In this document: positions 1-53,880 of the stretch, one piece after another
How the letters are laid out: each line of letters opens with the position of its first letter
Position numbering within the stretch: position 1 is the first letter of the stretch
Virus record (IMG/VR): IMGVR_UViG_2617270943_000003
Location: 1 to 53,880 of that record
Reading direction: 5' to 3' (one strand)
DNA length: 53,880 bases
Source: a virus
Taxonomy: Duplodnaviria; Heunggongvirae; Uroviricota; Caudoviricetes
Notes under the pieces: generated by a model
The model's database searches: none
What the model saw: only the letters and a program-made list of their open reading frames with translations
Told to the model about the DNA's origin: nothing
Translations under genes and position numbers: made by a program

Positions 1-36
1 ATGCGTAAAATGTGTGTACCAAATAGTGACCAAATT

Positions 37-1236
37 ATGCTTACAGATACCAAATTACGAAACATCCACGGCAAGCCATATGACGGCCCGGAAGAAGTCC
101 CGGACGCTGGCGGATTGTCTGCCAGGATAAGCCCGCGCGGAGTTATATCTTTCCAGTATCGCTACCGATTCAACGGCAAGCCTCGACGGATGAAGATCGG
201 CACATACGGAGAAATAACACTCAAAGAAGCCCGCGCGGCGGTGGCGGAGCATAAGGAAGTCTTAAACTCAGGACGAGATCCATCGATCGTAAAAAGAATG
301 AACTTGTCACGCGTTACGACACGGGCAACGATTGAAGATATTGTTAGGGAGTACATGGAATCACCGCAGGCAAGAAACATGGTCAACTATAAGCAAGTCG
401 AGGCGATGCTAAGTAAGCACATTGTCAGACCATGCGGTAGCTATATCGTCGATGATATGGACTCCATAATGTGGGAGGGGATTTTTAGAAAGGTAGCTAA
501 TGGTGGCGCGCCCGTTCAGGCAGGGATAGTCTTAAACAGGATGAAGGCGGTGATAAAATATGCCATGCGACGCCGCCGCGTGGAGCGTGACGACATATCA
601 TTGCTACGCGTGAAAGACGTAGGCAAAAACCCGGCGCAAAGGAAACGCGTCTTATCAATACAAGAGATTCACCATCTAATCAGCATTATAGACAGTTCAA
701 AAATGGCGCGGCTAAATCAGATATTGATGAAGCTGATTATATTCACCGGATGCAGAACAAGCGAACTAACAAACGCAAGGCGCGAACATTTCGATCTTGA
801 TAACTGCGTGTGGACCGTGCCGGGTGCATTGAGTAAGAACAGAAATGAGTTTAAGCGCGGTTTATCCGACGTTAGCGTAGGTTTATTGCGTGAAGCTATG
901 GATTTGCACGGCTTTAATTTTATCTTCGTTCCAGTGCTTTCTGGAAGGGATGAAGCGGTAGACAGGAGCGTGCCGAAAACAGCCGCAAGGGATTTGATGC
1001 TAAGGATGGGCGGCGAGCCGTGGTCGTGTCACGATCTACGCCGCACTGCAAGGACAAACCTTTCAGCGCTTGGCATTGCGCCGCACGTAGCCGAAAAGGT
1101 TTTAGGTCATAAACTGGCGGGAATGATGGCTATATATGATCAGTATGATTATGTGAGGGAGCAAATCGAGGCGATGAATAAACTGGCTGATTACTACATG
1201 AAGCCCATTGATTTACAAAATGAAATAACATCCTGA
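37..1236 (+). CDS. int: Tyrosine recombinase / phage integrase (P4-type, N-terminal arm-binding domain)
   Basis: Translation begins MLTDTKLRN (ATG at 37, typical P4-family integrase N-terminus) and ends with the catalytic region HDLRRTARTNLS...LGH...Y. The track ORF extends upstream to position 1. Confidence 0.9.
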   Translation: MLTDTKLRNIHGKPYDGPEEVPDAGGLSARISPRGVISFQYRYRFNGKPRRMKIGTYGEITLKEARAAVAEHKEVLNSGRDPSIVKRMNLSRVTTRATIEDIVREYMESPQARNMVNYKQVEAMLSKHIVRPCGSYIVDDMDSIMWEGIFRKVANGGAPVQAGIVLNRMKAVIKYAMRRRRVERDDISLLRVKDVGKNPAQRKRVLSIQEIHHLISIIDSSKMARLNQILMKLIIFTGCRTSELTNARREHFDLDNCVWTVPGALSKNRNEFKRGLSDVSVGLLREAMDLHGFNFIFVPVLSGRDEAVDRSVPKTAARDLMLRMGGEPWSCHDLRRTARTNLSALGIAPHVAEKVLGHKLAGMMAIYDQYDYVREQIEAMNKLADYYMKPIDLQNEITS

Positions 1237-1412
1237 TAACGGTAAAGAGATCCGCCGCGCTTTAATGCTGGCATCCCCTTAACAGGTTCAGGGAAAGGAG
1301 TTCCAGCATCTTTCCATTTTTTAACGAGCTTAAAAAAGGCGGACTTGCTAAGCCCGCCTAACATTTTTTGCACTTGCTCACGATTAATAAGGATTGTCCC
1401 GATCTTATCCAT
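1194..1412 (-). CDS. Excisionase / AlpA-like small DNA-binding protein
   Basis: 72 aa basic protein with HTH-like core (LSKSAFFKLVKKWKDAGTPFPEPVK), convergent with int and overlapping its 3' end, as expected for an excisionase. Confidence 0.55.
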   Translation of the reverse strand: MDKIGTILINREQVQKMLGGLSKSAFFKLVKKWKDAGTPFPEPVKGMPALKRGGSLYRYQDVISFCKSMGFM

Positions 1413-2059
1413 TACTTATCCCCCGTGTATTCAACGTGTCCGATACATCCATCGATAATAGCTTGCGCCATATTGCGATAATCACGCGAATAATCATTAT
1501 CATGATTGAAATCTATTTCTCCTGCCGCATCCTCACCAATAACCTTCGTAGCCAGAGCAAACGCAATTTGCGCCAGTGCTTTTTCTTTCGGATCAACGTA
1601 TAAATAATAATTATAAAGACCCCATTCAATAGCATTTTCTTTCTGTATACTGCCTTTTTCTGTGTATACCCCGTATTTATCACCGATAAATTTAAACATT
1701 AAAATCCCAATGTGATAGCCATCAGGATAATAACAATCAAGCCACACGCCGCACGGAGGCTTTTCTCCTGGCTTCCATTCCGTAACTTCCGTTTTATCGC
1801 AATCATGACGTTCATCTTCGATTAATTCATCAATGATTTCACTTTCTTTATTCATACCGTCATCATCCTTTTCAGAGAAACGTATAAAGCGCCACGTATT
1901 AGCCATCAACGTATAAGATTCGCCGCCAACCTTAGATCCGGCGTAATACTCCGTCCCAAAATCGTAATAACTTGAAAACGTGGTTACTTCAAAAGGCTGA
2001 ATATCACCACGGAAGCGGTGGAACATTGCGCCTATTGCAAAAGGGGTTTTCTTCGTCAT
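1412..2059 (-). CDS. Hypothetical protein
   Basis: 215 aa ORF, start overlaps the stop of the upstream gene; no motif recognised. Confidence 0.5.
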   Translation of the reverse strand: MTKKTPFAIGAMFHRFRGDIQPFEVTTFSSYYDFGTEYYAGSKVGGESYTLMANTWRFIRFSEKDDDGMNKESEIIDELIEDERHDCDKTEVTEWKPGEKPPCGVWLDCYYPDGYHIGILMFKFIGDKYGVYTEKGSIQKENAIEWGLYNYYLYVDPKEKALAQIAFALATKVIGEDAAGEIDFNHDNDYSRDYRNMAQAIIDGCIGHVEYTGDK

Positions 2060-2060
2060 A

Positions 2061-2222
2061 TTACGCCACCGTTACATTGTCAACCTTAATGTAATATTCA
2101 GGGTTGTTTTCTATTTCAGATTTAAACTTAGAAAAACATTCCCGCCATTCATGGGCTTGATTATTGAAGTAGTACACCGTATGGCGTTCTATTTTGTACA
2201 AAATCCCCGTTGATTTAGCCAT
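2061..2222 (-). CDS. Small hypothetical protein (53 aa)
   Basis: ORF MAKSTGILYKIERHTVYYFNNQAHEWRECFSKF... found by manual translation; it fills the gap between two leftward genes and contains the palindrome ATTTTGTACAAAAT. Confidence 0.3.
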   Translation of the reverse strand: MAKSTGILYKIERHTVYYFNNQAHEWRECFSKFKSEIENNPEYYIKVDNVTVA

Positions 2223-2236
2223 GTAATAACTAACCA

Positions 2237-2668
2237 TCATTGCCCCCAGCGTTTTATAAATTCCTCGTTTAATTTCGTATCACCCGACCATTGAACATCA
2301 TGTTCAGCACCGAACGAGTAGATCAATTCGATTAGTTCGCTGAATTCTGATTTACTCATTCGACTTGTAGACGTTCCCAATACAACGAAGCCTGATTTAT
2401 CTAGGTTAGGGACTACGCCATATTTCTTAAGTCCGGCAGTGAATACCGCTTTCCAGTCTTCCGGCGACAGCTTTTTACCGTACCAATTAACCTGATCGCT
2501 AATGTCGGTCAATAGCGCCCAAAGCAACGCATTTTGGCTTAGCGAGCGGGTTTTCTCCTGGATGGTGATTATCAGCGGGCTTTTGCTATCAGGCTGGATC
2601 TCTCTTATCTGCCTGATAGCATTTTCTTTCACGGCGTCGTTGACTATCTCAAATCTAATTTGCCGCAT
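2237..2668 (-). CDS. ninB: NinB / Orf-family recombination protein
   Basis: MRQIRFEIVNDAVKENAIRQI...TIQEKTRSLSQNALLWALLTDISDQVNWYGKKLSPEDWK...VVPNL...FVVLGTSTSRMSKSEF matches lambda NinB nearly position for position; start taken at the internal Met. Confidence 0.85.
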   Translation of the reverse strand: MRQIRFEIVNDAVKENAIRQIREIQPDSKSPLIITIQEKTRSLSQNALLWALLTDISDQVNWYGKKLSPEDWKAVFTAGLKKYGVVPNLDKSGFVVLGTSTSRMSKSEFSELIELIYSFGAEHDVQWSGDTKLNEEFIKRWGQ

Positions 2669-2882
2669 TATTTCTTTTCGCCTTATTTTTCGCTTTGTAT
2701 TCCTGCCAACTTTCCCAGCGCGCATTTATAATTGCATCAAGACTAATCAATTTTGAAGAAGTCATAAAAGCGCCTTTTAAATATTTCATATCAACCGTAA
2801 CAGGTTTATCAGGATCACCGCCGCGCTTGTATTCCGCGATCGTGCTTAAATCCTCCACGGTCAATTCTAAATCCTTGTTCAT
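2655..2882 (-). CDS. Hypothetical protein
   Basis: 75 aa ORF in the leftward operon, small overlap with ninB start. Confidence 0.4.
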   Translation of the reverse strand: MNKDLELTVEDLSTIAEYKRGGDPDKPVTVDMKYLKGAFMTSSKLISLDAIINARWESWQEYKAKNKAKRNNAAN

Positions 2883-2891
2883 AATTCCCCC

Positions 2892-3098
2892 TTACACAAT
2901 CCGCATTGTGTTTCGTAATTCACCGCGCAACGCCCGTAATGCATCGCGCATTGGCACAAAAACCCGGTTAAATTTTACGTGTTTATATTTCCGCATCAGT
3001 GGCGGTGTATACACCTTTGCGTCGTATACTTCCCACGGATAATAAACGCGCGTATCGTCGACAAACGTTTCAACTGAATAAAAGATTACCCGTCTCAT
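2892..3098 (-). CDS. Hypothetical protein
   Basis: 68 aa ORF, stop/start overlap with the upstream gene suggests an operon. Confidence 0.4.
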   Translation of the reverse strand: MRRVIFYSVETFVDDTRVYYPWEVYDAKVYTPPLMRKYKHVKFNRVFVPMRDALRALRGELRNTMRIV

Positions 3099-3652
3099 AA
3101 TTCTAACCCCGTTTCACCGTTAAGTTTTTCGATCTCAAATACTGGTTTATCCGGTAACAGGCCGTTATTTTTCCGGTATTCATTCAGGCGGCTGTCAAAA
3201 TCAAACGCGAGATCATTAGCGTGACCAAAGCGCCCAGGTTTAAACAGTGAGTAAAAGTTAAGGCCGTGTTTATTGGTGTCTATGCAAAGCGTTTCATCAA
3301 GTACCATTAAACGCAGCGTGCGCGACAGGTAATTCCACGGGATACCAGTTTCCGCGCTAATGTCACGCATACGCTTCTTAACGCTGTAGTCACTAAATAA
3401 CGCCGCCACACGATCACGACGTTGTGCATACAAATATTTAATTCGATACCCCAATAATCTGCGGCGCGGTCCGAAATATGTATATACACGCTCGACAATA
3501 CCAGTATCAATCAAGTGTTTAATTGTCTCAGGCAAACATCCGGCTTCGTCATATTCCGCTGATAATCCGGTTTTCTGGCGTAGCTGGTGCATTGTTGCGA
3601 TGCCGTCCAGTTCAAGGATATTGATAACTTTTGTTTCAAGTTCAATGCTCAT
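3095..3652 (-). CDS. Hypothetical protein (possible winged-helix domain)
   Basis: ORF 3095-3688; start placed at MSIELETK (3652), which has GAGG upstream. Confidence 0.45.
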   Translation of the reverse strand: MSIELETKVINILELDGIATMHQLRQKTGLSAEYDEAGCLPETIKHLIDTGIVERVYTYFGPRRRLLGYRIKYLYAQRRDRVAALFSDYSVKKRMRDISAETGIPWNYLSRTLRLMVLDETLCIDTNKHGLNFYSLFKPGRFGHANDLAFDFDSRLNEYRKNNGLLPDKPVFEIEKLNGETGLEL

Positions 3653-3731
3653 TGTTTTTCGCCTCGTTTTAAGCGCGAAAACAGCCACCAGAAAGAGATC
3701 AACTTTCCGGTAAGCCGTTTGCTCAAGTTAA

Positions 3732-5153
3732 TTAAAAGGATGCGTTATTCTGGTTATTTCGTGGGGAGAATCGGCTTGCTGCCGGACGTTGTTGCATTGA
3801 CTGGATGCAGGCGGACGCCGCGCGAGCCTGGTTGCATGGAATGATGTTGCCGTTATCGTCAAACCACTGGTAAACAGTCCCCGTTTTCCCGTGACGGTTT
3901 TTTGAAACGATGATCTCCATGTATTCGCGGGCAACCGATTGTTCGTTGTAGTAGCCGTCGCGGTAGACCATGATGATCCGGTCTGCGTCCTGTTCAAGAT
4001 TACCGGAATCACGCAGATCAGAATTGTTCGGGCGCTTGTTCGGTCGTTCCTCAACGCGGCGGGATAATTGCGCCAGCGCCGCCACTGGCACGCGCAACTC
4101 TTTCGCCATCATTTTCAATGACCACGACAATTGCCCTACGGCGAGATCATGACGTTCGGCCTTAGCCAGCTTCATTAACCCGATGTAGTCAATCATTACC
4201 ATCCCCAGGTTAGGATGGTCCTGTTTCATCCGTTCGACGGTGGCGCGTATTTCCTCGACCGTTAACTGCGATGCGTCAACAATCCACACATCGAGATCGG
4301 CAAGGGCACTCATTCCCTGGGCGACGTGCGCCCAACCTTCGTCATCCAGTTTTACCGGATTACGTAGGCAATCCGTTGATAAGTTCCCAGCGCCAGCGAT
4401 AGCACGTTCAGTCATCTGATCGAGCGACATTTCAAGCGTGAACAGCAAAACGCCGACCCGCTGACCTTCGCCGCCAGGGTATGGACGTTCAGCCGCCGCG
4501 CGGGCAATTGCCAACGCCAACGCCGATTTACCAGACCCCGGACGTCCGGCGATAAGCACCAGATCAGTAGCGTTAATGCCTCCTAACATTTCGTCGAGTG
4601 GGTCAATCCCTGTTTTGATGTTGTCAGAGTTCACGCCACACTCCATGCGTTTACTTAGCACTTCCGTGTACTCCTGTACCGCGTCGCGCAACAGCACCGG
4701 AATAATCTTGTCTTTCGTTACTTTTAATTTTGAATACCGGGAATCAAAATATTTCATCGTCTCCCTGACAGCTTCAAGTGTCCCGGTTTCCAGGTTGTAG
4801 CGTATATCGTCCATCAGTTCCAACATTTGCCGCCGCTGATATTCCTCCTGTAATAGAGCGGCGTACCCCTTAAGGTTGGCAGCAGATGGACACGATCGCG
4901 CCGTTTGCATTAGCGGGACAAAATTTTCGTTACCGATTTCATCACCGACCATCAGAGCGTCAATAAGGTTTCTGTTTCTTGCTTGCGCCCGGATGATCTC
5001 AAACGCTCGTTTATATAGTGGAATGGTGAAGACTTCAGGATCGAGCGTAGCAAGAACATCTTGCGCGTTAGGAGTAAGCCCGCCCAACAGGAGGCCACCT
5101 ATCACGGCCGCTTCCCGTTCCTGGCGTAATGAGTTTATTTGCTCAGTCACCAT
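3732..5153 (-). CDS. Replicative DNA helicase, DnaB family
   Basis: DnaB N-terminal domain (AAVIGGLLLGG...KRAFEI), Walker A GRPGSGKSALALAIA, Walker B VMIDYIGLM, and DnaB C-terminal motifs (SRRVEERPNKRPNNSDLRDSGNLEQDADRIIMVYRD). Confidence 0.9.
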   Translation of the reverse strand: MVTEQINSLRQEREAAVIGGLLLGGLTPNAQDVLATLDPEVFTIPLYKRAFEIIRAQARNRNLIDALMVGDEIGNENFVPLMQTARSCPSAANLKGYAALLQEEYQRRQMLELMDDIRYNLETGTLEAVRETMKYFDSRYSKLKVTKDKIIPVLLRDAVQEYTEVLSKRMECGVNSDNIKTGIDPLDEMLGGINATDLVLIAGRPGSGKSALALAIARAAAERPYPGGEGQRVGVLLFTLEMSLDQMTERAIAGAGNLSTDCLRNPVKLDDEGWAHVAQGMSALADLDVWIVDASQLTVEEIRATVERMKQDHPNLGMVMIDYIGLMKLAKAERHDLAVGQLSWSLKMMAKELRVPVAALAQLSRRVEERPNKRPNNSDLRDSGNLEQDADRIIMVYRDGYYNEQSVAREYMEIIVSKNRHGKTGTVYQWFDDNGNIIPCNQARAASACIQSMQQRPAASRFSPRNNQNNASF

Positions 5154-5171
5154 TATGGTATTGCCTCCTGT

Positions 5172-6290
5172 TTACAAAATGGAATATTCAGGGTAATAAA
5201 CAAAGCGCCCGATCTCCCCGTGATCAGGACTGTAAATTATTACCGCCGCCAGCCGCCGCGACCGCCAGCCGCCATTCGTTGAATAAGCGTCTTTGCCAGC
5301 TAACGTGCCGTGGTACTCAACAACGCCCAACGATGATTCAATCAGCCGTTGGTGATGCCAGTGTCCACAATGAGCGTAAACAGACGACGACTTGCCGAAA
5401 TCCTCCCGCCAGTCAGAAACGCAGGCAGAAAGTAAATTTTCTGGCTTTTTGATAGTGTGCCCGTGGTGGTAAGCAAGAAATGTTTTGCCGTACTGTGTGT
5501 GATGGACGATAGCAGGTGACACATCAACCGTCACACGCGGTTCATCTTCGTAAAAAGCCGCCAGCGCAGCACGTAGCCAGATCATACCTGATTGGTCGTG
5601 ATTACCGGATAATACTTGGATCTCGACATCCTTATGATTTAGTAACATCTTCCCGACCGCACGCCGGACCGACCGGATCGCCACGTAAACAAGTTTTGCG
5701 TAGCGTGAATCACAATCCAAAACGTGATTACTTGATGGCGTCACTGGTAACAGTCCGTCAGTGTGGAGCACATCCCCTCCTAACAGCAAAACAGCTTTTT
5801 CAGACATCGGTGCAGCGCCTACCGCGTAGTCGAAGAAGTCATTTAGCACGCGTTCAGCGATCCCGGTGTCGTAGCTCTCACCGCATTCAGCTTTATGAGC
5901 AAGCGCCCCGATATGCAGATCGAATACCGGATAAAGGGCCAGGCTTTTTTGAAAATCAATTTCCGGCACTGGCACGGCCTCCGCGCGGGGTATTTCTTCC
6001 GTGAAGGCGTCACAAGCAGATTGCATTAGCATTTCCATTTCATCGCGGTCACGGGCTGTTTTAATCCAGCGCATAATCACATTGCCATCCTTATCGACGA
6101 GCAATGACTCAGCATTGACGCCAAAACCCGGTGCGCGGCGCGTGGATATTAAACCGCGTTTCGCCAACCGTGCGCCCAGGCGTTCGACGTTGCGTTTTGC
6201 CATGCCATATTTTTCTGCGATCTGTTTATACGTCAGACCGTTATTATGTTCAGCGATTAACTGTTCATCGCTGATCTTTCTTTGTGACAT
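5172..6290 (-). CDS. HTH domain fused to calcineurin-like metallophosphoesterase
   Basis: N-terminal HTH (LTYKQIAEKYGMAKRNVERLGARLAKRGLI) and metallophosphatase motifs in canonical order: DLH, GGDVLHTD, GNHD, HHGH, GHWHH. Confidence 0.7.
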   Translation of the reverse strand: MSQRKISDEQLIAEHNNGLTYKQIAEKYGMAKRNVERLGARLAKRGLISTRRAPGFGVNAESLLVDKDGNVIMRWIKTARDRDEMEMLMQSACDAFTEEIPRAEAVPVPEIDFQKSLALYPVFDLHIGALAHKAECGESYDTGIAERVLNDFFDYAVGAAPMSEKAVLLLGGDVLHTDGLLPVTPSSNHVLDCDSRYAKLVYVAIRSVRRAVGKMLLNHKDVEIQVLSGNHDQSGMIWLRAALAAFYEDEPRVTVDVSPAIVHHTQYGKTFLAYHHGHTIKKPENLLSACVSDWREDFGKSSSVYAHCGHWHHQRLIESSLGVVEYHGTLAGKDAYSTNGGWRSRRLAAVIIYSPDHGEIGRFVYYPEYSIL

Positions 6291-6451
6291 AACGTTAATT
6301 CCTCCGGTTTACAGAATGTATATTTATTTTCCGTAAAACGCGCTACAACGCAAAAACCCACCGCGTAACCCACTTGTAAGGGTGCAGTGTCTTTTTTGCG
6401 CCAGAAGCGCAATCAGGTGGCTAATTTTCGATTTTTAAGGTAGAAGGGTAG

Positions 6452-6553
6452 TTATGGATTAACTAGTAGATATAAGCCGCCGAACAAGGCGACGTTAACA
6501 GCGATAGCCATCGCGATCGCGAAAGCCAGGGCGAACATGCGTTTACCGTTCAT
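6452..6553 (-). CDS. Putative small hydrophobic peptide (33 aa)
   Basis: MNGKRMFALAFAIAMAIAVNVALFGGLYLLVNP with GAGAGGA Shine-Dalgarno-like sequence upstream; lies in an otherwise ORF-free 350-bp intergenic region. Confidence 0.25.
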   Translation of the reverse strand: MNGKRMFALAFAIAMAIAVNVALFGGLYLLVNP

Positions 6554-6686
6554 AGCTAAATCCTCTCTGAAACGCTCCATAACGAGCTAATCGCAAAAAG
6601 GTAAGCAAGTGTAGCACCCCATGCGATTTAGCTCGCTGGTGAGGTTGTTTTGTGGGTAATTTTGGATTTTTGCGGATCGTAATTGG

Positions 6687-7739
6687 TCAAAGAACGCCAG
6701 CGCGCGTATCACGTAGCGTTTTTGGTTTAAGCAGAAAATCAAGTGTCGCAGTGAAGCCATTGCCGAAGTAAAAATCTGAAGCCGTGTTTTTGAACGTTTC
6801 GAAGTAGGCGACAAAGCCGTTAATGCTTTTGTCTTTCAGGTAGTCAGTGAACGCATAGATCTTGCGTTCAAGATCCCGATCCAGTTCGGCAGGTGGTAAC
6901 AGGCCGTCAAACGTGCTGTTAAATGCTTCCACCACGTCGGCAGCGTTTACAGTAGCTGATAGCTTGCGCCATTGTTCAGCATCAGCCAAATACCCATCAA
7001 ACTTAGTTACCCGGCAAATGTTGATAGGCTTAGGTGTTCCACCACGGCTACGCCATTGCGTTAAAGCCCACTCAATCACTAATGTGATCTCATCCTCCGT
7101 ATACGCTTTACGTGTTTTTGTTTCTGTCAGTAGTTCTACGAATGGCTTAGCATCACGACATTTGCATCCTGCCTTGTCGTTGTAGAAGGCAAGGCAACGC
7201 AATGCCGCTTCGTTTACGCCATCCTGATTGACCATTTTTTGTTCATTTTCGACAATACACGAAGTGTATATATCTTTTTCTCTTTCTTTTTCTACTTCTA
7301 ATTCTAATTCATGACCCTTTCCTGACCCGGTCATGACCCTATCATGACCTTTTTGTGTTGGATTGATTAACTTTTCTAATTTTAATTGCTCCTTCGCTGT
7401 GTTTATGGCGGCCCTGTAAGCGCTTTTAGAAGTCATTGATTGGTCCAGCCTTTTCAATAACTTTAAACAAGTTATGTGGCCTTGAGAACATTCAAACAAA
7501 CCAATTTCGATGAAGTATTTCATCATTTCTTCTATACGTTTTTCAGTAGATCCGACGTTTCGCGCAATTATTCTTGCGTCATGTCGTAGGTCAAAAGTTA
7601 GATTGTGCTGATCTACGTCATAAGTTATTAGTTCTAGGCAATACCAATAAAGCCCGTACCCTTCCAGGCCATAATCTAATAAAACGTTTTGAAGTTTTTC
7701 ATCGCGGTTCGCATCGCTATCATGCTTAAACCACTTCAT
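6687..7739 (-). CDS. Phage replication initiation / replisome organizer protein (DUF4373-like N-terminus)
   Basis: N-terminus MKWFKHDSDANRDEKL...YGLYWYCLEL is characteristic of phage replication organizer proteins; it sits upstream of the DnaB-like helicase in the same operon. Confidence 0.65.
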   Translation of the reverse strand: MKWFKHDSDANRDEKLQNVLLDYGLEGYGLYWYCLELITYDVDQHNLTFDLRHDARIIARNVGSTEKRIEEMMKYFIEIGLFECSQGHITCLKLLKRLDQSMTSKSAYRAAINTAKEQLKLEKLINPTQKGHDRVMTGSGKGHELELEVEKEREKDIYTSCIVENEQKMVNQDGVNEAALRCLAFYNDKAGCKCRDAKPFVELLTETKTRKAYTEDEITLVIEWALTQWRSRGGTPKPINICRVTKFDGYLADAEQWRKLSATVNAADVVEAFNSTFDGLLPPAELDRDLERKIYAFTDYLKDKSINGFVAYFETFKNTASDFYFGNGFTATLDFLLKPKTLRDTRAGVL

Positions 7740-7742
7740 AGA

Positions 7743-7997
7743 TCATTCCTCCGGCAATGCAATGTCATAAATGTCGCCGTATTCGTCAGCGCGTTTAATG
7801 AATCCTTTGCGGATCAATGAATTTAAAGCGTCAACAGTAGTATGCAGTGGCAGTTCGCACACTTTTGCGATCTCTTCGCGTGAAGCATGTGCGCGGCCTT
7901 TGTTGTCTGCCTTTTCTGCAAACGCAATTAAGACAAGTTTTTGGATCGGGCTGTTAAGTTTTACGTTCCATACTTCATTCATCATGTGCATACTCAT
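7743..7997 (-). CDS. Small HTH DNA-binding protein (first gene of leftward operon, Cro-like position)
   Basis: 84 aa, winged-helix-like segment SREEIAKVCELPLHTTVDALNSLIRKGFI; divergent from the repressor gene; AGGAGA Shine-Dalgarno-like sequence upstream. Confidence 0.45.
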   Translation of the reverse strand: MSMHMMNEVWNVKLNSPIQKLVLIAFAEKADNKGRAHASREEIAKVCELPLHTTVDALNSLIRKGFIKRADEYGDIYDIALPEE

Positions 7998-8303
7998 CTT
8001 GTTTTTCTCCTATGGTTAGAGTGAACGCGCGGGCGGGCATCCCATTAGCATTAGATAGCAGTGACTGACCGCTGAACAGATCCCGCCGTTGCGTGATATT
8101 TGTTTTTCGCTTCGCAGCGACACCGGGTTTTTAAAGAGCTTAAGGTATGTGCCTTTTTGTGCCTTCCGTTATCTTTTTCCTTGCGTCTTTGCAAGTATGG
8201 CCTTACCTTGTCTGCAAGTTTACAAAATGGAATTTTAAGATCAAGGCTTAAAATACACGTTTTGTGACTTGCATCAAACTTTTTGAGGTTATAGGGTAGC
8301 GAC

Positions 8304-8951
8304 ATGAAAACAAAATGGTATGACTTAGCAAAGCAGCTCATGCGGGCGCAGGGCATGAGTCAGGATTCACTCGCAGATCTCATGGGGATAACTAAAGGCG
8401 GCCTGTCACACTGGCTTAACGGTCGCCGCGAGCCAAATCTTGAAGATATTGCGCGGATTATGCGGGCGCTTGGGCGTCGTCAGTTCACTGTTACACATGA
8501 TGGTATGGTCATTGATGATTCTGTTTCTAATACACTTCAGGCCGCACCGCCGCGTGATTTAGGTAGTTACCCGGTTATTGACTGGAAGGACACAGTAAAC
8601 AATATGGATGACACAAGGCGATCAGCATTACCACACGTTACGACTAGCGTTATTTGTTCAGATGATAGTTACTGGCTGGTTGCCAAAGGTGAATCAATGA
8701 ACGCGCCGCAGGGGTTGAGCATCCCGGCGGGGACGATGATACTTGTTGACCCGCACGCGCCAGCTATTGACGGCAAACTGGTTATAGCCCAGCTTGAGGA
8801 AGGGCAGATACCGACGTTTAAACAGTTGATTATTGATGGAGGTCAAAGGCTTTTACGTTCGCTCAATCCGCTGTATCCGCCAATCCCTATGAATCCAGAA
8901 TCAAAAATTATAGGCGTGGTGGTTGATGCGAAGATCGTAAACCTGCCATAA
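8304..8951 (+). CDS. cI: CI-like prophage repressor (XRE HTH + LexA/S24 peptidase domain)
   Basis: N-terminal HTH (MSQDSLADLMGITKGGLSHWLNGRREP) and C-terminal S24 autopeptidase motifs (AKGESM, catalytic Lys in VVDAKIV). Confidence 0.9.
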   Translation: MKTKWYDLAKQLMRAQGMSQDSLADLMGITKGGLSHWLNGRREPNLEDIARIMRALGRRQFTVTHDGMVIDDSVSNTLQAAPPRDLGSYPVIDWKDTVNNMDDTRRSALPHVTTSVICSDDSYWLVAKGESMNAPQGLSIPAGTMILVDPHAPAIDGKLVIAQLEEGQIPTFKQLIIDGGQRLLRSLNPLYPPIPMNPESKIIGVVVDAKIVNLP

Positions 8952-8956
8952 ACATT

Positions 8957-8981
8957 AGCCGCCGAATGGCGGCTTTTCTTT
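8957..8981 (+). terminator. Rho-independent terminator after repressor gene
   Basis: Hairpin AGCCGCC-GAAT-GGCGGCT followed by TTTCTTT. Confidence 0.55.
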
Positions 8982-9073
8982 GCCTGGAAAACACCAAAAC
9001 GTAAACAGAAAACGTTATTTATTATTTAAATATCAATGGCATATAAAATATTTTAAAAAAGTATACAAAATGG

Positions 9074-9102
9074 ATTGACTCGGTGTTTTACGGGGCGTAT
9101 AT
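9074..9102 (+). promoter_or_regulatory. Sigma70-like promoter (TTGACT-17bp-TATATT) for the rightward early operon
   Basis: Consensus-like -35 and -10 with 17-bp spacing; flanked by the inverted repeat TTGACTCG/CGAGTCAA (9074-9111) and preceded by GTATACAAAATGG. Confidence 0.4.
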
Positions 9103-9451
9103 TGCGAGTCAAAGGAAGGGCGCAGGTAACAAAAGCAACTTCCTGGCACTTTAAAAATCAGGCTTAACACCTTGTCAACCGTGGAGTAACTCCCCGATGG
9201 GGGACCGAAAGCGGCACTGATAACAAGGCGCATGGGGTGTTTAAAGCGTTACATCCCCCACGAAACCGCACGCAAGGCGACGAGTCAGCTTGCTTGGAGT
9301 GAGCAAGGTCACGCCGGGAACGGCGATGATTGCGGGATTAGTTGAAAGATGTTAAGCCGCTCATTAACAATCTGGTCAGCCGCTGGAAGTGCGGCAATTA
9401 ACGAAGATGATTTTTTATTAAGTGTCATCAAGGATATACGGAGATCAGATT

Positions 9452-9742
9452 ATGAGCGTTACAATTATATATGGTAAATGTGATAGCAAAATGAATGCCA
9501 GGGAACGCAGAAGGATAAAAAGAGAAAACGAAAGAAAATCATCACCTGCAATCAATAAAACAGACAATGTGGATAAAGCTATTCGATTTGCAAACGAGGA
9601 AAGATGCAAACCAAATAGCATTAAAGAACGTCGCAAAGGATCAGTAAAATGGTATACGGAAAATGAAAGCGGCAGCTACTACCACGCAACGCAACCACGC
9701 CATTTAGGGGAAAAACCCCTGGATAAAGTCCGCTATCATTAA
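9452..9742 (+). CDS. Candidate N-like antitermination protein (arginine-rich motif)
   Basis: First gene after the early promoter; basic 96 aa protein with N-terminal arginine-rich stretch NARERRRIKRENERK; preceded by a ~340-nt untranslated leader. Confidence 0.35.
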   Translation: MSVTIIYGKCDSKMNARERRRIKRENERKSSPAINKTDNVDKAIRFANEERCKPNSIKERRKGSVKWYTENESGSYYHATQPRHLGEKPLDKVRYH

Positions 9743-9891
9743 TACAAAATGTAAACATCCGGAGATGACATTATGGTTATTCAGGCGCTTCAATTCAAAC
9801 TGGCAGTAGCGGAAATGCTTCACGATGCCGAAATGTGGAGCGCCGCGAATAAAGCCTTATACATAGTGTTAACAGCACGGGAGATTAAATA

Positions 9892-10533
9892 GTGAAAACA
9901 GAGTTACATAAAAAGCTATGGACGATTCAGCAAACGCTGAACGCGCCGAAAAATCAGCGTAATAATTTTGGTGGATATAATTACAGGTCGGCGGAGGATA
10001 TTTTAGAGGCGGTTAAACCACTGCTTCAAAATATCACGCTGACTGTTAGTGATGAAATTGTCCTGATCGGCAATCGCTATTATGTGAAAGCAACGGCGAC
10101 GCTAAGCGACGGTGAAGACGTAATAGCGGTAACTGCTTATGCCAGGGAGGAAGAAAGCAAGAAGGGTATGGACGCTAGCCAGCTAACAGGAGCAACATCA
10201 AGTTACGCGCGTAAATATGCTTTGAACGGTTTATTCTGTATAGATGATGCTCGCGATCCTGATACTGATGCTTACGCGAAGCAGACAGGCCAGCAGCCGC
10301 GACAACAGAAAAACCCACCAAAACAACAACCGCAGCAGAAGAAAGCGCCGCCAAATCCTGATGAAGTATTAGCACGTTTCTGTGATGCAGCAGCGAAAGC
10401 GCAGGACGCTAACAAGCTGCGTGAAATATTTGGCAAATGCTGGAAATTACTACCGGAAGGATCGGAGCATCGAATCAAGGCAAAAGATGTTTATGACATC
10501 CGGGTAGCAGAGCTTAACGGGGAGATGGGTTAA
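9892..10533 (+). CDS. erf: ERF-family single-strand annealing protein
   Basis: NFGGYNYRSAEDILEAVKPLL...SYARKYALNGLF is the ERF signature; GTG start with GGGAG Shine-Dalgarno-like sequence. Confidence 0.85.
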   Translation: MKTELHKKLWTIQQTLNAPKNQRNNFGGYNYRSAEDILEAVKPLLQNITLTVSDEIVLIGNRYYVKATATLSDGEDVIAVTAYAREEESKKGMDASQLTGATSSYARKYALNGLFCIDDARDPDTDAYAKQTGQQPRQQKNPPKQQPQQKKAPPNPDEVLARFCDAAAKAQDANKLREIFGKCWKLLPEGSEHRIKAKDVYDIRVAELNGEMG

Positions 10534-10949
10534 TGAGTTTAAATTCAATCACGCTGGGCGGGAATATCGGTAATGATATGGATGTTCGCTACACACAAAA
10601 CGGGAAAGCGATTGGTAGTTTTCCGTTAGCTGTAACGAATGGCTACGGCGATAATAAGCGGACAATGTGGGTCACTTGCCTGGTATTTGGTGAGCGTGCG
10701 GAAAAATTAGCGCCACATATCCGCAAGGGTGGAAAAATAGTGGTAAGCGGTCGCCTAGATGTTCGGCAATATGACCGGAACGACGGCACGAAGGGGACGG
10801 CGGTAGAAGTGGCGGTTAACGAATTTGAATTCATGAACGTTAACCAACAAGGCCAGCAGCAAGGCCAGCAGCAGAAAGCGCCACCGCCTCAAAATAATAA
10901 CGGGAATAATCCGCCGCCGATGGACTTCGACGATGATATTCCGTTCTGA
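10533..10949 (+). CDS. ssb: Single-stranded DNA-binding protein
   Basis: OB-fold N-terminus (LNSITLGGNIGNDMDVRYTQNGKAIGSFPLAV...WVTCLVFGERAEKLAPHIRKGGKIVVSGRL), Gln/Pro-rich linker and acidic tail DFDDDIPF. Confidence 0.9.
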   Translation: MSLNSITLGGNIGNDMDVRYTQNGKAIGSFPLAVTNGYGDNKRTMWVTCLVFGERAEKLAPHIRKGGKIVVSGRLDVRQYDRNDGTKGTAVEVAVNEFEFMNVNQQGQQQGQQQKAPPPQNNNGNNPPPMDFDDDIPF

Positions 10950-10958
10950 TTCAATAGG

Positions 10959-11243
10959 TTGGCGATGGGTGATTATTTAAAAGCACCGCCGCCGCCGCGA
11001 ACAAAAGAGCAAGTTTTAAGAGAAGCCCGTGATCAAATCGATCGCGGGCTTTTTTTATGCGGCACGGCAGCGGATCGAATGGCGAAAAGATTTAGTGACC
11101 TGTACGCAAAGCAAATATGGTTCGACAACTGGCAGGCAAGTTTTTACCCACTACAGAAAGCTGATGATATGCATTGGCCTGAATATGTCGATCCACGTAT
11201 GCGCAAATATCGCGGGCGTATGGGCCAGGTTATTAACGATTAA
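10959..11243 (+). CDS. Hypothetical protein
   Basis: 94 aa ORF in the early operon. Confidence 0.45.
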   Translation: MAMGDYLKAPPPPRTKEQVLREARDQIDRGLFLCGTAADRMAKRFSDLYAKQIWFDNWQASFYPLQKADDMHWPEYVDPRMRKYRGRMGQVIND

Positions 11244-11257
11244 TGAGGTATTAAATC

Positions 11258-11482
11258 ATGATCGAAGATAAAGAAGTTGACGGAGAAATTCCTGATGGCG
11301 CTGATGAGCTTATCACTTTCGGCGGCGGGCTGTACGAATTCGAGACGTCTGCTGGCTGGGTTGATAAATGGCCTTTCCCTACTCGACAGGAATTAAGCGA
11401 ACGTAAATCATTTGGCGAAGATGCCGAACGCCTGGCGAATAATAAATGGTTGGATAAATTTATTGCGGAGGCTGATAAATGA
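11258..11482 (+). CDS. Hypothetical protein
   Basis: 74 aa ORF in the early operon. Confidence 0.45.
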   Translation: MIEDKEVDGEIPDGADELITFGGGLYEFETSAGWVDKWPFPTRQELSERKSFGEDAERLANNKWLDKFIAEADK

Positions 11483-11598
11483 GCATGGTAAAAATTGCGG
11501 CATTAGCCGCCGCCTTCGTTATTGTGGTGATTTATATCACAGCTTCTTTTTATGTCGCCGTTTTTATTGCTGAATTAATTGTTGCATTGTTGGGGTGA
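11479..11598 (+). CDS. Small hydrophobic membrane peptide (39 aa)
   Basis: MSMVKIAALAAAFVIVVIYITASFYVAVFIAELIVALLG; ATGA stop/start overlap with the upstream gene. Confidence 0.3.
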   Translation: MSMVKIAALAAAFVIVVIYITASFYVAVFIAELIVALLG

Positions 11599-11601
11599 GT
11601 T

Positions 11602-11721
11602 ATGAAGGTTTGCAAGAATATTGTGAGGGTCGCTTTTTGCGTTATTTGTTTCCTGTTTACGATTGTGTTTTGCGGCGCACTTGCGGCGGTGATTAGCTTT
11701 ATTTGTAAAGGGGCGATGTGA
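11602..11721 (+). CDS. Small hydrophobic Cys-rich membrane peptide (39 aa)
   Basis: MKVCKNIVRVAFCVICFLFTIVFCGALAAVISFICKGAM; GGGGTGAG Shine-Dalgarno-like sequence 5 nt upstream. Confidence 0.3.
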   Translation: MKVCKNIVRVAFCVICFLFTIVFCGALAAVISFICKGAM

Positions 11722-11993
11722 TGGTTACTTGGAATGTAAAAGAGGGCGATCTTGTTGTTTTGCCAGAATATCGTAGCGACCCTGGTCTGGTTGTGCTGAA
11801 CAAGACATATAACGATCTTGAACGCCCGATCCTGGTTAAATATCTGGATGGAACAATTATAGAGCCGCGTTTCTTTGACAAGATTGAACTGAAGGCCCGC
11901 AATGTTCGCGTTAAGCCGTTCCGGGCTTATGTTGAAAACCACTGGCGGAAATTATTCGCCGGATTAAATGGGATGTTCGGCGTATGCCTATAA
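11721..11993 (+). CDS. Hypothetical protein
   Basis: ORF 11718-11993; ATG at 11721. Confidence 0.45.
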   Translation: MVTWNVKEGDLVVLPEYRSDPGLVVLNKTYNDLERPILVKYLDGTIIEPRFFDKIELKARNVRVKPFRAYVENHWRKLFAGLNGMFGVCL

Positions 11994-12175
11994 AAGAAGT
12001 AAAGGTTAAACACCTGAAAGGTGGGGAGCGCTTAAAGGCGTGGTGGGGCCGTGAATTTACAGCCACTGCTTTCAGATTCAGGCAAGGCGGAGAGGTCATT
12101 ATATACGACGAAAACATGGATGAAGTTGGTAAATGGCATCTTGAGCAATACGTCGAGGTGTTAAATGAAAATTAA
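11984..12175 (+). CDS. Hypothetical protein
   Basis: 63 aa ORF with overlapping stop/start. Confidence 0.4.
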   Translation: MPIKEVKVKHLKGGERLKAWWGREFTATAFRFRQGGEVIIYDENMDEVGKWHLEQYVEVLNEN

Positions 12176-12497
12176 ATTCCATAAAGCATATGATAGCGAA
12201 ACAAACAAGCTATCACTATTTATCGAATTCGAACGCCGGATCGTGGTTGTGCCCTGGGCGCGGCGCTTTAATGACGCCGCCGGACGTAGACAATTCGCGG
12301 TCGATATGCTGTTACGCGGCTGCGGCCTTATGCGTCCGCTATCTGATTTAAAACGAATGATGCCGGGATCGTTCGGTCAGATTGATGAAATAGAAATAAG
12401 CCCGGAAGAACTGAAACGGGAGCGTGATTTATTCCTTTCAAGCGAAGGAAACCCGTTTAATTCAGAAACAGAAATGAAATGGCATCACCCACTATAA
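12165..12497 (+). CDS. Hypothetical protein
   Basis: 110 aa ORF. Confidence 0.45.
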   Translation: MKIKFHKAYDSETNKLSLFIEFERRIVVVPWARRFNDAAGRRQFAVDMLLRGCGLMRPLSDLKRMMPGSFGQIDEIEISPEELKRERDLFLSSEGNPFNSETEMKWHHPL

Positions 12498-12510
12498 AAG
12501 GATAAATATC

Positions 12511-13131
12511 ATGAACGACATCAAAACAGCTTACTCTCTCGGTAATGAAGGTATGTTGATCACTCGCTATACAGATGATGCAAACTTTCACGAAGTGGAA
12601 ATTAAAGATTATCACGAAGTATTGAAAGATATGGAAGCTGGCGCGTATGACGCTGATTTGAATCTGGCGCTACAGGTTGTTGATATTGTGATGGGTGCGT
12701 CAATCCGCGATTACGTGTCTTTAAGTATGGAAGAAAAAACATCGGTAGCGCGTTATGTATTCTCTCTTACTTTTGTGAAGCGCATGGAGGAAGAATTCGG
12801 ACGCGTACCAGTGCCGGAAGAGGTTGATCCGCTCGCGTTCGGAAGTGCTGTTATTTTCCCGTTGAACAAGGATCAGCTTGGTAGTGTTTCACTGCATTCT
12901 ATGCGCGGCCTGATGAAAAACATCTTTGAAGTTAAGATGTTGCAGAAATGCATTGAGGAAGGCTACAAAGAAGAAGAAGTAAAAGCGTTCATGCCATTGT
13001 TTTACGGTGAAATGGTTGGCAATGATATGCGCGCAAATGATTTCGGTGTACAGGCGGCTATCGCTGTGCTTAATGATGCACGGAAAAACGCACAGCCGAT
13101 GCCTGAACAGGGAAAACGTGTACTGCATTAA
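12511..13131 (+). CDS. Hypothetical protein
   Basis: 206 aa ORF, acidic; no motif recognised. Confidence 0.5.
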   Translation: MNDIKTAYSLGNEGMLITRYTDDANFHEVEIKDYHEVLKDMEAGAYDADLNLALQVVDIVMGASIRDYVSLSMEEKTSVARYVFSLTFVKRMEEEFGRVPVPEEVDPLAFGSAVIFPLNKDQLGSVSLHSMRGLMKNIFEVKMLQKCIEEGYKEEEVKAFMPLFYGEMVGNDMRANDFGVQAAIAVLNDARKNAQPMPEQGKRVLH

Positions 13132-13188
13132 CCGAGTGATTCCGATCACATAAATATACATTTTGTGTTGTGATCGAATATCCGTTTT

Positions 13189-13449
13189 GTGAGCCAAAAT
13201 CAAAAGGTTTACGGTGCGGAGGAAGCAAAAATGGAACGCGAATTGATGCTTTATTGCGTAGAAGGTGGCGTAGGTCACGATGCCTACGTCGCCGGGAAAG
13301 GCTATCCAGCCGATGAAGTGCTTTCTAATATGCACTTCAGAGAAAATGAAAGCCAGGTGTCTGTGTGGAAACGGTGCGTTGATGGTATTGAAGTTGTAAG
13401 TATCGAACGGTATTTGGGCACGTTTGATTACGGTGTTATTGAGGCTTAA
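13189..13449 (+). CDS. Hypothetical protein
   Basis: 86 aa ORF. Confidence 0.4.
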   Translation: MSQNQKVYGAEEAKMERELMLYCVEGGVGHDAYVAGKGYPADEVLSNMHFRENESQVSVWKRCVDGIEVVSIERYLGTFDYGVIEA

Positions 13450-13547
13450 TTATGGACGACACATTGTTTTATATGTGCTGTTGCTGTGGTTTTATTGCCT
13501 TATGCCTGTTTATCAGGTGGTTTATTGAATACCATATGAGGTGAGGC

Positions 13548-13742
13548 ATGGAACAGGAAACTGATTATAGAATACCTGAAAACCTGAAGTTAGTCGGCAT
13601 TGGTTTTGGTTGTCGTTTTGTATCTGACGCAAACGGGGCGATTTATTTAGTGCGCCTCATTGATGGTGTTCAGCATATAAGAAGGCTAGGACTTTACATC
13701 AAAGCATTCAGAAGAGGTTATTTAAAAGCTCATGAAGTTTAA
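13548..13742 (+). CDS. Hypothetical protein
   Basis: 64 aa ORF. Confidence 0.4.
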   Translation: MEQETDYRIPENLKLVGIGFGCRFVSDANGAIYLVRLIDGVQHIRRLGLYIKAFRRGYLKAHEV

Positions 13743-13935
13743 ACACTATAAAGAATGGAAAATTCCAGAATCAGCAACAAAGGCAGCGCCAGGAAATTTT
13801 TCTGGCGTTTATTTTTATATGGATGGCAAATGGTATTTCGGCAGCAGGCCGGATCACTATTATCAGGAAATATGCAAGCCTCACGTATGGGATATTAAAG
13901 AGCGCGTGAAAGGCGGTGTGATTGAGGACGTTTAG
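13732..13935 (+). CDS. Hypothetical protein
   Basis: 67 aa ORF. Confidence 0.4.
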   Translation: MKFKHYKEWKIPESATKAAPGNFSGVYFYMDGKWYFGSRPDHYYQEICKPHVWDIKERVKGGVIEDV

Positions 13936-13936
13936 A

Positions 13937-14164
13937 ATGATGCGTGCACTTATTGACTTCATTATGGGCTGGCTATTTTGTTCTTTTTTTGTATTATCAT
14001 GTATAGCTACGGTTCTTATTGGAATTTTATGCGGTGTGTCTTTTGTTACATGGGAACTACCAGAAATGCCATCACCTGATGATGCGCTTTATATGTTAAG
14101 GATCATTATTGCTGTTAGTGTATTTGTTGGGTTCTTTTTCGCTGATTCTACTGATGATTTATGA
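13937..14164 (+). CDS. Small membrane protein (two predicted TM helices)
   Basis: MMRALIDFIMGWLFCSFFVLSCIATVLIGILCGVSF...IIIAVSVFVGFFFA; start at ATG 13937 with GAGGA upstream. Confidence 0.4.
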   Translation: MMRALIDFIMGWLFCSFFVLSCIATVLIGILCGVSFVTWELPEMPSPDDALYMLRIIIAVSVFVGFFFADSTDDL

Positions 14165-14165
14165 A

Positions 14166-14399
14166 ATGGCTTTATTTAACCTGTCAGAGCCGCAATTTAA
14201 CGCCGTAAAAACTGCCGCGCGTGCGGCGCTTTCTGCCTGCAAAGCAGAGGTAGAAAGAAACGGCTACAGCGATAAAGCTACGCGGCTGATATTAGAAAAG
14301 CATTATCGCAAGGTCGCCCCGCTAATCAGTATTGAGCGTTTTGTGTGGTTGGTGGGGTATCTGAATAACCGCTGGGGAACAGATCAGGATTATTTCTAA
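14166..14399 (+). CDS. Hypothetical protein
   Basis: ORF 14109-14399; start placed at MALFNLSEPQF (14166), just after the upstream stop. Confidence 0.4.
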   Translation: MALFNLSEPQFNAVKTAARAALSACKAEVERNGYSDKATRLILEKHYRKVAPLISIERFVWLVGYLNNRWGTDQDYF

Positions 14400-14408
14400 G
14401 GGGGCGTA

Positions 14409-14948
14409 ATGAAAAATGATTACGGCGGCAGCCATACGCCGAAAGAAATAAAAGACTTATGGCAAACGCCAAAACCCGTTTTTAGAGGAATGGATCGAGA
14501 ATTCGAGTTCGTCGCGGATGTGGCGGCAAACAAGGCAAACGCATTAATACCGCGATATATAACCGAAGAAATGGACACGCTGCATTATCCGTGGGGAGCG
14601 GTGGCGATGCCTGGTGAGTATGTCTGGATGAATCCGCCATATTCTAATCCGGGGCCATTCGTTGATAAGGCGGCGCTTGAACATCAACGAAATCACATTG
14701 GCTGTGTAATGCTATTGCCCGCTGACATTTCTGTTAGCTGGTTTATGAACGGCGTGGAGACGGCAAACGAATGCCGATTAATTACGCGCGGGCGGCTGGC
14801 GTTTATCAATGCTGCGACGGGTAAACCAGCAAGCGGAAACAATAAAGGGAGTTTGTTCTTGATCTGGCATCCACGATGCAGACATGAATGTATTTTCACG
14901 CAGATAACACGTAAAGAGCTATATGCAAGAGGTGCAGAAAATGAGTAA
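14409..14948 (+). CDS. dam: Phage DNA N6-adenine methyltransferase (Dam-like)
   Basis: Catalytic NPPY motif (WMNPPYSNP) and overall resemblance to the phage N6-adenine methyltransferase family. Confidence 0.75.
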   Translation: MKNDYGGSHTPKEIKDLWQTPKPVFRGMDREFEFVADVAANKANALIPRYITEEMDTLHYPWGAVAMPGEYVWMNPPYSNPGPFVDKAALEHQRNHIGCVMLLPADISVSWFMNGVETANECRLITRGRLAFINAATGKPASGNNKGSLFLIWHPRCRHECIFTQITRKELYARGAENE

Positions 14949-15432
14949 AGCGGCTGAATTGCTAAGACTTGCGGCTGAAACTATTGAGGCAAGAGGGGAA
15001 CAAAACGGATACGATCGAAAAGAAGAAAAATCAGCGCCAAAAATAGCCACTATTTACAACGCTAAGAAGGGGACAAATCTAACCCCGCTTGATGTATGGG
15101 ATCTACTAATTTGTCTCAAGGAGGGGCGATTAGAGGCCATTTTAAGCAATGGTAGCGACCCGCTCGACACTCTTATAGACCTTATTGCTTATAACGCGCT
15201 AAAAGCGGAGCAAATATTAACGGAGCGGGAGGAAGAACAAAGAAAGAAACAGGCTGTTTTTGATATGCCGTTAAATTGCGGCTGCAAGAAAACATCAATA
15301 CCAGGCGACTTGATCGCCGCCAGCGGGATAACGCTAAATGGTAGCCTTTCAAATAGGCTTGATGTGAAGTTTGACAACGAATCACTATTACGCGCGGCGG
15401 GGTATCATAAGAATGGAAAGGGTGACAATTGA
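14941..15432 (+). CDS. Hypothetical protein
   Basis: ORF 14923-15432; start at MSKAAELL with GAGGTG upstream. Confidence 0.45.
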   Translation: MSKAAELLRLAAETIEARGEQNGYDRKEEKSAPKIATIYNAKKGTNLTPLDVWDLLICLKEGRLEAILSNGSDPLDTLIDLIAYNALKAEQILTEREEEQRKKQAVFDMPLNCGCKKTSIPGDLIAASGITLNGSLSNRLDVKFDNESLLRAAGYHKNGKGDN

Positions 15433-15916
15433 CAGGTTATTAGCCTGCGTTTATGTCGCCGTTTTCGTGATCATCAATCTTATTGTTAACCATTGCGGCC
15501 CGTTGGTAATTCCGATCACCACGGTAGCCGCCGTGTGTGTCAATATGATGATCCGTGACTTCCTGTTATATGACGGCGGCTTGAGATGGTCGTCTACAAC
15601 ATGCGCCGCCGCTGGCGCAATCACTGTACTGATAAATTACGACGCCGGAATGGTGGCGATCGCGTCATTTGTCGCGGTTGTTTCCGGTGCGCTTATTTCT
15701 GGCGGCGTTTACCGGGTTTTGCCTGGTGACTTTGATTCTAAACGTTGGCCTGCAAATATAGCGTCCGCCATAGGTGATGCGTTAATTTTCCCGACGCTAT
15801 CGTTTATGGCATTTATGCCGGAAATATCAGCTATGCAATTCATCTCAAAAATGGCAGCGGTAACGGTGATTACTATCATCATGCGCCGCTATTTCACGTT
15901 TGAGGGTAGAAAATGA
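15413..15916 (+). CDS. Polytopic membrane protein (possibly YhhQ/VUT-family transporter-like)
   Basis: About 5 hydrophobic helices; ATG at 15413 (MERVTIDRLL). Family assignment is tentative, from architecture only. Confidence 0.35.
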   Translation: MERVTIDRLLACVYVAVFVIINLIVNHCGPLVIPITTVAAVCVNMMIRDFLLYDGGLRWSSTTCAAAGAITVLINYDAGMVAIASFVAVVSGALISGGVYRVLPGDFDSKRWPANIASAIGDALIFPTLSFMAFMPEISAMQFISKMAAVTVITIIMRRYFTFEGRK

Positions 15917-16677
15917 GCGGGCTTAGAAATTGGGTGGTGTGGTCGCTGTATGACGGCAGCGGGTACGCTGTTAAAGATTGGGCGGACGCTGGTTATAAAT
16001 GTTATTGCTTCAACTATGACGGCGCTAATCACGGTGATTATGACGGGGTAAAAATAATTCATCCAAATATTGAATATGTTAACGTCTGGATTGATAGCCA
16101 TTTTCTGGTAATGTTCTCCCCTGAATTGTCTGTATATCCAGATCCTGACATTATCCTGGGCTTTCCTCCATGCGACAATCTCGCCGTTTCAGGCGCTCGC
16201 TGGTTCGCTGATAAACGGAAAAAAGACCCTGACTTCCAGGTGAAGGCGGCGCATAACGCAAAACTGGTAGAAAAACTGGCGAATATGCATAACGTGCCGT
16301 GGATGGTGGAAAATCCGGTGGGCGCACTGTCAACGTTATGGCGTAAACCGGATTTTATCTTCAATCCGTGCGCTTACGGTGGCTACCTGCCGGAAGATGA
16401 TAAGCATCCCGCTTTCCCGGAATACATTGCCGACCGCGACGCCTACACGAAGAAAACTTGTATTTGGTGCGGGAATGGATTTAAGCAGCCGCTATTCCGT
16501 CCTGTGCCGATGCCAGATGAATGGGAAGACAGTAAGCAGCACGCGAAGTTAGGCGGAAAATCAAAGCGAACAAAGATGATCCGCTCACTAACGCCGCGTG
16601 GCTTCGCCCGTGCTGTATTCCTGGCTAACGACCGGGCCATCAATCGTACTACGCTCAACCGCGTTTTGCCGGACTGA
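15913..16677 (+). CDS. Putative DNA cytosine-5 methyltransferase-like protein
   Basis: Motif IV-like GFPPCDNLAVSG (PC catalytic dipeptide), motif VI-like MVENPVG, motif I-like SLYDGSGYA; short at 254 aa. Confidence 0.5.
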   Translation: MSGLRNWVVWSLYDGSGYAVKDWADAGYKCYCFNYDGANHGDYDGVKIIHPNIEYVNVWIDSHFLVMFSPELSVYPDPDIILGFPPCDNLAVSGARWFADKRKKDPDFQVKAAHNAKLVEKLANMHNVPWMVENPVGALSTLWRKPDFIFNPCAYGGYLPEDDKHPAFPEYIADRDAYTKKTCIWCGNGFKQPLFRPVPMPDEWEDSKQHAKLGGKSKRTKMIRSLTPRGFARAVFLANDRAINRTTLNRVLPD

Positions 16678-16699
16678 AGTTTACAAAATGGCGTCATTG

Positions 16700-16715
16700 T
16701 GTGATGAATGTCACA
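16700..16715. promoter_or_regulatory. Consensus CRP-like palindrome TGTGA-N6-TCACA
   Basis: TGTGATGAATGTCACA read directly; lies between inverted copies of the TACAAAATGG element upstream of the Cys-rich ORF and ninG. Confidence 0.4.
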
Positions 16716-16836
16716 TAATGGCGCTTTGCACCTTGTTAGCACGTATCCATTTTGTATACTTCAAGCAAACAAAATGCTCTTTAAAAATCCGGCAGCGCTG
16801 AAATGCGTAGAAATCACCTGAAAAGGAGAGAGCATT

Positions 16837-17013
16837 ATGCCTTTTGATAATTACCAATGGCATGACGACTATGAACGAGAAAGCGTTATGCGTGCAATGT
16901 GCAATGTATGCAGCACGAAGAAAGGAGGCTGTAACGAGTGCAACGAATGCTTAGAACATTGGCTAAGGGCCGGACACGCCGAAAGGCTGAACGAAACAGA
17001 GAATCAAAAATAA
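16837..17013 (+). CDS. Small Cys-rich protein (58 aa)
   Basis: MPFDNYQWHDDYERESVMRAMCNVCSTKKGGCNECNECLEHWLRAGHAERL; AAGGAGAG Shine-Dalgarno-like sequence upstream. Confidence 0.35.
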   Translation: MPFDNYQWHDDYERESVMRAMCNVCSTKKGGCNECNECLEHWLRAGHAERLNETENQK

Positions 17014-17027
17014 TCGGGGTGGTTTTT

Positions 17028-17633
17028 ATGCAAAACCCTAAAAAACCCATAAGACGCCGTTGCAAATGCTGCGGCGTTTTTTTTGAGCCTAAATATCACA
17101 ATCAAACGTGGTGCAGCGATGAATGTCTGGAAGAACTGAAGTTTGACCAGCTATGCCGCGACCGTGAGAAGGCTATGAAGGCTATGGAGCGGAAGAAACG
17201 CCGTGATAGCCAGAGGGAAGAACGCAACCGGAAGCGTAAACAGTTAAATCCGCGTAGTTATTGGATCAAACAAGTTCAAAATGTATTTAACGCCTATATT
17301 CGCGAACGTGACGCGCGCTTGCCGTGTATATCTTGCGGGACTTACTACGGTGAGCAATGCGGGTGGGATGCAGGTCATTACAGGACGGTAGCCGCCGCCG
17401 GACATCTTCGCTTTAACGAGGATAATTGCCATAAACAATGCAGGCACTGCAACCAGACATTAGACGGGAACATAGGAGGGTATCGCCCGGCACTGATTCG
17501 AAAAATTGGCCTCGCCAGGGTGGTAGCGCTGGAAAACAACAATGATACGCATAAATGGACGATCGCAGAATGTAAGGAGCTAATAAACATCTATCAGGCT
17601 AAATTGGACGCCTTAAGGAGAAAGGCAGCATGA
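17028..17633 (+). CDS. ninG: NinG / Rap recombination protein
   Basis: MQNPKKPIRRRCKCCGVFFEPKYHNQTWCSDEC...PRSYWIKQVQNVFNAYIRERDARLPCISCGT...WDAGHYRT...LRFNEDNCHKQC is closely collinear with lambda NinG. Confidence 0.85.
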   Translation: MQNPKKPIRRRCKCCGVFFEPKYHNQTWCSDECLEELKFDQLCRDREKAMKAMERKKRRDSQREERNRKRKQLNPRSYWIKQVQNVFNAYIRERDARLPCISCGTYYGEQCGWDAGHYRTVAAAGHLRFNEDNCHKQCRHCNQTLDGNIGGYRPALIRKIGLARVVALENNNDTHKWTIAECKELINIYQAKLDALRRKAA

Positions 17634-18031
17634 ATGAATATTCTTTTAGCCTGCCTTACCCGCCATCGAATAATCGCTATTACCGACATTCGCGCGGTTT
17701 TCACTATATCAGCAAAGTGGGGAAGGAATACAGGGAACAAGTAAGAGACATCATCGAGCTATTAAATTTAAATATTAACCTACCTTGCCGACTGGCAATT
17801 GCCATTTACGCCGCGCCGCCGGATAACCGGATCAGAGATCTGGATAATATCCCTAAATGCCTTTTTGATAGCCTTACTTATGCCGGATTCTGGACTGACG
17901 ACGGACAAATCGACTCAATAAAAATTGTGCGCTGCCGGAAGGTAAAAGGCGGGCGATTGTTTATCAAGGTACGCGAACGCGGCGACCTGCTACCGGATAT
18001 TGACGAATACGCGACCAATATGTGGGGTTAG
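17630..18031 (+). CDS. rusA: RusA-family Holliday junction resolvase
   Basis: LPYPPSNNRYYRHSRG...DLDNIPKCLFDSLTYAGFWTDDGQI resembles RusA endonucleases. Confidence 0.8.
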   Translation: MNEYSFSLPYPPSNNRYYRHSRGFHYISKVGKEYREQVRDIIELLNLNINLPCRLAIAIYAAPPDNRIRDLDNIPKCLFDSLTYAGFWTDDGQIDSIKIVRCRKVKGGRLFIKVRERGDLLPDIDEYATNMWG

Positions 18032-18033
18032 CA

Positions 18034-18216
18034 ATGAAAAACGAAGTTAAAGATCTGCAAATAGATATTCAGCGCGACGAGCGTGATTTAGAGACGGTCC
18101 GACAAATCCAGGCTTTCCACATGCGCGAATTACTTGCGCTGAAAGAGTTTGAAAGAAAGCTGGTGCAATCCATTTCTGATCGTAAACGCCTTATTGCTCG
18201 TTACGGGGGCAAATAA
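18034..18216 (+). CDS. Hypothetical coiled-coil protein
   Basis: 60 aa ORF following rusA. Confidence 0.4.
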   Translation: MKNEVKDLQIDIQRDERDLETVRQIQAFHMRELLALKEFERKLVQSISDRKRLIARYGGK

Positions 18217-18944
18217 TGAATTTAGAATCCATTCTAAAATTCCACTTTCCTAAATCACCGCGATTATCTGACGAAAGCCGGGGCACGTCCCCGGACGCTC
18301 TTAATACAACGGATGCGCTAACCGCTGCGGGTATGGCGCAATCGCGCGTAGAGCTTGGATATAGCGCTTTTTTAGGGAAGATGGAACTATCACAAGCCGA
18401 AAAACACAGGGCCGTAGTTTTGCTTACAGAGCGTTTAAGAGCTATGGCGAAAGATTACGAATACGTGATGGAATTAAATGAAGAACAACGAAATGATCTT
18501 ATTATTCTTGTTGCCGTTTTCGCGTTTCGGGATTACTGCCAGAGTGCCGCGACCGAAAAGGTTTGCCCTAAGTGCGGCGGTAACGGGCTTTTACCAAATC
18601 CATATTGTGAATACACATCGACAGTTTGCTCGCGGTGCAACGGCAAAGGCTACGTTAAGAACCATTGCCAACGTTGCAAGGGGCGCGGCGAAGTACCGGA
18701 TAAAGCAGCCAGCGAAGCGGCGGAAATGCCAGTATTCAAAACGTGCCAGCATTGCGGCGGGCGCGGGTACTCGCGTTTCCCTGTAGATCTCGTCCGGCAG
18801 GCTGTTAACCAGCTTGTTTTCCCTGTAAGCAGATCAACATGGTGGAAGAAATACCGGGTTTTCTATGAAGACGCCATAGCGGAGCTATTCAAAGAAGAAG
18901 CCCGCGCGGAAAGCGAAATTAAACGAGTGACACGGGGTGAATAA
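18216..18944 (+). CDS. Q: Late-gene antitermination protein Q-like (zinc-finger CxxC repeats)
   Basis: Repeated CxxCxGxG motifs (CPKCGGNG, CSRCNGKG, CQRCKGRG, CQHCGGRG), located after ninG-rusA as in lambdoid phages. Confidence 0.65.
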   Translation: MNLESILKFHFPKSPRLSDESRGTSPDALNTTDALTAAGMAQSRVELGYSAFLGKMELSQAEKHRAVVLLTERLRAMAKDYEYVMELNEEQRNDLIILVAVFAFRDYCQSAATEKVCPKCGGNGLLPNPYCEYTSTVCSRCNGKGYVKNHCQRCKGRGEVPDKAASEAAEMPVFKTCQHCGGRGYSRFPVDLVRQAVNQLVFPVSRSTWWKKYRVFYEDAIAELFKEEARAESEIKRVTRGE

Positions 18945-19144
18945 TGGACAAGTTAGAAATAAACGATCAGTTTGCCGTTATCTTATTTGAAGATAAAACA
19001 GGCGGCGCATGGTGTAAGAAAGTCACTGGTGCGGAAGCGCGTTTAATATTGGGTATGGCGAGCGCGTTAAACGAGGGCGAATTGCCCGCCATCCCTGTTA
19101 AGCCAGTCAAAATATACAAACGGGGTGACGATGATGAAGCCTAA
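18944..19144 (+). CDS. Hypothetical protein
   Basis: 66 aa ORF. Confidence 0.4.
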   Translation: MDKLEINDQFAVILFEDKTGGAWCKKVTGAEARLILGMASALNEGELPAIPVKPVKIYKRGDDDEA

Positions 19145-19403
19145 ATTAAAAGAACATCTATTTGCAAAGCTGGTCAATAACCTGACATTAACGGCGCGTG
19201 TGTGCAGTGATACGCAACAATTAAGGGCGTGGATAGCAAGGGATTTAAGAAAATACATTGAGCCAGGCGGACCAGGCGACGAAATGACTATGGACAAGGC
19301 CATCAAGCGCCGTTCGGCTGAATGGTCAGTGAGTAACACTGGATTAACCGGATACATTGAAGGCTATAACGACTGTTTACAGGATCATAGCGATGGCAAG
19401 TAA
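19125..19403 (+). CDS. Hypothetical protein
   Basis: 92 aa ORF. Confidence 0.4.
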   Translation: MTMMKPKLKEHLFAKLVNNLTLTARVCSDTQQLRAWIARDLRKYIEPGGPGDEMTMDKAIKRRSAEWSVSNTGLTGYIEGYNDCLQDHSDGK

Positions 19404-19698
19404 AGACCTGCATTTGAATCTGAAAGGGGAATATTTCCACGCTATCCGTGCGGGAAAGAAGGTGGAGGAATACCGGCTTTATAATGATTATTGGCGTAAA
19501 CGCCTGGAAGGGCGGGAATATGAACGTTTGTTCATTAAATGGGGTTATCCAGCAGGACACGAAGAACACCGGATTATAGACCTACCTTATTTTGGCTATG
19601 AAGTGAAAACGATCATACATCCGTTGTTCGGCCCTGATCCTGTTAAGGTATTCGCAATTAAATGTGATGTGAATTGGATGCTAAGAGGTGAAAAATGA
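19393..19698 (+). CDS. Hypothetical protein
   Basis: ORF 19357-19698; start at MASKDLHLNL. Confidence 0.4.
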   Translation: MASKDLHLNLKGEYFHAIRAGKKVEEYRLYNDYWRKRLEGREYERLFIKWGYPAGHEEHRIIDLPYFGYEVKTIIHPLFGPDPVKVFAIKCDVNWMLRGEK

Positions 19699-19907
19699 AA
19701 AGTAACCGTAAGCGCCTTGTAAGGGCATACGACAAAGCATTAAAGGCTTTTGATGATCTGCGACGCAATAAGCGCCAGCGCCGCAAATGGGCGCGAATGC
19801 TTGTTAGTGAATGGCATAACGAAGATTTCTTTCTGGAAGCGCGGCACATGACGCAAGAAGACGCGGATCAATTAGCTTACGATAACGTTTACTATATGAT
19901 GTGGTGA
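19695..19907 (+). CDS. Hypothetical protein
   Basis: 70 aa basic ORF. Confidence 0.4.
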   Translation: MKSNRKRLVRAYDKALKAFDDLRRNKRQRRKWARMLVSEWHNEDFFLEARHMTQEDADQLAYDNVYYMMW

Positions 19908-19911
19908 TAAT

Positions 19912-20277
19912 ATGCAAATAATCATTGATTACCTTTGCCACGCTGCAAATACAATTTTCGGTATGTATCAACAACCGTTTCTCAAAGAATGGGATGATAT
20001 GCTAAACGACATCCTCGACAAAGGATTAATAATGGAGGTTGACGAGCTTACAATCAGATTTAATTATGAAGGTGAAGAATATCTAATTTGGGTGGGTAAT
20101 AGATGGTATTCATACGGTCATATTTATTCAATTGGTGGTAAGTTCATTAAAAGAAACCAGGAATTCAGACCGCGCTTCCGCACAATGCGCCGCCTGCATG
20201 ATCTGCATATGAAGTTATTCGAAGATCAGGAAGCACGGGAATTATTCAAAATTTACGGGGATAAATCATGGAGCTAA
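19912..20277 (+). CDS. Hypothetical protein
   Basis: 121 aa ORF. Confidence 0.45.
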   Translation: MQIIIDYLCHAANTIFGMYQQPFLKEWDDMLNDILDKGLIMEVDELTIRFNYEGEEYLIWVGNRWYSYGHIYSIGGKFIKRNQEFRPRFRTMRRLHDLHMKLFEDQEARELFKIYGDKSWS

Positions 20278-20498
20278 AAATCTGGCAGGCTATCGACGTA
20301 GTTGATAATGAATTATCTATGTTTGCCACTGACGGAAAGCGCGTGGCGATCGCTACATGGACGCGCTTGCATGACGATATCACTTTTCGCCGCAAAGTTG
20401 CCGAGGGTCTTTTCTCTGATGGCGGCTACACGATGAATATCGCACAGCTTGCCAGGATGAAGGATGAAAAGCTGGTAGACAGCTACACAACTGCATAA
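20268..20498 (+). CDS. Hypothetical protein
   Basis: 76 aa ORF. Confidence 0.4.
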   Translation: MELKIWQAIDVVDNELSMFATDGKRVAIATWTRLHDDITFRRKVAEGLFSDGGYTMNIAQLARMKDEKLVDSYTTA

Positions 20499-20508
20499 CG
20501 GGGTAAAT

Positions 20509-21033
20509 ATGCGTATTTATGAACACAAGCGGGATAAAACCCGCTTTTTTGTTCGTGCTGGCGTAGCGTACCAGTATCACGAATGCGGATATATTGAGGC
20601 GCTTGCTTACGACCTGGATTTCGAACAAGAAAAGGCATGGTTCGATTTTAAAATTTACCGTAAGCGCAAACCAACGCGCGACGAGCGCCACGCTATCCGG
20701 GACTTTTTAATCAGCATTGACCGCTGGGGGTACAGAGTAATGAGAGCGAAGAAAATGGCAGACAAGAAAGCGTTAGTTATTGCCACAACGGATGTATCGT
20801 TATTTACGAAGGGCGAAGAAATAGATCTTAAATTGCTTTTTGGTATGTTTGAGCCACACGAAAAGCCGTGGTTTGTTCATGAAGACAAACAAGGAAATAT
20901 GCGCGTTGTAGTGCCGGACAAAAACAGCGACATATTTTTTGCTATTCCAGACCCATTACATGACGGTGAAATGCTGGCGGTATTGTTGGTCACTGATGCT
21001 GTCACTTACAAGGGAAAGAAATATGAAAGTTAA
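20509..21033 (+). CDS. Hypothetical protein
   Basis: 174 aa ORF. Confidence 0.5.
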   Translation: MRIYEHKRDKTRFFVRAGVAYQYHECGYIEALAYDLDFEQEKAWFDFKIYRKRKPTRDERHAIRDFLISIDRWGYRVMRAKKMADKKALVIATTDVSLFTKGEEIDLKLLFGMFEPHEKPWFVHEDKQGNMRVVVPDKNSDIFFAIPDPLHDGEMLAVLLVTDAVTYKGKKYES

Positions 21034-21250
21034 ATTCTTGCACGATCACGGCTACCCGTCATTGAAACAGGTTGTTGGTAAGGTCGTTAATGTCGTTCAT
21101 AGCGATGATGTTACTTGCATGATTAACGGTGCTGATCTCATTGCCGCTGGTGCTGATGACCATTACATCAATCCTGCGTGGTCGTATACGTTCAGCCTGG
21201 GCGACTTCGTGGGCGACAAGGGGCGCGGGCTGCAAGTGGTAGAGGGTTAA
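21023..21250 (+). CDS. Hypothetical protein
   Basis: ORF 20939-21250; start at MKVKFLHDHGY (21023). Confidence 0.4.
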   Translation: MKVKFLHDHGYPSLKQVVGKVVNVVHSDDVTCMINGADLIAAGADDHYINPAWSYTFSLGDFVGDKGRGLQVVEG

Positions 21251-21254
21251 TATC

Positions 21255-21470
21255 ATGGACGTTTACGAAGATCTATACCTTCAGACAAATACCCGCACTT
21301 TTTATTTTCTGAAAAACGGCGTCGTATATCGCAGCGATGACGGGGTAATAATGAAGGAATGGTTATTTAAGCGCAAAGACCTACTGGAAGATCTTGTCTT
21401 CGCCGGGATATTCCGTAAACGTCCGGCTAACATTGAGGAAGAAATGTTGATCGACGAGGTATTAAAATGA
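21255..21470 (+). CDS. Hypothetical protein
   Basis: 71 aa ORF. Confidence 0.4.
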   Translation: MDVYEDLYLQTNTRTFYFLKNGVVYRSDDGVIMKEWLFKRKDLLEDLVFAGIFRKRPANIEEEMLIDEVLK

Positions 21471-21718
21471 AAGTGAAAGTGAACTATTTCAGAGCAAAAG
21501 ACAAGGCAACAGGGAAACGGGTAGTTATCCTGGTTAATGAGGCCAATTATATGTTTGTTCTCCAGCCGTGGTGCATAACTGACTATAACGATGATTATCG
21601 CCGTCATGCAGCGCGGCGGGCGGTCGGCATGAAAGGCTGGCAACCGCGCGACATGGAAAATTATTGCGACTGGAAACTGATAGCAAAATACACGGTCGAT
21701 TATAAAGGTATCTTCTGA
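21467..21718 (+). CDS. Hypothetical protein
   Basis: 83 aa ORF. Confidence 0.4.
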   Translation: MKVKVNYFRAKDKATGKRVVILVNEANYMFVLQPWCITDYNDDYRRHAARRAVGMKGWQPRDMENYCDWKLIAKYTVDYKGIF

Positions 21719-21734
21719 TTTAAGGTGATTGCCT

Positions 21735-22559
21735 ATGAAACATCAAGTAATATCGTTCAGTGGCGGAAGGACTTCTGCTTACATGACTCTAGAGGTATTG
21801 AAAATTCACCATGACGCAGAGGTCATCTTTATGGATACAGGGGCTGAACACCCCAAAACATACGAGTTTATAAAGAATTTAGCCTCACACTTCAACATTA
21901 AAATAACTTGCCTCCGCTGCGTTCCTCCTGCAATTAAATACGGTAAATTCAGTTACGAGATCATTGGTATTGATGATGTAAAATATGACCTTGTTCCGTG
22001 GCGGAGAATCCTGGAACATTATGGTCATCCTTATATCGGCGGGGCATTCTGTACTCACAGGATGAAACAGCTACCTTTTGAAAAGTATTGTGATGAACAC
22101 TATGGCAAAGGCAATTACGAACGCTGGTTAGGTATTAGGGCAGATGAGCCACGCAGACTACACGAAAGGGAGGGTTTTCACTATCTGGCAGATATAAGTG
22201 ACTTTGAGAAGCAGGATATTATTGATTGGTGGTCAGGGCAGCCATTTGATTTAGAGATCCCCGAACATCTTGGTAATTGTGTTTTCTGCATTAAGAAGAG
22301 CAACAAGAAGTTGGCATTGGCAGCAAGAGATGAACCTGAACTATATGACCAGTTTTGTAGTTGCATTGCAGAGCATGATTGCAAGGAAGGTAAGCCGGAA
22401 ATGTATCGCAACAAAATGGCATTGCAGGACGTAATAGCGTTGTTCAGACTGGAGGAAACAGAAGGGATACGCAGCAGCATTATTAACAAGAAAGAGTTTG
22501 GTTCAGGCAGTTGTTCTGAAAGCTGCGAGGCTTTCGCTTGTGATAATAACGTGATCTAA
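21735..22559 (+). CDS. PAPS-reductase-like PP-loop ATP pyrophosphatase family protein
   Basis: PP-loop motif ISFSGGRTSAY near the N-terminus and a C-terminal Cys cluster (CSESCEAFAC); ATG at 21735 with AAGGTGA upstream. Confidence 0.6.
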   Translation: MKHQVISFSGGRTSAYMTLEVLKIHHDAEVIFMDTGAEHPKTYEFIKNLASHFNIKITCLRCVPPAIKYGKFSYEIIGIDDVKYDLVPWRRILEHYGHPYIGGAFCTHRMKQLPFEKYCDEHYGKGNYERWLGIRADEPRRLHEREGFHYLADISDFEKQDIIDWWSGQPFDLEIPEHLGNCVFCIKKSNKKLALAARDEPELYDQFCSCIAEHDCKEGKPEMYRNKMALQDVIALFRLEETEGIRSSIINKKEFGSGSCSESCEAFACDNNVI

Positions 22560-22644
22560 ATCACAAAGTATACAAAATGGCATTGTTCAGGCAGTGCCGT
22601 TTTGTTATATGTAAGCCACGGAAAGACGGAGGGGAGGCAAGAAA

Positions 22645-22785
22645 ATGAACGCTAACGCTAAATATCCGGCATGGGTTTTTGAGTTATATGCCCGCTACTT
22701 TGAATTGCTGGCACCAGGTGAAGAAGCATTAAGCATTGACGAATACGCGGAGTGTTTGGGGTTCAAAGGAGGCAAAGAAGGATAA
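22645..22785 (+). CDS. Small hypothetical protein (46 aa)
   Basis: MNANAKYPAWVFELYARYFELLAPGEEALSIDEYAECLGFKGGKEG; strong GGAGGGGAGG Shine-Dalgarno-like sequence upstream. Confidence 0.35.
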   Translation: MNANAKYPAWVFELYARYFELLAPGEEALSIDEYAECLGFKGGKEG

Positions 22786-22828
22786 AGCACGGGGTCGGAT
22801 GGCTCCATCAAACCAGAAGGGTTGAATC

Positions 22829-23128
22829 ATGAAAAGCGATAAATTCATAGCGTGCTGTTTTGTTGAAGTGCCTAAAGGTGATGTTTTCTGTAATTACGAA
22901 TTTAAAGACAGTTTAGGCCGATCTCATGTTGTTGTTGGTAAACGAGGCGATTGGTTATATATAACAGACGACGACATGATTTTTACCAAAAATCAACTAT
23001 TTTACATCAACTCAGTAAATAATTATGCGCCAGTTGCCGCTATATCCATGATGGATCTTAAATCTAATATGTGGCTTGAAAAGGACACTGTGCATAAAGC
23101 GCGTAGCTTACCTGGTGCGGAGTTTTAA
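22829..23128 (+). CDS. Hypothetical protein
   Basis: 99 aa ORF. Confidence 0.45.
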   Translation: MKSDKFIACCFVEVPKGDVFCNYEFKDSLGRSHVVVGKRGDWLYITDDDMIFTKNQLFYINSVNNYAPVAAISMMDLKSNMWLEKDTVHKARSLPGAEF

Positions 23129-23130
23129 TT

Positions 23131-23388
23131 ATGGTTGTGTTCAGGCTATGGCGCGGTGTAAGTCGTACCGATGGCACGTATAGCCGCGTGATTGAAGATG
23201 TTAACCGTGGCCGTTTTTATGAACTGGCATACAGGGAGGGAATGGAGAATACATATTTTGATGAGTCAATCCCTATGTGGCGGAAAATAGCTGGTGAAAT
23301 AGCTTTCGTTGCTCGCTACGGTACTTATAAAGATCACAACACGCTAACGGATGCCGAACTGGTGGCAATTCTTTACGAAGGAGAATAA
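23131..23388 (+). CDS. Hypothetical protein
   Basis: 85 aa ORF. Confidence 0.4.
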   Translation: MVVFRLWRGVSRTDGTYSRVIEDVNRGRFYELAYREGMENTYFDESIPMWRKIAGEIAFVARYGTYKDHNTLTDAELVAILYEGE

Positions 23389-23391
23389 CAA

Positions 23392-23715
23392 ATGTCTAAA
23401 TTTATCAGCGTTAAGGTTTTTCGTGGCAATTTTCCAGAAGATAAAGAAATTGGACAATTCGCAGGTGAACGTGGCGTATGTTTCCGTGTAGCTACTGAAG
23501 ACGATGCGCACGTTAAATGCTTTCACGTATCTGAACCGCCTTTTAATGCAGACCATCTTGAAGACCTGAATAGAATTAAAAGCCTTATTTTTGCCTATCT
23601 GGCGTTCCCTGGCATAGCTAATGCTGATGTGGGATTGGTTGGAGCTGAACTAGTGGCAGAATATAAAATGACTGAAGGAGAAGAAGGGGGAATTAAAATT
23701 GAGCGCATCAAATAA
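23392..23715 (+). CDS. Hypothetical protein
   Basis: 107 aa ORF. Confidence 0.45.
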   Translation: MSKFISVKVFRGNFPEDKEIGQFAGERGVCFRVATEDDAHVKCFHVSEPPFNADHLEDLNRIKSLIFAYLAFPGIANADVGLVGAELVAEYKMTEGEEGGIKIERIK

Positions 23716-23953
23716 GGTATACAAAATCAGGTGTAAAGGCGAATACCCTGGCTTTACGATTGGTTGCGAATATATGGGCCGCATTGGGTACGGCCCTTTC
23801 GGTGAATTAGGGATGAATACGCTGGACGACGACGGCGACAGCAGGACGCTTGATCTCGATTCTGATGATTTCGAATACATCCCGCCAGTAACTTGCCGCG
23901 TAGTTGATGAGTTCCTGGCTGAACATGAAGACGATGAGGATGATTATGATTGA
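23699..23953 (+). CDS. Hypothetical acidic protein
   Basis: 84 aa ORF with non-ATG (TTG) start and AAGGGGGA upstream; acidic C-terminus. Confidence 0.35.
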   Translation: MSASNKVYKIRCKGEYPGFTIGCEYMGRIGYGPFGELGMNTLDDDGDSRTLDLDSDDFEYIPPVTCRVVDEFLAEHEDDEDDYD

Positions 23954-24140
23954 ATGCCTTATTGCTGTGACTGTTTTGCTTTATATCGCTGGCGCGATCT
24001 TGATGTCATGTTTTATTAAGGTTAGTGAGGCTGACCGTTGCGGATTTGAGATCCCTTTTTGGCCTGTATTGGTTTTTCTCGCTTTCTTTGATGTTACGGT
24101 AGTGCAGATCAAGCGAGCCATTAAGGAGCGCAAGAAATGA
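23940..24140 (+). CDS. Small membrane protein
   Basis: MIMIECLIAVTVLLYIAGAILMSCFIKV...FWPVLVFLAFFDV: two hydrophobic helices. Confidence 0.4.
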   Translation: MIMIECLIAVTVLLYIAGAILMSCFIKVSEADRCGFEIPFWPVLVFLAFFDVTVVQIKRAIKERKK

Positions 24141-24319
24141 TTGAAGATGGGGTGTACGCAGCAACAGTAGTCGACAGGTTGTTTTACCGCGTGGAAGGTG
24201 ATGATATTCGTATCCGTGTTGGCGGTGGCGGGTGGGTAGCGCCAATCATTAAGACGACGCGAGAAACAATTAAAATATTTCTTGATGCTGGTGAACTGGT
24301 AAAGGTTAGCGACCTATGA
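24137..24319 (+). CDS. Hypothetical protein
   Basis: 60 aa ORF. Confidence 0.35.
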   Translation: MIEDGVYAATVVDRLFYRVEGDDIRIRVGGGGWVAPIIKTTRETIKIFLDAGELVKVSDL

Positions 24320-24492
24320 ACGAGATCGAAGACGGTATGTATTTTCATAAGGTATTTGACATCGCCTATTTGGTAAGAGGCGAAGAGGTGATGATAAGGA
24401 ATGAAGATGTTCCTTATTGGGAATTAAGCGACATGGATCGCGAACACATGCAAACATTGCTTGATAACGGACTGATATACAGAACTGCGTAA
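24316..24492 (+). CDS. Small hypothetical protein (58 aa)
   Basis: MNEIEDGMYFHKVFDIAYLVRGEEVMIRNEDVPYWELSDMDREHMQTLLDNGLIYRTA by manual translation; stop/start overlap with the upstream gene. Confidence 0.3.
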   Translation: MNEIEDGMYFHKVFDIAYLVRGEEVMIRNEDVPYWELSDMDREHMQTLLDNGLIYRTA

Positions 24493-24500
24493 AGCCGTAT

Positions 24501-24529
24501 TTGTGGGTCGAAAACAAGCAGATTAAAAT
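24501..24529 (+). promoter_or_regulatory. Candidate late promoter (TTGTGG-17bp-TAAAAT) upstream of lysis cassette
   Basis: -35/-10-like hexamers with 17-bp spacing, immediately upstream of a strong hairpin terminator, resembling a PR'/tR' arrangement. Confidence 0.35.
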
Positions 24530-24557
24530 ATTACCTAACAATGCGAAACTGTAACTA

Positions 24558-24580
24558 CCCGGCCCCGCGCCGGGTTTTTG
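24558..24580 (+). terminator. Rho-independent terminator upstream of holin (tR'-like)
   Basis: GC-rich hairpin CCCGGC-CCCGC-GCCGGG followed by TTTTT. Confidence 0.6.
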
Positions 24581-24599
24581 CTTTGTTGGAGGAAAATCT

Positions 24600-24800
24600 A
24601 TGTTCGACAGAATACGGGAGGCGTGTGCGTATGTGACTGGGGCCGTAACTGCTTTTTTCGGCGCGATAACCATCAATGACATTGCCGTCTTTGTGGGTAT
24701 CTTATCAACCGTAGGCACATTTGCCGTTAATTATTACTTCAAATCACAGGAGAACAAGCGAGCGCAAGAGGAACACGACGCGCGAATGGGGAATAAGTAA
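24600..24800 (+). CDS. Holin (pinholin-like, two TM domains)
   Basis: 66 aa, two hydrophobic segments and charged C-terminal tail, immediately upstream of a SAR lysozyme. Confidence 0.7.
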   Translation: MFDRIREACAYVTGAVTAFFGAITINDIAVFVGILSTVGTFAVNYYFKSQENKRAQEEHDARMGNK

Positions 24801-25292
24801 ATGATTAGCCAATCGCTGAAAAACAAGATTGTTGCGGCGGCGGCTGGTGGGGCGATCGCTATTGCGGCGGTGATGATTAAGCCATTAGAGGGCGTGGAAC
24901 ACGATCCCTATCGTGATGTTGTAGGTGTATGGACTGTTTGCTACGGTCACACCGGGAAAGACATCATGCTTGGTAAGACTTACACGCAATCAGAATGCGA
25001 TGCTTTGTTAAATAAAGATCTACACAAGACCGCAAAAGCGATTGACCCATATATCAAAGTCGAAATATCAGATTTTACCCGCGCTGCACTTTATTCCTTC
25101 GCCTATAACGTAGGCGCAACCAACTTCAAAACATCAACCTTATTAAAGCTACTCAATGACGGCAGGAAATCGGAAGCGTGCGCACAGCTTAAACGCTGGG
25201 TATACGCTGGCGGTAAGAAGTGGCAAGGCCTGGTAAACCGCCGCGATGTTGAATATGCCGTTTGCGAATGGGGGGAAACGTGGACAAGGTGA
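24801..25292 (+). CDS. Endolysin, phage lysozyme (GH24) with N-terminal signal-anchor-release domain
   Basis: N-terminal weakly hydrophobic Gly/Ala-rich segment [18 protein letters not shown] followed by the lysozyme catalytic region (E...D...T: [23 protein letters not shown]). Confidence 0.85.
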
Positions 25293-25750
25293 AGGCGTTA
25301 ATTATCGCCGCTGTTGTTTGCATTATTGCCGGACTTACCGCCGTAACGTGTTATTACCAGGGGGAAACGGCAAGGTTACAGGAAGAAGTCACGGTGACGA
25401 AAGGCGCACTGAAAACGGCAAGTAACACTATTCAGCAGATGAAGGAGCGAAACGCCGAACTGTCAAAACTTGATAAGAGGTATCACGATGAGATTAAAGC
25501 TATCAGATCTGACATTGCCGATCTGCGCACTGGCATTGATAACGGCACTATCAGGCTGCGCGTCAACGCAATACCCGTGCGAGTGTCCGACTCCGCCGAA
25601 TCCGCCAGCCGCATTGATGGAGCCTCCTGTAGACTCACTCCCGACGCTGAATCGGCTTATCTATCCCTCAGAGAACAACTAAAAGAGAAAGATGCGAAGA
25701 TAACCGCGCTTCAGGGCTACATCAAAACACAGTGCTTACGCAAAGAATAA
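25262..25750 (+). CDS. Rz: Spanin, inner membrane subunit (Rz-like)
   Basis: N-terminal TM helix then coiled-coil periplasmic domain; overlaps lysozyme 3' end; contains embedded Rz1. Confidence 0.7.
25488..25682 (+). CDS. Rz1: Spanin, outer membrane lipoprotein subunit (Rz1-like), embedded in Rz
   Basis: Lipobox ITALSGC and Pro-rich mature region ([17 protein letters not shown]), entirely within Rz in another frame. Confidence 0.7.
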   Translation: MRLKLSDLTLPICALALITALSGCASTQYPCECPTPPNPPAALMEPPVDSLPTLNRLIYPSENN

Positions 25751-26087
25751 CAGCGCGTGGACGTGTCGCCGTTTCCGCCAGCCAGCCATAACCGGGCCAA
25801 TCCTTCCCGCGAGCGACGGCGGAAATTCAAAAACACGTAATACCGGATCAACAGTCCCATTAACAGGTCAGGCGCTACCTGGGTAGAAGAAAGCGCCATC
25901 AACTCACCTGCCATGCGTAGGATGAGCGTTCGGATCTGTTTACCAGAGATGTTAAGCAGATCCAGTTTTATAAAATTCTAAAAACGGTACTCACTCAGCG
26001 CCGTTTTTAGTGTTTTATAGCTGTTTTCACTCCCTGCGGTGTCCAGTTTTGCGGGGGTTATATTTTTCAGGATAGAGGAATATTCTG

Positions 26088-35174: not shown

Positions 35175-35360
35175 ATGTGGAACGACCTAACGTTACCGGA
35201 CCCGGTATTACCTAAGCTATTCACCCGCGTATGGGTGAAGACTGACACTGGGCGACAGGTTGCCGCCTATCTCAATGATGCTGGCGAATGGGTAATTCTT
35301 TGCCCGCGCGTGGCGAAAACCCATCCGAAAATTGTTAAATGGAGCTATGGCTATGAGTAA
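35175..35360 (+). CDS. Hypothetical protein
   Basis: 61 aa ORF. Confidence 0.4.
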   Translation: MWNDLTLPDPVLPKLFTRVWVKTDTGRQVAAYLNDAGEWVILCPRVAKTHPKIVKWSYGYE

Positions 35361-35721
35361 GATCGCGCGATTCAGCTACAAGGCATTAGCCACCATTTAC
35401 CCCGTAACGCATGACGACTGGACAAACTCCGATGTATACGGTGCACCATACCTGATTGATTGCTCATGGGAGCGCACCGACGGCACGGCAACAGACACAA
35501 ACGGCAATGAGGTTAGCAATACAATAACCGTATTTACTGAACTGCTTCACAATATGCAGCCAGTACAGCGCCCGGAAAAAGGCTGGATGATTGCCACTGG
35601 TGACACCACTGATATTTCCGACCCGCTGGCGGCAGGTGCGAACGTTATAACCGGAATCGTTGAATGGGATATGAGCATGTTTAACGACACGCCGGATTAT
35701 AAGATCGTGACAGGGGGTTAA
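35332..35721 (+). CDS. Hypothetical structural protein
   Basis: 129 aa ORF; true start may be at 35347 or 35353. Confidence 0.45.
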   Translation: MLNGAMAMSKIARFSYKALATIYPVTHDDWTNSDVYGAPYLIDCSWERTDGTATDTNGNEVSNTITVFTELLHNMQPVQRPEKGWMIATGDTTDISDPLAAGANVITGIVEWDMSMFNDTPDYKIVTGG

Positions 35722-35723
35722 TC

Positions 35724-36188
35724 ATGCCTATCAAGGGTGTTAAACGTGTCAGGGAGCGATTAAAGCAGGAGCTAAAGGAAATCACAGATAAGAAAACTCA
35801 TGAGGTGTTATGGCGAGCAGGGATGCTGGCTGGTGGCTTCGCGGCGAACATGACCCCCGTTGATACGGGTTTTTTAATTAACAGCCAATTTCAGTATATA
35901 GGTAACACGGCGGAGGGTATGCAGTTACGGCTGGGATATACGGCCCGTTACGCTGAATGGGTGCACAATATGCCGGGCACATTAAAAGGCCAGCCGCGCG
36001 AACATTTCGGGAAAACAAATAACCTTTCAGATTTCGGGCCGAAACAGGTAATTGAGTTCGGCGGCGGTACTGGAAAAGGTAAATATTGGGACCCAAACGC
36101 GGAGCCGGAATTTTTGCGCAAGGCATTCGAAGATCCAAACAACGCCGACGATATTTATAAAGAGATTGTAGAAGGTTACAAAACATGA
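35724..36188 (+). CDS. Putative head-tail connector / tail completion protein
   Basis: 154 aa ORF within the structural operon. Confidence 0.45.
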   Translation: MPIKGVKRVRERLKQELKEITDKKTHEVLWRAGMLAGGFAANMTPVDTGFLINSQFQYIGNTAEGMQLRLGYTARYAEWVHNMPGTLKGQPREHFGKTNNLSDFGPKQVIEFGGGTGKGKYWDPNAEPEFLRKAFEDPNNADDIYKEIVEGYKT

Positions 36189-36571
36189 AACGCAGCGAAG
36201 TATACGACGAAATAAGGGATTGGATTAAATCCCACGGGTACGATGAAGGCTATATTTTGCAGGCCCGTTTCTGGAATGAGCGATCCAATTCAAATAACGA
36301 CAGATACATTGTCATCCAGCAAAACGGCGGCGCGGCTGGTGAGGAAGCAATAACCCGTGATTATTTCCGCATCCTGGTTATTTCCGCGCGTAATGATGCA
36401 AATATCAGTGAAGTTGAAGACCTTGCCGACGCCATCCGCCAAAGTATGTTAACAGAATATAAAACTGATAAAATTACACACATGAAGCCAGTTGGCGCTA
36501 TTCCTGCAATGCAAACCAGAGAAGGGCGCTTTATTTTTACCGTAGCTTTTCAAACTATCATATCCAGATAA
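36185..36571 (+). CDS. Putative tail terminator-like protein
   Basis: 128 aa ORF preceding the putative major tail protein. Confidence 0.4.
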   Translation: MKRSEVYDEIRDWIKSHGYDEGYILQARFWNERSNSNNDRYIVIQQNGGAAGEEAITRDYFRILVISARNDANISEVEDLADAIRQSMLTEYKTDKITHMKPVGAIPAMQTREGRFIFTVAFQTIISR

Positions 36572-36583
36572 GAGGTAATTAAC

Positions 36584-37060
36584 ATGTCTCAGACTTGCGA
36601 AAATGGCGCTTTTTTGGGCCGCGACGTTGCTGTATTCTTCGCTATCGCTTGTCCAAATGCTAAGCCGTCAGATGACGATTACAAAGCGTTAGGTATGATG
36701 CGTGGTAAGACGCTTTCCGTCGAATGGGAAACCGCAGACGCCACCGCTGATAAATCAGCAGACTACACGAAAGAATCAATGGTTACTTACAAATCTGTTT
36801 CTTTCTCCGGCGATGGTGTATCGCGTACTGAAGAAATCCACAACCAGAAGGCATTGAAACGTCATACCATTAACCCTGGTGAAACTACTGGCAGTCAACC
36901 TTATGTATGGCTGAAGATTGTTTCCCCGGTTGACGTGATTGAAGGGCCGTTCCTTTGCACTTCCTTTAAAGAGGAAGACCCTCACGATGATGTTTCAACC
37001 TGGTCTATTGAGTGCTCAAGCGCTGGTAAAGTTACCGCTGGTGACATCCCGGCAGCATAA
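36584..37060 (+). CDS. Putative major tail (tube) protein
   Basis: 158 aa ORF followed by a terminator, upstream of chaperone and tape measure genes. Confidence 0.45.
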   Translation: MSQTCENGAFLGRDVAVFFAIACPNAKPSDDDYKALGMMRGKTLSVEWETADATADKSADYTKESMVTYKSVSFSGDGVSRTEEIHNQKALKRHTINPGETTGSQPYVWLKIVSPVDVIEGPFLCTSFKEEDPHDDVSTWSIECSSAGKVTAGDIPAA

Positions 37061-37078
37061 TAATCAATATTAATAATC

Positions 37079-37100
37079 GGGGCCGTTGGCCCCTTTCTTT
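37079..37100 (+). terminator. Rho-independent terminator / attenuator after tail tube gene
   Basis: GGGGCC-GTT-GGCCCC hairpin followed by TTTCTTT. Confidence 0.55.
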
Positions 37101-37113
37101 TAGGGTGAAAGTT

Positions 37114-37791
37114 ATGATTCATGTTCGAACAGGACAATTTGCGGCGATGGTAGACGGCAGGCGGTACGTGTTTAATCCCTGCTTCGCTGCAATGGCTAAG
37201 ATCGGCAGTGACAGCGAACTGGTCGAATACTTCGCAACCATCCACGGTGGCAAATATCCATCACGATTGCCAGCAGATCCAGACCTTCGCAATCGCATTC
37301 TGGCGCGGTGTTATGGTGAGATAGTGCAAACGTCAATGCATATTCTGAAATGTTGCTCAGACGACGAAATAGGCCCGTTATTGGGTGAATGTAGGTTTAC
37401 TCCTTCCGGCAAATTGCGACTAAAACCCGGACTGATGCCGACCAGTGACGTTATCACGCTGGCGCAACATTGCATGTATCACGGTTTAATCGGTGACGGG
37501 CCAGAAGAAGACGCCGAAGAGATCCGGGAAGGGGAATATAAGCCGACTTTTAACGTGCTGGAATTCGTTTATTCTGCCGTAGCTCACCTGGGGTTATCAG
37601 AATCAGAAGCATGGAATATGACAATGACCGGATATAGGGCAGCCGTACGCGCTAAAACGCCGCCAGACGAAAGAAACGAAAGAAGCAAGCCAAACGTTCA
37701 CATAAATAAACGTGCTTATGACGAGCAAATGGAGGCCGCTAAAAGGGTGTTAGAAATGATGAAAAATCGTGAGCAAGAAAAAGCCCGGTAG
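37114..37791 (+). CDS. Putative tail assembly chaperone
   Basis: Location between tail tube and tape measure genes; ATG at 37114 with AGGGTGA upstream. Confidence 0.45.
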   Translation: MIHVRTGQFAAMVDGRRYVFNPCFAAMAKIGSDSELVEYFATIHGGKYPSRLPADPDLRNRILARCYGEIVQTSMHILKCCSDDEIGPLLGECRFTPSGKLRLKPGLMPTSDVITLAQHCMYHGLIGDGPEEDAEEIREGEYKPTFNVLEFVYSAVAHLGLSESEAWNMTMTGYRAAVRAKTPPDERNERSKPNVHINKRAYDEQMEAAKRVLEMMKNREQEKAR

Positions 37792-37816
37792 ATCCGGGCG
37801 TTTTTGTTAAGTTCGC

Positions 37817-38137
37817 TTATGCTATTTTTTCGTAAAGCACATTCATCTGTGTGCGAATTACTGTTAATATATTGATTGCTGCGTTCTTATTAATGCGTTT
37901 ATTCGCTACTATTTTTGTTTTCCCATCAATAACAACCAGATCTGCGTGCAATACATGGTTGAAGTTGACAATGTAATAATACTGTTTATCGCCAACATGT
38001 TGAACATATGCACCATTTAGATTTCCTTTATACCCACAATCACGCTCTGCGACACCGAAGTCAAATTCGCGGTTCATCTTGCGATTATATGCTACTTGTT
38101 TATGTTCCCATTTTCTCATCCATTCATCGCGTTTCAT
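37817..38137 (-). CDS. Hypothetical protein (accessory cassette A, gene 2)
   Basis: 106 aa opposite-strand ORF inserted between tail chaperone and tape measure genes. Confidence 0.5.
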   Translation of the reverse strand: MKRDEWMRKWEHKQVAYNRKMNREFDFGVAERDCGYKGNLNGAYVQHVGDKQYYYIVNFNHVLHADLVVIDGKTKIVANKRINKNAAINILTVIRTQMNVLYEKIA

Positions 38138-38146
38138 GTTTCACCC

Positions 38147-38806
38147 TTAATTCCAGTTGCAAGCGTTTTTTACTTTGTCGATGTGGTTATAAAGACCATC
38201 AATGTTAAACACTGCTTTCTCAATGTCGCCAGCTTCCGGCACTACTTCAATGATAAATTGTTTTTCGTTAACCAGATTTTTAATCATTGGGATGGCTTTT
38301 TTGTCGTTCCATAATCCAAGAGCTTTATAGTTAGTTGACCGCCCCCATTCAGTGGCTACAGCTTTGTGATCGCCGATCCGGTAGTTAATATAAGTAGCGT
38401 CCCCGGCGTCAGTTACACGGTGTGACCATGCTACGAACATTTTTGTTTTATTACCCTGGCAAGCAATTGTTAATACCGGTTTATTCTTATCCTGTGCCTT
38501 CAGTGCCGGGAAGGCATCAAGACTTCCGCTAAAATGATCTGCTTTCACAAAAAGGAACACGTTTTTTGTGTCCTGCATATCATCTTTTCTTTCGACCACA
38601 AGCCACTGTTTACCAGCTTTTTCTTTTGCTAACTGTGCCTCATATGCGGCTTGTTTTGCTTGTTGTTCCGCAAGCCATTTAGCATTTTTCTCAGCCAATG
38701 CTTGTTGTTCTTGAGTGGTCACTATAGGCGCTTTTTCATTATCCTCATTGCAACCAACCAGACCCAATACCGCCGCAATCATTGCCACTTTTGCTAACTG
38801 TTTCAT
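38147..38806 (-). CDS. Lipoprotein (accessory cassette A, gene 1)
   Basis: Signal peptide with lipobox MIAAVLGLVGC, then an Ala/Gln/Lys-rich helical linker and a C-terminal domain. Confidence 0.6.
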   Translation of the reverse strand: MKQLAKVAMIAAVLGLVGCNEDNEKAPIVTTQEQQALAEKNAKWLAEQQAKQAAYEAQLAKEKAGKQWLVVERKDDMQDTKNVFLFVKADHFSGSLDAFPALKAQDKNKPVLTIACQGNKTKMFVAWSHRVTDAGDATYINYRIGDHKAVATEWGRSTNYKALGLWNDKKAIPMIKNLVNEKQFIIEVVPEAGDIEKAVFNIDGLYNHIDKVKNACNWN

Positions 38807-38986
38807 AACCCACCACGCTTAGTTTTTATTTTTAAGTGATTTTAACATTTCTTCAATGAAATCCGCATAGCGTTCATGTTCGTTGGGACGGTAGTTTACG
38901 TTTTTCATTTTCTTGTCCTCTTTTGCTTCCTCCGGTTCATCCGGTCCTTTTAAATCCCTTTACTCTATCCATTTCCTTTAGCCTCT

Positions 38987-39028
38987 TTATACAAAATGTA
39001 TTCGTTGAAGTGAAGCCATTTTGTATAA
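38987..39028. repeat. Perfect 12-bp inverted repeat TTATACAAAATG-N18-CATTTTGTATAA in the divergent promoter region
   Basis: Read directly from the sequence; lies between the minus-strand lipoprotein gene and the tape measure gene. Confidence 0.8.
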
Positions 39029-39066
39029 AATAGAGACATAGATCACATCTTGTATGAGGTTAAATC

Positions 39067-41409
39067 ATGGCTACCAGTGTAGGTACAATTTATTACGAAG
39101 TTGACGCGAAAACTGGTCAACTTCTCGTTGCGCAGCGCCAGGCCGACCAGGCTTTTGACCGTATAGAGCGCGGCGCAAAACAGGCTGACCGCCAGGTAAA
39201 CACCCTGAAAACATCCATCAAGGCGCTAACCAGGGTTATCCATCTGCTAATTGCTGCGGAGGCTGTGCGCCAATTCATGGATATGGCGGAGCAAGCAAAA
39301 ATGCTTCGCGTAAAAATCAAAATGCTGACAGGTGATGCGGAGTCTGCCGGACGGGTTTTCGACGGCCTGAAAGCAATATCAAAAGAAACAGGTCAGAGCA
39401 TGAAGGATACAGGTGATCTGTGGCAAGGCCTGGCTATCTCACTGAAGAACACGTCCGCCACTGAAGGGCAATTGCTTAATCTGGTAGGTACGATTCAGAA
39501 AATGGGGGCGTTGGGTGGCGCGTCAGCGGAACAGATGTCTAACTCCATGCGTCAATTCCGTCAATCCATAGACGGCGGCGTGCTGCGTGCTGAAGAATTC
39601 AACAGCCTGTTAGAGAACACCCCAACCATCGTGCAGACAATGGCCCGCCAGATGGGGTTATCAATGGGTCAATTCCGCGCAGAAATGCTGGATGGCAAGA
39701 TCACAGCTGAAAGGATGGTCAACGCAATCCAGGCGGCTACGCAGGAAACAAACGAGAAGTTTGCACAGTTGCCGCGCACATCCGGTATGGCCCTGAATGA
39801 GCTTAAAGTCGAGGTTATGGGACTTGTTGAGCAATTGGATGATCTTTTCGGTGTATCCGATACGGTTGTTGCTGGTATCGATCTTGTAACGAAAGGTGTT
39901 AAGGCTTTAGGTGAAGGCGCTGATTTCGCTAAAACCTGCTTTAACACCCTGAATACGGCTGGTGGCGAATTCATCGACATGTTTGAAGATGTCAGAATCA
40001 AGGCTGGCGAGGTAGCCGAGAAGATCATCGCAATGGTGACGCCAATCAAGGCACTAATGGACGCCTACAAATGGATGAAGGAGGTCGTAGGAGAGCAAAC
40101 CGACGAATATAACAGCAACTACGAGAAGAAATACGGTAAGACCGTTGGCAAGGTCATGCAATTACAGGATGATCTGACCGCAGCAATCCGGGCTACAGAG
40201 GAAGCAAGGAAAAATGAACAGAATGCCGCCAATGACGGAGTGATTACCGGATTCGACAAGCCAGTAGACAAACCGAAAAAACAGAAAAAAGAGAAGAAAT
40301 CTGAAGCTGATCGGCTTGGTGACAAAGGCATAAGCGTTTCTGACCAGTACAACAAAGACGCCGCCGCTATGCGCAAAGCATTAGAGAACGGCAAGGCCAT
40401 TGATGCTGCATTCGCCCAGGGTAAAATCACCCTCCTTGAGTACCGCGCCGCGCAAAAAGGGATAGGTAAGGAACTGAAGGAAGAATTAGCACAAATTCCG
40501 GTAGAGGAATTGCGCGACAAATGGGAGCAAATAGTAAGCCCGATGGATCAGCTAAAGGGCGAAGTAGACCCTATTCAGCAGGTTCAAAATGAATGGGCCG
40601 TCCGTAAGCAAATGCTTATCGACCTGGGCGTGACGGAAGCGCAACAGAAACAGGAACTGTTAGCCTATGAGCAACAGATCCGCGATCTGAAGTGGGAACA
40701 ATGGCAGGCGCAAAGCGACACAAACGGCCTTATCGGTGATTGCGTTAATGGCCTTAAAGGCGGCATGAGTAATGCGCTTGTTGGCCTGCTTAACGGTACT
40801 CAATCGTTGAGCGATGTTTTTGCTAACTTAGGGAGCAATATACTAGGGAATATCGGCAACAGACTTTCTGATATAGCTGCCAACTGGATAGCAGATCAGA
40901 TAATGATGGAAACGCAAAGCAAAGCGACTCAGGCAAGTACCACGGCGGGCGCGGTAGCGGCGCAAGGCCAGATTGCTGCGGCGGCGGCCCCGGCGGCGGC
41001 GGCAACAGCGGCATCAACTGGCGGCGCATGGGCTGCGGCTGGTTCGGCGGCACTTACTGCGATCATGTCGCTGGCTACGTCAATTTTTGGAGGCGGTCGC
41101 TTTAATGGTGGTAGCGTTATTGGTGGCAATATGTACCGTGTCGGGGAACATAACAGGACGGAGCTATTCCAGACATCTAACGGAAATCAATACATGATCC
41201 CCGGCGAGAATGGCAGGGTTATTCCTGGGCGTGATATTGGCGGTGGCGGCGGCATTAGTATGCCTGTCAATATCAACATTCAGACCACAAACGGATTTAG
41301 CGACGAAGACAGTCGCAGACTTGAGCAAACAATGGAACGTGTAGCAATGAAGATGATAACAAGGGAATCACAAAGACCTGGCGGAATATTGCAACCGCGC
41401 CGCAAATAA
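39067..41409 (+). CDS. Tail tape measure protein
   Basis: 780 aa, largely alpha-helical, with Gly/Ala-rich C-terminal segment; canonical position. Confidence 0.85.
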   Translation: MATSVGTIYYEVDAKTGQLLVAQRQADQAFDRIERGAKQADRQVNTLKTSIKALTRVIHLLIAAEAVRQFMDMAEQAKMLRVKIKMLTGDAESAGRVFDGLKAISKETGQSMKDTGDLWQGLAISLKNTSATEGQLLNLVGTIQKMGALGGASAEQMSNSMRQFRQSIDGGVLRAEEFNSLLENTPTIVQTMARQMGLSMGQFRAEMLDGKITAERMVNAIQAATQETNEKFAQLPRTSGMALNELKVEVMGLVEQLDDLFGVSDTVVAGIDLVTKGVKALGEGADFAKTCFNTLNTAGGEFIDMFEDVRIKAGEVAEKIIAMVTPIKALMDAYKWMKEVVGEQTDEYNSNYEKKYGKTVGKVMQLQDDLTAAIRATEEARKNEQNAANDGVITGFDKPVDKPKKQKKEKKSEADRLGDKGISVSDQYNKDAAAMRKALENGKAIDAAFAQGKITLLEYRAAQKGIGKELKEELAQIPVEELRDKWEQIVSPMDQLKGEVDPIQQVQNEWAVRKQMLIDLGVTEAQQKQELLAYEQQIRDLKWEQWQAQSDTNGLIGDCVNGLKGGMSNALVGLLNGTQSLSDVFANLGSNILGNIGNRLSDIAANWIADQIMMETQSKATQASTTAGAVAAQGQIAAAAAPAAAATAASTGGAWAAAGSAALTAIMSLATSIFGGGRFNGGSVIGGNMYRVGEHNRTELFQTSNGNQYMIPGENGRVIPGRDIGGGGGISMPVNINIQTTNGFSDEDSRRLEQTMERVAMKMITRESQRPGGILQPRRK

Positions 41410-41415
41410 ACAAAA

Positions 41416-41442
41416 CCCCGGCACAATGCCGGGGCTATTTTT
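41416..41442. terminator. Bidirectional rho-independent terminator after tape measure gene
   Basis: CCCCGGC-ACAAT-GCCGGGG hairpin flanked by A-run upstream and T-run downstream. Confidence 0.65.
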
Positions 41443-41626
41443 ATTCAATTTCATCATTTTTAAATTCGCCGTTTACATAAAGCTGTAATGCTTTTATTAG
41501 TTCAGCGGCTTGCTTTTTGTCTATTACAATCATTTCGCAGTCGCTCACGATCCATAATCGCCCATCCTCTTCAATGCTAAGATTAATCCCTCTACATTCT
41601 TGCGTTTCATGAATAATCATTATCAA
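41441..41626 (-). CDS. Hypothetical protein (accessory cassette B, gene 4)
   Basis: 61 aa opposite-strand ORF. Confidence 0.4.
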   Translation of the reverse strand: MIMIIHETQECRGINLSIEEDGRLWIVSDCEMIVIDKKQAAELIKALQLYVNGEFKNDEIE

Positions 41627-41658
41627 CCTCCATTGTGTTATTAATTACATGAATAAAT

Positions 41659-41853
41659 TTACTCAAAACTTGTATATCCTCTCACAATTTTTCCGCCTCT
41701 TGCGCTTTTTGCAAATACAGCGTCAGTGTATCTGAAAAACGGTTCTGTGTATGTCTCACCTTTGCTATCCATCCATTTAACCACCCAGGCCATGCGTTTA
41801 ATGTTGCTTTTGCTTGCTGTAGTTTTCATTTTGTTTTCCTCCGCAACATTCAA
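41659..41853 (-). CDS. Hypothetical protein (accessory cassette B, gene 3)
   Basis: 64 aa opposite-strand ORF. Confidence 0.4.
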   Translation of the reverse strand: MNVAEENKMKTTASKSNIKRMAWVVKWMDSKGETYTEPFFRYTDAVFAKSARGGKIVRGYTSFE

Positions 41854-41860
41854 ATCCGAA

Positions 41861-42115
41861 TCACTTGTGAGCGCCTTTCACCCCACAGTGCCTGTTATAT
41901 TCCAGATGATCGATGATTAACCAGACTTTGAGATCTTCGCTAAACAGCCGCCAGTCAGGATTGATATCGAATTTAAAGCCATAACCATCGCGTAACTTTT
42001 TGGGGCGCGCCTCTTTCTTCAAAAATGCTTTAAGCAGTTCCTTACCTTTCTTGATAATCCGGTCCTGTGCGTTTTTCTGTACTTTCAGGTTTTTGTCAAT
42101 CGCTACCAGTTTCAT
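41861..42115 (-). CDS. Hypothetical basic protein (accessory cassette B, gene 2)
   Basis: 84 aa Lys-rich ORF. Confidence 0.45.
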   Translation of the reverse strand: MKLVAIDKNLKVQKNAQDRIIKKGKELLKAFLKKEARPKKLRDGYGFKFDINPDWRLFSEDLKVWLIIDHLEYNRHCGVKGAHK

Positions 42116-42134
42116 AGCTCACCCCCGATTATCC

Positions 42135-42290
42135 TTAATTAAGAGCCTTCAGGAAGAAATCACGGTATTCATCTTCTTTTGCATTCATCATGAATTGACC
42201 GTATTTGAATGCGTCGTCGAAACCCTTAACGATTGCTATTTCCACTTGTTCGAATGCGTTGTTTAGCATTACCACTACATAGCGTTTCAT
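42135..42290 (-). CDS. Hypothetical protein (accessory cassette B, gene 1)
   Basis: Start placed at MKRYVVVML, preceded by GAAGGAGG; the track ORF extends upstream to 42365. Confidence 0.4.
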   Translation of the reverse strand: MKRYVVVMLNNAFEQVEIAIVKGFDDAFKYGQFMMNAKEDEYRDFFLKALN

Positions 42291-42458
42291 TTTGGGCCTC
42301 CTTCGTTGGTACTGCTTTTCTTCTTGCTTTCTATATACATCTTGTTGCGTACTATGTGAAGCCATTTTGTAAACTAGCTATAATCATTGTGATGAAGATC
42401 TCATTTTTCGCGTAGAAGCGCGTAAAGATATATACAAAATGTAACTTATGGGGGTTTT

Positions 42459-42812
42459 ATGCCGGAAGTGTTCAGATGGACGCCACAACGAAGCTACAGC
42501 GTGACCAGGGAGCCAGACGTGTCTGTTGTTAAGCTGGGTGATGGTTATGAGCAAAGGCAGGTGAAAGGTATCAATCCATTACTCGATAGCTACACCCTGG
42601 TATTTAAAGGCAGTAGCGCCGGATGCGGTGATGGTGAAAACGTAGCAATCCAGGCGGAAGCATTCTTGAGGGCGCGCGGCGCGGTAGAGGCTTTTTACTG
42701 GTCGCCGTCGATGGATAACGTGCAAAGGCTTTTTGTTTGCCGTCGATGGAGCATGACTAAAGACGGGTCTTTGTACACGCTAAACGCAACATTTGAGCAA
42801 GTCGTCAGATGA
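42459..42812 (+). CDS. M: Minor tail protein M
   Basis: FRWTPQRSYSVTREPDVSVVKLGDGYEQR...ATFEQVV is collinear with lambda gpM. Confidence 0.8.
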   Translation: MPEVFRWTPQRSYSVTREPDVSVVKLGDGYEQRQVKGINPLLDSYTLVFKGSSAGCGDGENVAIQAEAFLRARGAVEAFYWSPSMDNVQRLFVCRRWSMTKDGSLYTLNATFEQVVR

Positions 42813-43009
42813 TGGAGGTTAATATGTATGGTATTTGTGTAGTGGACCGCACTGGCGCTTTTACATTCTTTGACGACTATGAAATTAAAGATCTTACTGT
42901 AAAGGCTGACAATGGCGAGATCTGGTATCTTCATGATGTTGGTGACGGGTATGTCGGATGCAGATCGAGAGAGGGTAGGGAAGTTTTATTCTTGCTTGAT
43001 GGCGTATAA
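42809..43009 (+). CDS. Hypothetical protein
   Basis: 66 aa ORF inserted between M and L homologs. Confidence 0.4.
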   Translation: MMEVNMYGICVVDRTGAFTFFDDYEIKDLTVKADNGEIWYLHDVGDGYVGCRSREGREVLFLLDGV

Positions 43010-43015
43010 ACACGA

Positions 43016-43043
43016 CCCCGCGCGAAGCGGGGTTATTATTATT
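43016..43043 (+). terminator. Rho-independent terminator
   Basis: CCCCGC-GCGAA-GCGGGG hairpin followed by TTATTATTATT. Confidence 0.6.
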
Positions 43044-43157
43044 CCATTTCCATTAACGCTATATTTTCTGCTATCGTTTTCCAGTCCAGATCTACAGCAT
43101 GAACACCAAATACCATCAACCCCATTGCGATTAGTGCTAAAACTTCGATTTTCATAA
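43044..43157 (-). CDS. Small hydrophobic peptide (37 aa)
   Basis: MKIEVLALIAMGLMVFGVHAVDLDWKTIAENIALMEM with GAGGT upstream; the two-residue acidic tail is not a recognised cleavage site, so a signal-peptide reading is speculative. Confidence 0.25.
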
Positions 43158-43246
43158 TCAACCTCGCTTAATTAAGAAAGGCGTAAACGATGGCAATCGC
43201 GCCAGCCACTACCAAAACATTTCGATCACTTCGTCTACTTTATTGA

Positions 43247-43450
43247 TTAAGGTAACTCCACTTCGTTAAATGTAACAAGCACCCCTTGATTTTCTTTATT
43301 TATAATTATGAAGGCATTAATTGAAGGCAGACATCTTTCCACGCGGTAAACGTCACCAATATCTAAACTGTAATATTCTGTTAATTCTCTATTGTTCCCT
43401 TTAGCAAAACCCGTAAACCTAACCATTCCTTGACCGTCGTACTTTAACAT
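43247..43450 (-). CDS. Hypothetical protein (accessory cassette C)
   Basis: 67 aa opposite-strand ORF. Confidence 0.4.
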   Translation of the reverse strand: MLKYDGQGMVRFTGFAKGNNRELTEYYSLDIGDVYRVERCLPSINAFIIINKENQGVLVTFNEVELP

Positions 43451-43458
43451 ATACAGTC

Positions 43459-43707
43459 CTATAGGTTATCACGCAGATAATTAACGCCCTTATCAGTGAC
43501 GAATGAATGATTAACCTGGTTTTCATCCGTCATGATGATGAATAACTTTTCCTGTAGGTATTTCGCTTTCGGGTACAGCGTTAAACAGACCTGGTACAGT
43601 ATCCCGCGCTCAATCAGCAAATCAATAAATTCGTGCTCATGATAACCGACGAGGCGGGCGGCCTGTTTCAACGTGTACACATAATCGCCGTGATTGCGCC
43701 ACGCCAT
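43459..43707 (-). CDS. Hypothetical protein, possible HTH (accessory cassette C)
   Basis: 82 aa; segment YTLKQAARLVGYHEHEFIDLLIERGILY resembles a helix-turn-helix. Confidence 0.4.
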   Translation of the reverse strand: MAWRNHGDYVYTLKQAARLVGYHEHEFIDLLIERGILYQVCLTLYPKAKYLQEKLFIIMTDENQVNHSFVTDKGVNYLRDNL

Positions 43708-43716
43708 TTTGCCGCC

Positions 43717-44064
43717 TTATTTATCGAATACTGAAAGGTTATCGATGCAGAAATCTTTTGCCGCTTTTTCGTATTCGCGTTTTGCTTCAGGATCATCTGC
43801 CGGGAAACCGTGCGCGTGTATTTCGCCAGGGCAAGACTGGTCCATAGAATCTGCATAATAAGCAGCGAAGCTACCATTAATATCTTTCGGGTTCATATCT
43901 TCCACCTCATCAACTATCTGTACCGGATTAGCAGCATATTTCACTGGATGGCCTAAACTACATTCAAGAATCCTGCCTTCTTCCAGGGCTACTTCTTCGC
44001 TATCAAATAATCCGAAACACTCCTTGCTACCACTTATCCACACATCAAGACTGTATTTTTGCAT
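43717..44064 (-). CDS. Hypothetical acidic protein (accessory cassette C)
   Basis: 115 aa opposite-strand ORF. Confidence 0.45.
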   Translation of the reverse strand: MQKYSLDVWISGSKECFGLFDSEEVALEEGRILECSLGHPVKYAANPVQIVDEVEDMNPKDINGSFAAYYADSMDQSCPGEIHAHGFPADDPEAKREYEKAAKDFCIDNLSVFDK

Positions 44065-44234
44065 TTTTTGTTAACCTCATTTTTCACAGGTTCGATCCTA
44101 TATCCCAAAACGCGGTCATCCTCAGCAAGTTCAAGCGCATCAATCAGTGCCTCACCCTCATCATCATACAGAGCGATAACCTTTTCCCTTCCGCCTGTCA
44201 GGAATACCGTCAACTTCCACACCTTATCACCCAT
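44034..44234 (-). CDS. Hypothetical protein (accessory cassette C, first gene)
   Basis: Start at MGDKVWKL with GGAGGTG upstream; the track ORF extends upstream to 44354. Confidence 0.4.
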   Translation of the reverse strand: MGDKVWKLTVFLTGGREKVIALYDDEGEALIDALELAEDDRVLGYRIEPVKNEVNKKCKNTVLMCG

Positions 44235-44363
44235 TTCACACCTCCGCGCCATTTTGTTAACTATGCTTCCGTTTGAGTAAAATATACATATTGTAAAAAC
44301 CGCGATCAATCCATTTTGGCATGATTTGGCGTGACACAGATCACAAAATGACAAGGTGAGAAA

Positions 44364-45068
44364 ATGCGCAATATTCCGAGAGAGATGATTATTGATTCCG
44401 TCGATGCCGGAGTCGGCGCGGTCATTGACTTATTTGAACTGGACCTGACTCCACTTGGTGGCGATGTTGTCCGCTTCCATTCCGGCGCTAATGGCTATTA
44501 CGGGAATGTTATCTGGAAGGGTATCGCTTACAACAGCTACCCGATCGAAGTTAGCGGCTTCGAAATGAAAAACGAGGGGGTATACGCGCGGCCTCAAATG
44601 GCAGTAGCCAATATTGGCGGGCTTATTACCGGAATGAACAACGACTTTAACGACCTGCGCGGCATGAAAGTAACCCGCCACCAGGTGGAGGTGAAATACC
44701 TGGACGCTGTTAACTTCCCTAACGGCAATCCAGATGCAGATCCTTCTATTGAGGCGGTATCTGTTTACGTTGTCGAGGCAATGAGTGAAGAAACGGCGGA
44801 GCAAGTACAGTACGAACTATCTACGCCAGTAGACGCAGACAAGGCTGTTATACCTGGGCGCACCATCCTTGCTGACGTTTGCCAGTGGCAATATCGCGGA
44901 GACGGTTGCGGATATAGCGGCGGCCCGGTAGCGACTGATAAAGATGCGCCGACCAGTGATCCAACATTGGATAAATGCAGCCACCGCCTCAGCGGTTGTC
45001 GCTTGCGCTTCCCGCGCCCGAATCCGTTACCAATTTCATGTTTCCCCGGATCAAGCAAGGTGGGCTAA
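44364..45068 (+). CDS. L: Minor tail protein L
   Basis: Collinear with lambda gpL (LDAVNFPNGNP...RGDGCGYSGGPVATD...DKCSHRLSGC). Confidence 0.8.
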   Translation: MRNIPREMIIDSVDAGVGAVIDLFELDLTPLGGDVVRFHSGANGYYGNVIWKGIAYNSYPIEVSGFEMKNEGVYARPQMAVANIGGLITGMNNDFNDLRGMKVTRHQVEVKYLDAVNFPNGNPDADPSIEAVSVYVVEAMSEETAEQVQYELSTPVDADKAVIPGRTILADVCQWQYRGDGCGYSGGPVATDKDAPTSDPTLDKCSHRLSGCRLRFPRPNPLPISCFPGSSKVG

Positions 45069-45070
45069 TT

Positions 45071-45802
45071 ATGGCACTTGAAGACAAAATGGTTCGTTAT
45101 GCCGCCGCTCACCCTCGCGAGGAAGTTTGCGGACTGGTGATAGATAACGATTATTTTTACCCGTGCTTAAACGTGTCTGAAACGCCCTACAACAGCTTTA
45201 AAATTTCGCCGGACGATTACATCAAGGCTGACGAATTGGGCGTCATAACCGCCGTTTTCCACTCTCACGTTGAAGATATTCCGGTATTGTCGGCACTAGA
45301 TCGACAACAACAGGTTATTTCCGGCCTTCCGTGGTTTTTATGTTCCGGTGGCAGGGTTAGAAAATTCCGCCCGGTAGCGCACCTGTTAGGCCGAAAATTT
45401 GAGCACGGGAAAACAGACTGCTACGCGCTTTTCCGGGACGCCTATCACCTTTGCGGCGTGGGTCTGCCGGACTTCGAGCGCCTTGATGGGTGGTGGTTGC
45501 GTGGTGAAAACCTGTATTTAAAAAACTTGCCGCTAAACGGGTTTTATCAGGTTGACGCGCAAAGCATCCAGCCGGGTGACGTGATTATTCGCCAGCCGTT
45601 CAAGGGTGCTGATCCATGTCACGCGATGATTTACCTGGGTGATAACACTGTTTTGCATCATGACAATGCCGGACTGTTAAGTCGCCGCGAGCAGATGCGG
45701 CCCGCTTATGTTCGACAAACGCATTCAATATGGAGATCTGACAAATGCTCAAATTTAGATTTACGGGCAATCTTCGAAGATATTACGGCAAAGTGTGTTT
45801 AA
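45071..45802 (+). CDS. K: Tail assembly protein K (MPN/JAMM + NlpC/P60-like)
   Basis: VITAVFHSHVED (JAMM-like HxH) and a C-terminal Cys/His region; position after L. Confidence 0.75.
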   Translation: MALEDKMVRYAAAHPREEVCGLVIDNDYFYPCLNVSETPYNSFKISPDDYIKADELGVITAVFHSHVEDIPVLSALDRQQQVISGLPWFLCSGGRVRKFRPVAHLLGRKFEHGKTDCYALFRDAYHLCGVGLPDFERLDGWWLRGENLYLKNLPLNGFYQVDAQSIQPGDVIIRQPFKGADPCHAMIYLGDNTVLHHDNAGLLSRREQMRPAYVRQTHSIWRSDKCSNLDLRAIFEDITAKCV

Positions 45803-46275
45803 ACGTTGATACGCCAGCGCAAGGACTTCGCTTATTGACTGCGCAGAATCAGGAATTCAAAAAAGCGTTTTTAAACACACCATCACGATTACGGATTGCG
45901 GGAAAGGATTATAACGAAAAAACAGCGCCAGCTGCGGTGAACAGCAAATACCCGGACGGGACCACTGTAATTATTGCGCCAGTAGTGGAAGGTGGGATCG
46001 CTGGTATCGGTGTAATTGGCTGGATCATGATTGGTATTTCAGTAGTTAGCGTTGCGTTTTCCCTCTTTATGTCTCGCAACATGAAGGTAAAAACATCAGC
46101 AGAAAGCGCACAGGATAACACCATAACGAATAACACCTACACCAGCGTTGAAAACAAGGTAGGTCAGGGTAGACCAGTGCCAATCCTATTGGGCGAAATG
46201 AAAATAGGTTCAAACGTCGGATCGTTAGGCATAGACACAAGTAATAACAAAGACGCCTTAGACGTTGTAAGTTGA
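45745..46275 (+). CDS. I: Tail assembly protein I
   Basis: Gly-rich hydrophobic segment and C-terminus LLGEMKIGSNV similar to lambda gpI; overlaps the K 3' end. Confidence 0.7.
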   Translation: MLKFRFTGNLRRYYGKVCLNVDTPAQGLRLLTAQNQEFKKAFLNTPSRLRIAGKDYNEKTAPAAVNSKYPDGTTVIIAPVVEGGIAGIGVIGWIMIGISVVSVAFSLFMSRNMKVKTSAESAQDNTITNNTYTSVENKVGQGRPVPILLGEMKIGSNVGSLGIDTSNNKDALDVVS

Positions 46276-46289
46276 CAGGAGAAAAAGCC

Positions 46290-49200
46290 ATGAGTAGCGG
46301 CGGCGGCAAAGCCAAAACACCAACATTGCTAAACGATAACCTGTATCATAAACAGTTTTACCGTGTTTTAGATATCCTTAGTGAAGGGCCGATATACGGT
46401 CCAGTAAACCAGACCGCGCCATTAAACAGCGTAATGCTTAATGACACCCCTGTTACTGACACCAACGGGAATACATCCATTCCTGGTATTAGTATAGCGT
46501 GGCGCAACGGTACGGTTGACCAATCGCCAATCAATGGTTTTAACGCTATCGAATCAACCGTTATTGTCAACGCTCAGGTAACTCGCGACACACCAATAAT
46601 CAGGACCGTTTCAGATCCAAACGTAACCCGCGTCAGATTAAATGTTGGCGTTGATGCTCTCGTTCAGTCAGATGATCAGGGCAATCAATACAACACATCC
46701 GTTATGTTAATGGTTGATGTTAAGCCATCATCATCATCAACTTGGACACTGGTTAAGGATATTACCATTGGCCCTGGTAAACAGAGCGGTGAATACTTAG
46801 AAGCTCACATTATCAACGCGCCGGATGAAAAACCGTTTGATATTCGCGTTCGCCGCATAACGGCAGACAGCAACAGCGATCTACTTCGCAATGATACGCG
46901 GTGGAGCAGTTACAGCGAAATCATCGACGATAATTTGTCTTATCCTCACACCGCTGTAGCTGGAGCGGTGATTGATCATGATCAGTACACTGACACGCCT
47001 ACCCGCGCTTATCATCTGCGCGGCCTGATTGTTGACGTGCCGGACAACTACAACCCTGAAGCGCGCACGTATTCCGGTTTATGGCTTGGTGGATTTAAAA
47101 AGGCGTACACCAATAACCCTGCCTGGCTTTTCCGGTATTTGATTAAAAATGAACGCTTTGGCCTTGCACGACAGGCTGGTTATATTGACGTTGATGACGG
47201 CGCTTTATACGTGCTTTCTCAATACTGCGACCAGTTGGTTGATGATGGCTACGGTGGCCTTGAGCCTCGCATGACGCTTAACGCTTACATCACAGAGCAA
47301 ATGAGCGCCCGCGACTTACTGGACAATATCGCCGGGATGTTCAGGGGTATCGCGTTATGGGACGGGCAACGCCTTACCGTGATGATTGATGCACCACAAG
47401 ACCCGATCGCCACCATTACAAATGCAAACGTCGTTGATGGTGCATTCACCCGTTCGAGCCTTGCCCGCGCGGAGTGCTACAACGCCGTGATTGTATCCTG
47501 GACCGATCCGGGTAACGGTTGGGAACAGTCAAAAGAATACGTTTCTGACGATGAACTAATCGCCCGCGACGGCTACAACGAAACCACGCTAGAGGCGTTC
47601 GGGTGCACGTCTCGCGGACAGGCTTATCGCGCTGGTAAATGGCTGATCGAAACAGCAAAACGCGAGCCGTCAAAATTCACGTTTAAAATGGCCCGTGACG
47701 CCATTCACTTTACACCAGGGGATATCATCGAGATCCTCGACAATAACCGCGCTGGCGCTCGCTTAGGCGGTCGTATCGTGGCGAACAATGGCAAAGTGAT
47801 AACGGTCGATAAGGTTGATTCTGAATATATCGCGGCTGGTGACACCATCAGCTTACTTGATAGCGATGGTAAATTTAAAAAACACCAGATCACCGGAGTT
47901 AACGGAAACAATATTACCCTTGCTGCGGCCCCTGCATGGATTCGCAATGGCACTGTTTTTGCTGTATCGACTGAAGCAGCAAAACCCGTTTTATGTAGGA
48001 TCACCAGCGTAGCAGAAACAGAAAATAACAGCGTATACACTATCGAAGCCGCACAGCACGACCCTAACAAACAGGCCGTAGTTGATGAAGGCGCAGTCTT
48101 CGAAATCAACAACGACACGCTTAATCACTTCCGCGTACCTAACATTGAAAATCTGAAGGTGTTAAACGTTGGTTCTGAAACGGTTCAATGCCGCGCAACA
48201 TGGGAAACGCAGACAACAACGCATCGTCTTACCTTTGAAATCCGCGTATATAATGCAGACGGTCGCGTGGTGGCAAGTTATGAAACCACGAATTACCGCT
48301 ATGAATTTTATGGCCTCGACGCAGGCAGCTACACGCTTGGTATTCGCGGTCGTAATGACACTGGCATGAAGGGCGCAGAAAGTATTGTGGATCTGGTTAT
48401 TGGTGCGCCAGCGGCCCCCATCGGCGTTAATTGGGTGCCTGGTGTTTTTCAGGCAACGGTGTACCCGATCAGCAAAACAACCCTAACCACTGATACAGCA
48501 TACGAGTTCTACTACTCCGGGGAAAATCAGATCACAGATCCATCAAAAGTAACCACATCAGCGCAGTTTACCGGGCGCGGGTATCAGTGGACTTTTGGCG
48601 GAATGAACACGGGCCATACCTATTACGTTTATGTCCGTACACGTAACGCTTTTGGTGTGTCAGATTTCGTTGAGGCATCAGGCAAACCAACTGAAAACTT
48701 CGATGAAATTAGCGACTACGTCACCAAAGACGTGATTAATTCAGAACAGTTTAAGGGGATGATTGGCGACATTAAAGATCTTGGCGACCGCGCTGATCTT
48801 ATAGAGAGCGCTACGGATGACCTAAAAACTGCAACTGACGACCTTAAGACCGCAACTGATAATCTTACCAATATCACAAACGGCCTAAGAACTGATACTG
48901 ACGACCTTATTGCAGAAACAGGGTCAATAAAAGTTGACACAGATACGCTTAAAAAAGACACGGAAGATCTTTATAAAAAAGTTCAGGAAAGCGCCGATGA
49001 AATAGGTAAACATGAGGTAAGAATAGACTCGTTAGAGGTATCAAGCGAAAACGTCGGTAATGAACTGGCACAGACAAAAGCAAGCCTACAAAACGCATCG
49101 CTTGCTCTTATTAATAATTCGCTTGCTCAAACTAACACCAGAAGAACGCTTACAGCTCAGATCAAAAATGTAGATTCAGAAACTAAGGCGCAAATAGATC

Positions 49201-51230
49201 GCATTGATAACGTGATTGTCAGTGAAAAAGAAGCAAGAGCGGAGGCAATGGAGACAATTACCGCCGAAATCGACACGATGGATAAAAACATCAAAGGTGA
49301 GATTGCGCGCGTAGATACTGCCATTGCCAATGAGAGCCAGGCAAGGGCTGATGCCATCAGTGAAGTTAGCGCAAACATTGACGCACTTGATAGTAAAACA
49401 GATGCCAGTGTTAATCGTCTTGATCAAGCTATCGCAGATGAGGCCAGCGCACGCGCACAGGCTATCAGCAATGTCAATGCGAGCATGACAAATCTTGATA
49501 ACAAGGTTACAAGCAACGTTTCTAGACTTGATCAGGCAATAGCTGACGAATCAAGCGCAAGAGCAGAAGCCGATGATCAGTTAATAGCAAAAAGCGAAAA
49601 ACTTGATGGTGATCTCGCTATGGCAAGGGCAAGCCTACAAAACGCTTCGCTTGCTCTCATCAATAATACATTGTCTCAGACAAAGACAAGGCGCACTCTC
49701 ACAGCGGAGTTCAAACGCGGACAAAGTGAAACTAAAGCACAAATTGACCGTATTGATAATGTCATTACTGACGAAAAACAGGCAACAGCGGAAGCGTTTG
49801 AAACTATCACAGCAGAAATGAACACGATGGACTCAAACATTAAAGGAGAAATATCACGATTAGATAAAGTGATCGCGACTGAAACGCAAGCAAGATCTGA
49901 AGCTATAAGTAGTGTTAATGCAAGCATAAAGACGCTAGAAAGCGACACTGAAGCCAGCGTTAACCGTCTTGATCAGGCAGTTGCTGACGAGGCCAGCGCC
50001 CGCGCACAAGCTATCAGCGGAGTAAATGCAAGCATCAGCACGCTTGATAGCAAGGTTACAAGCAATGTGACCCGTATCGACAAAGCTATTGCAGATGAGA
50101 CGCAGGCCCGCACAGACGCAATAAGCAACCTTAACTCATCGCTTACCAGTACGATTAATTCGAAAGTATCTGAAGTATCAACAGCACTTTCTACGCATGA
50201 AGCATCAAGCGCGGAAAAATTCAGCCAGATCTCAGCGTCTTTCGAAGCTGTAAACTCAAGCATCACGGAATGGTCGCAGACCATGACAACTGCGGACGAG
50301 GCATTATCAACCAAAATTGATCAGCTTACAGTAACAGTTAACGGGAACACCACGGCGATCGAGACAACATCTAAAGCGTTAACCGACTTCAAAGGTAATG
50401 TTGATGCGTCATGGTCAATCAAGATTGCCACCGACAACAACGGCAGAAAATACGCAACAGGTATGTCGCTTGGCCTGACTGGTAGCGGGACTAACGTTCA
50501 ATCGCAGTGTATTTTCCTCGTTGACCGCTTCGTGTTAATGACTGCGGCAAACGGAACATATCAGACGCCTTTCTATGTTACTAATGGTGCAATGTATGTG
50601 CGCGAAGCGTTTATTAAAGACGCATCAATAGGAACGGCTAAAATTGCAGATGCAGCCATTACTATGGCTAAAATTGTTAATGAAATAAAATCATCAAACT
50701 ATGTTGCTGGTTCTAAAGGTTGGAGGATAACACAAAGCGGATCATCAGAATTTAACGATGTTGTGGTAAGGGGCGAAATCCATGCTAATAGCGGTAAATT
50801 CAAAGGAACTGTAGAAGCTACATCCTTTGTTGGTGATGTCGCATCTACTAACGTTATACCGCAATCATCATTCCCTGGGACAAGTACAAGCGGATCTCGA
50901 TCTGTTACGAAGACGTATAAAGATTCATCATCAAGCTCGCTTTCGAAAACAGTTTTCGTAATGATTCCTTACCATCTTACTTATTATACTTATTCAGGAT
51001 CATCAACAATAAAAGTAACAATTAATATTAATGGCAATAGCAAAACATATAACGTAGTAAGGGCGGCATCATCGCCTCAATTCGGATTTACGGTATCACA
51101 TTGCGTAACTGGGATTACTGCTCAAACAGTTACGATAAAAATAACAGAGGAATACACCAACACCGGAACATCAGCAGAAAGAAGGCCAGGTCTTGCACTT
51201 GTTACAAGAAGCTCAGGATCATGGTCATAA
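46290..51230 (+). CDS. J: Host specificity / central tail fibre protein J
   Basis: N-terminal ~1000 aa collinear with lambda J (FYRVLDILSEGPIYGPVN...YHLRGLIVDVPDNYNP...AFGCTSRGQAYRAGKWLIET); the C-terminal part contains extended coiled-coil repeats. ATG at 46290 with AGGAGAAAAAG upstream. Confidence 0.9.
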   Translation: MSSGGGKAKTPTLLNDNLYHKQFYRVLDILSEGPIYGPVNQTAPLNSVMLNDTPVTDTNGNTSIPGISIAWRNGTVDQSPINGFNAIESTVIVNAQVTRDTPIIRTVSDPNVTRVRLNVGVDALVQSDDQGNQYNTSVMLMVDVKPSSSSTWTLVKDITIGPGKQSGEYLEAHIINAPDEKPFDIRVRRITADSNSDLLRNDTRWSSYSEIIDDNLSYPHTAVAGAVIDHDQYTDTPTRAYHLRGLIVDVPDNYNPEARTYSGLWLGGFKKAYTNNPAWLFRYLIKNERFGLARQAGYIDVDDGALYVLSQYCDQLVDDGYGGLEPRMTLNAYITEQMSARDLLDNIAGMFRGIALWDGQRLTVMIDAPQDPIATITNANVVDGAFTRSSLARAECYNAVIVSWTDPGNGWEQSKEYVSDDELIARDGYNETTLEAFGCTSRGQAYRAGKWLIETAKREPSKFTFKMARDAIHFTPGDIIEILDNNRAGARLGGRIVANNGKVITVDKVDSEYIAAGDTISLLDSDGKFKKHQITGVNGNNITLAAAPAWIRNGTVFAVSTEAAKPVLCRITSVAETENNSVYTIEAAQHDPNKQAVVDEGAVFEINNDTLNHFRVPNIENLKVLNVGSETVQCRATWETQTTTHRLTFEIRVYNADGRVVASYETTNYRYEFYGLDAGSYTLGIRGRNDTGMKGAESIVDLVIGAPAAPIGVNWVPGVFQATVYPISKTTLTTDTAYEFYYSGENQITDPSKVTTSAQFTGRGYQWTFGGMNTGHTYYVYVRTRNAFGVSDFVEASGKPTENFDEISDYVTKDVINSEQFKGMIGDIKDLGDRADLIESATDDLKTATDDLKTATDNLTNITNGLRTDTDDLIAETGSIKVDTDTLKKDTEDLYKKVQESADEIGKHEVRIDSLEVSSENVGNELAQTKASLQNASLALINNSLAQTNTRRTLTAQIKNVDSETKAQIDRIDNVIVSEKEARAEAMETITAEIDTMDKNIKGEIARVDTAIANESQARADAISEVSANIDALDSKTDASVNRLDQAIADEASARAQAISNVNASMTNLDNKVTSNVSRLDQAIADESSARAEADDQLIAKSEKLDGDLAMARASLQNASLALINNTLSQTKTRRTLTAEFKRGQSETKAQIDRIDNVITDEKQATAEAFETITAEMNTMDSNIKGEISRLDKVIATETQARSEAISSVNASIKTLESDTEASVNRLDQAVADEASARAQAISGVNASISTLDSKVTSNVTRIDKAIADETQARTDAISNLNSSLTSTINSKVSEVSTALSTHEASSAEKFSQISASFEAVNSSITEWSQTMTTADEALSTKIDQLTVTVNGNTTAIETTSKALTDFKGNVDASWSIKIATDNNGRKYATGMSLGLTGSGTNVQSQCIFLVDRFVLMTAANGTYQTPFYVTNGAMYVREAFIKDASIGTAKIADAAITMAKIVNEIKSSNYVAGSKGWRITQSGSSEFNDVVVRGEIHANSGKFKGTVEATSFVGDVASTNVIPQSSFPGTSTSGSRSVTKTYKDSSSSSLSKTVFVMIPYHLTYYTYSGSSTIKVTININGNSKTYNVVRAASSPQFGFTVSHCVTGITAQTVTIKITEEYTNTGTSAERRPGLALVTRSSGSWS
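49082..50110 (+). repeat. Intragenic tandem duplication (~549-bp period) within J
   Basis: Two diverged copies starting AAGCCTACAAAACGC at 49082 and 49631, encoding repeated NASLQNASLALINN...AQIDRIDNVI...ARA.AIS.VNAS blocks. Confidence 0.7.
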
Positions 51231-51237
51231 AAAATAA

Positions 51238-51262
51238 CCCCGCTTCGCGCGGGGTTTTCTTT
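51238..51262. terminator. Bidirectional rho-independent terminator between J and the convergent lipoprotein gene
   Basis: CCCCGC-TTCGC-GCGGGG hairpin with A-run upstream and T-run downstream. Confidence 0.65.
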
Positions 51263-51510
51263 TAGTAGTTAGCTACACAATTCGACGGGCTACCTATGCG
51301 GCGCATGTTGTGATCGAGTTCATGACACCATTGACCAGTATACGGAAGTTTTTCAGTGTCATAGACGAGATGACCGTCAGCATCATAGACAATTTCTTGT
51401 GGGATTACTCCGCTATTTGGCAGGTTATGCAATGCAGCTTCTTTATCAACAGCGCAACCAGTAAGAGCAACAGCCGCAGCGAATAAGACCACTTTGAACA
51501 TGTTTTTCAT
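51262..51510 (-). CDS. Small lipoprotein, Cor-like candidate
   Basis: Signal peptide with lipobox AVALTGC; 82 aa; opposite-strand gene between J and the tail fibre gene, the usual place for cor. Confidence 0.4.
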   Translation of the reverse strand: MKNMFKVVLFAAAVALTGCAVDKEAALHNLPNSGVIPQEIVYDADGHLVYDTEKLPYTGQWCHELDHNMRRIGSPSNCVANY

Positions 51511-51687
51511 TTTTTAATCCTCATTCTTGTTAGCTCGTCCGGTTCATCCGGTGGTTTAAATATCCGACAAAACCACATTTCGTATATTGACATAAATCAA
51601 TAAATACATTTTGTATGCGTCAAAAATGTAACACAGATCACAAAATGGTAGAATTATTCCGTTAATTAACATAATGGAGTCATTGCG

Positions 51688-53880: not shown

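Follow-up and report, generated by a model that had tools for sequence, protein, structure and literature searches.

At lac P1 the centre of the CRP dyad lies, by our own recomputation by hand, 25.5 bp from the -35 hexamer, and class I CRP sites are centred at -61.5, -71.5, -82.5 or -92.5, recurring at intervals of one helical turn. The CRP site spans 22 bp around a TGTGA-N6-TCACA core. The proximal subsite of an UP element is an A-tract, at -46 to -38.

The mEpimmI group of phages was described recently, and in one set of isolates from human faeces its members are reported to equal lambdoid phages in frequency (PMC11893012). The same work placed three nut sites of the N-like protein Gp17, of which nutR2 lies downstream of the cytosine-methyltransferase gene, and t4 was entered as a predicted, not a demonstrated, terminator (PMC11893012). 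That description makes no mention of a promoter between t4 and nutR2, of a repeated 15-mer or of CRP-like dyads (PMC11893012). A literature search on this phage group returned nothing on CRP binding or on crp or cya dependence of transcription, and an exact-string literature search for the repeated element returned unrelated primers only. We know of no map of mEpimmI promoters and operators so far. The positions of nutR2 and t4 are therefore published already, and the predicted promoter in front of nutR2, the putative 15-mer family and the candidate lac-like dyads have no mention in the literature searched.

The stretch of DNA analysed here (the window, 53,880 nucleotides) is, judged by its sequence, the complete-looking genome of a temperate coliphage of the mEpimmI (mEp021) type. 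Its nearest relatives by identity are MagusPhagus (96%), mEp554, mEp013 and mEp010 (each about 90%) and mEp021 (86%). The flagged region, taken as 201 bp, is found in single copy in 35 complete E. coli genomes out of 5,426, with E. coli 09-00049 as one example of a natural lysogen.

The intergenic spacer at 16.7 kb

The original prediction described, at 16679-16759, a consensus CRP-like palindrome bracketed by inverted copies of a repeated element, placed between a methyltransferase-like gene and a Cys-rich small ORF followed by ninG. Every string was recovered at these positions (Table 1), and the ORF coordinates confirm the placement: the spacer is bounded by the methyltransferase ORF (15913-16677) on the left and by the Cys-rich ORF (16837-17013), then ninG, on the right. 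Two aspects of the spacer had gone unnoticed, namely that the dyad forms the tip of a hairpin of 36 nt which carries a terminator annotation and that nutR2 lies immediately downstream. The nutR2 boxes sit just outside the flagged coordinates.

Table 1. Positions in the window of the motif copies, predicted promoters and RNA features discussed in the text
Feature	Position	Strand	Remarks
Forward element GTTTACAAAATGG	16679-16691	+	string located
Forward 15-mer copy AAGTTTACAAAATGG	16677-16691	+	final two G are the start of the hairpin stem
Hairpin, 36 nt, 16-bp stem, 4-nt loop	16690-16725	+	corresponds to predicted t4 (TERM_4) of mEp021
CRP core TGTGATGAATGTCACA	16700-16715		string located
Predicted sigma-70 promoter TTGTTA-16-TATACT	16733-16760	+	promoter scan 9/12
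Hexamers of this predicted promoter	-35, 16733-38; -10, 16755-60	+	
Inverted element CCATTTTGTATAC	16747-16759		string located
Reverse 15-mer copy (AAGTATACAAAATGG on the minus strand)	16747-16761	-	3' spacer and -10 of the predicted 16733 promoter
boxA of nutR2, TGCTCTTTAAAAA	16775-16787	+	invariant in 32 relatives
boxB of nutR2, 4-bp stem around UGAAAU	16795-16808	+	
nutL, mirror of nutR2	8128-8139	-	
pL region	8216-8278	-	15-mer 8216-8230; predicted pL TTGATC-16-TAAACT, 8244 to 8217
pL-region dyad TGTGACTTGCATCAAA	8263-8278		centre 26.5 bp from pL -35
pR region	9059-9103	+	15-mer (core centred at -41.5), then predicted TTGACT-17-TATATT; promoter scan 10/12
13.2 kb region	13135-13195	+	dyad AGTGATTCCGATCACA 13135-13150, centre 25.5 bp from TTGTGA (13168)
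22.55 kb cassette, 62 bp	22550-22612		dyad 22550-22565; 15-mer 22566-80
Hairpin of this cassette, GGCATTG-UUCAGG-CAGTGCC	22579-98		
Predicted promoter of this cassette, TTGTTC-16-TTATAT	22583-22610		with inverted copy CCGTTTTGTTATAT
39.0 kb predicted back-to-back promoters	38986-39047		leftward TTCACT-17-TATAAA, 39014 to 38986; rightward TTCGTT-17-TATAAA, 39001-39029
Half-conserved dyad AGAGACATAGATCACA	39032-39047		25.5 bp from leftward -35
42.4 kb region	42332-42403		predicted leftward TTCACA-17-TATATA, 42360 to 42332; preceded by 15-mer 42362-42376 (-); dyad 42388-42403
44.3 kb region, predicted leftward pR paralogue TTGATC-17-TATATT	44281-44350; promoter 44309 to 44281	-	promoter scan 9/12
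44.3 kb dyad CGTGACACAGATCACA	44330-44345		28.5 bp from leftward -35
51.6 kb region	51606-51654		inverted element 51606-51615 (-); dyad TGTAACACAGATCACA 51627-51642
Putative extended -10 TGGTAGAAT	51646-51654		34 nt before the tail-fibre gene

The hairpin folds with an energy of -22.8 to -23.3 kcal/mol (z -4.5 to -6.9), and the fold of the minus strand is much weaker (-15.9 kcal/mol for the whole 66-nt segment, with an interrupted stem). In mEp021 a terminator, TERM_4, is annotated with a score of 79 at the homologous place. An alignment of 32 distinct homologues of 16674-16818 displays invariant hairpin arms, a hypervariable loop and a variable stretch 3' of the hairpin. The structure is thus a stable stem-loop containing G+C, as is expected of an intrinsic terminator. 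The tail that follows the stem reads TTTG (UUUG) in the window versus TTTT(T) in most relatives, and a terminator scan of the window made no call at the hairpin. Furthermore, no compensatory changes were detected in the stem among the 32 sequences, 18 of which carry a C.A mismatch there; an apparent double change in one homologue (L036) was found not to be compensatory. Because of the short U-tract, the missing scan call, the lack of compensatory changes and the C.A mismatch, termination at t4 stays a prediction. If it operates, t4 in the plus-strand RNA would halt RNA polymerase that has not been modified by Gp17.

Downstream of the hairpin, the alignment contains a second block of constraint. 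TTGT at 16733-16736 is invariant between variable columns, the next five or six bases vary, and GTATCCATTTTGTATACT at the -10 region is again invariant in the 32 homologues. Such an alternation of conserved, variable and conserved columns at 16733-16760 looks like a promoter footprint. The forward 15-mer copy at the other end of the spacer is invariant or near-invariant in the same relatives. The start expected for the predicted promoter is near 16767, about 8 nt before boxA, and the promoter would restart transcription there, downstream of t4. With a start this close to boxA, the new transcript would carry nutR2 immediately and could be made antitermination-proficient en route to ninG, rusA and Q. 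A promoter of its own would also explain why the group has a third nut site, 7.6 kb from nutR1.

The assignment of nutR2 itself agrees with a boxA resembling CGCTCTTTAA, with a short boxB hairpin that has a purine-rich loop and with the published position. The closing pair of boxB covaries among the 32 aligned sequences, being GU in 24, CG in 4 and AU in 4. A small ORF across the region (gene 44 of mEp554) was rejected, as it has no ribosome-binding site and is interrupted by 1-nt indels in two homologues (L012 and L027). No known RNA families or tRNAs were found. Together, these features lead us to hold, with moderate confidence, that 16679-16759 is the upstream half of a regulatory spacer ahead of nutR2, made up of the t4 hairpin and then a likely promoter.

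Two repeated motifs and the predicted promoters they accompany

The repeated element is not confined to the flagged spacer. Its 10-mer core, TACAAAATGG, has 23 matches in the window at up to one mismatch, versus 5.5 +/- 2.2 expected, a number reached in none of 100 shuffles. The complete 15-mer, AAGTWTACAAAATGG, occurs in 5 exact copies and has 8 matches at up to two mismatches (0.44 expected), and ACAAAATGG is the commonest 9-mer in the window. Twenty aligned copies define the asymmetric motif aagtWTACAAAATGGm, which has no dyad symmetry.

The CRP core TGTGA-N6-TCACA, allowing one mismatch, has 9 matches versus 1.74 +/- 1.32 expected (0 of 100 shuffles). Seven of the nine are intergenic (8263, 13135, 16700, 22550, 42388, 44330 and 51627), and among these listed sites only 16700 has no mismatch to the core. 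The remaining two, at 11526 and 28099, are inside coding sequence and look like chance, while 39032, with two mismatches, is an eighth intergenic site. The four CRP-like variants named earlier (8263, 42388, 44330 and 51627) are all present, with 13135 and 22550 now added to them. Similarly, the 17-mer said to be common to the regions upstream of the L and tail-fibre genes is an exact match between 44334-44350 and 51631-51647.

In mEp021, which was annotated independently and is 12.4% non-coding, 16 of 21 element matches (P = 3e-11) and 5 of 7 CRP-like matches (P = 5e-4) are intergenic. Across 82 related IMG/VR loci, each motif has a frequency of 1.1-2.8 per 10 kb, similar to that in the window; in T1-like and lambdoid loci retrieved by the same queries, the frequency is 0.1-0.5 per 10 kb, 5-25 times lower. 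On this comparison, both motifs are specific to the mEpimmI (mEp021) group. The shuffles, the intergenic bias and the group specificity rule out a chance origin.

The positions of the dyads are conserved across about 30 distinct related genomes. At 16700, the core is matched exactly in 14 of 34 relatives and with one mismatch (CGTGA) in the other 20. At three sites (lettered D, G and H) conservation of the pentamers (0.92-1.00) exceeds that of the central 6 bp (0.74-0.81), as would be expected of a site that binds a dimer. At several sites just one half, GATCACA, is well conserved, the other half being TGCAA, AGAGA or CCCGC in many relatives; the full consensus half-site AAATGTGATCT is reached in relatives at 22.5 and 39.0 kb. 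Only the copy at 16.7 kb folds stably as RNA. Since the seven other dyads do not fold, an RNA hairpin is excluded as their common property, which is instead the DNA dyad.

The 15-mer takes up two positions relative to predicted promoters, one for each orientation. In one orientation the centre of the 10-mer core, and of its A-tract, falls at -41.5, just before the -35 hexamer, and the architecture ACAAAATGG-N-[-35]-17-[-10] recurs at 9075 (pR), 44309, 39014 and 42360. An A-tract at -41.5 would be where an activator or the RNA polymerase alpha C-terminal domain sits. In the other orientation CCATTTTG, followed by TAWACT, TATAAA or a similar hexamer, supplies the 3' part of the spacer and the -10 (centre at -15.5), as at the predicted pL (8244-8217), 16733-16760, 22583-22610 and 39001-39029. 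The centres of two inverted copies are separated by 26 bp at 22.57 and at 39.0 kb, the exact distance between the two promoter positions, so that each inverted pair forms back-to-back predicted promoters. An extended -10 reading of TTTTG-TAWACT was rejected, as the TG is one base too close to be canonical. With the exception of pR, 16733 and 44309, the promoters were assigned by manual reading; pL scores 8/12, and the TATAAA and TATATA -10 hexamers are without the final T. The predicted pR is the sole promoter-scan match in 8100-9200.

Copies of the element mark pL, pR and all junctions at which the rightward tail genes are broken by a leftward accessory cassette. Among these cassettes, one encodes an ANT antirepressor, the predicted promoter at 44309-44281 heading its operon, and another a VasI-like protein. 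The 22.55 kb cassette has mosaic flanks in relatives and is absent from mEp021. At 13.2 kb two CATTTTGT-type copies follow TTGTGA, and the -10 is weak. At 42.4 kb a rightward TATAAT is present at 42379-84. A comparison by hand with the consensus sequences of IHF, Fis, DnaA, LexA, TyrR, CpxR, OmpR, sigma-32 and sigma-S gave no convincing match. Within genomes the element showed no co-variation between sites: TACAAAATGG at 16.7 kb is found together with TACGAAATGG variants at 22.5 kb. The 15-mer plausibly forms part of a lineage-specific family of paralogous promoters, a reading in which we place middling confidence and in which promoter activity is judged from sequence.

The dyads stand at a near-constant distance from these predicted promoters. 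The interval between the dyad centre and the nearest -35 hexamer of suitable orientation, counted to the hexamer's first base, is 25.5 bp at 13135, 16700 (centre 16707.5, -35 at 16733), 22550 and 39032, 26.5 bp at 8263, 28.5 bp at 44330 and 35.5 bp at 42388. The 17-18 bases between dyad and -35 differ in sequence among the modules. A strict test (-35 at 4/6 or better, -10 at 4/6 or better with A2, spacer 16-18, distance 24.5-28.5 or 35.5-37.5) was passed by 5 of 8 intergenic sites versus about 10% per site in shuffled flanks, with distance windows that were taken from the CRP literature but set after the pattern had been seen. The sites at 22.6 kb, 13.2 kb and 51627 fail this test, as do both coding-region matches (11526 and 28099). 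At 44.3 kb the phase is off by 3 bp, and the best of the promoters, pR, is not accompanied by a dyad. Module duplication could also preserve the spacings without any function.

Some dyads also overlap predicted start sites. Those at 39.0 and 42.4 kb cover the predicted starts of rightward tail-gene promoters, where a bound protein would be in a repressing position, and the one at 22.5 kb covers a predicted leftward start. In addition, a -10-like TAAAAT (8249-8254) ahead of the repressor gene is closely followed by the 8263 dyad. The 51627 dyad is inside a putative extended -10 promoter, and no leftward class I partner was found for it; at 44.3 kb no promoter-like sequence follows the dyad on the tail-gene side.

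Candidate proteins for the two motifs

Based on these results, we hold with moderate confidence that the dyads would serve as upstream activator sites, placed as in class I promoters, and that host cAMP-CRP is their most likely binder. No Crp-family protein or domain was detected among the 20 phage ORFs scanned, which makes host CRP the natural candidate. The original prediction, that a CRP-type regulator controls internal promoters including those of tail genes, holds in part. The dyads are enriched, intergenic and conserved, with class I geometry; the part concerning tail genes found no support, since the class I partners are the predicted pL, the nutR2 promoter, the rightward 22.6 kb and 13.2 kb promoters and those of three leftward accessory cassettes, and not promoters of the L or tail-fibre genes. 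Transcription from pL, from the nutR2 promoter and of the leftward accessory operons, the antirepressor operon included, would be raised by bound cAMP-CRP, and in three cassettes this dimer would sit over the start of the opposite promoter as well.

More tentatively, and with considerable doubt, we propose, for this whole lineage of gut temperate coliphages, a direct wiring of host cAMP-CRP into six or more phage promoters through lac-like class I sites in compact back-to-back cassettes. These promoters would be pL, the hitherto unnoticed one feeding nutR2 and thereby Q, and those of several accessory operons, the antirepressor operon among them. A single dimer would then turn on the leftward promoter while sitting on the opposite tail-gene start, and the 15-mer would be the alpha C-terminal domain site of one promoter and the -10 of the other. 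If true, carbon status would directly bias lytic development and induction, and there would be a direct route from host catabolite status to the lysis-lysogeny circuitry, the antirepressor operon included. If the assignments are right, they also yield a map of promoters that is open to testing, with pL, pR, the accessory-cassette promoters and one promoter reserved for nutR2, and the compact bidirectional cassettes could serve as small portable regulatory parts.

The main rival to the CRP reading is that one or both motifs are operators of phage-encoded regulators and not sites for RNA polymerase or CRP, which we regard as unlikely though deserving of serious weight. Under this explanation the 15-mer would be bound by the CI-like Rep, or another phage protein, at many dispersed promoters, and the palindromes would be bound, in the manner of Cro, by the small HTH_36 protein encoded by the first gene of the pL operon. 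Apart from the 15-mer, the pL and pR regions, both of which are necessarily controlled by one repressor, have no strong similarity; the 15-mer is specific to a phage group of single immunity, shares bases with the -10 of pL and lies right beside the -35 hexamers of pR and the antirepressor promoter. Moreover, its conservation exceeds the needs of a -10 or an A-tract and thereby points to a sequence-specific binding protein. For the palindromes, the same explanation would account for a dyad over the predicted start site in three cassettes and for the 8263 dyad, which covers the predicted start region of the repressor-gene promoter much as OR3 does for Cro.

The identity of Rep weakens the case for the 15-mer, however. 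Rep consists of HTH_3 and Peptidase_S24 domains, of a kind that acts as dimers on dyads, whereas the 15-mer has no dyad symmetry and is found in both orientations at two promoter positions (-41.5 and -15.5). A dyad common to the pL and pR regions that could serve as the Rep operator was sought there and not found. As pR is without a palindrome, the palindromes cannot be the immunity operator. Their match to the CRP consensus also extends well past the pentamers, to AAATGTGATCT at 22.5 and 39.0 kb in relatives, which would be a coincidence for a phage protein. Should CRP not bind, the 15-mer and the dyads would still mark sites of phage regulators.

A second alternative, which we judge distinctly improbable when its two parts are taken jointly, holds that the 16.7 kb palindrome is the stem of t4 only, its CRP match being incidental, and that the other sites are by-products of a GATCACA-containing variant of the element (TCACAAAATGG) with no activator function. 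At 16.7 kb conservation extends over 16 bp in each arm, more than CRP requires, so that the hairpin alone could explain it; both arms are kept and the loop is free, as in a hairpin, the stable fold belongs to the plus strand only and mEp021 annotates a terminator there. At 39.0, 44.3 and 51.6 kb, furthermore, the left half-site is weak, and the right one is joined to the beginning of the element or stands in place of that beginning. A terminator does not account for seven other dyads that are conserved and intergenic yet without a fold, nor for a constant, non-random distance from dyad centre to -35 despite differing intervening sequence, and the stem itself, with its C.A mismatch in 18 of 32 homologues, is without compensatory changes.

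Finally, a role of the inverted copies as RNA, that is, as a structure in the read-through transcript before boxA that acts as a processing site or a modulator of nut, is energetically possible but has no covariation support, and we consider it highly improbable: pairing of 16677-16691 with 16747-16761, or of the reverse copy with ACAAAATG at 16769-16776, is consistent with a 181-nt fold of -61.6 kcal/mol (z -5.3) in which the two copies are paired and with a 16748/16769 helix predicted by RNAalifold, where the changes are only pair-preserving A-to-G, but none of these pairs has changed on both sides, the outer helix is broken by single changes in two homologues (L029 and L030), the context of most other copies is untranscribed or of opposite orientation, and a transcript from the predicted 16733 promoter would be without the 5' partner.

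Comparison with known systems

The closest counterpart of the flagged spacer is the t4/nutR2 region of mEp021. In both genomes the region follows the methyltransferase gene and precedes ninF, ninG, rusA and Q, boxA and boxB are conserved, and the hairpin corresponds to the annotated, predicted t4. This t4 would be an analogue of the terminators in the nin region of lambda. To our knowledge, lambda has neither a nut site nor a promoter at this place, in contrast to the nut site and predicted promoter of the window.

As a set of dispersed sites, the 15-mer resembles the binding sites of P1 C1 and the stoperators of mycobacteriophage L5, which are also non-palindromic motifs of 13-17 bp in a dozen or more intergenic copies, early promoters included. 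Unlike L5 stoperators, the 15-mer has no orientation bias with respect to transcription, and both orientations can occur within one intergenic region. In further contrast to P1 C1 and L5, the resident repressor is a dimer of the CI/LexA type, and the motif holds a -10-like hexamer at fixed promoter positions.

The 15-mer also resembles the proximal subsite of an UP element, as ACAAAATGG occupies -45 to -37 in the predicted pR and its three paralogues. It differs from UP elements in being an exact 10-15-mer with G/C ends, which is far stricter, and in being used in reverse as spacer and -10. At the level of genome organization, the motifs edge accessory, oppositely transcribed cassettes among the tail genes, as in the moron cassettes of HK97-like and lambdoid phages, and the 62-bp module at 22.55 kb travels as one unit, its flanks being mosaic. 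Unlike classical morons, which have unrelated promoters, these cassettes have a common predicted promoter design and a common upstream dyad.

With lac P1 the window has in common the 25.5-bp distance from dyad to -35 in four modules, a 35.5-bp site one helical turn further away and, at 16700, an exact TGTGA-N6-TCACA. An A-tract some 19-20 bp away from the dyad centre also coincides with the place at which the alpha C-terminal domain of RNA polymerase would be seated. The setting differs from that of lac P1: the dyads belong to a phage genome, accompany seven or more predicted promoters and in several cases have a single good half-site, the 16.7 kb site is buried in a predicted terminator hairpin, and in three cassettes the site covers the predicted start of a divergent promoter.

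pR, its paralogue and element copies before rightward genes

In the predicted early rightward promoter, pR, the -35 and the start region are the left and right arms, respectively, of a perfect inverted repeat of 8 bp (TTGACTCG ... CGAGTCAA) that encloses the promoter at 9075-9111; conservation of the right arm in relatives is not strict. A predicted paralogue of pR, 71% identical with a likeness that includes the initial transcribed region, lies on the minus strand at 44281-44309, from where it would serve a leftward operon amid the tail genes that holds an antirepressor gene. Additionally, two copies of the element, the repeated 10-mer core of the 15-mer found in the predicted promoter family, read ACAAAATGTAA (9743-9760 and 42433-42450), which is an ATG followed immediately by a stop codon. 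In each case a rightward gene comes next, with its ribosome-binding site 8-12 nt downstream of the copy.

Features of the window and of one T1-like locus
Feature	Position	Strand	Content or context
62-bp module	22550-22612		CRP-like dyad, 15-mer, hairpin and inverted copy
boxB-like hairpin CGCG-TAGAAG-CGCG	42409-42422; 29623-29636		inside the respective 34-mer copies
ANT (KilAC) antirepressor gene	43459-43707	minus	in operon of predicted pR paralogue
Leftward accessory gene	38147-38806	minus	between tail-tube genes and tape-measure gene
22-mer GTTTTAACAAAAAGTGCTATTT, examples	L044:1139, 3604, 5442, 7082		further copies exist

Hairpins and accessory genes

A 34-mer containing the boxB-like hairpin occurs in two copies that are 85% identical, one upstream of a minor tail gene (42403-42436) and one between the terminase and portal genes (29617-29650). 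The former is almost unchanged across relatives (n=39), and no boxA is present next to it. GC-rich hairpins at 43008-43040 and 51230-51262 are mutually 88% complementary, each flanked by A- and T-runs, and are probably bidirectional terminators at the junctions of rightward tail genes with leftward cassettes. The J-like host-specificity gene contains a 300-nt direct repeat with 69% identity (49043-49342 and 49592-49891). For the leftward accessory gene, Pfam gives a match to the VasI family of type VI secretion (E = 2e-14). Following another accessory gene in the window, which is PAPS-reductase-like (21729-22559), is the 62-bp module, whose flanks are both unrelated in sequence between different relatives; mEp021 lacks the module.

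Dispersed units in T1-like phages

The T1-like virulent phages FSL SP-126, CF1 and U136B have only the C5-methyltransferase in common with the window phage. Their loci (L044-L052) carry a dispersed 22-mer of their own, GTTTTAACAAAAAGTGCTATTT, at 9-15 copies per 20 kb, immediately 3' of GC-rich hairpins, with a reversed -10-like ATTATGCC on the opposite side of the hairpin. These units look like terminator/promoter cassettes.

Follow-up and report, generated by a model that had tools for sequence, protein, structure and literature searches.

A lambda NinC ortholog on a one-gene cassette of an mEp021-group coliphage, possibly a PP-loop enzyme of DNA-modification counter-defence

The DNA analysed here, a window of 53,880 nucleotides, belongs to a temperate coliphage of the mEp021 group (mEpimmI). 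On its plus strand, an open reading frame at 21735-22559 runs from an ATG at 21735 to a stop at 22559 and encodes 274 amino acids; the translation begins MKHQVISFSGGRTSAYMT and terminates GSGSCSESCEAFACDNNVI. Mechanical ORF calling places the start at a TTG at 21729, two codons 5' of this ATG. However, a Shine-Dalgarno-like AAGGTG, read in the sequence at 21722-21727 on the same strand, precedes the ATG by 7 nt and the N-termini of the homologs agree with it, and we consequently take 21735 as the start. An 83-aa ORF (21467-21718) stops 16 nt ahead of the gene, and since the gap is that short, both genes are probably co-transcribed. If compared with a 95%-identical copy from an E. coli prophage, the gene shows a dN/dS of 0.11. 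It is a real, intact and functional gene under purifying selection, and we annotate it as a ninC-like gene for a NinC-family PP-loop ATP-pyrophosphatase-like protein, based on the ORF itself, homology to lambda NinC, PHROG 33262, Pfam PF01507, an AF2 model and dN/dS.

The gene is located about 2.8 kb downstream of the gene Q (18216-18944; phrog_127, E 1.6e-79), within a variable run of small genes ahead of the lysis cassette, whose holin starts at 24600 and whose lysozyme starts at 24801. Most of the ORFs between Q and holin were scanned, and those either match PHROGs of unknown function or match nothing. A first, sequence-only reading had placed the gene at the end of this run; its position after Q and the unknown function of its neighbours stand, while the end position does not, because about eight further small ORFs intervene before the holin. 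The genes for NinB (2237-2725, minus strand), NinG and RusA lie apart from the ninC-like gene in this genome. Roughly 7 kb away, at 14409-14948 on the plus strand, we found a gene for a Dam-type DNA N6-adenine methyltransferase (PF05869, E 1.4e-51), which shares 38% identity (E 3e-34) with the C-terminal Dam half of the NinC-Dam fusion protein p0018 from Vibrio phage 44E38.1. Since many other phages have a Dam domain fused to NinC or encoded next to it, this gene is a candidate functional partner of NinC.

Comparison with relatives revealed that the gene forms a single-gene mosaic cassette (21721-22549, plus strand) which has no DNA homology in mEp010 and MagusPhagus. In a blastn search of window positions 18000-26000 against the related loci L003 and L004, homology ends at 21719/21720 and returns at 22550/22551, and mEp010 and MagusPhagus comprise different small ORFs at exactly the cassette site. 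An E. coli prophage contig carries a ninC-like gene at the same site, while a megablast search with the gene found no match among 50,697 phage records. None of the sequenced relatives in the mEp021 group has the gene, and its annotation thus cannot be transferred from a close record. Directly 3' of the stop codon, a terminator-like hairpin composed of A-tract, stem and U-tract spans 22568-22610 on the plus strand (RNA fold dG -21.1 kcal/mol, z -4.15). The inverted repeat described in the first reading is real, with arms at 22572-22585 and 22592-22605, and its motif is over-represented: TACAAAATGG occurs at 23 sites with up to one mismatch, if compared to 5.5 expected, and the hairpin includes one copy of AGTWTACAAAATGG (22567-22580). 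A simple terminator scan did not call the hairpin at 22568-22610; the homologous spot in mEp010 (L003 4966-5010) is annotated as the Rho-independent terminator T8. We considered the hairpin as a gene-specific element and rejected this, because it lies outside the cassette, in a flank common to relatives that lack the gene.

By sequence comparison, the protein is a full-length ortholog of lambda NinC and an ordinary member of a known family. BLASTP aligned residues 5-268 to residues 4-278 of lambda NinC with 45% identity (E 4e-88), and the PHROG profiles 33262 (E 4.4e-91) and 424 (E 3.4e-63) were matched as well, while Pfam PF01507 covers residues 5-61 only (E 2.4e-9, 37.9 bits against a cutoff of 22.5). 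The full set of family motifs is present, namely SGGRTS, DTGxEHP, FC(T), GNCxxCxKK and a C-terminal CxESCE. NinC proteins are widespread: tblastn matched 546 phage records, many of them carrying a NinC annotation, and public data hold more than 4,000 clusters at 90% identity. The one feature absent here is the location in the nin region, between the replication genes and Q, from which the gene got its name, since our copy lies downstream of Q. This is a positional and not a protein feature, and thus membership in the protein family stands. We conclude that the gene, an ordinary NinC ortholog, has moved as a one-gene cassette into the accessory region behind Q. The orthology to a named, database-annotated lambda gene had escaped the sequence-only reading, as had the fact that the protein does not qualify as a PAPS reductase. 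NinC is among the few lambda genes that are still without function after decades; the literature that we found on NinC together with phage gives no function, and where phage PAPS reductases are concerned, a literature search for a part in anti-defence, Dnd included, returned only the work of Piel et al.

The assignment of the PP-loop SGGRTSA and of a PAPS reductase-like layout, made earlier from the sequence, was borne out by PF01507, PHROG 33262 and 424, structure prediction and fold comparison. Profile searches, whose failure would have spoken against the PP-loop fold, did not fail. The AF2 model has a pLDDT of 86.7, with residues 257-274 below 50, which indicates a disordered C-terminal tail. 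In this model, the PP-loop S7-F-S-G-G-R-T-S14 (codons at 21753-21776, plus strand) is situated between strand 3-8 and helix 12-24, which agrees with the superfamily arrangement of an SGGxxS/T loop that follows the first strand and precedes the first helix of a Rossmann-like alpha/beta/alpha fold. S9, G10, G11 and S14 are at least 90% conserved among 75 diverse family members. A DTGxEHPxTY nucleotide-binding segment is present too. Profiles, model and fold comparison thus agree on a PP-loop alpha/beta fold of the PAPS-reductase superfamily. A fold search against BFVD retrieved only other viral proteins labelled "PAPS reductase" and QueC.

Cysteine conservation was determined among 122 near-full-length representatives with a mutual identity of no more than about 50%. 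C106 (GGAFC-T, codon 22050-22052) as well as C182 and C185 (GNCVFC, codons 22278-22289), all on the plus strand, are 100% conserved, and they align to 'AACTTQLK' and 'NCVGCVK', respectively, of PptA (PDB 21fy). The phenylalanine before C106 is invariant, and so are K111, R135, D137, E138, R141 and K188 within the NinC family, while C59 and C119 of the window protein are not shared by the whole family. The C-terminal cluster CSESCEAFAC, which the first reading had pointed out, is present, and its C260 (93%) and C264 (96%) are conserved. In contrast, C269 is found in only 15%. C260-SES-C264 (codons 22512-22526, plus strand) forms a CxxxC pair on the disordered tail, and both lambda NinC and p0018 of the Vibrio phage have kept this pair. 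Conservation is highest for the triad C106/C182/C185 and not for the C-terminal cluster, an aspect that had been missed before. We propose C106, C182 and C185 as putative metal or Fe-S ligands, an assignment inferred from the conservation pattern and the structural neighbours, and C260/C264 as part of a putative mobile tail that relays sulfur or takes part in catalysis. Judging by the fold match, the lone Cys and the CxxC of NinC may fall roughly at the positions of the CC...CxxC Fe-S ligands of APS reductase.

Genomic context in other phages points toward DNA. We inspected 80 related IMG/VR loci, in which the usual gene order is O/DnaB, NinB, NinC, NinG and Q. NinC is linked to a methyltransferase in 28 of them, as a fusion to Dam (12), as a directly adjacent Dam ORF (11) or as a fusion to a D12 domain (5), while no methyltransferase adjoins the NinC gene in the other 52 of the 80. 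The fusions comprise at least four independent architectures (Dam-NinC, NinC-Dam, NinC-D12 MTase and C5-MTase-NinC-D12), built from the partner domains Dam (PF05869), D12 (PF02086) and C5 (PF00145). The role in DNA or nucleotide modification that had been suggested from the sequence fits to these repeated fusions and to a published phenotype (bioRxiv 10.1101/2021.05.05.442762).

As best explanation of the whole, we tentatively suggest, at slightly less than an even chance, that NinC is a PP-loop enzyme in SspD/DndC-like DNA-modification counter-defence. NinC is predicted to bind ATP and to adenylate a nucleic-acid substrate, with cleavage to AMP + PPi as expected of a PP-loop ATP pyrophosphatase. 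The cysteine triad C106/C182/C185 would hold a metal centre, for which a [4Fe-4S] cluster of the kind present in APS reductase, TtuA, NcsA and Fe-S LarE is the likeliest candidate, and the flexible CxxxC tail might accept persulfide sulfur from a cysteine desulfurase of the host, for example IscS, and hand it to the activated substrate. Replicating phage DNA would thereby receive a mark that contains sulfur, be it a phosphorothioate of the SspD/DndC kind or something related, and the separate Dam-type methyltransferase (14409-14948) may help or direct NinC in this process. Progeny genomes could then evade modification-dependent host defences, for example of the Dnd/Ssp type. The conserved cysteines, the methyltransferase fusions, the match to the SspD profile and the phenotype of p0018 speak for this explanation. 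Against it speak the 52 loci that lack a neighbouring methyltransferase, the missing match to DndC profiles, and the Vibrio phage experiment, which moved p0018 and p0019 together and concerned a NinC fused to Dam. Known phosphorothioation moreover requires partners such as DndD/E, SspB/C or a cysteine desulfurase, none of which was found among the window proteins scanned.

Counter-defence might also work without any modification of phage DNA, if the protein acts as a decoy or competitor of SspD/DndC, diverts sulfur away from the modification apparatus of the host, or inactivates a host defence component or a signalling molecule by adenylation. This would fit to the variable accessory region, a type of region in which anti-defence genes generally cluster (PMC13551039), to the likeness to the SspD profile, and to the published anti-Dnd phenotype that came without mechanism. 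However, the PP-loop, catalytic-type residues and five cysteines are strictly conserved among more than 1,500 diverse representatives, which favours an enzyme over a decoy, and the covalent fusion to active-looking DNA methyltransferases points to DNA as the target. In addition, one would reason that blocking the host modification leaves unmodified phage DNA open to DndFGH-type restriction. Thus, we consider a mode of action that spares the phage DNA unlikely.

About equally unlikely, in our view, is that RNA or free nucleotides are modified instead of DNA, be it through an ATP-activated change, such as thiolation, of tRNAs from host or phage, as known from TtuA, NcsA, TilS, MnmA and ThiI-like proteins, or through a QueC-like step toward a modified-nucleotide precursor. 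Such a role is at odds with fusion partners that are DNA methyltransferases of the Dam, D12 and C5 types, and with SspD, an enzyme of DNA phosphorothioation, as closest defence-system profile. Furthermore, we saw no domain for RNA binding, for example THUMP or PUA, and found no genes of the 7-deazaguanine pathway among the window proteins scanned.

A role in recombination, replication or repair, resembling that of the nin neighbours NinB (Orf) and NinG (Rap), finds some backing in typical lambdoid loci, where the gene directly follows ninB (16 loci) and precedes ninG and Q. Here, in contrast, it stands alone among post-Q accessory genes and away from NinB, NinG and RusA. Moreover, its fold gives no hint of a nuclease or annealing protein, and the methyltransferase association is stronger evidence than an operon neighbourhood, which makes such a role very unlikely.

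The family is labelled 'PAPS reductase family protein' in databases. This name implies a true PAPS/APS reductase of sulfate assimilation, encoded by an auxiliary metabolic gene that raises the supply of sulfite and cysteine during infection. Such an enzyme is exceedingly improbable and we reject it, although PF01507 scores above its gathering threshold, CysH and APS reductases are the nearest solved structures in Foldseek, and hhalign aligned the NinC family profile to the N-terminal 138 residues of E. coli CysH with 87% probability, because every curated CysH threshold failed: the window protein reached 29.6 bits against 154 for NF002537, 22 against 165.1 for TIGR00434, 19.2 against 254.2 for TIGR02057 and 23.6 against 235.3 for TIGR02055. 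The ECGLH motif is absent as well; while E. coli CysH ends with KRECGLHEG, the window protein ends with GSCSESCEAFACDNNVI. NinC is not a sulfate-assimilation enzyme.

Taken together, the failed PAPS-reductase tests, the signature of three cysteines plus CxxxC and the methyltransferase fusions sharpen the hypothesis of a counter-defence enzyme that modifies DNA. One might speculate further that NinC proteins are minimal phage enzymes for the insertion of sulfur into DNA, yielding a phosphorothioate or an undescribed thio-base without DndD/E or SspB/C. This more specific version, in which a single PP-loop/Fe-S protein would be fed by host IscS and guided by a fused or separate adenine methyltransferase, we regard as doubtful. 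If true, lambda-like phages would mark themselves and thereby be disguised from modification-sensing defences, a function would be assigned to lambda ninC at last, and a new route to DNA modification would emerge. For the window itself the practical result is modest. NinC-type genes are routinely mislabelled as "auxiliary metabolic genes" of sulfur metabolism in virome studies, and the failed PAPS-reductase tests, the cysteine signature and the methyltransferase fusions argue against counting them as such genes of the sulfur cycle.

If compared with known systems, the CysH and APS reductases (PDB 1sur, 2o8v, 6vpu and 2goy) are the best Foldseek matches, yet with TM-scores of only 0.4-0.5. CysH shares the N-terminal nucleotide-binding half with its DTG...ETY segment and also has a flexible, cysteine-bearing C-terminal tail. 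However, its loop is degenerate, whereas the window protein possesses a canonical ATP-type SGGxxS loop. No similarity to CysH is detectable past about residue 140, in line with the hhalign alignment of residues 1-138, and a sequence search of the PDB with residues 96-207 alone gave no matches. The [4Fe-4S] PP-loop sulfur transferases TtuA (5mko), NcsA (6scy) and LarE (8cnz) are only 10-17% identical to NinC; they act on tRNA or a nicotinic acid cofactor and lack methyltransferase fusions. The best solved-structure match of the NinC family profile is chain C of PDB 21fy, 'PptA' (270 aa, E 6.6e-8), which has the PP-loop segment and the motifs C-T-x-x-L-K and N-C-V-x-C-x-K in common with NinC. 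PptA is a distant relative, since the alignment is limited to three short stretches. Its own relatives are short ORFs in phage contigs, a neighbouring ORF had no PDB match, and neither a literature search nor a protein search with the N-terminal segment of PptA gave a description of it.

SspD, DndC and BrxP of the Ssp, Dnd and type 4 BREX systems share the PP-loop ATP-pyrophosphatase core with the window protein. The PADLOC profile of SspD aligned residues 4-241 to positions 2-227 of 277 (E 1.2e-14, 52.7 bits), a significant match in a library without curated cutoff and far below the PHROG scores of the protein's own family. The PADLOC profile of BrxP matched weakly (E 1.4e-4), DndC profiles of PADLOC and NCBIfam gave no match at E up to 1, and lambda NinC reached only E 0.004-0.006 against DndC profiles. 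In enzymes of this type, a relay of sulfur through cysteine pairs has been proposed (PMC10853773). While SspD, DndC and BrxP reside in host defence islands, NinC is phage-borne and either stands alone or is fused to a methyltransferase. Accordingly different is the gene content: the window proteins scanned include no SspA/B/C, DndA/B/D/E or BREX partners and no cysteine desulfurase, and the typical nin-region context comprises no sspA/B/C, sspE or sspFGH.

The two closest points of comparison come from phages. Lambda NinC (lambdap64, NP_040635, 290 aa) has the motifs SFSGGRTSAY, DTGxEHPxTY, GGAFCT, HLGNCxFCIKKS and GSCSESCE in common with the window protein, and both are encoded by non-structural accessory genes. 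In lambda, ninC is part of the nin region, between ninB and ninD and upstream of Q, whereas the window copy lies downstream of Q. Lambda NinC is non-essential, being dispensable in the laboratory, and has no known function (PMC10695390); its dispensability is compatible with a role in counter-defence and does not demonstrate one. A phenotype, anti-Dnd, has been reported for a single family member, namely p0018 of Vibrio phage 44E38.1 (QZI91755, 'Dam methyltransferase with PAPS reductase domain'). Transfer of p0018 together with p0019 enabled a sensitive phage to infect a Dnd-carrying host, with no mechanism established (bioRxiv 10.1101/2021.05.05.442762), and the work has been cited as anti-Dnd (PMC13551039). 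In p0018, a single NinC-Dam fusion of 479 aa lies beside p0019 (DUF6475), while NinC and Dam are separate genes in the window, 7 kb apart, and the window holds no p0019 homolog. Nevertheless, residues 4-267 of the window protein align to residues 3-277 of the NinC module of p0018 with 53% identity (E 3e-94), the CxxxC tail included.

The gene at 21735-22559 (+) is an intact ORF that runs from an ATG at 21735, with a good ribosome-binding site, AAGGTG (+), 7 nt before it, to a stop at 22559. Its 274-aa product starts with MKHQVISFSGGRTSAY and ends with GSGSCSESCEAFACDNNVI, and both motifs quoted in the sequence-only reading are found in this translation. Comparison with the copy in an E. coli prophage contig, at 95% identity, gives a dN/dS of 0.11, so the gene is functional. 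The Pfam match to PF01507 (PAPS_reduct) is limited to residues 5-61 (E 2.4e-9), while phage-specific profiles cover the protein end to end (PHROG 33262, E 4.4e-91; PHROG 424, E 3.4e-63). A tblastn search of 50,697 phage genomes matched 546 records, among which NinC is a frequent annotation of the matching gene. Lambda NinC (NP_040635), which has the C-terminal GSCSESCE motif as well, is 45% identical over the whole length (E 4e-88), and given this full-length identity the protein is the NinC ortholog of this phage. The NinC family is already known, named and very large; one search returned 4,127 clusters at E <= 1e-5 and another 1,519 representatives at 50% clustering. Many representatives (P0125, P0128, P0129, P0131 and others) carry about 60-70 extra residues near query position 143-150, and the splitting of their matches into two stretches suggests an inserted domain in a NinC subfamily. 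The window adds one more family member, which shares 95% identity with an E. coli prophage protein annotated before, and its sole unusual feature is its position.

The PP-loop fold proposed from the sequence is backed by profile searches, an AlphaFold2 model and Foldseek matches. Built on 68 homologs, the model has high confidence (mean pLDDT 86.7, pTM 0.86) outside the disordered residues 257-274, and within this predicted structure the PP-loop ATP-pyrophosphatase fold is confirmed. Taken jointly, NinC orthology and PP-loop fold can be regarded as practically certain. However, the protein is not a genuine PAPS reductase. Although CysH and APS reductases are the top Foldseek matches in the PDB, their TM-scores reach just 0.4-0.5, and all curated CysH/APS-reductase models score 19-30 bits against cutoffs of 154-254. 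Aligned to E. coli CysH by hhalign, the family profile covers residues 1-138 only (87% probability), and a PDB search with residues 96-207 alone returned nothing. Furthermore, the catalytic ECGLH tail of CysH is replaced by GSCSESCE, and instead of the degenerate CysH loop SSSFGIQA the protein has the canonical ATP-type loop SGGRTS.

Cysteine conservation was assessed in 122 near-full-length representatives with a mutual identity of at most about 50%. C106, C182 and C185 are each 100% conserved, C260 and C264 are conserved in 93% and 96%, while C119 and C269 are kept in only 35% and 15%. Thus the C-terminal Cys cluster of the sequence-only reading is reduced to a CxxxC pair, C260/C264, on the flexible tail; C269 does not belong to the conserved part. 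The triad C106/C182/C185 in the enzyme body is the more telling signature. An alignment of 75 sequences shows no variation at K111, G133, R135, D137, E138, R141, N181 and K188.

The window represents a temperate coliphage of the mEp021/mEpimmI group (described in PMC11893012). An 8-kb query matched the DNA of mEp010, mEp554, mEp021 and MagusPhagus at 85-90% identity, with 54-82% of its length covered. An integrase is followed by a leftward operon (NinB, DnaB, exonuclease, O-like protein), the repressor (8304-8951), Erf, Dam, a second methyltransferase-like gene, NinG, RusA, Q (18216-18944), about 20 small ORFs, the holin (from 24600) and the lysozyme (from 24801). The Dam-type N6-adenine methyltransferase (14409-14948; PF05869, E 1.4e-51) and the second methyltransferase-like gene (15913-16677; phrog_757, E 1.1e-87, no Pfam match) both lie in the nin-like region; the window shows no depletion of GATC (274 sites, about 207 expected). 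The NinB/Orf homolog (2237-2725, -) shares the leftward operon with DnaB, the exonuclease and the O-like replication gene, a long way from NinG, RusA, Q and NinC, so the 'nin' genes known from lambda are scattered in this phage group.

As had been noticed, a run of small genes follows Q, and all scanned ORFs between Q and the holin match PHROGs of unknown function or none. However, the ninC-like gene lies inside this run and not at its end. Another member, the 174-aa ORF at 20509-21033, joins PHROG 30442 (aa 1-74) to PHROG 33175 (aa 78-171), families that relatives encode as two genes, and has a terminator-like hairpin (20527-20546) within its 5' end. Homology to mEp010 and MagusPhagus DNA ends at 21719/21720, just past the stop of the preceding gene (21718), and restarts at 22550/22551, about 10 bases before the NinC stop codon; between these breakpoints both relatives have unrelated small ORFs. 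Consequently, the ninC-like gene is a clean one-gene mosaic cassette. No near-identical DNA match to it was found among sequenced phages; same-site copies occur in the E. coli prophage contig and in an IMG/VR contig from a phage of this type. As no promoter-like site was found just upstream and the gap to the preceding ORF is 16 nt, the gene is probably co-transcribed with the post-Q run. Located 25 nt upstream of the holin, a strong GC-rich hairpin with a T-run behind it (24557-24575) resembles a terminator, is T9 in the mEp010 annotation, and may be where the Q-dependent late unit truly begins. If so, the roughly 20 small post-Q genes, ninC included, would be early rather than late.

The inverted repeat reported after the gene is present and folds as a stable hairpin at 22568-22610 (dG -21.1 kcal/mol, z -4.15) with an A-tract/stem/U-tract layout. 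Its mEp010 counterpart is annotated as predicted Rho-independent terminator T8; a simple terminator scan did not call the hairpin. The hairpin is within the conserved flank and therefore does not belong to the NinC cassette. A longer 14-nt motif, AGTWTACAAAATGG, makes up its 5' arm; the window has six perfect copies of this motif and 13 at up to two mismatches (1.08 expected), among them 5169, 8217, 9060, 16678, 16747(-), 22567, 38990/39016(-), 42362(-) and 44249(-). Some copies form inverted pairs, three in all, spaced by 6, 16 and 55 nt; the repressor gene has one copy on either side, and the MTase-NinG intergenic region, the site of nutR2 as reported for mEp021, contains one pair. The motif is kept at the same place in MagusPhagus and an IMG/VR relative, and candidate roles for it are an operator-like site for protein binding and an RNA stem element.

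Across 80 IMG/VR loci, which are not phylogenetically independent, the usual setting of NinC is the lambdoid nin region, with cI-like repressor, O and DnaB upstream, NinG, Q and lysis genes downstream, and NinB immediately upstream in 16 of the 80. Thus the post-Q position of the window copy is atypical. The telling partners of NinC in these loci are DNA methyltransferases. NinC-Dam fusions occur in 12 loci, a separate Dam ORF directly abuts NinC in 11, and NinC is fused to a D12-class N6-adenine methyltransferase in five, one of which (L076, IMGVR_UViG_2890773813_000005, 4396-7695) encodes a 1,099-aa C5-cytosine methyltransferase-NinC-D12 methyltransferase protein. In total, 28/80 loci have a fused or abutting methyltransferase, a descriptive fraction only, given this non-independence. 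Both domain orders, Dam-NinC and NinC-Dam, are seen among diverse representatives, which implies several independent fusion events.

A link to defence comes from Vibrio crassostreae podophages that overcome the host Dnd system (Le Roux laboratory, bioRxiv 10.1101/2021.05.05.442762; published as Piel et al., 2022, so cited in PMC13551039). What sets these phages apart from sensitive relatives is a pair of genes, p0018 (a PAPS-Dam fusion of 479 aa) and its neighbour p0019, and a sensitive phage that received both became able to infect the Dnd-carrying host. The sensitive phage already had a Dam 96% identical to the p0018 Dam domain (bioRxiv 10.1101/2021.05.05.442762), so what it gained was the PAPS domain and/or p0019. 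The whole NinC module of p0018 is 53% identical to the window protein (E 3e-94), its Dam half 38% identical to the window's Dam, and no p0019 homolog was found in the window.

Hence the window protein is a NinC-family PP-loop enzyme that carries a Cys3 + CxxxC signature, and this family is tied to DNA methyltransferases by gene fusion and, through one genetic experiment with a 53%-identical relative, to escape from phosphorothioate-dependent defence. In the mechanism inferred as most likely, NinC would bind ATP and adenylate a position on DNA, the triad would bind an Fe-S cluster or a zinc ion, and persulfide sulfur from host IscS would be taken up and delivered by the flexible CxxxC tail. The resulting mark on progeny DNA, SspD/DndC-like or related, would shield the phage from modification-sensing restriction, while Dam might assist in DNA engagement. 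Such sulfur marking as counter-defence is a plausible, albeit tentative, reading; that the mark is specifically a phosphorothioate is doubtful. An enzyme modifying RNA or nucleotides appears unlikely, and a counter-defence protein that leaves phage DNA unmodified equally so; a helper of recombination or replication is more improbable still. A true sulfate-assimilation enzyme can be dismissed almost entirely, given the CysH/APS scores far below cutoff, residues 96-207 without PDB match, the absent ECGLH tail and CysH loop, the hhalign coverage limited to 1-138, and the methyltransferase fusions. Sulfur marking by NinC is a hypothesis, open to testing, on the long-standing question of what lambda ninC does. 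Neither it nor the useful corrections gained here (no PAPS reductase, a Cys triad, a linkage to methyltransferases) are specific to this window.

Among solved structures, the best relative of the NinC family profile is "PptA" (270 aa; PDB 21fy chain C, E 6.6e-8), which shares the PP-loop and the C-T-x-x-L-K and N-C-V-x-C-x-K motifs; a literature search found no paper on it. Relatives of PptA sit in phage contigs (e.g. L006, 6001-6345). Of the PADLOC profiles, SspD matches nearly the whole core (aa 4-241, E 1.2e-14), BrxP matches weakly and DndC not at all. No Ssp, Dnd or type 4 BREX partners were found among the window proteins scanned; thus the protein resembles SspD, yet is not part of such a system. 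A PP-loop together with three cysteines characterises the [4Fe-4S]-dependent sulfur transferases, and the mechanism of CysH and APS reductases relies on a mobile cysteine tail. By analogy, NinC may be likened to the former through its triad and to the latter through its tail.

Follow-up and report, generated by a model that had tools for sequence, protein, structure and literature searches.

A candidate lambda-type late-gene cassette located several kilobases from its Q gene in a phage of the mEpimmI group

A working Q antiterminator requires a qut site. In phage lambda, Q loads at a sigma-dependent pause element formed by the hexamer AACGAT at +1 to +6, and the terminator tR' ends a 194-nt leader. 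Lambda has a second antitermination system too: N-dependent read-through and the Q cassette coexist in the same phage. The lambda cassette consists of TTGACT, a 17-nt spacer, TAAATT, the gap tgactc and AACGAT, with a terminator about 190 nt downstream. In the P22 cassette, where Plate, qut and tlate are annotated, the promoter, gap and pause hexamer are as in lambda, and the terminator spans +31 to +59.

The general scheme by which Q loads at a sigma-dependent pause near the promoter has been described (PMC9388147). In lambda, the Q-binding element (QBE) sits between the -35 and -10, and the N-terminal, torus-forming segment of Q-lambda refolds into an RNA-exit 'nozzle' (PMC9388147). The Q21 and Q82 proteins of phages 21 and 82 likewise work with a sigma-dependent pause near the promoter, a QBE and a terminator (PMC9388147), but they belong to unrelated protein families (PF06530 and PF06323). 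The published definition of a Q cassette takes adjacency to the Q gene for granted (PMC9388147).

The mEpimmI group of phages was described in 2025 as Nus-dependent and non-lambdoid (PMC11893012). According to the available text of that paper, these phages have a CI-like repressor, an N-like protein called Gp17 that acts at nutL, nutR1 and nutR2, and a Q-like protein. In the mEp collection of phages from human faeces in Mexico, mEpimmI phages are reportedly about as frequent as lambdoid ones. The text of PMC11893012, as far as available, gives no position for the late promoter of mEpimmI.

The window analysed here is the whole stretch of 53,880 nucleotides of IMG/VR record IMGVR_UViG_2617270943_000003. 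Unless stated otherwise, the features discussed are on the + strand. A megablast of 17500-26000 matched seven phage records, and every one of these is an mEpimmI temperate coliphage: MagusPhagus, mEp010, mEp554, mEp044, mEp013, mEp021 and mEp515. The first four cover 81-83% of the queried region at 86-90% identity, and mEp021 covers 57%. The window, mEp021 and mEp010 share one order of genes: NinG, RusA, Q, small genes and holin. By nucleotide similarity, and by synteny with mEp021 and mEp010, the window is a member of the mEpimmI group.

The Q gene lies at 18216-18944 and encodes a 242-aa antiterminator. The protein matches PF03589 (E=9e-32, 109.5 bits against a cut-off of 26.7) and phrog_127 (E=2e-79). 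Its best solved relative is Q-lambda (PDB 7UBM, E=7e-37), with an alignment that starts at residue 1 and runs through to the C-terminus, and identity to lambda Q is 33% over the full length. The Q21 and Q82 families PF06530 and PF06323 do not match it. In the alignment, no change is seen in the N-terminal segment, in the four cysteines of the zinc ribbon or in the VT at the C-terminus. By these profile and structure-database matches, the product is a genuine Q-lambda-family protein, and not of the Q82 or Q21 type.

At the start of the zinc-ribbon, or DNA-contacting, arm, the protein carries a CxxC-rich insertion of about 35 aa. Given where this insertion sits, a Q-binding sequence unlike that of lambda is to be expected. 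The closest Q relatives outside mEpimmI are those of the long Q-lambda subfamily, at 34-41% identity; identity to the longer Q proteins of SE1Spa-type phages reaches 39%. A scan of GTDB genomes for intermediate relatives found none above 39% identity.

From the Q stop at 18944 to the holin ATG is 5,655 nt, where the original prediction gave 5.5 kb from the Q-like gene. That prediction had correctly placed a Q-like gene at 18216-18944, but its figure of about 25 small genes between Q and the site comes down to 19 + strand open reading frames in the ORF list, at 18944-24492. The first ATG of this block overlaps the Q stop, and directly after the gene the window has no intergenic space, promoter or terminator. 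One AACGAT does occur at 18962-18967. It lacks both a -10 at 5-8 nt and a terminator in the vicinity, and was judged to be chance.

The same separation is found in 45 mEpimmI loci, where the Q stop and the holin ATG are between 2.0 kb (mEp021) and 6.8 kb apart. The block in between is hypervariable in content and length, and relatives have other genes there. The statement that Q is normally adjacent to its cassette holds in the approximately 140 other Q-lambda-family loci that were examined, and in every locus inspected outside mEpimmI, no more than about 110 nt lie between the Q stop and the beginning of the cassette. The window departs from this immediate adjacency. The separation of Q from the cassette is real, specific to the mEpimmI clade, and unusual. 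Mechanistically, Q acting at a distance poses no difficulty: the protein can diffuse, and what it recognises is a site on DNA.

The site itself, a conserved stretch of 90 bases, lies directly upstream of the lysis genes. The class II holin, first gene of the lysis cassette, is at 24600-24800 (PF16080, E=2e-14; phrog_20), with a Shine-Dalgarno GGAGG at 24588-24592 and its ATG at 24600. It is followed by an endolysin at 24801-25292 (PF00959, E=3e-45) and an Rz-like spanin at 25262-25750 (PF03245, E=1e-23). After these lysis genes come terS at 27618 and the structural genes, on the same strand.

Upstream of the holin, a putative -35 of TTGTGG is found at 24501-24506, which has 3/6 matches to TTGACA and is weak and not conserved. 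A 17-nt spacer at 24507-24523 follows, and then the -10 hexamer TAAAAT at 24524-24529, which has 5/6 consensus matches and is invariant in 39 distinct relatives. The 3' part of the spacer, AAAACAAnnAGAT (24511-24523), is conserved, and from its position it may be regarded as a candidate Q-binding element.

Next comes a putative sigma-dependent pause element, part of a conserved block CCTAACAATGCGAAA at 24534-24548. The sequence CTAACAATGCG / CCTAACAATGCG lies 7 nt after TAAAAT and contains the -10-like hexamer AACAAT at 24537-24542. It fits the sigma-dependent pause element (CTAACGATGGG and variants) seen 5-8 nt past the -10 in the Q-lambda-family cassettes that were examined. The window block also matches the pattern CTAAC[GA]NT[GA], found at the same 5-8 nt after the -10 in other cassettes of the family. 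At the sequence level, AACAAT is a putative sigma-dependent pause element, whose position and core agree with those in lambda, P22, SE1Spa, the Stx2k phage and 101 further loci. A pause element between the -10 and the terminator was absent from the original prediction.

The intrinsic terminator lies at 24557-24579 and has a G+C-rich stem of 7 bp, a 5-nt loop and a T5 run. The hairpin ACCCGGC-CCCGC-GCCGGGT occupies 24557-24575 and the T run 24575-24579. With 7 pairs, 6 of them G-C, it ranks first among the terminator-like sites in the 12 kb from 16000 to 28000, and the fold energy of the stem-loop is -13.3 kcal/mol. Records of two relatives already mark a terminator at this site: mEp021 lists it as TERM_5 (score 100), and mEp010 lists it as T9. 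Three elements that had been proposed for this location can be read directly at these coordinates: the -35/-10-like pair, the strong GC hairpin with five T's, and the holin start at 24600.

By analogy with lambda, a transcript from the predicted start at 24536/24537 would pause near 24551-24553, and, counted from 24537, would terminate at about 43-46 nt. A leader of some 45 nt would be the shortest found among the cassettes of the class compared. The gap between pause element and terminator is short as well, at 14 nt in the window versus 19-89 nt in 101 comparison cassettes. The predicted pause would fall about 4-6 nt before the first base of the stem, so that loading before hairpin formation may be possible.

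These comparison cassettes derive from 68 viral and 80 bacterial loci that were fetched because they encode Q-lambda-family proteins outside mEpimmI; 141 of them were usable. An automated search looked for a -10, a gap of 5-8 nt, AA[CT][GA]NT and a terminator within 90 nt. In 101 of the 141 loci, this finds the module no more than 78 nt from the Q stop. Among the loci that the search missed, the module is visible by eye in 23 of 35; the other 12 are short or lambda-like loci where the terminator probably lies past the 90-nt limit. The commonest pause cores in the Q-lambda-family loci are CTAACGATGGG, CTAACAGTAG, CTAACACTA and CCAATGATGG. The 7-nt gap between -10 and pause element of the window also occurs in 14 of the 101 cassettes.

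Compared with lambda, the window has the same antiterminator family and the same layout: a -35, 17 nt, a -10, about 6-7 nt, an AAC..T hexamer, a terminator and then the lysis genes. In the window this reads TTGTGG-17-TAAAAT, the gap attacct and AACAAT, with the terminator 14 nt downstream. The differences are as follows. The lambda cassette starts about 45 nt past the Q stop, whereas the one in the window is 5.6 kb from Q, and the leader is 194 nt in lambda against the approximately 45 nt predicted here. The -35 is TTGACT in lambda and TTGTGG in the window, the spacer (the QBE position) is unrelated in sequence, and the arm of the window Q has its insertion of about 35 aa.

P22 is closer in one respect. 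Its leader is equally compact, with a start at 37887 and a terminator at 37917-37945 of the P22 record, and lysis genes follow. This means that a short leader is possible. Unlike in the window, the P22 cassette adjoins gene 23, its promoter and pause element are nearly identical to those of lambda, and a further 300 nt separate the terminator from the holin gene, versus 20 nt in the window.

A third comparison is with the long Q-lambda subfamily, here represented by SE1Spa, phiSTEC1575-Stx2k and enterobacterial prophages (loci L085-L152 and L201-L280), which have the CxxC insertion in common with the window Q. The SE1Spa cassette reads TTGCAA-17-TATCAT, gap aaccct, AACAGT, and that of phiSTEC1575-Stx2k reads TTGCAT-17-TAAGAT, gap tttccc, AACGAT; a terminator is present in both. 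Pause elements in this subfamily are CTAACGATGGG, CTAACAGTAG or CTAACACTA, versus CTAACAATGCG in the window. In all that were inspected, the module is at most about 110 nt from the Q stop, unlike in the window.

The promoter score of the window is ordinary for such cassettes. With 3 matches in the -35 and 5 in the -10 it reaches 8/12, and a variant B found among relatives reaches 7/12, compared to modal scores of 4/6 for the -35 and 3-4/6 for the -10 in 84 distinct cassettes. The two halves differ: the -35 is below that of 70 of the 84 cassettes, which have at least 4/6, whereas the -10 is above that of 74 of the 84. A consensus promoter scan did not list the TTGTGG/TAAAAT pair, the -35 having only 3/6 matches. 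One third of the relatives have an unrelated sequence there (TCGCGC or ATCGCG, 2/6), and a promoter scan of such a relative calls no site.

How much of this could be chance? The combination of -10 and pause motif alone occurs 14 times per strand in the window against about 10 expected, which is not significant. A composite of a -10, a gap of 6-7 nt, AACNNT and a terminator within 60 nt is found exactly once, at the 24524-24579 site. It was seen in 6 of 300 Markov shuffles, but such shuffles contain fewer terminator-like hairpins than real DNA. The true level of chance is hence higher, and the window alone gives only modest support. When 43 distinct cassettes of Q relatives were turned into a position weight matrix, the window site came out at rank 77, with a score of -4.7. 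Likeness to the cassettes of relatives is confined to the layout and the pause element. The whole-promoter matrix was dropped as a detector, since the spacer is specific to each Q, and its top match (at 36392) is within the range of the shuffles.

Two other places in the window have similar hexamer pairs. The one at 22641 (GAAAAT-7-AACGCT) is in a variable intergenic region that has no strong terminator, and the one at 25971 (TAAAAT-6-AACGGT) overlaps the stem of a second terminator. Both are minor alternatives only. This second terminator, located after the lysis genes at 25969-26010, consists of an A tract, a hairpin and a T tract; it is conserved, has a conserved TATAAAAT just before it, and its counterpart is TERM_6 of mEp021.

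Approximately 50 mEpimmI sequences were collected from IMG/VR, phage records and E. coli prophages, and the 110 nt upstream of the holin ATG were aligned together with the holin gene, which resulted in 39 distinct rows. Within the holin, 35 of 67 third codon positions vary (52%), against 16 of 134 first and second positions. Upstream, none of the 6 columns of the -10 vary and neither do any of the 13 columns of TAACAATGCGAAA. Each arm of the stem has at most 1 variable column out of 7, while the loop has 4 out of 5; the T run and following bases have 1 out of 14. The region containing the -35 is variable in 14 of 18 columns, and the spacer part 24511-24523 in 4 of 13.

Constant stems around a variable loop are the pattern predicted by selection for a hairpin. 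On these conservation grounds the terminator is judged to be beyond chance, and purifying selection on the module is evident from the variable columns among the 39 distinct mEpimmI sequences. Two open reading frames that overlap the site, 24541-24636 on the + strand and 24314-24718 on the - strand, were rejected as coding: they have no Shine-Dalgarno, and the stem-conserved, loop-variable pattern indicates RNA structure. Rfam 15 assigns no family; the sole match, RF01772, is sub-threshold at 24.5 bits against a gathering cut-off of 55 (E=0.47).

Upstream of the module, two unrelated variants exist, GCCGTATTTGT[GA]G and CCATAATCGCGCAT, and both converge at 24511. The module remains attached to the holin, while the gene upstream of it differs among relatives. 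Only two + strand intergenic regions between Q and terS are conserved in the aligned relatives. Q alleles and intergenic haplotypes recombine freely among mEpimmI relatives, and there is no co-variation. The module was also sought beside a Q gene elsewhere, by comparing 24493-24600 with phages in a BLAST search and by scanning viral contigs for the exact pattern; nearly all matches were mEpimmI contigs already in the comparison, with a few new contigs besides. Holin loci at a greater distance (L050-L066) turned out to be other phage types and are uninformative.

Taken as a whole, 24501-24579 is rather more probably than otherwise a lambda-type PR'-qut-tR' late-gene cassette, displaced from Q, with the Q homologue acting in trans. 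Part of the same reading, and of the same strength, is that in the mEpimmI clade the small-gene block has put 2-7 kb between the Q gene and the cassette.

This has to be weighed against what the N-like system could do by itself. In the available text of PMC11893012, Gp17 acts at three nut sites, of which nutR2 is placed after a cytosine methyltransferase gene, upstream of NinG, RusA and Q. Reading the window sequence yields a probable nutR2 at 16775-16810, made up of a boxA-like TGCTCTTTAA together with a hairpin whose loop is rich in A, and preceded by a promoter-like site at 16733-16760. It is likely the entry point of Gp17-antiterminated transcription into the NinG-RusA-Q region, and it is also the nut-like site nearest to the module, there being no boxA or boxB in 24493-24600. 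Between this point and the structural genes, the overwhelming majority of genes lie on the + strand, and one antiterminated transcript could reach the holin. The site would then be a plain intrinsic terminator with no functional promoter, which ends or insulates the rightward early transcript; in lytic growth, polymerase that Gp17 has modified at nutR2 would run past it. Q would have its site elsewhere or contribute little, and the TAAAAT and AACAAT matches would be chance, or be conserved for other reasons. A weak and non-conserved -35, and a promoter-plus-pause motif that is not significant alone, agree with this. So does the annotation of the site as a terminator in relatives, where it is probably a demonstrated one: mEp021 terminators t1, t2 and t5 are listed as experimentally demonstrated in the available text of PMC11893012, and, judging by the GenBank numbering TERM_1 to TERM_6, this 't5' is likely the terminator of the window. 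Such a plain terminator would, however, leave a conserved full-length Q-lambda protein without a target, as nothing cassette-like follows Q. It also fails to explain why TAAAAT and CTAACAATGCGAAA are invariant at a lambda-like spacing while their neighbours and the silent sites of the holin vary. We regard it as the main rival, but as unlikely. Read-through by Gp17-modified polymerase does not exclude the cassette, since the N and Q systems coexist in lambda, and it probably occurs here as well. In the available text of PMC11893012, polymerase made resistant by mEp021 Gp17 would likewise run rightward through the window terminator, as with lambda N/nut; unlike the cassette, that mechanism is based on an RNA site. 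The resemblance to PR'/tR' in the original prediction stands in part. It gained from a genuine Q, a conserved pause element and a compact leader as in P22. The verdict is partial because the -35 is poor and not conserved, and because an early-operon terminator with read-through is viable given the N-like system in the available text of PMC11893012.

Two further explanations concern the same invariant bases. The predicted fold of 24536-24600 is a single long interrupted helix (-22.1 kcal/mol, z = -2.7), in which UAACAA and GCGAAA pair with the T run and UUGUUG. A helix of 24536-24548 with 24576-24588 around the terminator could be a 5'-UTR structure of the lysis mRNA, controlling mRNA stability or holin translation and not pausing, and both pairing partners are indeed invariant. 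But as both sides never vary, there is no covariation, the z-score is modest with 3 of 200 shuffles folding equally well, and pairing of upstream A-rich sequence with the U tract of a terminator is common and nonspecific. The helix leaves the invariant TAAAAT upstream of it unexplained, and it is compatible with the cassette instead of excluding it. As an explanation in its own right, it is improbable. Alternatively, there may be no dedicated late promoter, and Q may load on polymerase that comes from a distant upstream start, such as the promoter before nutR2, that keeps or rebinds sigma-70, and that pauses at -10-like elements. Evolution appears to have treated the -35 as dispensable, the two unrelated upstream variants share everything from 24511 on, and there are two invariant -10-like hexamers 7 nt apart. 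Against this, loading of a Q anywhere other than at a promoter-proximal pause is not known (PMC9388147), and a 5/6 -10 with a weak -35 is still within the range of related PR' promoters. For the window this is the least probable of the explanations. A version for this whole clade of gut coliphages, in which the Q gene is uncoupled from its loading site throughout and only the members without a -35 lack a dedicated late promoter, with Q there loading on sigma-containing polymerase from far upstream as it pauses at the conserved -10-like elements, is very improbable too, if marginally less so; it would amount to promoter-independent loading of Q.

If the module is a displaced cassette, it may work as follows. 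Host sigma-70 polymerase would start around 24536/24537 from TAAAAT, with a weak -35. Sigma region 2 would then rebind AACAAT at +1 to +6, and the complex would pause about 10 nt further on. Without Q, transcription would end where the hairpin and T run lie, and an RNA some 45 nt long would be released. With Q made from 18216-18944, the protein would bind the conserved spacer DNA and load onto the paused complex. The Q-loaded complex could then pass the terminator in the window as well as the next one (~25980-26010); to reach terS and the structural genes, polymerase would need termination resistance past 25969-26010. Read-through would cover holin, endolysin and spanin, followed by the genes for packaging and structure. 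The small genes of the hypervariable block would belong to the N-dependent delayed-early transcript, and a further effect of the terminator would be to keep transcription arising in that block out of the lethal lysis genes.

Some of this was already known, in that the terminator is annotated and a Q homologue has been noted in mEpimmI. The pause element, the assignment as a cassette and the uncoupled gene order are not described in the available text on the mEpimmI group. The module is a precise and testable candidate for the late-gene switch of mEpimmI, which the published text, as far as available, does not locate.

If the cassette assignment is true, pipelines that look for qut only beside Q would miss cases like this one. 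It would also mean that Q and its neighbouring PR'-qut-tR', a unit in the textbooks, can come apart, with several kilobases of rapidly changing cargo genes in between. These cargo genes would then be assigned to the delayed-early transcript that depends on N, and a single terminator would serve both as the switch for Q and as the shield of the lysis genes.

The Q-lambda-family antiterminator gene (18216-18944, + strand) encodes a protein of 242 residues with an extra CxxC...CxxC segment at residues 115-149 (18558-18662). The insertion is DnaJ-like (CXXCXGXG; PF00684 match at 33 bits), and it sits where the zinc-ribbon arm begins. The long Q proteins of SE1Spa-type and Stx2k-type phages, which lie outside the mEpimmI group, carry an insertion of the same kind, but the Q studied here has a shorter form of it.

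The block of small genes that separates Q from the holin contains a strong terminator-like hairpin, AAGCGGGATAAAACCCGCTT, followed by a T run (20527-20546, + strand). This hairpin is in the middle of the block, just 3' of ORF 20268-20498 and within the listed start of ORF 20509-21033. Among the same genes is a PAPS-reductase-like gene (PF01507, phrog_33262; 21729-22559, + strand), after which comes a weak hairpin with a T run at about 22581-22607. An unrelated viral contig, IMGVR_UViG_2772190835_000002, also encodes a Q-lambda-family protein (3049-3831 of that contig, 38% identity), with an HP1-family holin (7115) 3.3 kb downstream.

Beyond the lysis genes, positions 25751-25895 are strongly conserved in 40 distinct relatives. 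No ORF on the + strand covers this stretch, and a 65-aa ORF on the minus strand (25717-25914) spans it. Downstream follow the conserved TTTTATAAAATTC and then a terminator made up of an A-tract, a hairpin and a T-tract, which corresponds to TERM_6 of mEp021 (all within 25751-26010). This terminator could be active in both directions.

Some 11 mini-ORFs of 22-32 aa lie in tandem at 26675-27607 (+ strand), between ORF 26088-26672 and terS (27618). The product of each is one hydrophobic helix, and a separate ribosome-binding site seems to precede most of them.

Upstream of Q, at 16733-16810 (+ strand), a promoter-like TTGTTA-16-TATACT is directly followed by a boxA-like TGCTCTTTAA and by a hairpin, GCGCTGAAATGCGT, whose loop is rich in A. 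The boxA-like element and hairpin are probably nutR2, one of the three sites of the N-like Gp17 in the mEpimmI group. Given that the promoter-like site directly precedes them, this third nut site may have its own promoter.

Follow-up and report, generated by a model that had tools for sequence, protein, structure and literature searches.

The tail operon of a temperate E. coli phage is interrupted by two genes on the opposite strand, which raises the question of whether these genes serve tail assembly or represent accessory cargo of the prophage, and of what such cargo would do. The window analyzed here, i.e. the whole stretch of 53,880 nucleotides (IMG/VR record IMGVR_UViG_2617270943_000003), represents an mEpimmI (mEp021-like) temperate siphophage present as an E. 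coli prophage. This phage is non-lambdoid, and the lambdoid setting assumed in the original prediction, which had been made from the sequence alone, does not apply. The interrupting genes are located on the minus strand at 38147-38806 and 37817-38137, as had been recognized correctly, and encode a 219-aa lipoprotein and a 106-aa protein, respectively, with 9 nt between them. They are flanked on the left by the gene for a DUF6246 protein (37105-37791, plus strand; PF19759, E=2.4e-56) and on the right by the tape measure gene (39067-41409, plus strand; PF20155 TMP_3, E=1.2e-48; phrog_1538, E=2.3e-154). Designation of the DUF6246 protein as a putative tail assembly chaperone derives only from its gene position, with the tail tube gene (PF06199) on one side and the tape measure gene on the other, and from weak matches to TAC_11 and TAC_6; of the earlier chaperone label, the positional part stands and the family part is weak. 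The locus is a well-behaved example of the classic moron position, and the function of its cargo is putative.

Exchange of cargo at the DUF6246/tape measure junction

The predicted insertion was confirmed by comparative genomics of the junction. Between the DUF6246 and tape measure genes of each of the 55 close relatives lie 650-1320 bp of mixed cargo, assembled from about seven unrelated modules in at least 12 combinations. In seven distant DUF6246 phages, the chaperone and tape measure genes abut or are 3-100 bp apart; ORF calls on two of these distant relatives gave genes overlapping by 4 nt (L073) and genes 54 bp apart (L064). With a GC content of 39.1%, compared to a window median of 46% and to 47-51% in the flanks, the cassette falls into the lowest 0.2 percentile of 1.27-kb windows, and the GC3 of the cargo is 0.34-0.39 versus 0.43-0.53. 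Homology breaks are found at 37802, 38132, and 38764-38819, and the break between the cargo modules coincides with the start codon of the second gene.

Neither gene behaves as a conserved core tail component, the lipoprotein gene being present in 20 and the 106-aa gene in eight of the 55 loci. In mEp021, MagusPhagus, and others, the slot is occupied by unrelated genes, with flanks that are 83-99% identical among the exchanged loci. The equivalent gene of mEp021 (gp63) is annotated as hypothetical only and its neighbors are labeled as virion structural proteins, which argues against a structural role of the slot gene. Nearly all alternative cargo proteins have a signal peptide, a lipobox, or a transmembrane segment, and in another DUF6246 lineage, the junction is occupied by two lipoprotein genes on the same strand. 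Altogether, an opposite-strand accessory ('moron') insertion at the chaperone/tape measure junction, and not a core tail component, is strongly supported.

The platform flanking the cargo

The cassette had been described as a two-gene unit bounded by terminators. At the left end, this description holds. A bidirectional intrinsic terminator at 37783-37799 consists of a hairpin with a stem of six G-C pairs (GCCCGG/CCGGGC) and T-runs on both strands (fold energy z-scores of -4.9 and -3.8), and it is common to the DUF6246 gene on the plus strand and the cargo unit on the minus strand. Homology to all relatives stops next to it, at 37802-37814, so that the terminator marks the left recombination boundary. 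It is part of the conserved backbone common to all cargo alleles and was not brought in by the insert. At the right end lies a palindrome (38986-39029), each arm of which is one copy of the recurring motif TTATACAAAATG, found 22 times in the window versus nine copies expected. The predicted perfect inverted repeat corresponds to its 13-bp perfect arms at 38986-38998 and 39017-39029, which are part of 18-nt arms with 89% complementarity. The palindrome folds into a hairpin (z-scores of -4.1 and -5.7), but a terminator function was ruled out by the lack of a U-tract and by its conservation as part of the backbone. It is nearly invariant across six relatives carrying four different cargo sets. 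A 34-aa ORF across the palindrome (MQKCDLCIYF...) was rejected as a palindrome artefact; it had joined the micro-ORF cluster described below only via one fused 74-aa reading.

A third gene of the minus-strand unit had been missed. This first gene is a 29-aa micro-ORF (MKNVNYRPNEHERYADFIEEMLKSLKNKN; 38819-38908, minus strand), which is present in 35 loci in 21 DNA variants. Its three codon positions have 8, 2, and 15 variable sites, respectively, many codons vary only synonymously, and an indel of 3 nt keeps the frame. It is located upstream of unrelated cargo types and is thus part of the conserved platform, although it carries no annotation in the records of mEp021 and MagusPhagus. The region 38820-38968 is deleted in M1/5-type prophages.

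The divergent promoter region at 38807-39066 had been assigned to the cassette itself. It belongs to the backbone and not to the insert, because relatives with different cargo retain both the palindrome and the promoter region. A standard consensus scan of 38807-39066 gave no promoter. When TATAAA is allowed as -10 element, a candidate sigma-70 promoter of the cargo unit appears at 38986-39025 on the minus strand, comprising the motif TACAAAATGG (39025-39016), the -35 element TTCACT (39014-39009), a 17-nt spacer, and the -10 element TATAAA (38991-38986). The consensus match is 9/12 at fixed geometry, which is reached by 0.07% of background positions. The same layout recurs at two other sites, namely the early promoter of the phage at 9064 (TTGACT-17-TATATT) and position 42371 in the next minus-strand island. 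The motif TACAAAATGG was dismissed as a constant mark of promoters, as the promoter geometry fits just three of its 17 copies. Since the early promoter is among these three, transcription of the cargo unit could also start early in the lytic cycle, rather than being confined to the lysogen.

In this architecture, the backbone platform would drive leftward transcription from the palindromic region with its sigma-70-like promoter through the micro-ORF and a ribosome-binding site, and it often includes the first signal-peptide codons. The exchangeable cargo follows, and the unit ends at the shared bidirectional terminator.

The two cargo proteins

The N-terminus of the 219-aa protein, MKQLAKVAMIAAVLGLVG followed by the lipobox cysteine, has the positively charged n-region, hydrophobic h-region, and lipobox of a type II signal peptide. 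The lipobox LVGC read from the sequence corresponds to L16-V17-G18-C19, of which L16, G18, and C19 are invariant across 13 homologues. The residue following the lipid-modified cysteine (+2) differs among these homologues (N, R, G, D, or E), and therefore localization is not obviously conserved. In an AlphaFold2 model, the anticipated linker and C-terminal domain appear as an Ala/Gln/Lys-rich helix of residues 31-63, forming a stalk of about 33 residues, and as a beta-sandwich of residues 68-216 that holds two conserved cysteines.

That neither protein matches a known family had to be revised for the lipoprotein and holds for the 106-aa protein. The lipoprotein matches the Pfam family VasI/TagO (PF11319) with 54.1 bits, compared to a gathering score of 26.5 (E=2e-14), in an alignment that extends from residue 55 to residue 218 and covers positions 25-184 of the 184-position profile. 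It also matches phrog_1848, and near-identical copies have already been named TagO by PGAP. In contrast, the cut-off of the TIGR03360 equivalog for the VasI of type VI secretion systems (T6SS) is missed by far, with 41.4 versus 124.2 bits; the T6SS VasI of strain EDL933 reaches 257.4 bits and other phage copies 26-76 bits. Identity to EDL933 VasI is 31% over the C-terminal 112 aa, and both cysteines are kept. These analyses show that the lipoprotein is a recognizable member of the VasI/TagO superfamily that is distant from T6SS VasI. With VasI/TagO proteins (PF11319; TIGR03360; VCA0118, EDL933_RS01165) it shares a homologous C-terminal beta-sandwich, the cysteine pair, the motif FNIDGL...AC.W and, as predicted from the sequences, export to the periplasm. 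Unlike VasI, whose signal peptide is of the plain type, it is a lipoprotein and its domain sits on a helical stalk. The gene context differs as well: genuine vasI is located between tssH and tssA, whereas the genes around the lipoprotein encode prophage tail tube, DUF6246, and tape measure proteins, without a T6SS cluster.

A search of PDB sequences yielded no match for the lipoprotein, and a Foldseek search of viral models returned only uncharacterized phage proteins. The fold resembles that of IalB (invasion-associated locus B, PDB 3dtd), with 8% identity over the beta-sandwich and an unrelated biological context; the Pfam family of IalB itself was not matched by the domain. No virulence-family match was found, and no match in Pfam, PHROGs, or PADLOC connects the lipoprotein to the known exclusion lipoproteins Cor, Llp, and mEpimmI Lpp. 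Its gene is present in 15 of 5426 complete E. coli genomes. VasI-like genes are also found in the Pasteurella phage Pmp14, between the chaperone gene and a large downstream ORF that is presumably the tape measure gene, and in the Brucella phage BiPBO1, directly downstream of the repressor gene.

The 106-aa protein has neither a signal peptide nor a hydrophobic segment and is apparently cytoplasmic. Nothing was found for it in Pfam, PHROGs, NCBIfam, PADLOC, or PDB sequence profiles, nor by tblastn in 50,697 phage records. A word-indexed search of 5.8 billion proteins gave just three close clusters, and an exhaustive HMM search of 1.84 billion representatives gave its own cluster and the protein P0016 only. 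The latter was rejected as a homologue, being a 4834-aa tandem-repeat artefact whose false E=6e-39 arises from adding up 46 weak repeats. Both cargo genes are under purifying selection, with dN/dS values of about 0.24 (106-aa gene) and 0.17-0.24 (lipoprotein gene). The 106-aa protein is a true, lineage-restricted orphan under purifying selection. Its gene is found in one of the 5426 complete E. coli genomes and always downstream of a gene for a secreted protein. In four other prophages, a 72%-identical copy lies behind the gene for an unrelated 160-aa secreted protein. Conversely, the lipoprotein is accompanied by a 124-aa lipoprotein in place of the 106-aa protein at 12 loci and is encoded alone at one. 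The two genes are independently exchangeable modules and do not form an obligate pair.

Possible functions of the cargo

The joint reading preferred here, which is given a probability of about one half, is that the locus represents one allele of a hypervariable moron slot with envelope-changing prophage cargo, most likely serving superinfection exclusion. According to this model, mEpimmI phages keep the slot between the DUF6246 chaperone-like gene and the tape measure gene, neither cargo gene would be needed for tail building, and the cargo unit would be expressed from the prophage and alter the cell envelope. The disulfide-bonded beta-sandwich of the VasI/IalB fold would be held about 5 nm off the lipid anchor by the helical stalk. 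The lipoprotein would most likely be a binding module in the periplasm that obstructs some passage across the envelope, the favored target being the tail tip or the DNA-entry channel of heterologous superinfecting phages. The analyses described above show the architecture of the locus, its insertion, the exchange of modules, the family and fold of the lipoprotein, and purifying selection; going beyond these, we infer that the lipoprotein is expressed in the lysogen, resides in the membrane, and has exclusion activity.

A role in superinfection exclusion is most likely by analogy with gp15 of phage HK97. HK97 gene 15 was the first element ever called a moron and is located at exactly the chaperone/tape measure junction, and gp15 is expressed by the prophage and blocks DNA entry (Juhala et al. 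2000, Cumby et al. 2012, as reviewed in PMC3594210). Like the locus described here, gene 15 has a deviating composition and encodes an envelope protein, and both have diverged from bacterial homologues of unknown function. Gene 15 is also an independent transcription unit, as is predicted for the cargo unit. However, gp15 is a small inner-membrane YebO-like protein, whereas the cargo in the window consists of a 219-aa VasI-fold lipoprotein and an orphan, and the YebO family was not matched in a Pfam scan of this cargo. Unlike in HK97, the slot is a multi-allelic hot spot with a conserved platform of putative promoter and micro-ORF.

Two further systems resemble the locus in organization. In phage phi80, TaiEcA/AtiEcA represent an opposite-strand defense gene inside the late operon, described as a 'noncontiguous operon' (PMC11364771). 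As in phi80 and in the defense hot spots of phages and satellites, a divergent accessory gene interrupts the late operon and the cargo is swappable; in such an arrangement, late read-through would be antisense to the accessory gene. The phi80 proteins differ in that they have no homology to the cargo, in that no counter-defense partner was seen here, and in that the cargo of the slot consists almost entirely of envelope proteins.

The second system is found in the mEpimmI phages themselves, whose Lpp lipoproteins Lpp021 and Lpp010 exclude phages experimentally (PMC11893012). Like the slot lipoprotein, Lpp is a prophage lipoprotein whose gene lies in the structural cluster, opposes the tail genes in orientation, and is preceded by a copy of the motif TACAAAATG. 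Neither Lpp nor the receptor-blocking lipoproteins of the Cor/Llp type have any sequence relationship to it. In addition, Lpp proteins have about 80 aa, are encoded downstream of the tail fiber gene, and are matched to the receptor type, whereas the VasI-like cargo does not track the tail fiber. Co-variation of the cargo type with the receptor-binding end of tail fiber J was tested and not found: in phages with VasI-like cargo, the similarity of the J C-terminus is 98%, 64%, 53%, or too low to be detected, and J ends with a similarity of 79-83% go along with other cargo. The window encodes a separate Lpp-type exclusion lipoprotein homologue (51262-51510; 94% identical to the mEp010 copy), and a block of the phage's own receptor by the VasI-like lipoprotein is improbable because this separate protein covers that job. 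The slot, the motif, and TagO are not mentioned in the mEpimmI publication (PMC11893012).

Several observations weigh against the preferred reading. An Lpp-type exclusion lipoprotein is already present in the window, no PADLOC defense family matches either cargo protein, and the cargo type does not follow the J end. Furthermore, the +2 residue of the lipoprotein varies, the 106-aa protein has neither an envelope signal nor an assignable role, and the promoter layout is shared with the early promoter.

Among the alternatives, another form of lysogenic conversion fares best, yet it is rather doubtful. In this case, the lipoprotein would be a host factor of the Bor/Lom or IalB type that contributes to adhesion or invasion, serum or stress resistance, or envelope stabilization, with no anti-phage or T6SS role. 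Morons frequently encode such factors (PMC3594210), and gut as well as pathogenic E. coli commonly carry these prophages (PMC11893012). However, the likeness to IalB is that of a generic beta-sandwich, virulence families were not matched, and the rapid combinatorial turnover of envelope proteins in the slot looks more like an arms race than like housekeeping fitness.

It is unlikely that the lipoprotein is instead a VasI/TagO mimic or decoy that modulates the T6SS of the host or shields the lysogen from T6SS attack. The homology to T6SS VasI is true, and many E. coli strains have a T6SS cluster with vasI, as in EDL933. The function of VasI/TagO is itself listed as unknown (PMC13584744), and a VasI-family gene in a Citrobacter rodentium prophage has been counted among putative virulence cargo (PMC6456863). 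Against this stand the equivalog score far below the cut-off, in common with the other phage versions, and the location in a tail operon without a T6SS cluster. Brucella and Pasteurella phages have VasI-like genes as well, and the slot of sister phages is filled by unrelated envelope proteins. A T6SS is no known feature of the hosts of these Brucella and Pasteurella phages, and E. coli K-12 is not known to have one. This strain supports growth of the mEpimmI phages (PMC11893012).

An obligate two-component system, such as toxin-antitoxin, effector-immunity, or a lipoprotein with a dedicated cytoplasmic partner, is very improbable: the narrow spacing in one operon and the constant position of the 106-aa gene behind a secreted protein would fit, but this explanation is largely refuted because the two genes assort independently, as seen from their exchanged partners, their unequal numbers in E. 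coli genomes, and the homology break at the start codon of the second gene. Least probable of all is a lineage-specific core function in tail assembly or lysis during the lytic cycle, for which the location inside the tail operon and a weak match of signal peptide and helix to an Rz-like spanin (phrog_812, E=0.052) could be put forward, since the cargo genes lie on the opposite strand, are substituted by unrelated genes between highly similar flanks, are missing from distant relatives, and are accompanied by an o-spanin-like lipoprotein of the phage's own at 25488-25682, assigned from sequence only.

Beyond superinfection exclusion by this one protein, it may tentatively be considered that phage lipoproteins of the VasI/IalB fold form an unrecognized, widespread periplasmic exclusion class that binds injection machines such as tail tips, tape measure channels, and T6SS spikes. 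The platform may also be a device for swapping envelope cargo by recombination in the signal-peptide codons. If such an exclusion class exists, its target would also reveal the role of T6SS VasI/TagO. If the lipoprotein excludes phages or blunts contact-dependent attack, it would represent a new fold among prophage envelope defenses, and this would provide the first functional handle on the VasI/TagO superfamily. The slot offers a compact natural collection of about seven unrelated envelope proteins, all apparently expressed from one conserved platform. As this phage group is common in the human gut, the slot would be convenient for screening for new lysogenic-conversion functions.

A cargo slot between the DUF6246 and tape measure genes

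The window covers all, or nearly all, of a temperate siphophage from the mEpimmI group (mEp021-like, Nus-dependent, non-lambdoid), which has been described in PMC11893012, and its tail region shares 81-92% DNA identity with Escherichia phage MagusPhagus as well as with mEp021, mEp010, and phages related to them. The tail tube gene (36584-37060; PF06199) is followed by the DUF6246 gene (37105-37791, plus strand), whose product is putatively chaperone-like, as judged from gene position and weak TAC matches only, and by the tape measure gene (39067-41409, plus strand; PF20155, TMP_3). Between the latter two, the tail operon is interrupted by two minus-strand genes exactly as originally described, namely a 219-aa lipoprotein ORF (38147-38806) and, 9 nt from it, a 106-aa protein ORF (37817-38137). 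The GC content of this cassette (39.1%) is the lowest of any 1.27-kb stretch in the window (median 46%), and both genes are under purifying selection (dN/dS ~0.17-0.24). Flanking terminators had been proposed on both sides; a bidirectional terminator (37783-37799), whose G+C-rich hairpin is accompanied by runs of T on either strand, ends the DUF6246 gene and the minus-strand unit, but the other side has only a palindrome lacking a U-tract. Two further minus-strand islands break the tail operon, the first of which (41441-42365) encodes a ParE-like toxin domain protein (41861-42115; PF24732) and has the same promoter layout as the cassette unit, and the second of which (43247-44064) encodes an ANT/KilAC-domain protein (43459-43707).

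The comparison of the junction covered 76 viral-contig loci surrounding DUF6246 homologues, plus several E. coli prophages. In seven distant relatives with 31-38% identical DUF6246 proteins, the DUF6246 and tape measure genes are 3-100 bp apart; ORF calls give an overlap of 4 nt in locus L073 and a gap of 54 bp in locus L064. In all 55 close relatives, the junction holds 650-1320 bp of minus-strand cargo taken from a set of about seven unrelated modules: the VasI-like lipoprotein (20 loci), the 137-aa secreted protein mEp021_63 (17), a 124-aa lipoprotein with weak BamE-like matches (13), a 100-aa membrane protein accompanied by a 35-aa peptide (10), the 106-aa protein (8), a secreted protein of 116-165 aa (8), and a 245-aa lipoprotein (1). 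Among 5426 complete E. coli genomes, this DUF6246 type is found in 31, the lipoprotein gene in 15, and the 106-aa gene in one. The junction is a textbook moron position, and the proposed moron nature of the cassette is well supported by abutting genes in distant relatives, swapped cargo in close ones, and low GC content. In a distant DUF6246 lineage with 39% identity, represented by locus L057 and also by L061, two same-strand lipoprotein genes (4767-5123 and 5142-5564 in L057) are located at this junction; lipoprotein cargo is thus drawn to it in more than one lineage.

Homology of relatives to the window stops at 37802, just past the terminator, and again at 38132, where the 106-aa gene begins. 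The right-hand break is located at 38814-38819 or, in some relatives, at 38764-38784 within the signal-peptide codons. Unrelated cargo proteins have near-identical signal-peptide starts (MKRLAKVA..., MKRLIKAA..., MKRLVKVA...; window 38764-38806 and loci L002 (mEp021), L015, L037, L043, and L108), and DNA homology reaches into the codons common to several of them (MKRLAK...). From these shared starts, the signal-peptide coding region appears likely to serve as a recombination joint for cargo exchange.

The conserved expression platform

The perfect inverted repeat noticed earlier is real, with 13-bp arms at 38986-38998 and 39017-39029. Its assignment, together with the promoter region, to the cassette itself has to be abandoned, because the palindrome, a micro-ORF, and the region reaching to the start codon of the tape measure gene are kept in relatives with wholly different cargo and thus belong to the phage backbone. 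This 29-aa micro-ORF (38819-38908, minus strand), which had been overlooked, is the first gene of the minus-strand unit and has a good ribosome-binding site. It has 21 DNA variants across 35 related loci, with 8, 2, and 15 variable sites at the three codon positions. Judging from this third-position bias, from many codons differing synonymously only, and from an in-frame 3-nt indel, the micro-ORF is concluded to be translated. It is not annotated in the GenBank records of MagusPhagus (L001, 3841-3945) and mEp021 (3755-4012); in the former, a plus-strand CDS of 34 aa, probably a mis-call, occupies this interval instead.

A standard promoter scan revealed no promoter in 38807-39066. Both palindrome arms are copies of the motif TTATACAAAATG, a 12-mer with 22 copies in the window at no more than two mismatches versus 9 expected, a number reached by no shuffle. 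The form (A/T)GT(A/T)TACAAAATGG has 17 sites on both strands, mostly between ORFs near gene starts, including 9064, 16682/16756, 22571, 38990/39025, 42371/42433, and 51615, and is absent from the descriptions in the mEpimmI paper (PMC11893012). When the geometry was fixed (motif, 1 nt, -35, 17 nt, -10), three copies reached the threshold of at least 9/12 matches to the sigma-70 consensus, compared with 0.07% of background positions. These are the early promoter at 9064 (TTGACT-17-TATATT) upstream of the gene for an N-like arginine-rich protein, a candidate leftward promoter in the palindrome (-35 TTCACT, 39014-39009; -10 TATAAA, 38991-38986), and a copy at 42371 heading the next minus-strand island. 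The match supports a real leftward promoter, in which one palindrome arm would act as upstream element and the other would supply the -10 box.

The immunity region encodes a CI-like repressor (8304-8951, plus strand; HTH_3 and Peptidase_S24) and also contains a strong terminator and the early promoter (9064-9103). The N-like protein downstream (9422-9742, plus strand; arginine-rich motif MNARERRRIKRENERK) has 106 aa. CRP-like palindromes (TGTGA-N6-TCACA, at most one mismatch) are enriched in the window (9 versus 1.7 expected; 8263, 11526, 13135, 16700, 22550, 28099, 42388, 44330, and 51627). Several adjoin TACAAAATGG motif copies, for example in front of the lpp gene and in the gap that separates the divergent units at 42.4 kb, which hints at a catabolite or other common control of accessory units. 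In the lytic cycle, read-through of a late operon would run antisense to an opposite-strand unit within it, a situation documented in the phi80 Tai system (PMC11364771).

The two cassette proteins

The analysis bore out the LVGC lipobox of the lipoprotein, its Ala/Gln/Lys helix (AlphaFold2 model, residues 31-63), and its folded C-terminal domain. The statement that neither protein matches a family does not hold for the lipoprotein, which scores 54 bits with Pfam PF11319 (VasI), above the gathering threshold of 26.5, and has phrog_1848 as a further match (E=1.8e-56). It stays below the cut-off of the NCBIfam equivalog TIGR03360 (41 versus 124 bits). With this model, 257 bits are obtained for the genuine T6SS VasI of E. 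coli EDL933, whose gene is located between tssH and tssA, and 26-76 bits for other phage copies. The last 112 residues are 31% identical to EDL933 VasI and have both cysteines and the FNIDGL...AC.W motif in common. The lipoprotein is therefore read as belonging to a divergent branch of the VasI superfamily that is carried by phages; it would be a protein-binding module in the periplasm, disulfide-bonded and borne on a helical stalk of ~5 nm. VasI-like genes are repeatedly found as accessory cargo of unrelated temperate phages. They are located at the prophage end in P2-like phages, immediately behind the repressor gene in Brucella phage BiPBO1, in divergent orientation to the DUF6246 gene in locus L107, and in Pasteurella phage Pmp14 (L086) between a chaperone gene and a large ORF that is presumably the tape measure gene. 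In this unrelated siphophage, the VasI-like gene is the last of four small genes (1997-3920) after the tail assembly chaperone genes, on the tail-gene strand. One VasI-like gene, from a Citrobacter prophage, has been listed as putative virulence cargo (PMC6456863). A 2026 review lists the function of VasI/TagO itself as 'unknown' (PMC13584744).

The 106-aa protein is a genuine orphan without a match in any profile library searched and with only three close clusters in an index of 5.8 billion proteins. An exhaustive search of 1.84 billion representatives added nothing except a spurious tandem-repeat ORF (P0016; 4834 aa), which was rejected as a homologue: its E-value of 6e-39 is the sum of 46 weak repeats, and it is probably a wrong-frame translation of a DNA repeat, illustrating that homology can be faked by summed repeat scores. 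The 106-aa protein has neither a signal peptide nor a hydrophobic segment; its predicted fold (two helices, a four-strand meander, and a long helix) is of low confidence and has no significant structural neighbour. A 72%-identical copy in four other prophages follows an unrelated 160-aa secreted protein and precedes the 124-aa lipoprotein. The 106-aa gene thus assorts independently of the lipoprotein gene, which refutes the notion of a fixed pair.

Function of the cassette

The cassette is non-essential, horizontally exchanged, and selectively maintained cargo on a conserved expression platform that serves mostly exported proteins, and we infer a prophage-expressed envelope function. Envelope defence or exclusion is the leading reading, with a probability of about 0.5. 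Within it, exclusion of heterologous phages at a periplasmic step is tentatively favoured on the following grounds: HK97 gp15 is a precedent for the position, lipoproteins of the mEpimmI group are proven to exclude phages (PMC11893012), nearly all alternative cargo points to the envelope, and a Brucella phage has a homologue immediately behind its repressor gene. The 82-aa lipoprotein Lpp (phrog_12984; 51262-51510, minus strand), whose gene comes right after the tail fibre gene, has 94% identity to its positional counterpart in mEp010, an ORF that presumably encodes the type-C exclusion lipoprotein Lpp010, and Lpp010 experimentally excludes LamB-dependent phages and lambda (PMC11893012). A block of the phage's own receptor by the cassette lipoprotein is unlikely, because a separate lpp gene is present and because cargo type does not follow the tail-fibre end, co-variation of the two having been looked for and not found.

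A general fitness or virulence role of the cassette is improbable, though the best placed of the alternatives to envelope defence. Somewhat more doubtful is a T6SS-related role of the lipoprotein, which is suggested solely by the homology to VasI and is opposed by the sub-threshold TIGR03360 score, a gene context that is not that of a T6SS, and the host range of the phage homologues. An obligate two-gene system and, slightly less credible still, a core tail function are both contradicted by the comparative data.

The original observation is largely correct, and the cassette is not categorically new, as this kind of element is already known. Interest attaches to the conserved platform and its micro-ORF, to recombination joints located at gene starts and within the signal peptide, and to VasI-fold lipoproteins, which recur in phages and are functionally unexplored.

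Follow-up and report, generated by a model that had tools for sequence, protein, structure and literature searches.

A low-GC opposite-strand gene cassette encoding a predicted RelE/ParE-fold protein in the tail module of an mEp021-group phage

In a temperate phage of the mEp021 group, the space separating the tape measure gene from the minor tail gene M is occupied by four small genes, g1 to g4, on the opposite strand. This region is best explained as one of four low-GC, opposite-strand accessory operons of the moron type that interrupt the mEp021-group tail module. The operon is headed by a gene pair, g1-g2, in which g2 is, according to its structural model, a RelE/ParE-superfamily toxin-fold protein; the downstream genes g3 and g4 are best explained as interchangeable cargo. 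The single most likely explanation of g1-g2 is a type II toxin-antitoxin-like pair within a moron operon. This reading is held at somewhat less than even confidence because a g1-less lineage exists, g1 and g2 distances are uncorrelated, and no antitoxin domain is recognisable in g1.

The window, meaning the whole stretch of 53,880 nucleotides analysed here, is the genome (about 54 kb) of a temperate siphophage of Escherichia coli belonging to the mEp021 (mEpimmI) group. Temperate coliphages of this type are reported to be common in the human gut. Their accessory genes are unstudied, and a literature search found g1-g4 not discussed in the only paper on the group. Should g1-g2 be an active toxin-antitoxin pair or a defence module, it would affect both prophage stability and the phage resistance of the E. 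coli that carries it. Fold, family label and moron architecture are each of a familiar kind. The cassette is ordinary, though uncharacterised, since databases already label the RelE/ParE-like protein, and its value is incremental.

Results

Four small genes under purifying selection

DNA relatives of the 1.1 kb around the cassette occur among phage records only in mEp021, mEp010, mEp013, mEp044, mEp515, mEp554 and MagusPhagus, at 82-92% identity; of 5426 complete E. coli genomes, 35 carry a matching prophage. In every matching locus, the cassette is flanked by the tape measure gene and gene M. The comparison set consists of 47 viral contigs from a related-locus search and three GenBank phages, and the head-pair and cargo counts below are given over 48 mEp021-type loci. 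The cassette and its terminator comprise the following features.

41414-41436, both strands: bidirectional intrinsic terminator, a GC-rich hairpin with a T-run on each strand, common to the tape measure gene (plus) and the cassette (minus)
41441-41620, minus strand: g4, 59 aa, acidic (pI 4.5), optional cargo; ATG with a GGAGG ribosome-binding site
41659-41829, minus strand: g3, 56 aa, basic (pI 10.0), optional cargo; ATG with a GGAGGAAAAC ribosome-binding site
41861-42115, minus strand: g2, 84 aa, basic (pI 9.9), predicted RelE/ParE-superfamily toxin fold, PF24732 (ParE_like)
42135-42290, minus strand: g1, 51 aa, mildly acidic (pI 5.1), first gene of the cassette, conserved

The four consecutive minus-strand reading frames described in the initial annotation between the tape measure gene and M are present. 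Their bounds stand for g1 (51 aa) and g2 (84 aa) and are revised for g3 and g4, which had been given TTG starts at 41853 and 41626, respectively. The most likely starts are the downstream ATGs at 41829 and 41620, with GGAGG sites ahead of them; they are preferred because the resulting lengths agree with the mEp515 and RefSeq annotation. A strong ribosome-binding site lies ahead of each of the four genes. That of g1, GAAGGAGG at 42297-42304, is positioned six bases 5' of the ATG, in agreement with the consensus site proposed earlier for the first frame. A 76-aa reading of g1 from 42365 was rejected, as relatives do not retain the added segment, their upstream frame varying by indels.

In comparisons of 14-48 related loci, g1 has a dN/dS of 0.069, g2 of 0.082, g3 of 0.13 and g4 of 0.17, against a comparison value of 0.078 for the structural gene M, and third codon positions hold most of the variable sites. 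The cassette genes are real genes under purifying selection. Conservation as coding sequence in related phages, on which the initial annotation had staked its case, is what the relatives display. The very small size of the products, the lack of a family of known function for three of them, and the truncated g2 fragments of 46-61 aa in some E. coli genomes would all fit chance frames or decaying remnants without function. Such an origin is nevertheless highly improbable and is already refuted by the substitution pattern, in which dN/dS (0.07-0.17) is comparable to that of M and changes fall mostly at third positions. The strong ribosome-binding site on each frame and the retention of the genes in dozens of independent phage genomes also stand against it.

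Fold and family of g2

The earlier statement that no motif is recognised in the cassette has to be withdrawn for g2. The protein matches Pfam PF24732 (ParE_like) with an E-value of 7.9e-11 and 42.2 bits (cut-off 24.4), the same model is matched by all 14 diverse members of the g2 family, and homologues are already named "ParE family toxin-like protein" in UniRef and by RefSeq PGAP. The canonical ParE_toxin and RelE Pfam models do not match g2 at E-values up to 10, PDB sequence searches with single sequences and profiles returned nothing for it, and when the g2 profile was compared by hhalign with individual RelE, ParE, HigB and YafQ sequences, only short, non-significant local matches resulted. 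The sequence family is narrow, since an exhaustive phmmer search of 1.84 billion representatives yielded 6 g2 hits. A profile word-search added little to the family, and no relative was found in a scan of genome contigs, in a plasmid search or in a viral scan for P0102.

The first AlphaFold model of g2 is poor (pLDDT 64), and fold searches from it were uninformative. With five divergent homologues added, the model reaches a pLDDT of 86.6 and a pTM of 0.76, displaying the order strand-strand-helix-strand-strand-strand-helix. The best structural neighbours of this confident model are the RelE, HigB, YafQ, YoeB and ParE toxins, placing g2, on modelling grounds, in the RelE/ParE superfamily of toxin folds. 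The mRNA-interferase type ranks slightly above ParE proper among these neighbours, by a margin too small to fix the target. The g2 alignment shows complete conservation of R56, W65 and N74 and near-complete conservation of H70, and these positions fall in the final strands and the C-terminal helix. It is in this part of the fold that RelE-type enzymes carry their catalytic residues, and the pattern of R56, H70, Y/F73 and N74 appears compatible with a RelE-type active site.

Cassette architecture and modular gene content

The bidirectional terminator noted initially behind the tape measure gene is supported, its hairpin at 41414-41436 scoring on both strands; Rfam models over 41000-43000 gave sub-threshold matches only, at the terminator. 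The cassette has a GC content of 39%, compared with 51% for the flanking tail genes. The tail module holds four minus-strand cassettes, at 37817-38806, 41441-42290, 43247 to about 44260, and 51262-51510, and each is closed by a bidirectional hairpin terminator. The earlier proposal of an opposite-strand accessory cassette of real genes with its own terminator is thereby upheld. Its terminator, deviating GC content and variable gene content are those of a moron, with g1-g2 itself being near-universal.

Related loci have 685 to 1779 bp between M and the tape measure gene, and this gap holds a modular gene array of fixed order: g1, g2, an optional HNH endonuclease, optional 49-aa and 30-aa ORFs, an optional g3, an optional g4, and optional membrane-like ORFs of 61 and 95 aa. 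The gene g1 is located directly upstream of g2 in 46 of the 48 loci, and g1-g2 alone make up the cassette in 13 loci. Copies of g3 are found in 22/48 loci, and g4 is detected in about 19/48, some of its copies being only about 50% identical. The cassette is thus not the single unit first described, but a near-universal head pair followed by the optional cargo genes g3 and g4. An obligate second pair formed by g3 and g4 was rejected, as either occurs without the other.

Neither g3 nor g4 has a Pfam hit or a PDB sequence hit. The g4 protein matches phrog_13627, a PHROG of unknown function, and a 51%-identical relative of g3 lies 2.3 kb from a g2-like gene in unrelated viral contigs of about 140 kb. 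PADLOC and NCBIfam searches returned nothing meaningful for any of g1-g4.

The g1-g2 pair

The two genes are co-directional, with the acidic g1 first, a distance of 19 nt from the g1 stop to the g2 start, and a ribosome-binding site on each. This adjacent arrangement with the presumptive antitoxin in the leading position is that of a type II system. The initial guess of a toxin-antitoxin function gains from this small acidic protein directly upstream, from the PF24732 match and from the RelE/ParE fold of g2; it loses from the existence of a g1-less lineage and from the lack of correlation between g1 and g2 distances.

The g1 protein itself matches phrog_29810, a PHROG of unknown function. It has no Pfam, NCBIfam or PADLOC hit, and no antitoxin or DNA-binding domain is recognisable in it (RHH, HTH, AbrB, Phd/YefM), whereas such a domain is expected of a type II antitoxin. 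A g1 profile searched against the PDB gave a marginal match to CagT (E about 0.04) with no domain-level hit, which was judged not meaningful. Assignment of g1 as a ribbon-helix-helix protein, drawn from sequence pattern only, was also rejected: the N-terminal strand is uniformly hydrophobic and profile support is absent.

Two loci make up the g1-less lineage, L007 and L009, with L009 being identical to the prophage of E. coli UMNK88. In both, g1 is precisely deleted, and the g1 leader with its ribosome-binding site is joined to the ATG of g2. This lineage is the product of a single deletion event. Its g2 is intact, and the two copies differ by 7 synonymous and 2 non-synonymous codons, a ratio from which g2 appears to be still constrained. 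In type II systems a toxin is not expected to be kept without its antitoxin; L007 and L009/UMNK88 depart from this rule.

Distances among g1 alleles hardly follow those of g2 (Spearman 0.12) and instead track the backbone, with coefficients of 0.58 for M and 0.76 for the C-terminus of the tape measure protein. One g1 allele is paired with 9 g2 alleles that diverge by up to 40%. Distant g2 relatives also occur with other upstream neighbours. On a contig with P1-type ParA/ParB, an unrelated 38-aa acidic Cys4 protein is encoded 20 nt upstream of the g2 relative, and in phage contigs of about 140 kb an unrelated 69-aa protein is encoded immediately upstream.

These observations bear on a second reading, which ranks next after the toxin-antitoxin one and is possible but less probable. 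It holds g2 to be a stand-alone RelE/ParE-fold effector outside the control of g1, tolerated at native expression levels and acting conditionally, for example on superinfecting phages or on host translation or mRNA; g1 would have a separate conserved function, and their adjacency would reflect operon order. The intact, constrained g2 of the g1-less lineage agrees with such an effector, as does the exchange of g2 alleles independently of both g1 and the backbone, a behaviour typical of specificity or defence modules. So do the relatives without g1 in the 140-kb phage contigs and on the ParA/ParB contig. In locus L027, moreover, g1 is present, but the g2 match begins at residue 8 and no full-length ATG-initiated ORF exists. 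Against this, all g2 relatives examined outside the g1-less lineage have a small ORF immediately upstream, which fits a toxin-antitoxin system that swaps partners. The g1-less lineage, moreover, is a single deletion, and it alone carries an A-to-T change in the conserved box (TTTTCAAAATGG), which may, speculatively, lower expression. Solitary active RelE/ParE toxins are, in addition, unusual among type II systems. Whether a dedicated antitoxin is required for the retention of a RelE/ParE-fold protein can be studied here as a natural experiment, through the g1-less lineage and the unrestricted swapping of g2 alleles.

Control region and genome-wide motifs

The spacer between g1 and M contains the following elements.

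42291-42458, no strand: divergent control region of g1 and M, 168 bp, conserved
42362-42371, minus strand: TACAAAATGG box in the cassette-strand reading (CCATTTTGTA at the same site), an exact copy of the genome-wide motif
42379-42384, plus strand: TATAAT hexamer facing gene M, invariant in all aligned relatives
42388-42403, no strand: CRP-like palindrome TGTGATGAAGATCTCA, one mismatch from TGTGA-N6-TCACA
42433-42442, plus strand: TACAAAATGT box facing M, inverted partner of 42362-42371, less conserved among relatives

The inverted boxes, the TATAAT hexamer and the CRP-like site previously reported at 42356-42441 are all present, with CCATTTTGTA at 42362-42371 and TACAAAATGT at 42433-42442 forming a perfect 9-nt inverted repeat. 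Across 43 distinct related sequences, the block TCACAA..ATTATA.C.AGTTTACAAAATGGCTTCAC hardly changes, whereas the flanking leader varies. The TGTGA half of the CRP-like palindrome is conserved among relatives and its other half is variable. Being on the plus strand, the TATAAT hexamer faces M rather than the cassette, and no consensus promoter is called there because no acceptable -35 hexamer accompanies it. A search of 41300-42600 for sigma-70 consensus promoters with at least 9 of 12 matches found none; a weak candidate on the cassette strand, ATCACA-N18-CAAAAT, was read by eye from the alignment.

Neither the CCATTTTGTA/TACAAAATG repeat nor the CRP-like site is an operator specific to the cassette, as both motifs recur throughout the genome. 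With at most one mismatch, TACAAAATGG has 23 copies in the genome against 5.5 expected. Its non-coding copies are mostly found in intergenic regulatory regions, several of them pointing at the adjacent gene. Inverted pairs of the box mark the divergent tail-cassette junctions at 38990/39025, 42371/42433 and 51615/51639, and the box positions are syntenic in mEp021. The boxes upstream of this cassette and of the cassette at 38147-38806 have the 16-mer TACAAAATGGCTTCAC in common. For TGTGA-N6-TCACA with at most one mismatch, 9 matches occur against 1.74 expected, 6 of the 9 lying within 100 bp of a TACAAAATGG box. The spacing between box and palindrome varies from overlap to about 80 bp, and a fixed composite of the two was rejected. 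Identification of TACAAAATGG as a nut boxA was likewise rejected, clear boxA/boxB-like sites being found at 8140 (minus), 9358 (plus) and 16775 (plus). Because the box and CRP-like motifs are genome-wide, the cassette appears, from its sequence, to be wired into the phage's own (or a CRP-dependent) regulatory scheme.

A further proposal extends the stand-alone reading to the sister cassettes and is quite improbable. It describes g2 as a rapidly allele-swapped, self-sufficient RelE-fold effector of specificity or defence, with g1 or g3 as alternative modulators. The effector would be co-regulated with the three other antisense cassettes through TACAAAATGG boxes and CRP-like palindromes, and switched off by Q-antiterminated antisense transcription.

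Exclusion or anti-defence

The sister cassettes and the late regulator also bring in an operon for anti-defence or superinfection exclusion, in which the RelE/ParE fold would be co-opted without toxin activity; the operon would be expressed in the prophage, in the manner of the exclusion lipoprotein cassette of these phages, and silenced during the lytic cycle by antisense late transcription, in the style of a non-contiguous operon. In mEp021, the counterpart of the last cassette, after gene J, carries Lpp021, a lipoprotein shown experimentally to exclude phages (PMC11893012). The modular, variable cargo points in the same direction. A precedent for the arrangement is provided by taiEcA/atiEcA of phi80, an opposite-strand gene within the Q-dependent late operon that is expressed in the lysogen and whose level drops upon Q overexpression (PMC11364771). 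Since mEp021 has a Q-like late regulator, antitermination probably carries late transcription through all four cassettes in the antisense direction, by analogy with phi80 taiEcA.

This explanation of the cassette is nonetheless unlikely. No PADLOC model matches at a meaningful E-value, and none of g1-g4 displays a signal peptide or lipobox when the sequences are read directly. A tblastn search of a phage collection with g1-g4 returned only mEp021-group records and one Acinetobacter phage; phi80 is absent from these matches, and similarity to TaiEcA/AtiEcA is therefore not detected.

Discussion

In the toxin-antitoxin reading preferred here, the operon would be transcribed leftwards from the 168-bp spacer shared with M, ending at the shared bidirectional terminator. 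The 51-aa acidic g1, made just before g2 on the same mRNA, would most likely bind and neutralise g2. Judging from the modelled fold, g2 is most likely a toxin that arrests growth, whether by ribosome-dependent cleavage of mRNA or by poisoning gyrase, with the structural neighbours slightly favouring the RelE type. Such a pair would help to stabilise the prophage, or would serve it in abortive infection or exclusion.

Members of the RelE/ParE superfamily cleave mRNA in a ribosome-dependent manner (RelE type) or poison gyrase (ParE type), and their expression causes growth arrest. Like the mRNA interferases RelE, YafQ, YoeB and HigB and the ParE gyrase poisons, g2 is small and basic, with a helix packed on an antiparallel sheet in its model. 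The N-terminus differs, as g2 is predicted to have a β-hairpin and one long helix in place of the helical hairpin of these toxins.

PaaA2 is a short antitoxin without a DNA-binding domain, and g1 resembles it in being short and without a recognisable domain of this kind. Together with its partners, in the PaaR2-PaaA2-ParE2 system of an E. coli O157:H7 prophage (PDB 5czf), it represents a same-fold toxin carried as a prophage accessory gene after a small partner gene, as in g1-g2. Prophage-borne RelE/ParE-family precedents of the same layout are ParESO-CopASO of CP4So (PMC8706911) and PfiT/PfiA of Pf4 (PMC7264888). No sequence similarity links these three systems to g1-g2. Their antitoxins are obligatory, whereas the present locus has a surviving lineage without g1 and uncorrelated g1 and g2 distances. 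Unlike g1-g2, they are not embedded antisense in a tail operon.

Embedding of this kind is found in phi80 taiEcA/atiEcA, which is alike only in its antisense position within a late operon (PMC11364771). TaiEcA is a 26 kDa tail-assembly inhibitor, unlike the proteins of the cassette (PMC11364771).

Lambdoid morons share with the cassette the presence of extra genes in the late region, an own terminator, a lower GC content, variable presence, and an orientation against late transcription. Morons of this type are sporadic, whereas g1-g2 is nearly universal in the mEp021 group, and the promoter region of the cassette uses the phage's own regulatory motifs, with no obviously imported promoter, unlike in morons. 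One such gene, HK97 gp15, is an exclusion moron in the tail region of a lambdoid phage. The Lpp021 cassette of mEp021 is another moron-like cassette of the late region, to which the g1-g4 cassette can be likened (PMC11893012).

Recurrent sequence motifs

The TACAAAATGG box, present in the spacer between g1, the 51-aa gene at the head of the four-gene cassette, and gene M, is strongly enriched in the window, with 23 copies at ≤1 mismatch versus 5.5 expected. The majority of the copies that fall outside coding sequence map to regulatory regions between genes, and inverted pairs occur where the tail-region cassettes have their divergent junctions. The related coliphage mEp021 carries boxes at syntenic positions. 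An identity with nut boxA was rejected; the box is a candidate for either a promoter element or a regulator site, and may be effective in one orientation or the other.

CRP-like palindromes (TGTGA-N6-TCACA, ≤1 mismatch) are also enriched, with 9 versus 1.74 expected. A box lies within 100 bp of six of the nine, at variable spacing, and several are kept in mEp021. The palindromes may serve the host CRP or, alternatively, a regulator of the phage.

Recurrent motifs, nut-like sites and candidate operator in the window
5173, 8221, 9064, 9743, 16682/16756, 22571, 38990/39025, 42371/42433, 44258, 51615/51639: TACAAAATGG box
8263, 16700, 22550, 42388, 44330, 51627; also 11526, 13135, 28099: CRP-like palindrome
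8140 (minus), 9358 (plus), 16775 (plus): boxA/boxB-like nut sites, for example TGCTCTTTAAAAATCCGGCAGCGCTGAAATGCG
about 8233-8253: 21-bp palindrome TTTTAAGATCAAGGCTTAAAA, adjoining the repressor gene

The nut-like sites occupy the same places as nutL, nutR1 and nutR2 of mEp021 in the literature, and TTTTAAGATCAAGGCTTAAAA looks like an operator beside the repressor gene.

Relatives of g2 and g3

In some relatives a gene for a 168-aa HNH endonuclease is inserted directly 3' of g2, which encodes a RelE/ParE-fold toxin-like protein, and overlaps the g2 end (mEp515, locus L001, 2214-2720; also locus L047). The cargo position in mEp021 is instead taken up by a 157-aa ORF together with one for a zinc-ribbon protein.

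Genes resembling g2 (45-50% identity) and g3 (51% over 41 aa) occur together in viral contigs of ~140 kb and in L052, a related contig of 11 kb; the GenBank phage collection contains no close relatives of these contigs. In L048 (480-707 and 3001-3267), L049 and L052 the two genes are co-oriented, 2.3 kb apart and surrounded by many small genes, which hints that g2-g3 linkage extends past the mEp021 group. The most distant g2 relative, P0102 (37-39% identity; L051, 3864-4255), adjoins P1-type ParA/ParB partition genes, and 20 nt upstream of it lies a 38-aa acidic Cys4 (zinc-ribbon-like) ORF, a possible alternative partner.

Further opposite-strand cassettes in the tail module

Besides the g1-g4 cassette, the tail module is broken up by three more cassettes of low GC on the minus strand, built alike: each is bounded on one side by a bidirectional terminator and on the other by a divergent spacer that contains a box.

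Further tail-module cassettes
37817-38806, minus: terminator 37783-37799
43247-44260, minus: terminator 43014-43034
51262-51510, minus: terminator 51236-51256

The cassette at 37817-38806 encodes a 219-aa product with a lipoprotein-like N-terminus, and the position equivalent to 51262-51510 is occupied in mEp021 by the Lpp021 exclusion lipoprotein.

What the first reader, a model, noticed from the sequence alone, without database searches (positions are those of the whole stretch)
43044..44363. Second opposite-strand cassette (four to five small genes) between M and L tail genes
Between the M-like gene region (ending 43009 plus terminator) and the L-like gene (44364) lie minus-strand ORFs of 66, 115, 82 and 67 aa plus a possible 37-aa hydrophobic peptide. 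One has a helix-turn-helix-like segment. Their upstream region (44245-44351) contains CCATTTTG elements and the 17-bp sequence ACACAGATCACAAAATG, which recurs verbatim upstream of the tail fibre gene. In lambda, M and L are adjacent, so this is inserted accessory DNA with its own regulation.
Basis: partly seen in the sequence, partly recalled or inferred. Interest (0 to 1): 0.6.

Follow-up and report, generated by a model that had tools for sequence, protein, structure and literature searches.

The report
Accessory gene operon inside phage tail genes
A small backward-facing operon of five real but uncharacterised genes, with its own promoter and terminator, sits between two tail genes of a known group of temperate E. 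coli phages; it is an ordinary dispensable accessory ("moron") insert whose job is still unknown.

Summary
The window is a whole genome of an mEpimmI (mEp021-like) temperate coliphage. Between tail genes M (42459-42812) and L (44364-45068) lie five minus-strand genes of 66, 115, 82, 67 and 38 aa. A + strand 66-aa gene and a bidirectional terminator belong to the same variable segment.

All five genes are under purifying selection (dN/dS 0.08-0.25). 45 of 47 relatives carry the cassette. The two without it are deletion derivatives that keep its orphan promoter.

The operon has a strongly conserved sigma-70 promoter (-35 44309-44304, -10 44286-44281). Its layout matches, in exact register, the early promoter P_R and the promoters of two other minus-strand islands.

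The 82-aa protein is a stand-alone KilAC/ANT domain. The 115-aa protein has a hypervariable N-domain and a near-invariant C-terminal tail. Neither fold search gave a significant match.

The 17-mer is real, but it belongs to the L-proximal block kept in cassette-less relatives. It is half of a conserved CRP-type palindrome.

Verdict: a genuine low-GC moron operon in a published phage group, biochemical function unresolved. Interest is modest.

The parts
42459..42812 (+). Tail gene M (left flank; not part of the cassette)
   Evidence: PF05939 Phage_min_tail, E 6e-28. 81-99% identical in relatives.
42809..43009 (+). p66plus: a 66-aa acidic ORF that overlaps the M stop (ATGA). It is part of the variable segment.
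   Evidence: phrog_3249, E 3e-20. Present in 44 relatives, dN/dS 0.11. Deleted from its start codon onward in empty-site loci L005 and L028. GC 41.8%.
43014..43034 (.). Bidirectional intrinsic terminator shared by the M-p66plus transcript and the cassette transcript
   Evidence: Found on both strands. -16.1 and -16.3 kcal/mol. Annotated as a terminator on both strands in mEp021. An 88% inverted copy lies at 51230-51262, after J.
43039..43155 (-). h38: a 38-aa peptide with an N-terminal hydrophobic, signal-peptide-like or transmembrane segment (MKIEVLALIAMGLMVFGVHA). Flexible gene.
   Evidence: ORF. Present in 24 relatives, dN/dS 0.17. No family match. The signal or transmembrane reading is inferred from the sequence.
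43247..43450 (-). c67: a 67-aa protein of unknown function. Flexible gene, always found together with h38.
   Evidence: phrog_14327, E 1.5e-5. Present in 11 loci, dN/dS 0.12.
43459..43707 (-). c82: a stand-alone KilAC/ANT-domain protein with the HTH-like segment. Core gene, highly conserved.
   Evidence: PF03374, 29.1 bits against a cut-off of 25.3. phrog_5689. 89-98% identical in 45 loci. Only 7 clusters at 90% identity. dN/dS 0.11. Nearest outside relatives are C-terminal KilAC domains of multidomain Ant/Rha proteins, 32-38% identical.
43717..44064 (-). c115: a 115-aa protein with net charge about -14. It has a variable N-domain (beta-beta-alpha-beta), a predicted disordered linker and a near-invariant C-terminal tail (SMDQSCPGEIH..GFPADDP..KREYEKAAKDFCIDNL). 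Core gene.
44034..44234 (-). c66: a 66-aa acidic protein, first gene of the operon. Its 3' end overlaps c115. Core gene with a variable C-terminal tail.
   Evidence: phrog_29559, E 1.5e-32. 44 clusters. Alignment A3. dN/dS 0.25. Weak profile similarity to the c115 N-domain (hhalign E 0.018, reported probability 2.6%). The RefSeq name 'transporter' has no support from any family search.
44249..44261 (-). Conserved box GCCATTTTGTTAAC (reads GTTAACAAAATGGC on the cassette strand) in the 5' leader just upstream of the c66 ribosome-binding site. It is also the right-hand deletion end-point in empty-site relatives.
   Evidence: 34-37 of 37 unique sequences identical per position. Function unknown.
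44281..44319 (-). Cassette promoter P_cas: upstream box CCAAAATGG (44319-44311), -35 TTGATC (44309-44304), 17-bp spacer, -10 TATATT (44286-44281)
   Evidence: Consensus scan. The -10 is invariant in 37/37 unique sequences; five -35 positions are 37/37 and one is 32/37. Same register as P_R and islands A and B. Present in 42 of 46 relatives. No experimental transcription start site.
44330..44345 (.). CRP-type palindrome CGTGAC-ACAG-ATCACA, 19 bp upstream of the L start codon
   Evidence: TGTGA-N6-TCACA with at most 1 mismatch: 9 sites against 1.7 expected. Half-sites are 35-37 of 37 while the central 4 nt are 24-29 of 37. Retained in empty-site relatives. The binding protein is unknown.
44334..44350 (+). 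It consists of the palindrome spacer, the right half-site and an ACAAAATG box.
   Evidence: Exact second copy at 51631-51647. The stf-upstream copy is likewise a conserved TGYAAC-N4-ATCACA palindrome with a variable centre.
44364..45068 (+). Tail gene L (right flank; not part of the cassette)
   Evidence: PF05100, E 4e-72.

Best explanation
This is a dispensable, low-GC accessory ('moron') operon that is ancestral to the mEpimmI phage group. It is embedded antisense in the late tail operon.

How it is transcribed: leftward from a sigma-70 promoter of the same design as the early promoter P_R. The layout is box CAAAATGG, then -35 TTGATC, a 17-bp spacer and -10 TATATT. It is translated as c66 > c115 > c82 > c67 > h38. 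It stops at a hairpin that also terminates the converging M-p66plus transcript. Late tail transcription is expected to cross it by the group's Q-like antitermination.

What it makes: small acidic cytoplasmic proteins, a stand-alone KilAC/ANT-domain protein and a tiny membrane or periplasmic peptide. These should act on host or phage regulation and conflict, not on tail assembly.

Favoured mechanism (inferred, not shown): c82 acts as the isolated KilAC domain of Listeria AriS does. That is, it binds a conserved cellular or phage regulator and so tunes SOS/RecA-dependent loss of repression. c115 would use its invariant C-tail for a conserved partner and its variable N-domain for a variable one.

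Shown: gene reality, operon punctuation, conservation, dispensability and the domain assignment of c82.
Inferred: timing of expression and every biochemical activity.
For: - Phage identity and synteny.
- Coding reality: dN/dS 0.08-0.25 for every ORF, and a PHROG family for five of six.
- Promoter.
- Terminator.
- Accessory nature: two deletion variants. The M-L gap is about 40 bp in many sister phages, and other loci carry unrelated inserts at the same junction, including a NucC-like nuclease. GC is 41.9% against 51-52% in the flanks.
- Neighbouring minus-strand islands carry a ParE-like toxin domain and a VasI-like protein. A fourth island carries the Lpp lipoprotein shown experimentally to exclude superinfection (PMC11893012).
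- c82 is KilAC. A KilAC domain alone suppresses the SOS response in Listeria (PMC9043618).
- A Q-like late antiterminator is reported for the group.
- c115 architecture.
Against: - No expression data exist, so the promoter is only consensus plus conservation.
- c82 matches KilAC only modestly (E 1e-6, 82 aa against a profile of about 108 positions). It is far from AriS and its AF2 model is poor (pLDDT 67, no fold hit).
- Sharing promoter design with P_R could mean repression in lysogens, which would fit an early lytic role better than a lysogenic one.
- c66, c115, c67 and h38 have no functional homologue at all.
- Whether the two cassette-less prophages are viable phages was not tested.
Confidence: 0.5

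Rival explanations
1. An early anti-defence or host-takeover operon of the Acr/Aca type. Variable small acidic proteins (c66, c115) would inhibit host defence or host enzymes early in infection. The conserved HTH-like c82 at the end of the core would autoregulate the promoter through the near-palindrome over the -10.
For: - Gene order: variable acidic proteins followed by a highly conserved HTH-like protein (60 and 44 clusters against 7).
- c115 carries a charge of about -14.
- The promoter shares the design of early P_R.
- The 30 bp around the -10 (AAAATATACATATTGT, a 16-bp imperfect palindrome) are nearly invariant.
- The c115 C-module occurs as a 56-aa protein in an array of small genes in an unrelated phage.
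Against: - No match to any known anti-defence or Aca family.
- c82 has pI 6.4, which is not basic, and KilAC is not a known Aca family.
- dN/dS of the variable domain is 0.25, so there is no sign of positive selection.
- The palindrome occurs once only, and a single occurrence is not rare by chance (20 of 100 shuffles).
Confidence: 0.2
2. A lysogen-protecting superinfection-exclusion or defence cassette, expressed from the prophage like the Lpp island or the HK97 gp15 moron. The membrane peptide h38 and/or the variable proteins would block incoming phages.
For: - The island after J encodes an experimentally proven exclusion lipoprotein.
- Island B carries a ParE-like toxin domain.
- The same M-L junction in a sister phage carries a DUF6602/NucC-like nuclease.
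- h38 is hydrophobic.
- c115 exists as divergent allelic types.
Against: - No PADLOC hit for any cassette protein.
- h38 and c67 are optional, being present in 24 and 11 of the 45 cassette-bearing loci.
- The core proteins look cytoplasmic and acidic, with no enzymatic domain.
- The Lpp island does not use the P_R-type promoter.
Confidence: 0.15
3. A toxin-antitoxin or addiction module in which c66 is the antitoxin and c115 the toxin.
For: Two small overlapping genes lie behind a conserved promoter. The adjacent island appears to hold a ParE-like pair.
Against: c115 is strongly acidic with a disordered linker, which is unlike known toxins. There are no TA family hits. In most relatives c66 is shorter, so the overlap seen here is probably absent.
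Confidence: 0.05
4. Tail-assembly or virion accessory genes that happen to be on the other strand.
For: Location inside the tail module. p66plus is co-oriented with M and overlaps its stop codon.
Against: Opposite strand with its own sigma-70 promoter and terminator. The segment is deleted in two relatives and absent from sister phages with homologous M and L. No structural-protein family match.
Confidence: 0.03

Closest known systems
Phage morons. From my own knowledge: lambda bor and lom, the HK97 gp15 superinfection-exclusion moron in the tail region, and cor of phi80/N15/T1. Within this group: Lpp of mEp021 and mEp010 (PMC11893012).
   Same: An autonomous transcription unit (promoter plus terminator) inserted between late genes that are adjacent in relatives. 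Lower GC than its flanks, dispensable, and variable in content. As I recall it, bor also lies antisense to late transcription.
   Different: This is a multi-gene operon of 3-6 genes rather than a single gene. It is one of four such islands in a single tail module. Its promoter is a copy of the early P_R design. None of its products resembles a known moron product.
AriS-type ANT/KilAC regulators (Listeria phi10403S LMRG_02920; PMC9043618) and multidomain Ant/Rha/Bro-N-KilAC antirepressors
   Same: c82 passes the Pfam PF03374 gathering threshold. It aligns at 32-38% identity with the C-terminal KilAC domains of such proteins in Vibrio, Cronobacter and Hafnia phages.
   Different: c82 is the KilAC domain alone, at 82 aa, with no AntA/B, Bro-N or Rha N-domain. 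It lies in the tail module rather than the early or immunity region. SOS inhibition or antirepression has not been tested.
Anti-CRISPR/Aca operons (acr genes followed by an HTH autoregulator)
   Same: Small, variable acidic proteins lie upstream of a strongly conserved HTH-like protein. They sit behind a strong promoter that carries an inverted repeat, and the whole unit is inserted in a structural gene cluster.
   Different: No sequence or fold relationship to any Acr or Aca. KilAC is not an Aca family that I know of. The operon is antisense to the structural genes.
P22 immI region (mnt-arc-ant), which as I recall lies in the late region near the tailspike gene
   Same: A regulatory or 'antirepressor' module embedded among late structural genes, with its own promoters.
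   Different: P22 Ant belongs to other Pfam families. No Arc/Mnt-like ribbon-helix-helix genes are present here, and no family search returned one.
CRP (cAMP receptor protein) binding sites, consensus TGTGA-N6-TCACA
   Same: The site at 44330-44345 matches 9 of the 10 core positions. Its half-sites are conserved while its centre varies across relatives.
   Different: The position does not fit class I or class II activation of either flanking promoter: about -64 from the predicted P_cas start, and about +5 from a weak + strand -10-like element. Binding by CRP, as opposed to a phage protein, is untested.

Membership tests
Moron (autonomous accessory transcription unit in a phage late operon) | Lies between genes that are adjacent in related phages | tested here: met
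   The M-L gap is about 40 bp in roughly 14 of 37 sister loci and 124-125 bp in L005 and L028, against 1551 bp here.
Moron (autonomous accessory transcription unit in a phage late operon) | Own promoter | tested here: met
   TTGATC-17-TATATT on the minus strand. The -10 is invariant in 37/37 unique sequences. Present in 42 of 46 relatives. This is sequence evidence only.
Moron (autonomous accessory transcription unit in a phage late operon) | Own terminator | tested here: met
   Hairpin at 43014-43034, -16 kcal/mol on both strands. The U-tract on the cassette strand is weak.
Moron (autonomous accessory transcription unit in a phage late operon) | Base composition differs from the flanks | tested here: met
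   41.9% GC against 51.4% for M and 52.5% for L.
Moron (autonomous accessory transcription unit in a phage late operon) | Expressed from the prophage and beneficial to the lysogen | not testable with these tools
   No transcript or phenotype data. The P_R-type promoter leaves lysogenic expression open.
ANT/KilAC domain (Pfam PF03374) | Profile match above the curated gathering score | tested here: met
   c82 scores 29.1 bits against 25.3, E 1.3e-6, covering profile positions 23-105 of 108. Homologues carry a precomputed PF03374 assignment.
AriS-like / classical KilAC antirepressors | Two-domain architecture (an AntA/B, Bro-N or Rha N-domain plus a C-terminal KilAC) | tested here: not met
   c82 is 82 aa and consists of KilAC only. 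The multidomain proteins match only through their C-terminal part.
AriS-like / classical KilAC antirepressors | Inhibits the SOS response or inactivates a repressor | not testable with these tools
   Needs reporter and induction assays.
Acr-Aca anti-defence operon | Regulator belongs to a known Aca family, or an inhibitor belongs to a known Acr family | tested here: inconclusive
Known anti-phage defence systems (PADLOC) | HMM match to a defence-system protein | tested here: not met
   0 hits for all six proteins at E <= 0.1.
Type II toxin-antitoxin | Toxin or antitoxin family match | tested here: not met
   None in Pfam or NCBIfam. By contrast, the gene at 41861-42115 in island B matches ParE_like PF24732.
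Cor/Llp/Lpp-type exclusion lipoproteins | Signal peptide with a lipobox cysteine | tested here: not met
   h38 (MKIEVLALIAMGLMVFGVHAVD...) has no cysteine. The lipobox protein is at 51262-51510.
CRP binding site | TGTGA-N6-TCACA dyad with conserved half-sites | tested here: met
   9 of 10 core positions match. Half-sites are 35-37 of 37 and the centre is 24-29 of 37.
CRP binding site | Bound by CRP-cAMP and positioned at -41.5, -61.5 or -71.5 relative to a promoter | tested here: inconclusive
   The centre at 44337.5 is about 64 bp from the predicted P_cas start. No transcription start site has been mapped and binding is untestable here.

The most novel reading that the evidence does not exclude
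The three minus-strand islands in the tail module (A, B and this one) would form one regulon. Their promoters are in-register copies of the early promoter P_R. All share the AAGTWTACAAAATGG-type box, which also flanks the repressor gene on both sides. CRP-type dyads sit at each junction.

On this reading the immunity switch and/or host cAMP-CRP would control a set of conflict genes placed antisense inside a Q-antiterminated late operon. c115 would then be a new kind of effector: an invariant C-terminal 'warhead' motif that also exists as a 56-aa stand-alone protein in another phage, joined to a hypervariable recognition domain.
Probability: 0.12. Interest if true: 0.6.

Novelty: new member of a known kind. 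Interest (0 to 1): 0.33.

Why it matters
mEpimmI phages are reported to be as common as lambdoid phages in human gut E. coli isolates (PMC11893012). Yet about half of their genes, including this cassette, are unannotated.

This work shows several things:
- The M-L insert is a real, well-punctuated, nearly universal but dispensable operon.
- It shares promoter design with P_R and with two other antisense islands.
- It contains a stand-alone KilAC domain and a two-part protein, variable in one half and invariant in the other.

Together these define a compact set of testable candidates for lysogeny control or phage-phage and phage-host conflict. The work also corrects a misleading database name ('transporter'). 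It identifies the M-L junction as a recurrent cargo site that carries a NucC-like nuclease in a sister phage.

Tried and rejected
- Fold-based function for c82. The shallow alignment gave pLDDT 67, and Foldseek against the PDB gave nothing at E < 3.
- Sequence searches of the PDB, PADLOC and NCBIfam returned no usable hits.
- Remote homologues of c115. The full HMMER profile search found only 15 hits, all fragments or the same family, plus a stand-alone C-module.
- c66 as a paralogue of the c115 N-domain. hhalign gave E 0.018 (reported probability 2.6%) with matching secondary-structure order. This is suggestive only.
- Rfam. No family matched in the window at gathering score. There is no c4-type antisense RNA next to the 'antirepressor', and the only hit at E<=1 in the region is a chance snoRNA match.
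- ACAAAATG as a -35 element, as an extended -10, as an IHF site or as boxA. Each fits only some instances. The boxA-like sequence I read at the probable nutR2 region near 16.78 kb is GCTCTTTAAAAA, which is a different sequence. The best-supported role is as the box immediately upstream of the -35 in four in-register promoters.
- A + strand restart promoter for L (TGGTATGAT in most relatives, TGGCATGAT here). Its -10 is not conserved, with TGTGAT and CGCGAT variants, so it is doubtful.
- FNR-type dyads are not enriched genome-wide: 7 against 3.1 expected, reached by 5 of 100 shuffles.
- TTGACTCG inverted repeats around P_R as shared operators. They are not found at the cassette promoter.
Full report
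**What the window is.** The 2.7-kb region around the finding matches seven GenBank phages at 83-88% identity: mEp013, mEp554, mEp515, mEp021, mEp010, mEp044 and MagusPhagus. It also matches prophages in 35 of 5,426 complete E. coli genomes. These are the 'mEpimmI' group, described in 2025 as Nus-dependent, non-lambdoid temperate coliphages with a CI-like repressor, an N-like antiterminator and, according to the paper, a Q-like function (PMC11893012). The 53,880-bp window is of whole-genome size for this group, whose GenBank members are 53-55 kb.

**The observation.**
- c66 runs from 44234 to 44034. Its ATG follows a GGAGGTG ribosome-binding site.
- c115 runs from 44064 to 43717.
- c82 runs from 43707 to 43459.
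- c67 runs from 43450 to 43247.
- h38, a 38-aa hydrophobic peptide, runs from 43155 to 43039.

M (PF05939) and L (PF05100) flank them. A GC-rich hairpin at 43014-43034 scores as an intrinsic terminator on both strands, at about -16 kcal/mol in each direction. The two CCATTTTG copies and the exact 17-mer repeat are also confirmed.

**Are the ORFs genes?** I fetched 43 related IMG/VR loci through the L protein and added five GenBank or RefSeq loci.
- Of 47 loci that contain both M and L (this window included), 45 carry the cassette.
- Pairwise Nei-Gojobori dN/dS (ratio of mean dN to mean dS) is well below 1 for every ORF. The values are 0.21 for c115, 0.11 for c82, 0.25 for c66, 0.12 for c67, 0.17 for h38 and 0.11 for the + strand 66-aa ORF p66plus.
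- Five of the six proteins match PHROG families, all of unknown function except a weak Ant hit for c82.

So the region is not a degenerate remnant.

**Core and flexible content.**
- Core genes: p66plus, c66, c115 and c82 are found in essentially every cassette.
- Flexible genes: h38 is in 24 loci. c67 is in 11 and always occurs with h38. An extra 77-93-aa gene is in 6 loci and a 58-aa gene in 2.
- Diversity differs sharply. c82 is 89-98% identical across loci and forms only 7 clusters at 90% identity in a database of 5.8 billion non-redundant sequences. c115 forms 60 clusters and c66 forms 44.

**Accessory and dispensable.** Two loci lack the segment: the E. coli MS 21-1 prophage (L005) and one IMG/VR contig (L028).
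- In them the M stop is followed after 124-125 bp by L.
- Compared with a near-identical filled relative (L026), the junction runs from the ATG of p66plus to just left of ATTTTGTTAAC. It shows a 2-nt (AT) microhomology.
- The now-orphan minus-strand promoter is retained. The empty state is therefore a deletion, and the cassette is ancestral to the group.
- In a sister group whose L is 72-74% identical, the M-L gap is about 40 bp in roughly 14 of 37 loci. In the rest it holds unrelated small genes, mostly on the minus strand. One is a 268-aa DUF6602/PD-(D/E)xK NucC-like nuclease. The M-L junction is thus a recurrent cargo site.
- GC is 41.9% in the cassette, against 51.4% in M and 52.5% in L.

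**Regulation: the cassette promoter.** An alignment of 37 unique L-upstream sequences shows the following.
- The minus-strand promoter is -35 TTGATC (44309-44304), a 17-bp spacer and -10 TATATT (44286-44281).
- All six -10 positions are invariant. Five of the six -35 positions are invariant and the sixth is 32/37.
- The pattern CAAAATGG-N-TTSAY-N18-TATAWW has exactly four matches in the window against none expected. They are the early rightward promoter region at 9066-9103, minus-strand island A at 39023-38986 upstream of the tape-measure gene, island B at 42369-42332 upstream of M, and this cassette at 44318-44281.
- That pattern was written after seeing these sequences, so the count is descriptive. 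Even so, the exact register of box, -35, spacer and -10 is striking.
- The cassette copy is present in 42 of 46 relatives.
- The other (44249) lies in the transcribed leader, a few bases before the c66 ribosome-binding site. It is invariant even in the empty-site relatives, and its role is unknown.

**Regulation: the ACAAAATG box genome-wide.** The 8-mer occurs 23 times against 3.9 expected. A 16-nt version (AAGTWTACAAAATGGA) flanks the repressor gene at 8216 and 9059. I could not decide whether it is a UP-like promoter element or a site for a phage regulator. No single promoter role fits all copies.

**Regulation: the 17-mer.** It overlaps CGTGAC-ACAG-ATCACA (44330-44345), a CRP-type dyad.
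- Across relatives the half-sites are 35-37 of 37 identical, whereas the four central bases are only 24-29 of 37. This is the signature of a dimeric DNA-binding protein.
- The copy upstream of the tail-fibre gene behaves the same way: TGYAAC-N4-ATCACA with a variable centre.
- TGTGA-N6-TCACA with at most 1 mismatch occurs 9 times against 1.7 expected, mostly in intergenic regions and including the M-upstream region at 42388.
- The whole block from 44250 to the L start is kept in cassette-less relatives. So the dyad and the 17-mer belong to the junction or to the L side, not to the cargo.
- The verbatim identity of the two 17-mers in this genome partly reflects a shared spacer (ACAG) that is not conserved elsewhere.
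- The position of the dyad does not match canonical CRP activation geometry. It lies about 64 bp from the predicted cassette start and about +5 from a poorly conserved + strand -10-like element. I leave the binding protein open.

The paper reports a Q-like late function. Tail transcription therefore need not restart after each island and can read through the bidirectional terminators.

**The proteins: c82.**
- It passes the Pfam gathering score for ANT/KilAC.
- Outside the group its nearest relatives are the C-terminal domains of multidomain Ant/Rha proteins, at 32-38% identity.
- It is a stand-alone KilAC domain with pI 6.4.
- The only experimental activity I found for an isolated KilAC domain is suppression of the SOS response by the C-terminal domain of Listeria AriS (PMC9043618).
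- Its AF2 model is weak and gave no fold hit.

**The proteins: c115.**
- It carries a net charge of about -14.
- It has a confidently predicted beta-beta-alpha-beta N-domain (pLDDT 90) that is highly variable, a low-confidence linker and a near-invariant C-terminal 45 residues.
- dN/dS is 0.25 in the N part and 0.08 in the C part. This points to old divergent alleles under purifying selection rather than detectable positive selection.
- The C-module exists as a 56-aa stand-alone protein inside an array of small genes in an unrelated contig that carries a Mu-type portal.

**The proteins: c66, h38 and c67.**
- c66 may share the fold of the c115 N-domain (hhalign E 0.018). Its RefSeq name 'transporter' is unsupported.
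- h38 looks like a signal peptide or membrane anchor followed by a short tail. This is inferred from the sequence.
- c67 has no informative match.
- None of the six proteins hits PADLOC.

**Interpretation.** What is shown is an autonomous, conserved, dispensable, low-GC operon placed antisense in the tail module, which makes it a moron. It is one of four such islands.
- Island A carries a VasI-like protein.
- Island B carries a ParE-like toxin domain.
- Island D carries the Lpp lipoprotein that was shown experimentally to exclude superinfection.

What it does is inferred. I favour a regulatory or conflict role centred on the KilAC protein, either AriS-like tuning of SOS-dependent induction or antirepressor-like protein binding. 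c115 would act as a two-part adaptor. An Acr/Aca-like early anti-defence operon is the main rival, and superinfection exclusion comes next. Toxin-antitoxin and structural roles are unlikely.

**Novelty and score.** The phage group, the gene calls and the 'putative antirepressor' label are already public (mEp021 gp70-gp74), although the paper does not analyse them. This is a new member of a known kind. Several details are new and testable: the shared P_R-type promoter, the CRP-type dyads, the deletion variants, the architecture of c115 and the junction hotspot. None overturns expectations, so I score interest at 0.33.

Noticed in passing
window 41441-42365 (minus strand): Island B, the 'first' opposite-strand cassette between the tape-measure gene and M, contains an 84-aa protein with a ParE-like toxin domain at 41861-42115 (PF24732, E 8e-11). 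A 51-aa ORF at 42135-42290 (phrog_29810) lies directly upstream of it. Together they may form a toxin-antitoxin pair.
   Followed up: partly
window 37817-38920 (minus strand): Island A, upstream of the tape-measure gene, encodes a 219-aa protein matching the type VI secretion VasI/EvfG family (PF11319, E 2e-14) and a 106-aa ORF with no match.
   Followed up: no
window 9066-9103 (+), 39023-38986 (-), 42369-42332 (-), 44318-44281 (-): Four promoters lie in exact register: CAAAATGG, one base, a -35, a 17-bp spacer and a TATAWW -10. They are the early P_R region and the three minus-strand islands of the tail module. This suggests co-regulation or duplication of a promoter module.
   Followed up: partly
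window 8216-8231 and 9059-9074; genome-wide: The 16-mer AAGTWTACAAAATGGA flanks the repressor gene on both sides, and an inverted pair lies at 8213-8273. The core ACAAAATG occurs 23 times against 3.9 expected, mostly in intergenic regions. It could be an operator or a UP-like element. This was not resolved.
   Followed up: partly
window 8263, 11526, 13135, 16700, 22550, 42388, 44330, 51627: CRP-type dyads (TGTGA-N6-TCACA with at most 1 mismatch) are enriched, 9 against 1.7 expected. They sit mostly in regulatory intergenic regions, and the one at 16700 is a perfect core.
   Followed up: partly
window 51587-51600: An FNR-type dyad, TTGAC-ATAA-ATCAA, lies between the Lpp gene and the tail-fibre gene. 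In relatives it is TTGAT-N4-ATCAA with a variable centre. Such dyads are not enriched genome-wide.
   Followed up: partly
window 43008-43040 and 51230-51262: The same terminator hairpin (CCCCGCGCGAAGCGGGG) is used, in opposite orientation and at 88% identity over 33 nt, at the M/cassette boundary and at the J/Lpp boundary.
   Followed up: partly
L056 5024-5830 (minus strand), sister-group IMG/VR contig: In a phage whose L is 73% identical, the M-L junction holds a 268-aa DUF6602/PD-(D/E)xK protein that matches the PADLOC NucC nuclease models. Other sister loci carry an aspartyl-protease-like protein or a CxxCxxCC protein at the same junction.
   Followed up: partly
L166 4001-4171 (ENA metagenome contig with a Mu-type portal): A 56-aa acidic protein (P0113) consists only of the conserved C-terminal module of c115. 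It is 50% identical over residues 70-105, E 8e-14, and lies in a run of small unannotated genes.
   Followed up: partly
window 44034-44234; RefSeq WP_085654716.1 and WP_097446393.1: Homologues of c66 are named 'transporter' in RefSeq. Nothing in Pfam, NCBIfam, PHROGs or the sequence itself, a soluble acidic protein of about 60 aa, supports that name.
   Followed up: yes
window 49043-49342 and 49592-49891: The J-like tail-tip gene contains an internal 300-nt direct repeat, 69% identical and 549 nt apart. It lies within its coiled, repeat-rich central part.
   Followed up: no
window 44975-45802 versus 45071-45802: The K-like gene has an upstream in-frame start that would overlap L by 94 nt. GenBank and RefSeq records disagree on which start to use: MagusPhagus uses the long form, while PGAP and mEp021 use the short form.
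   Followed up: no
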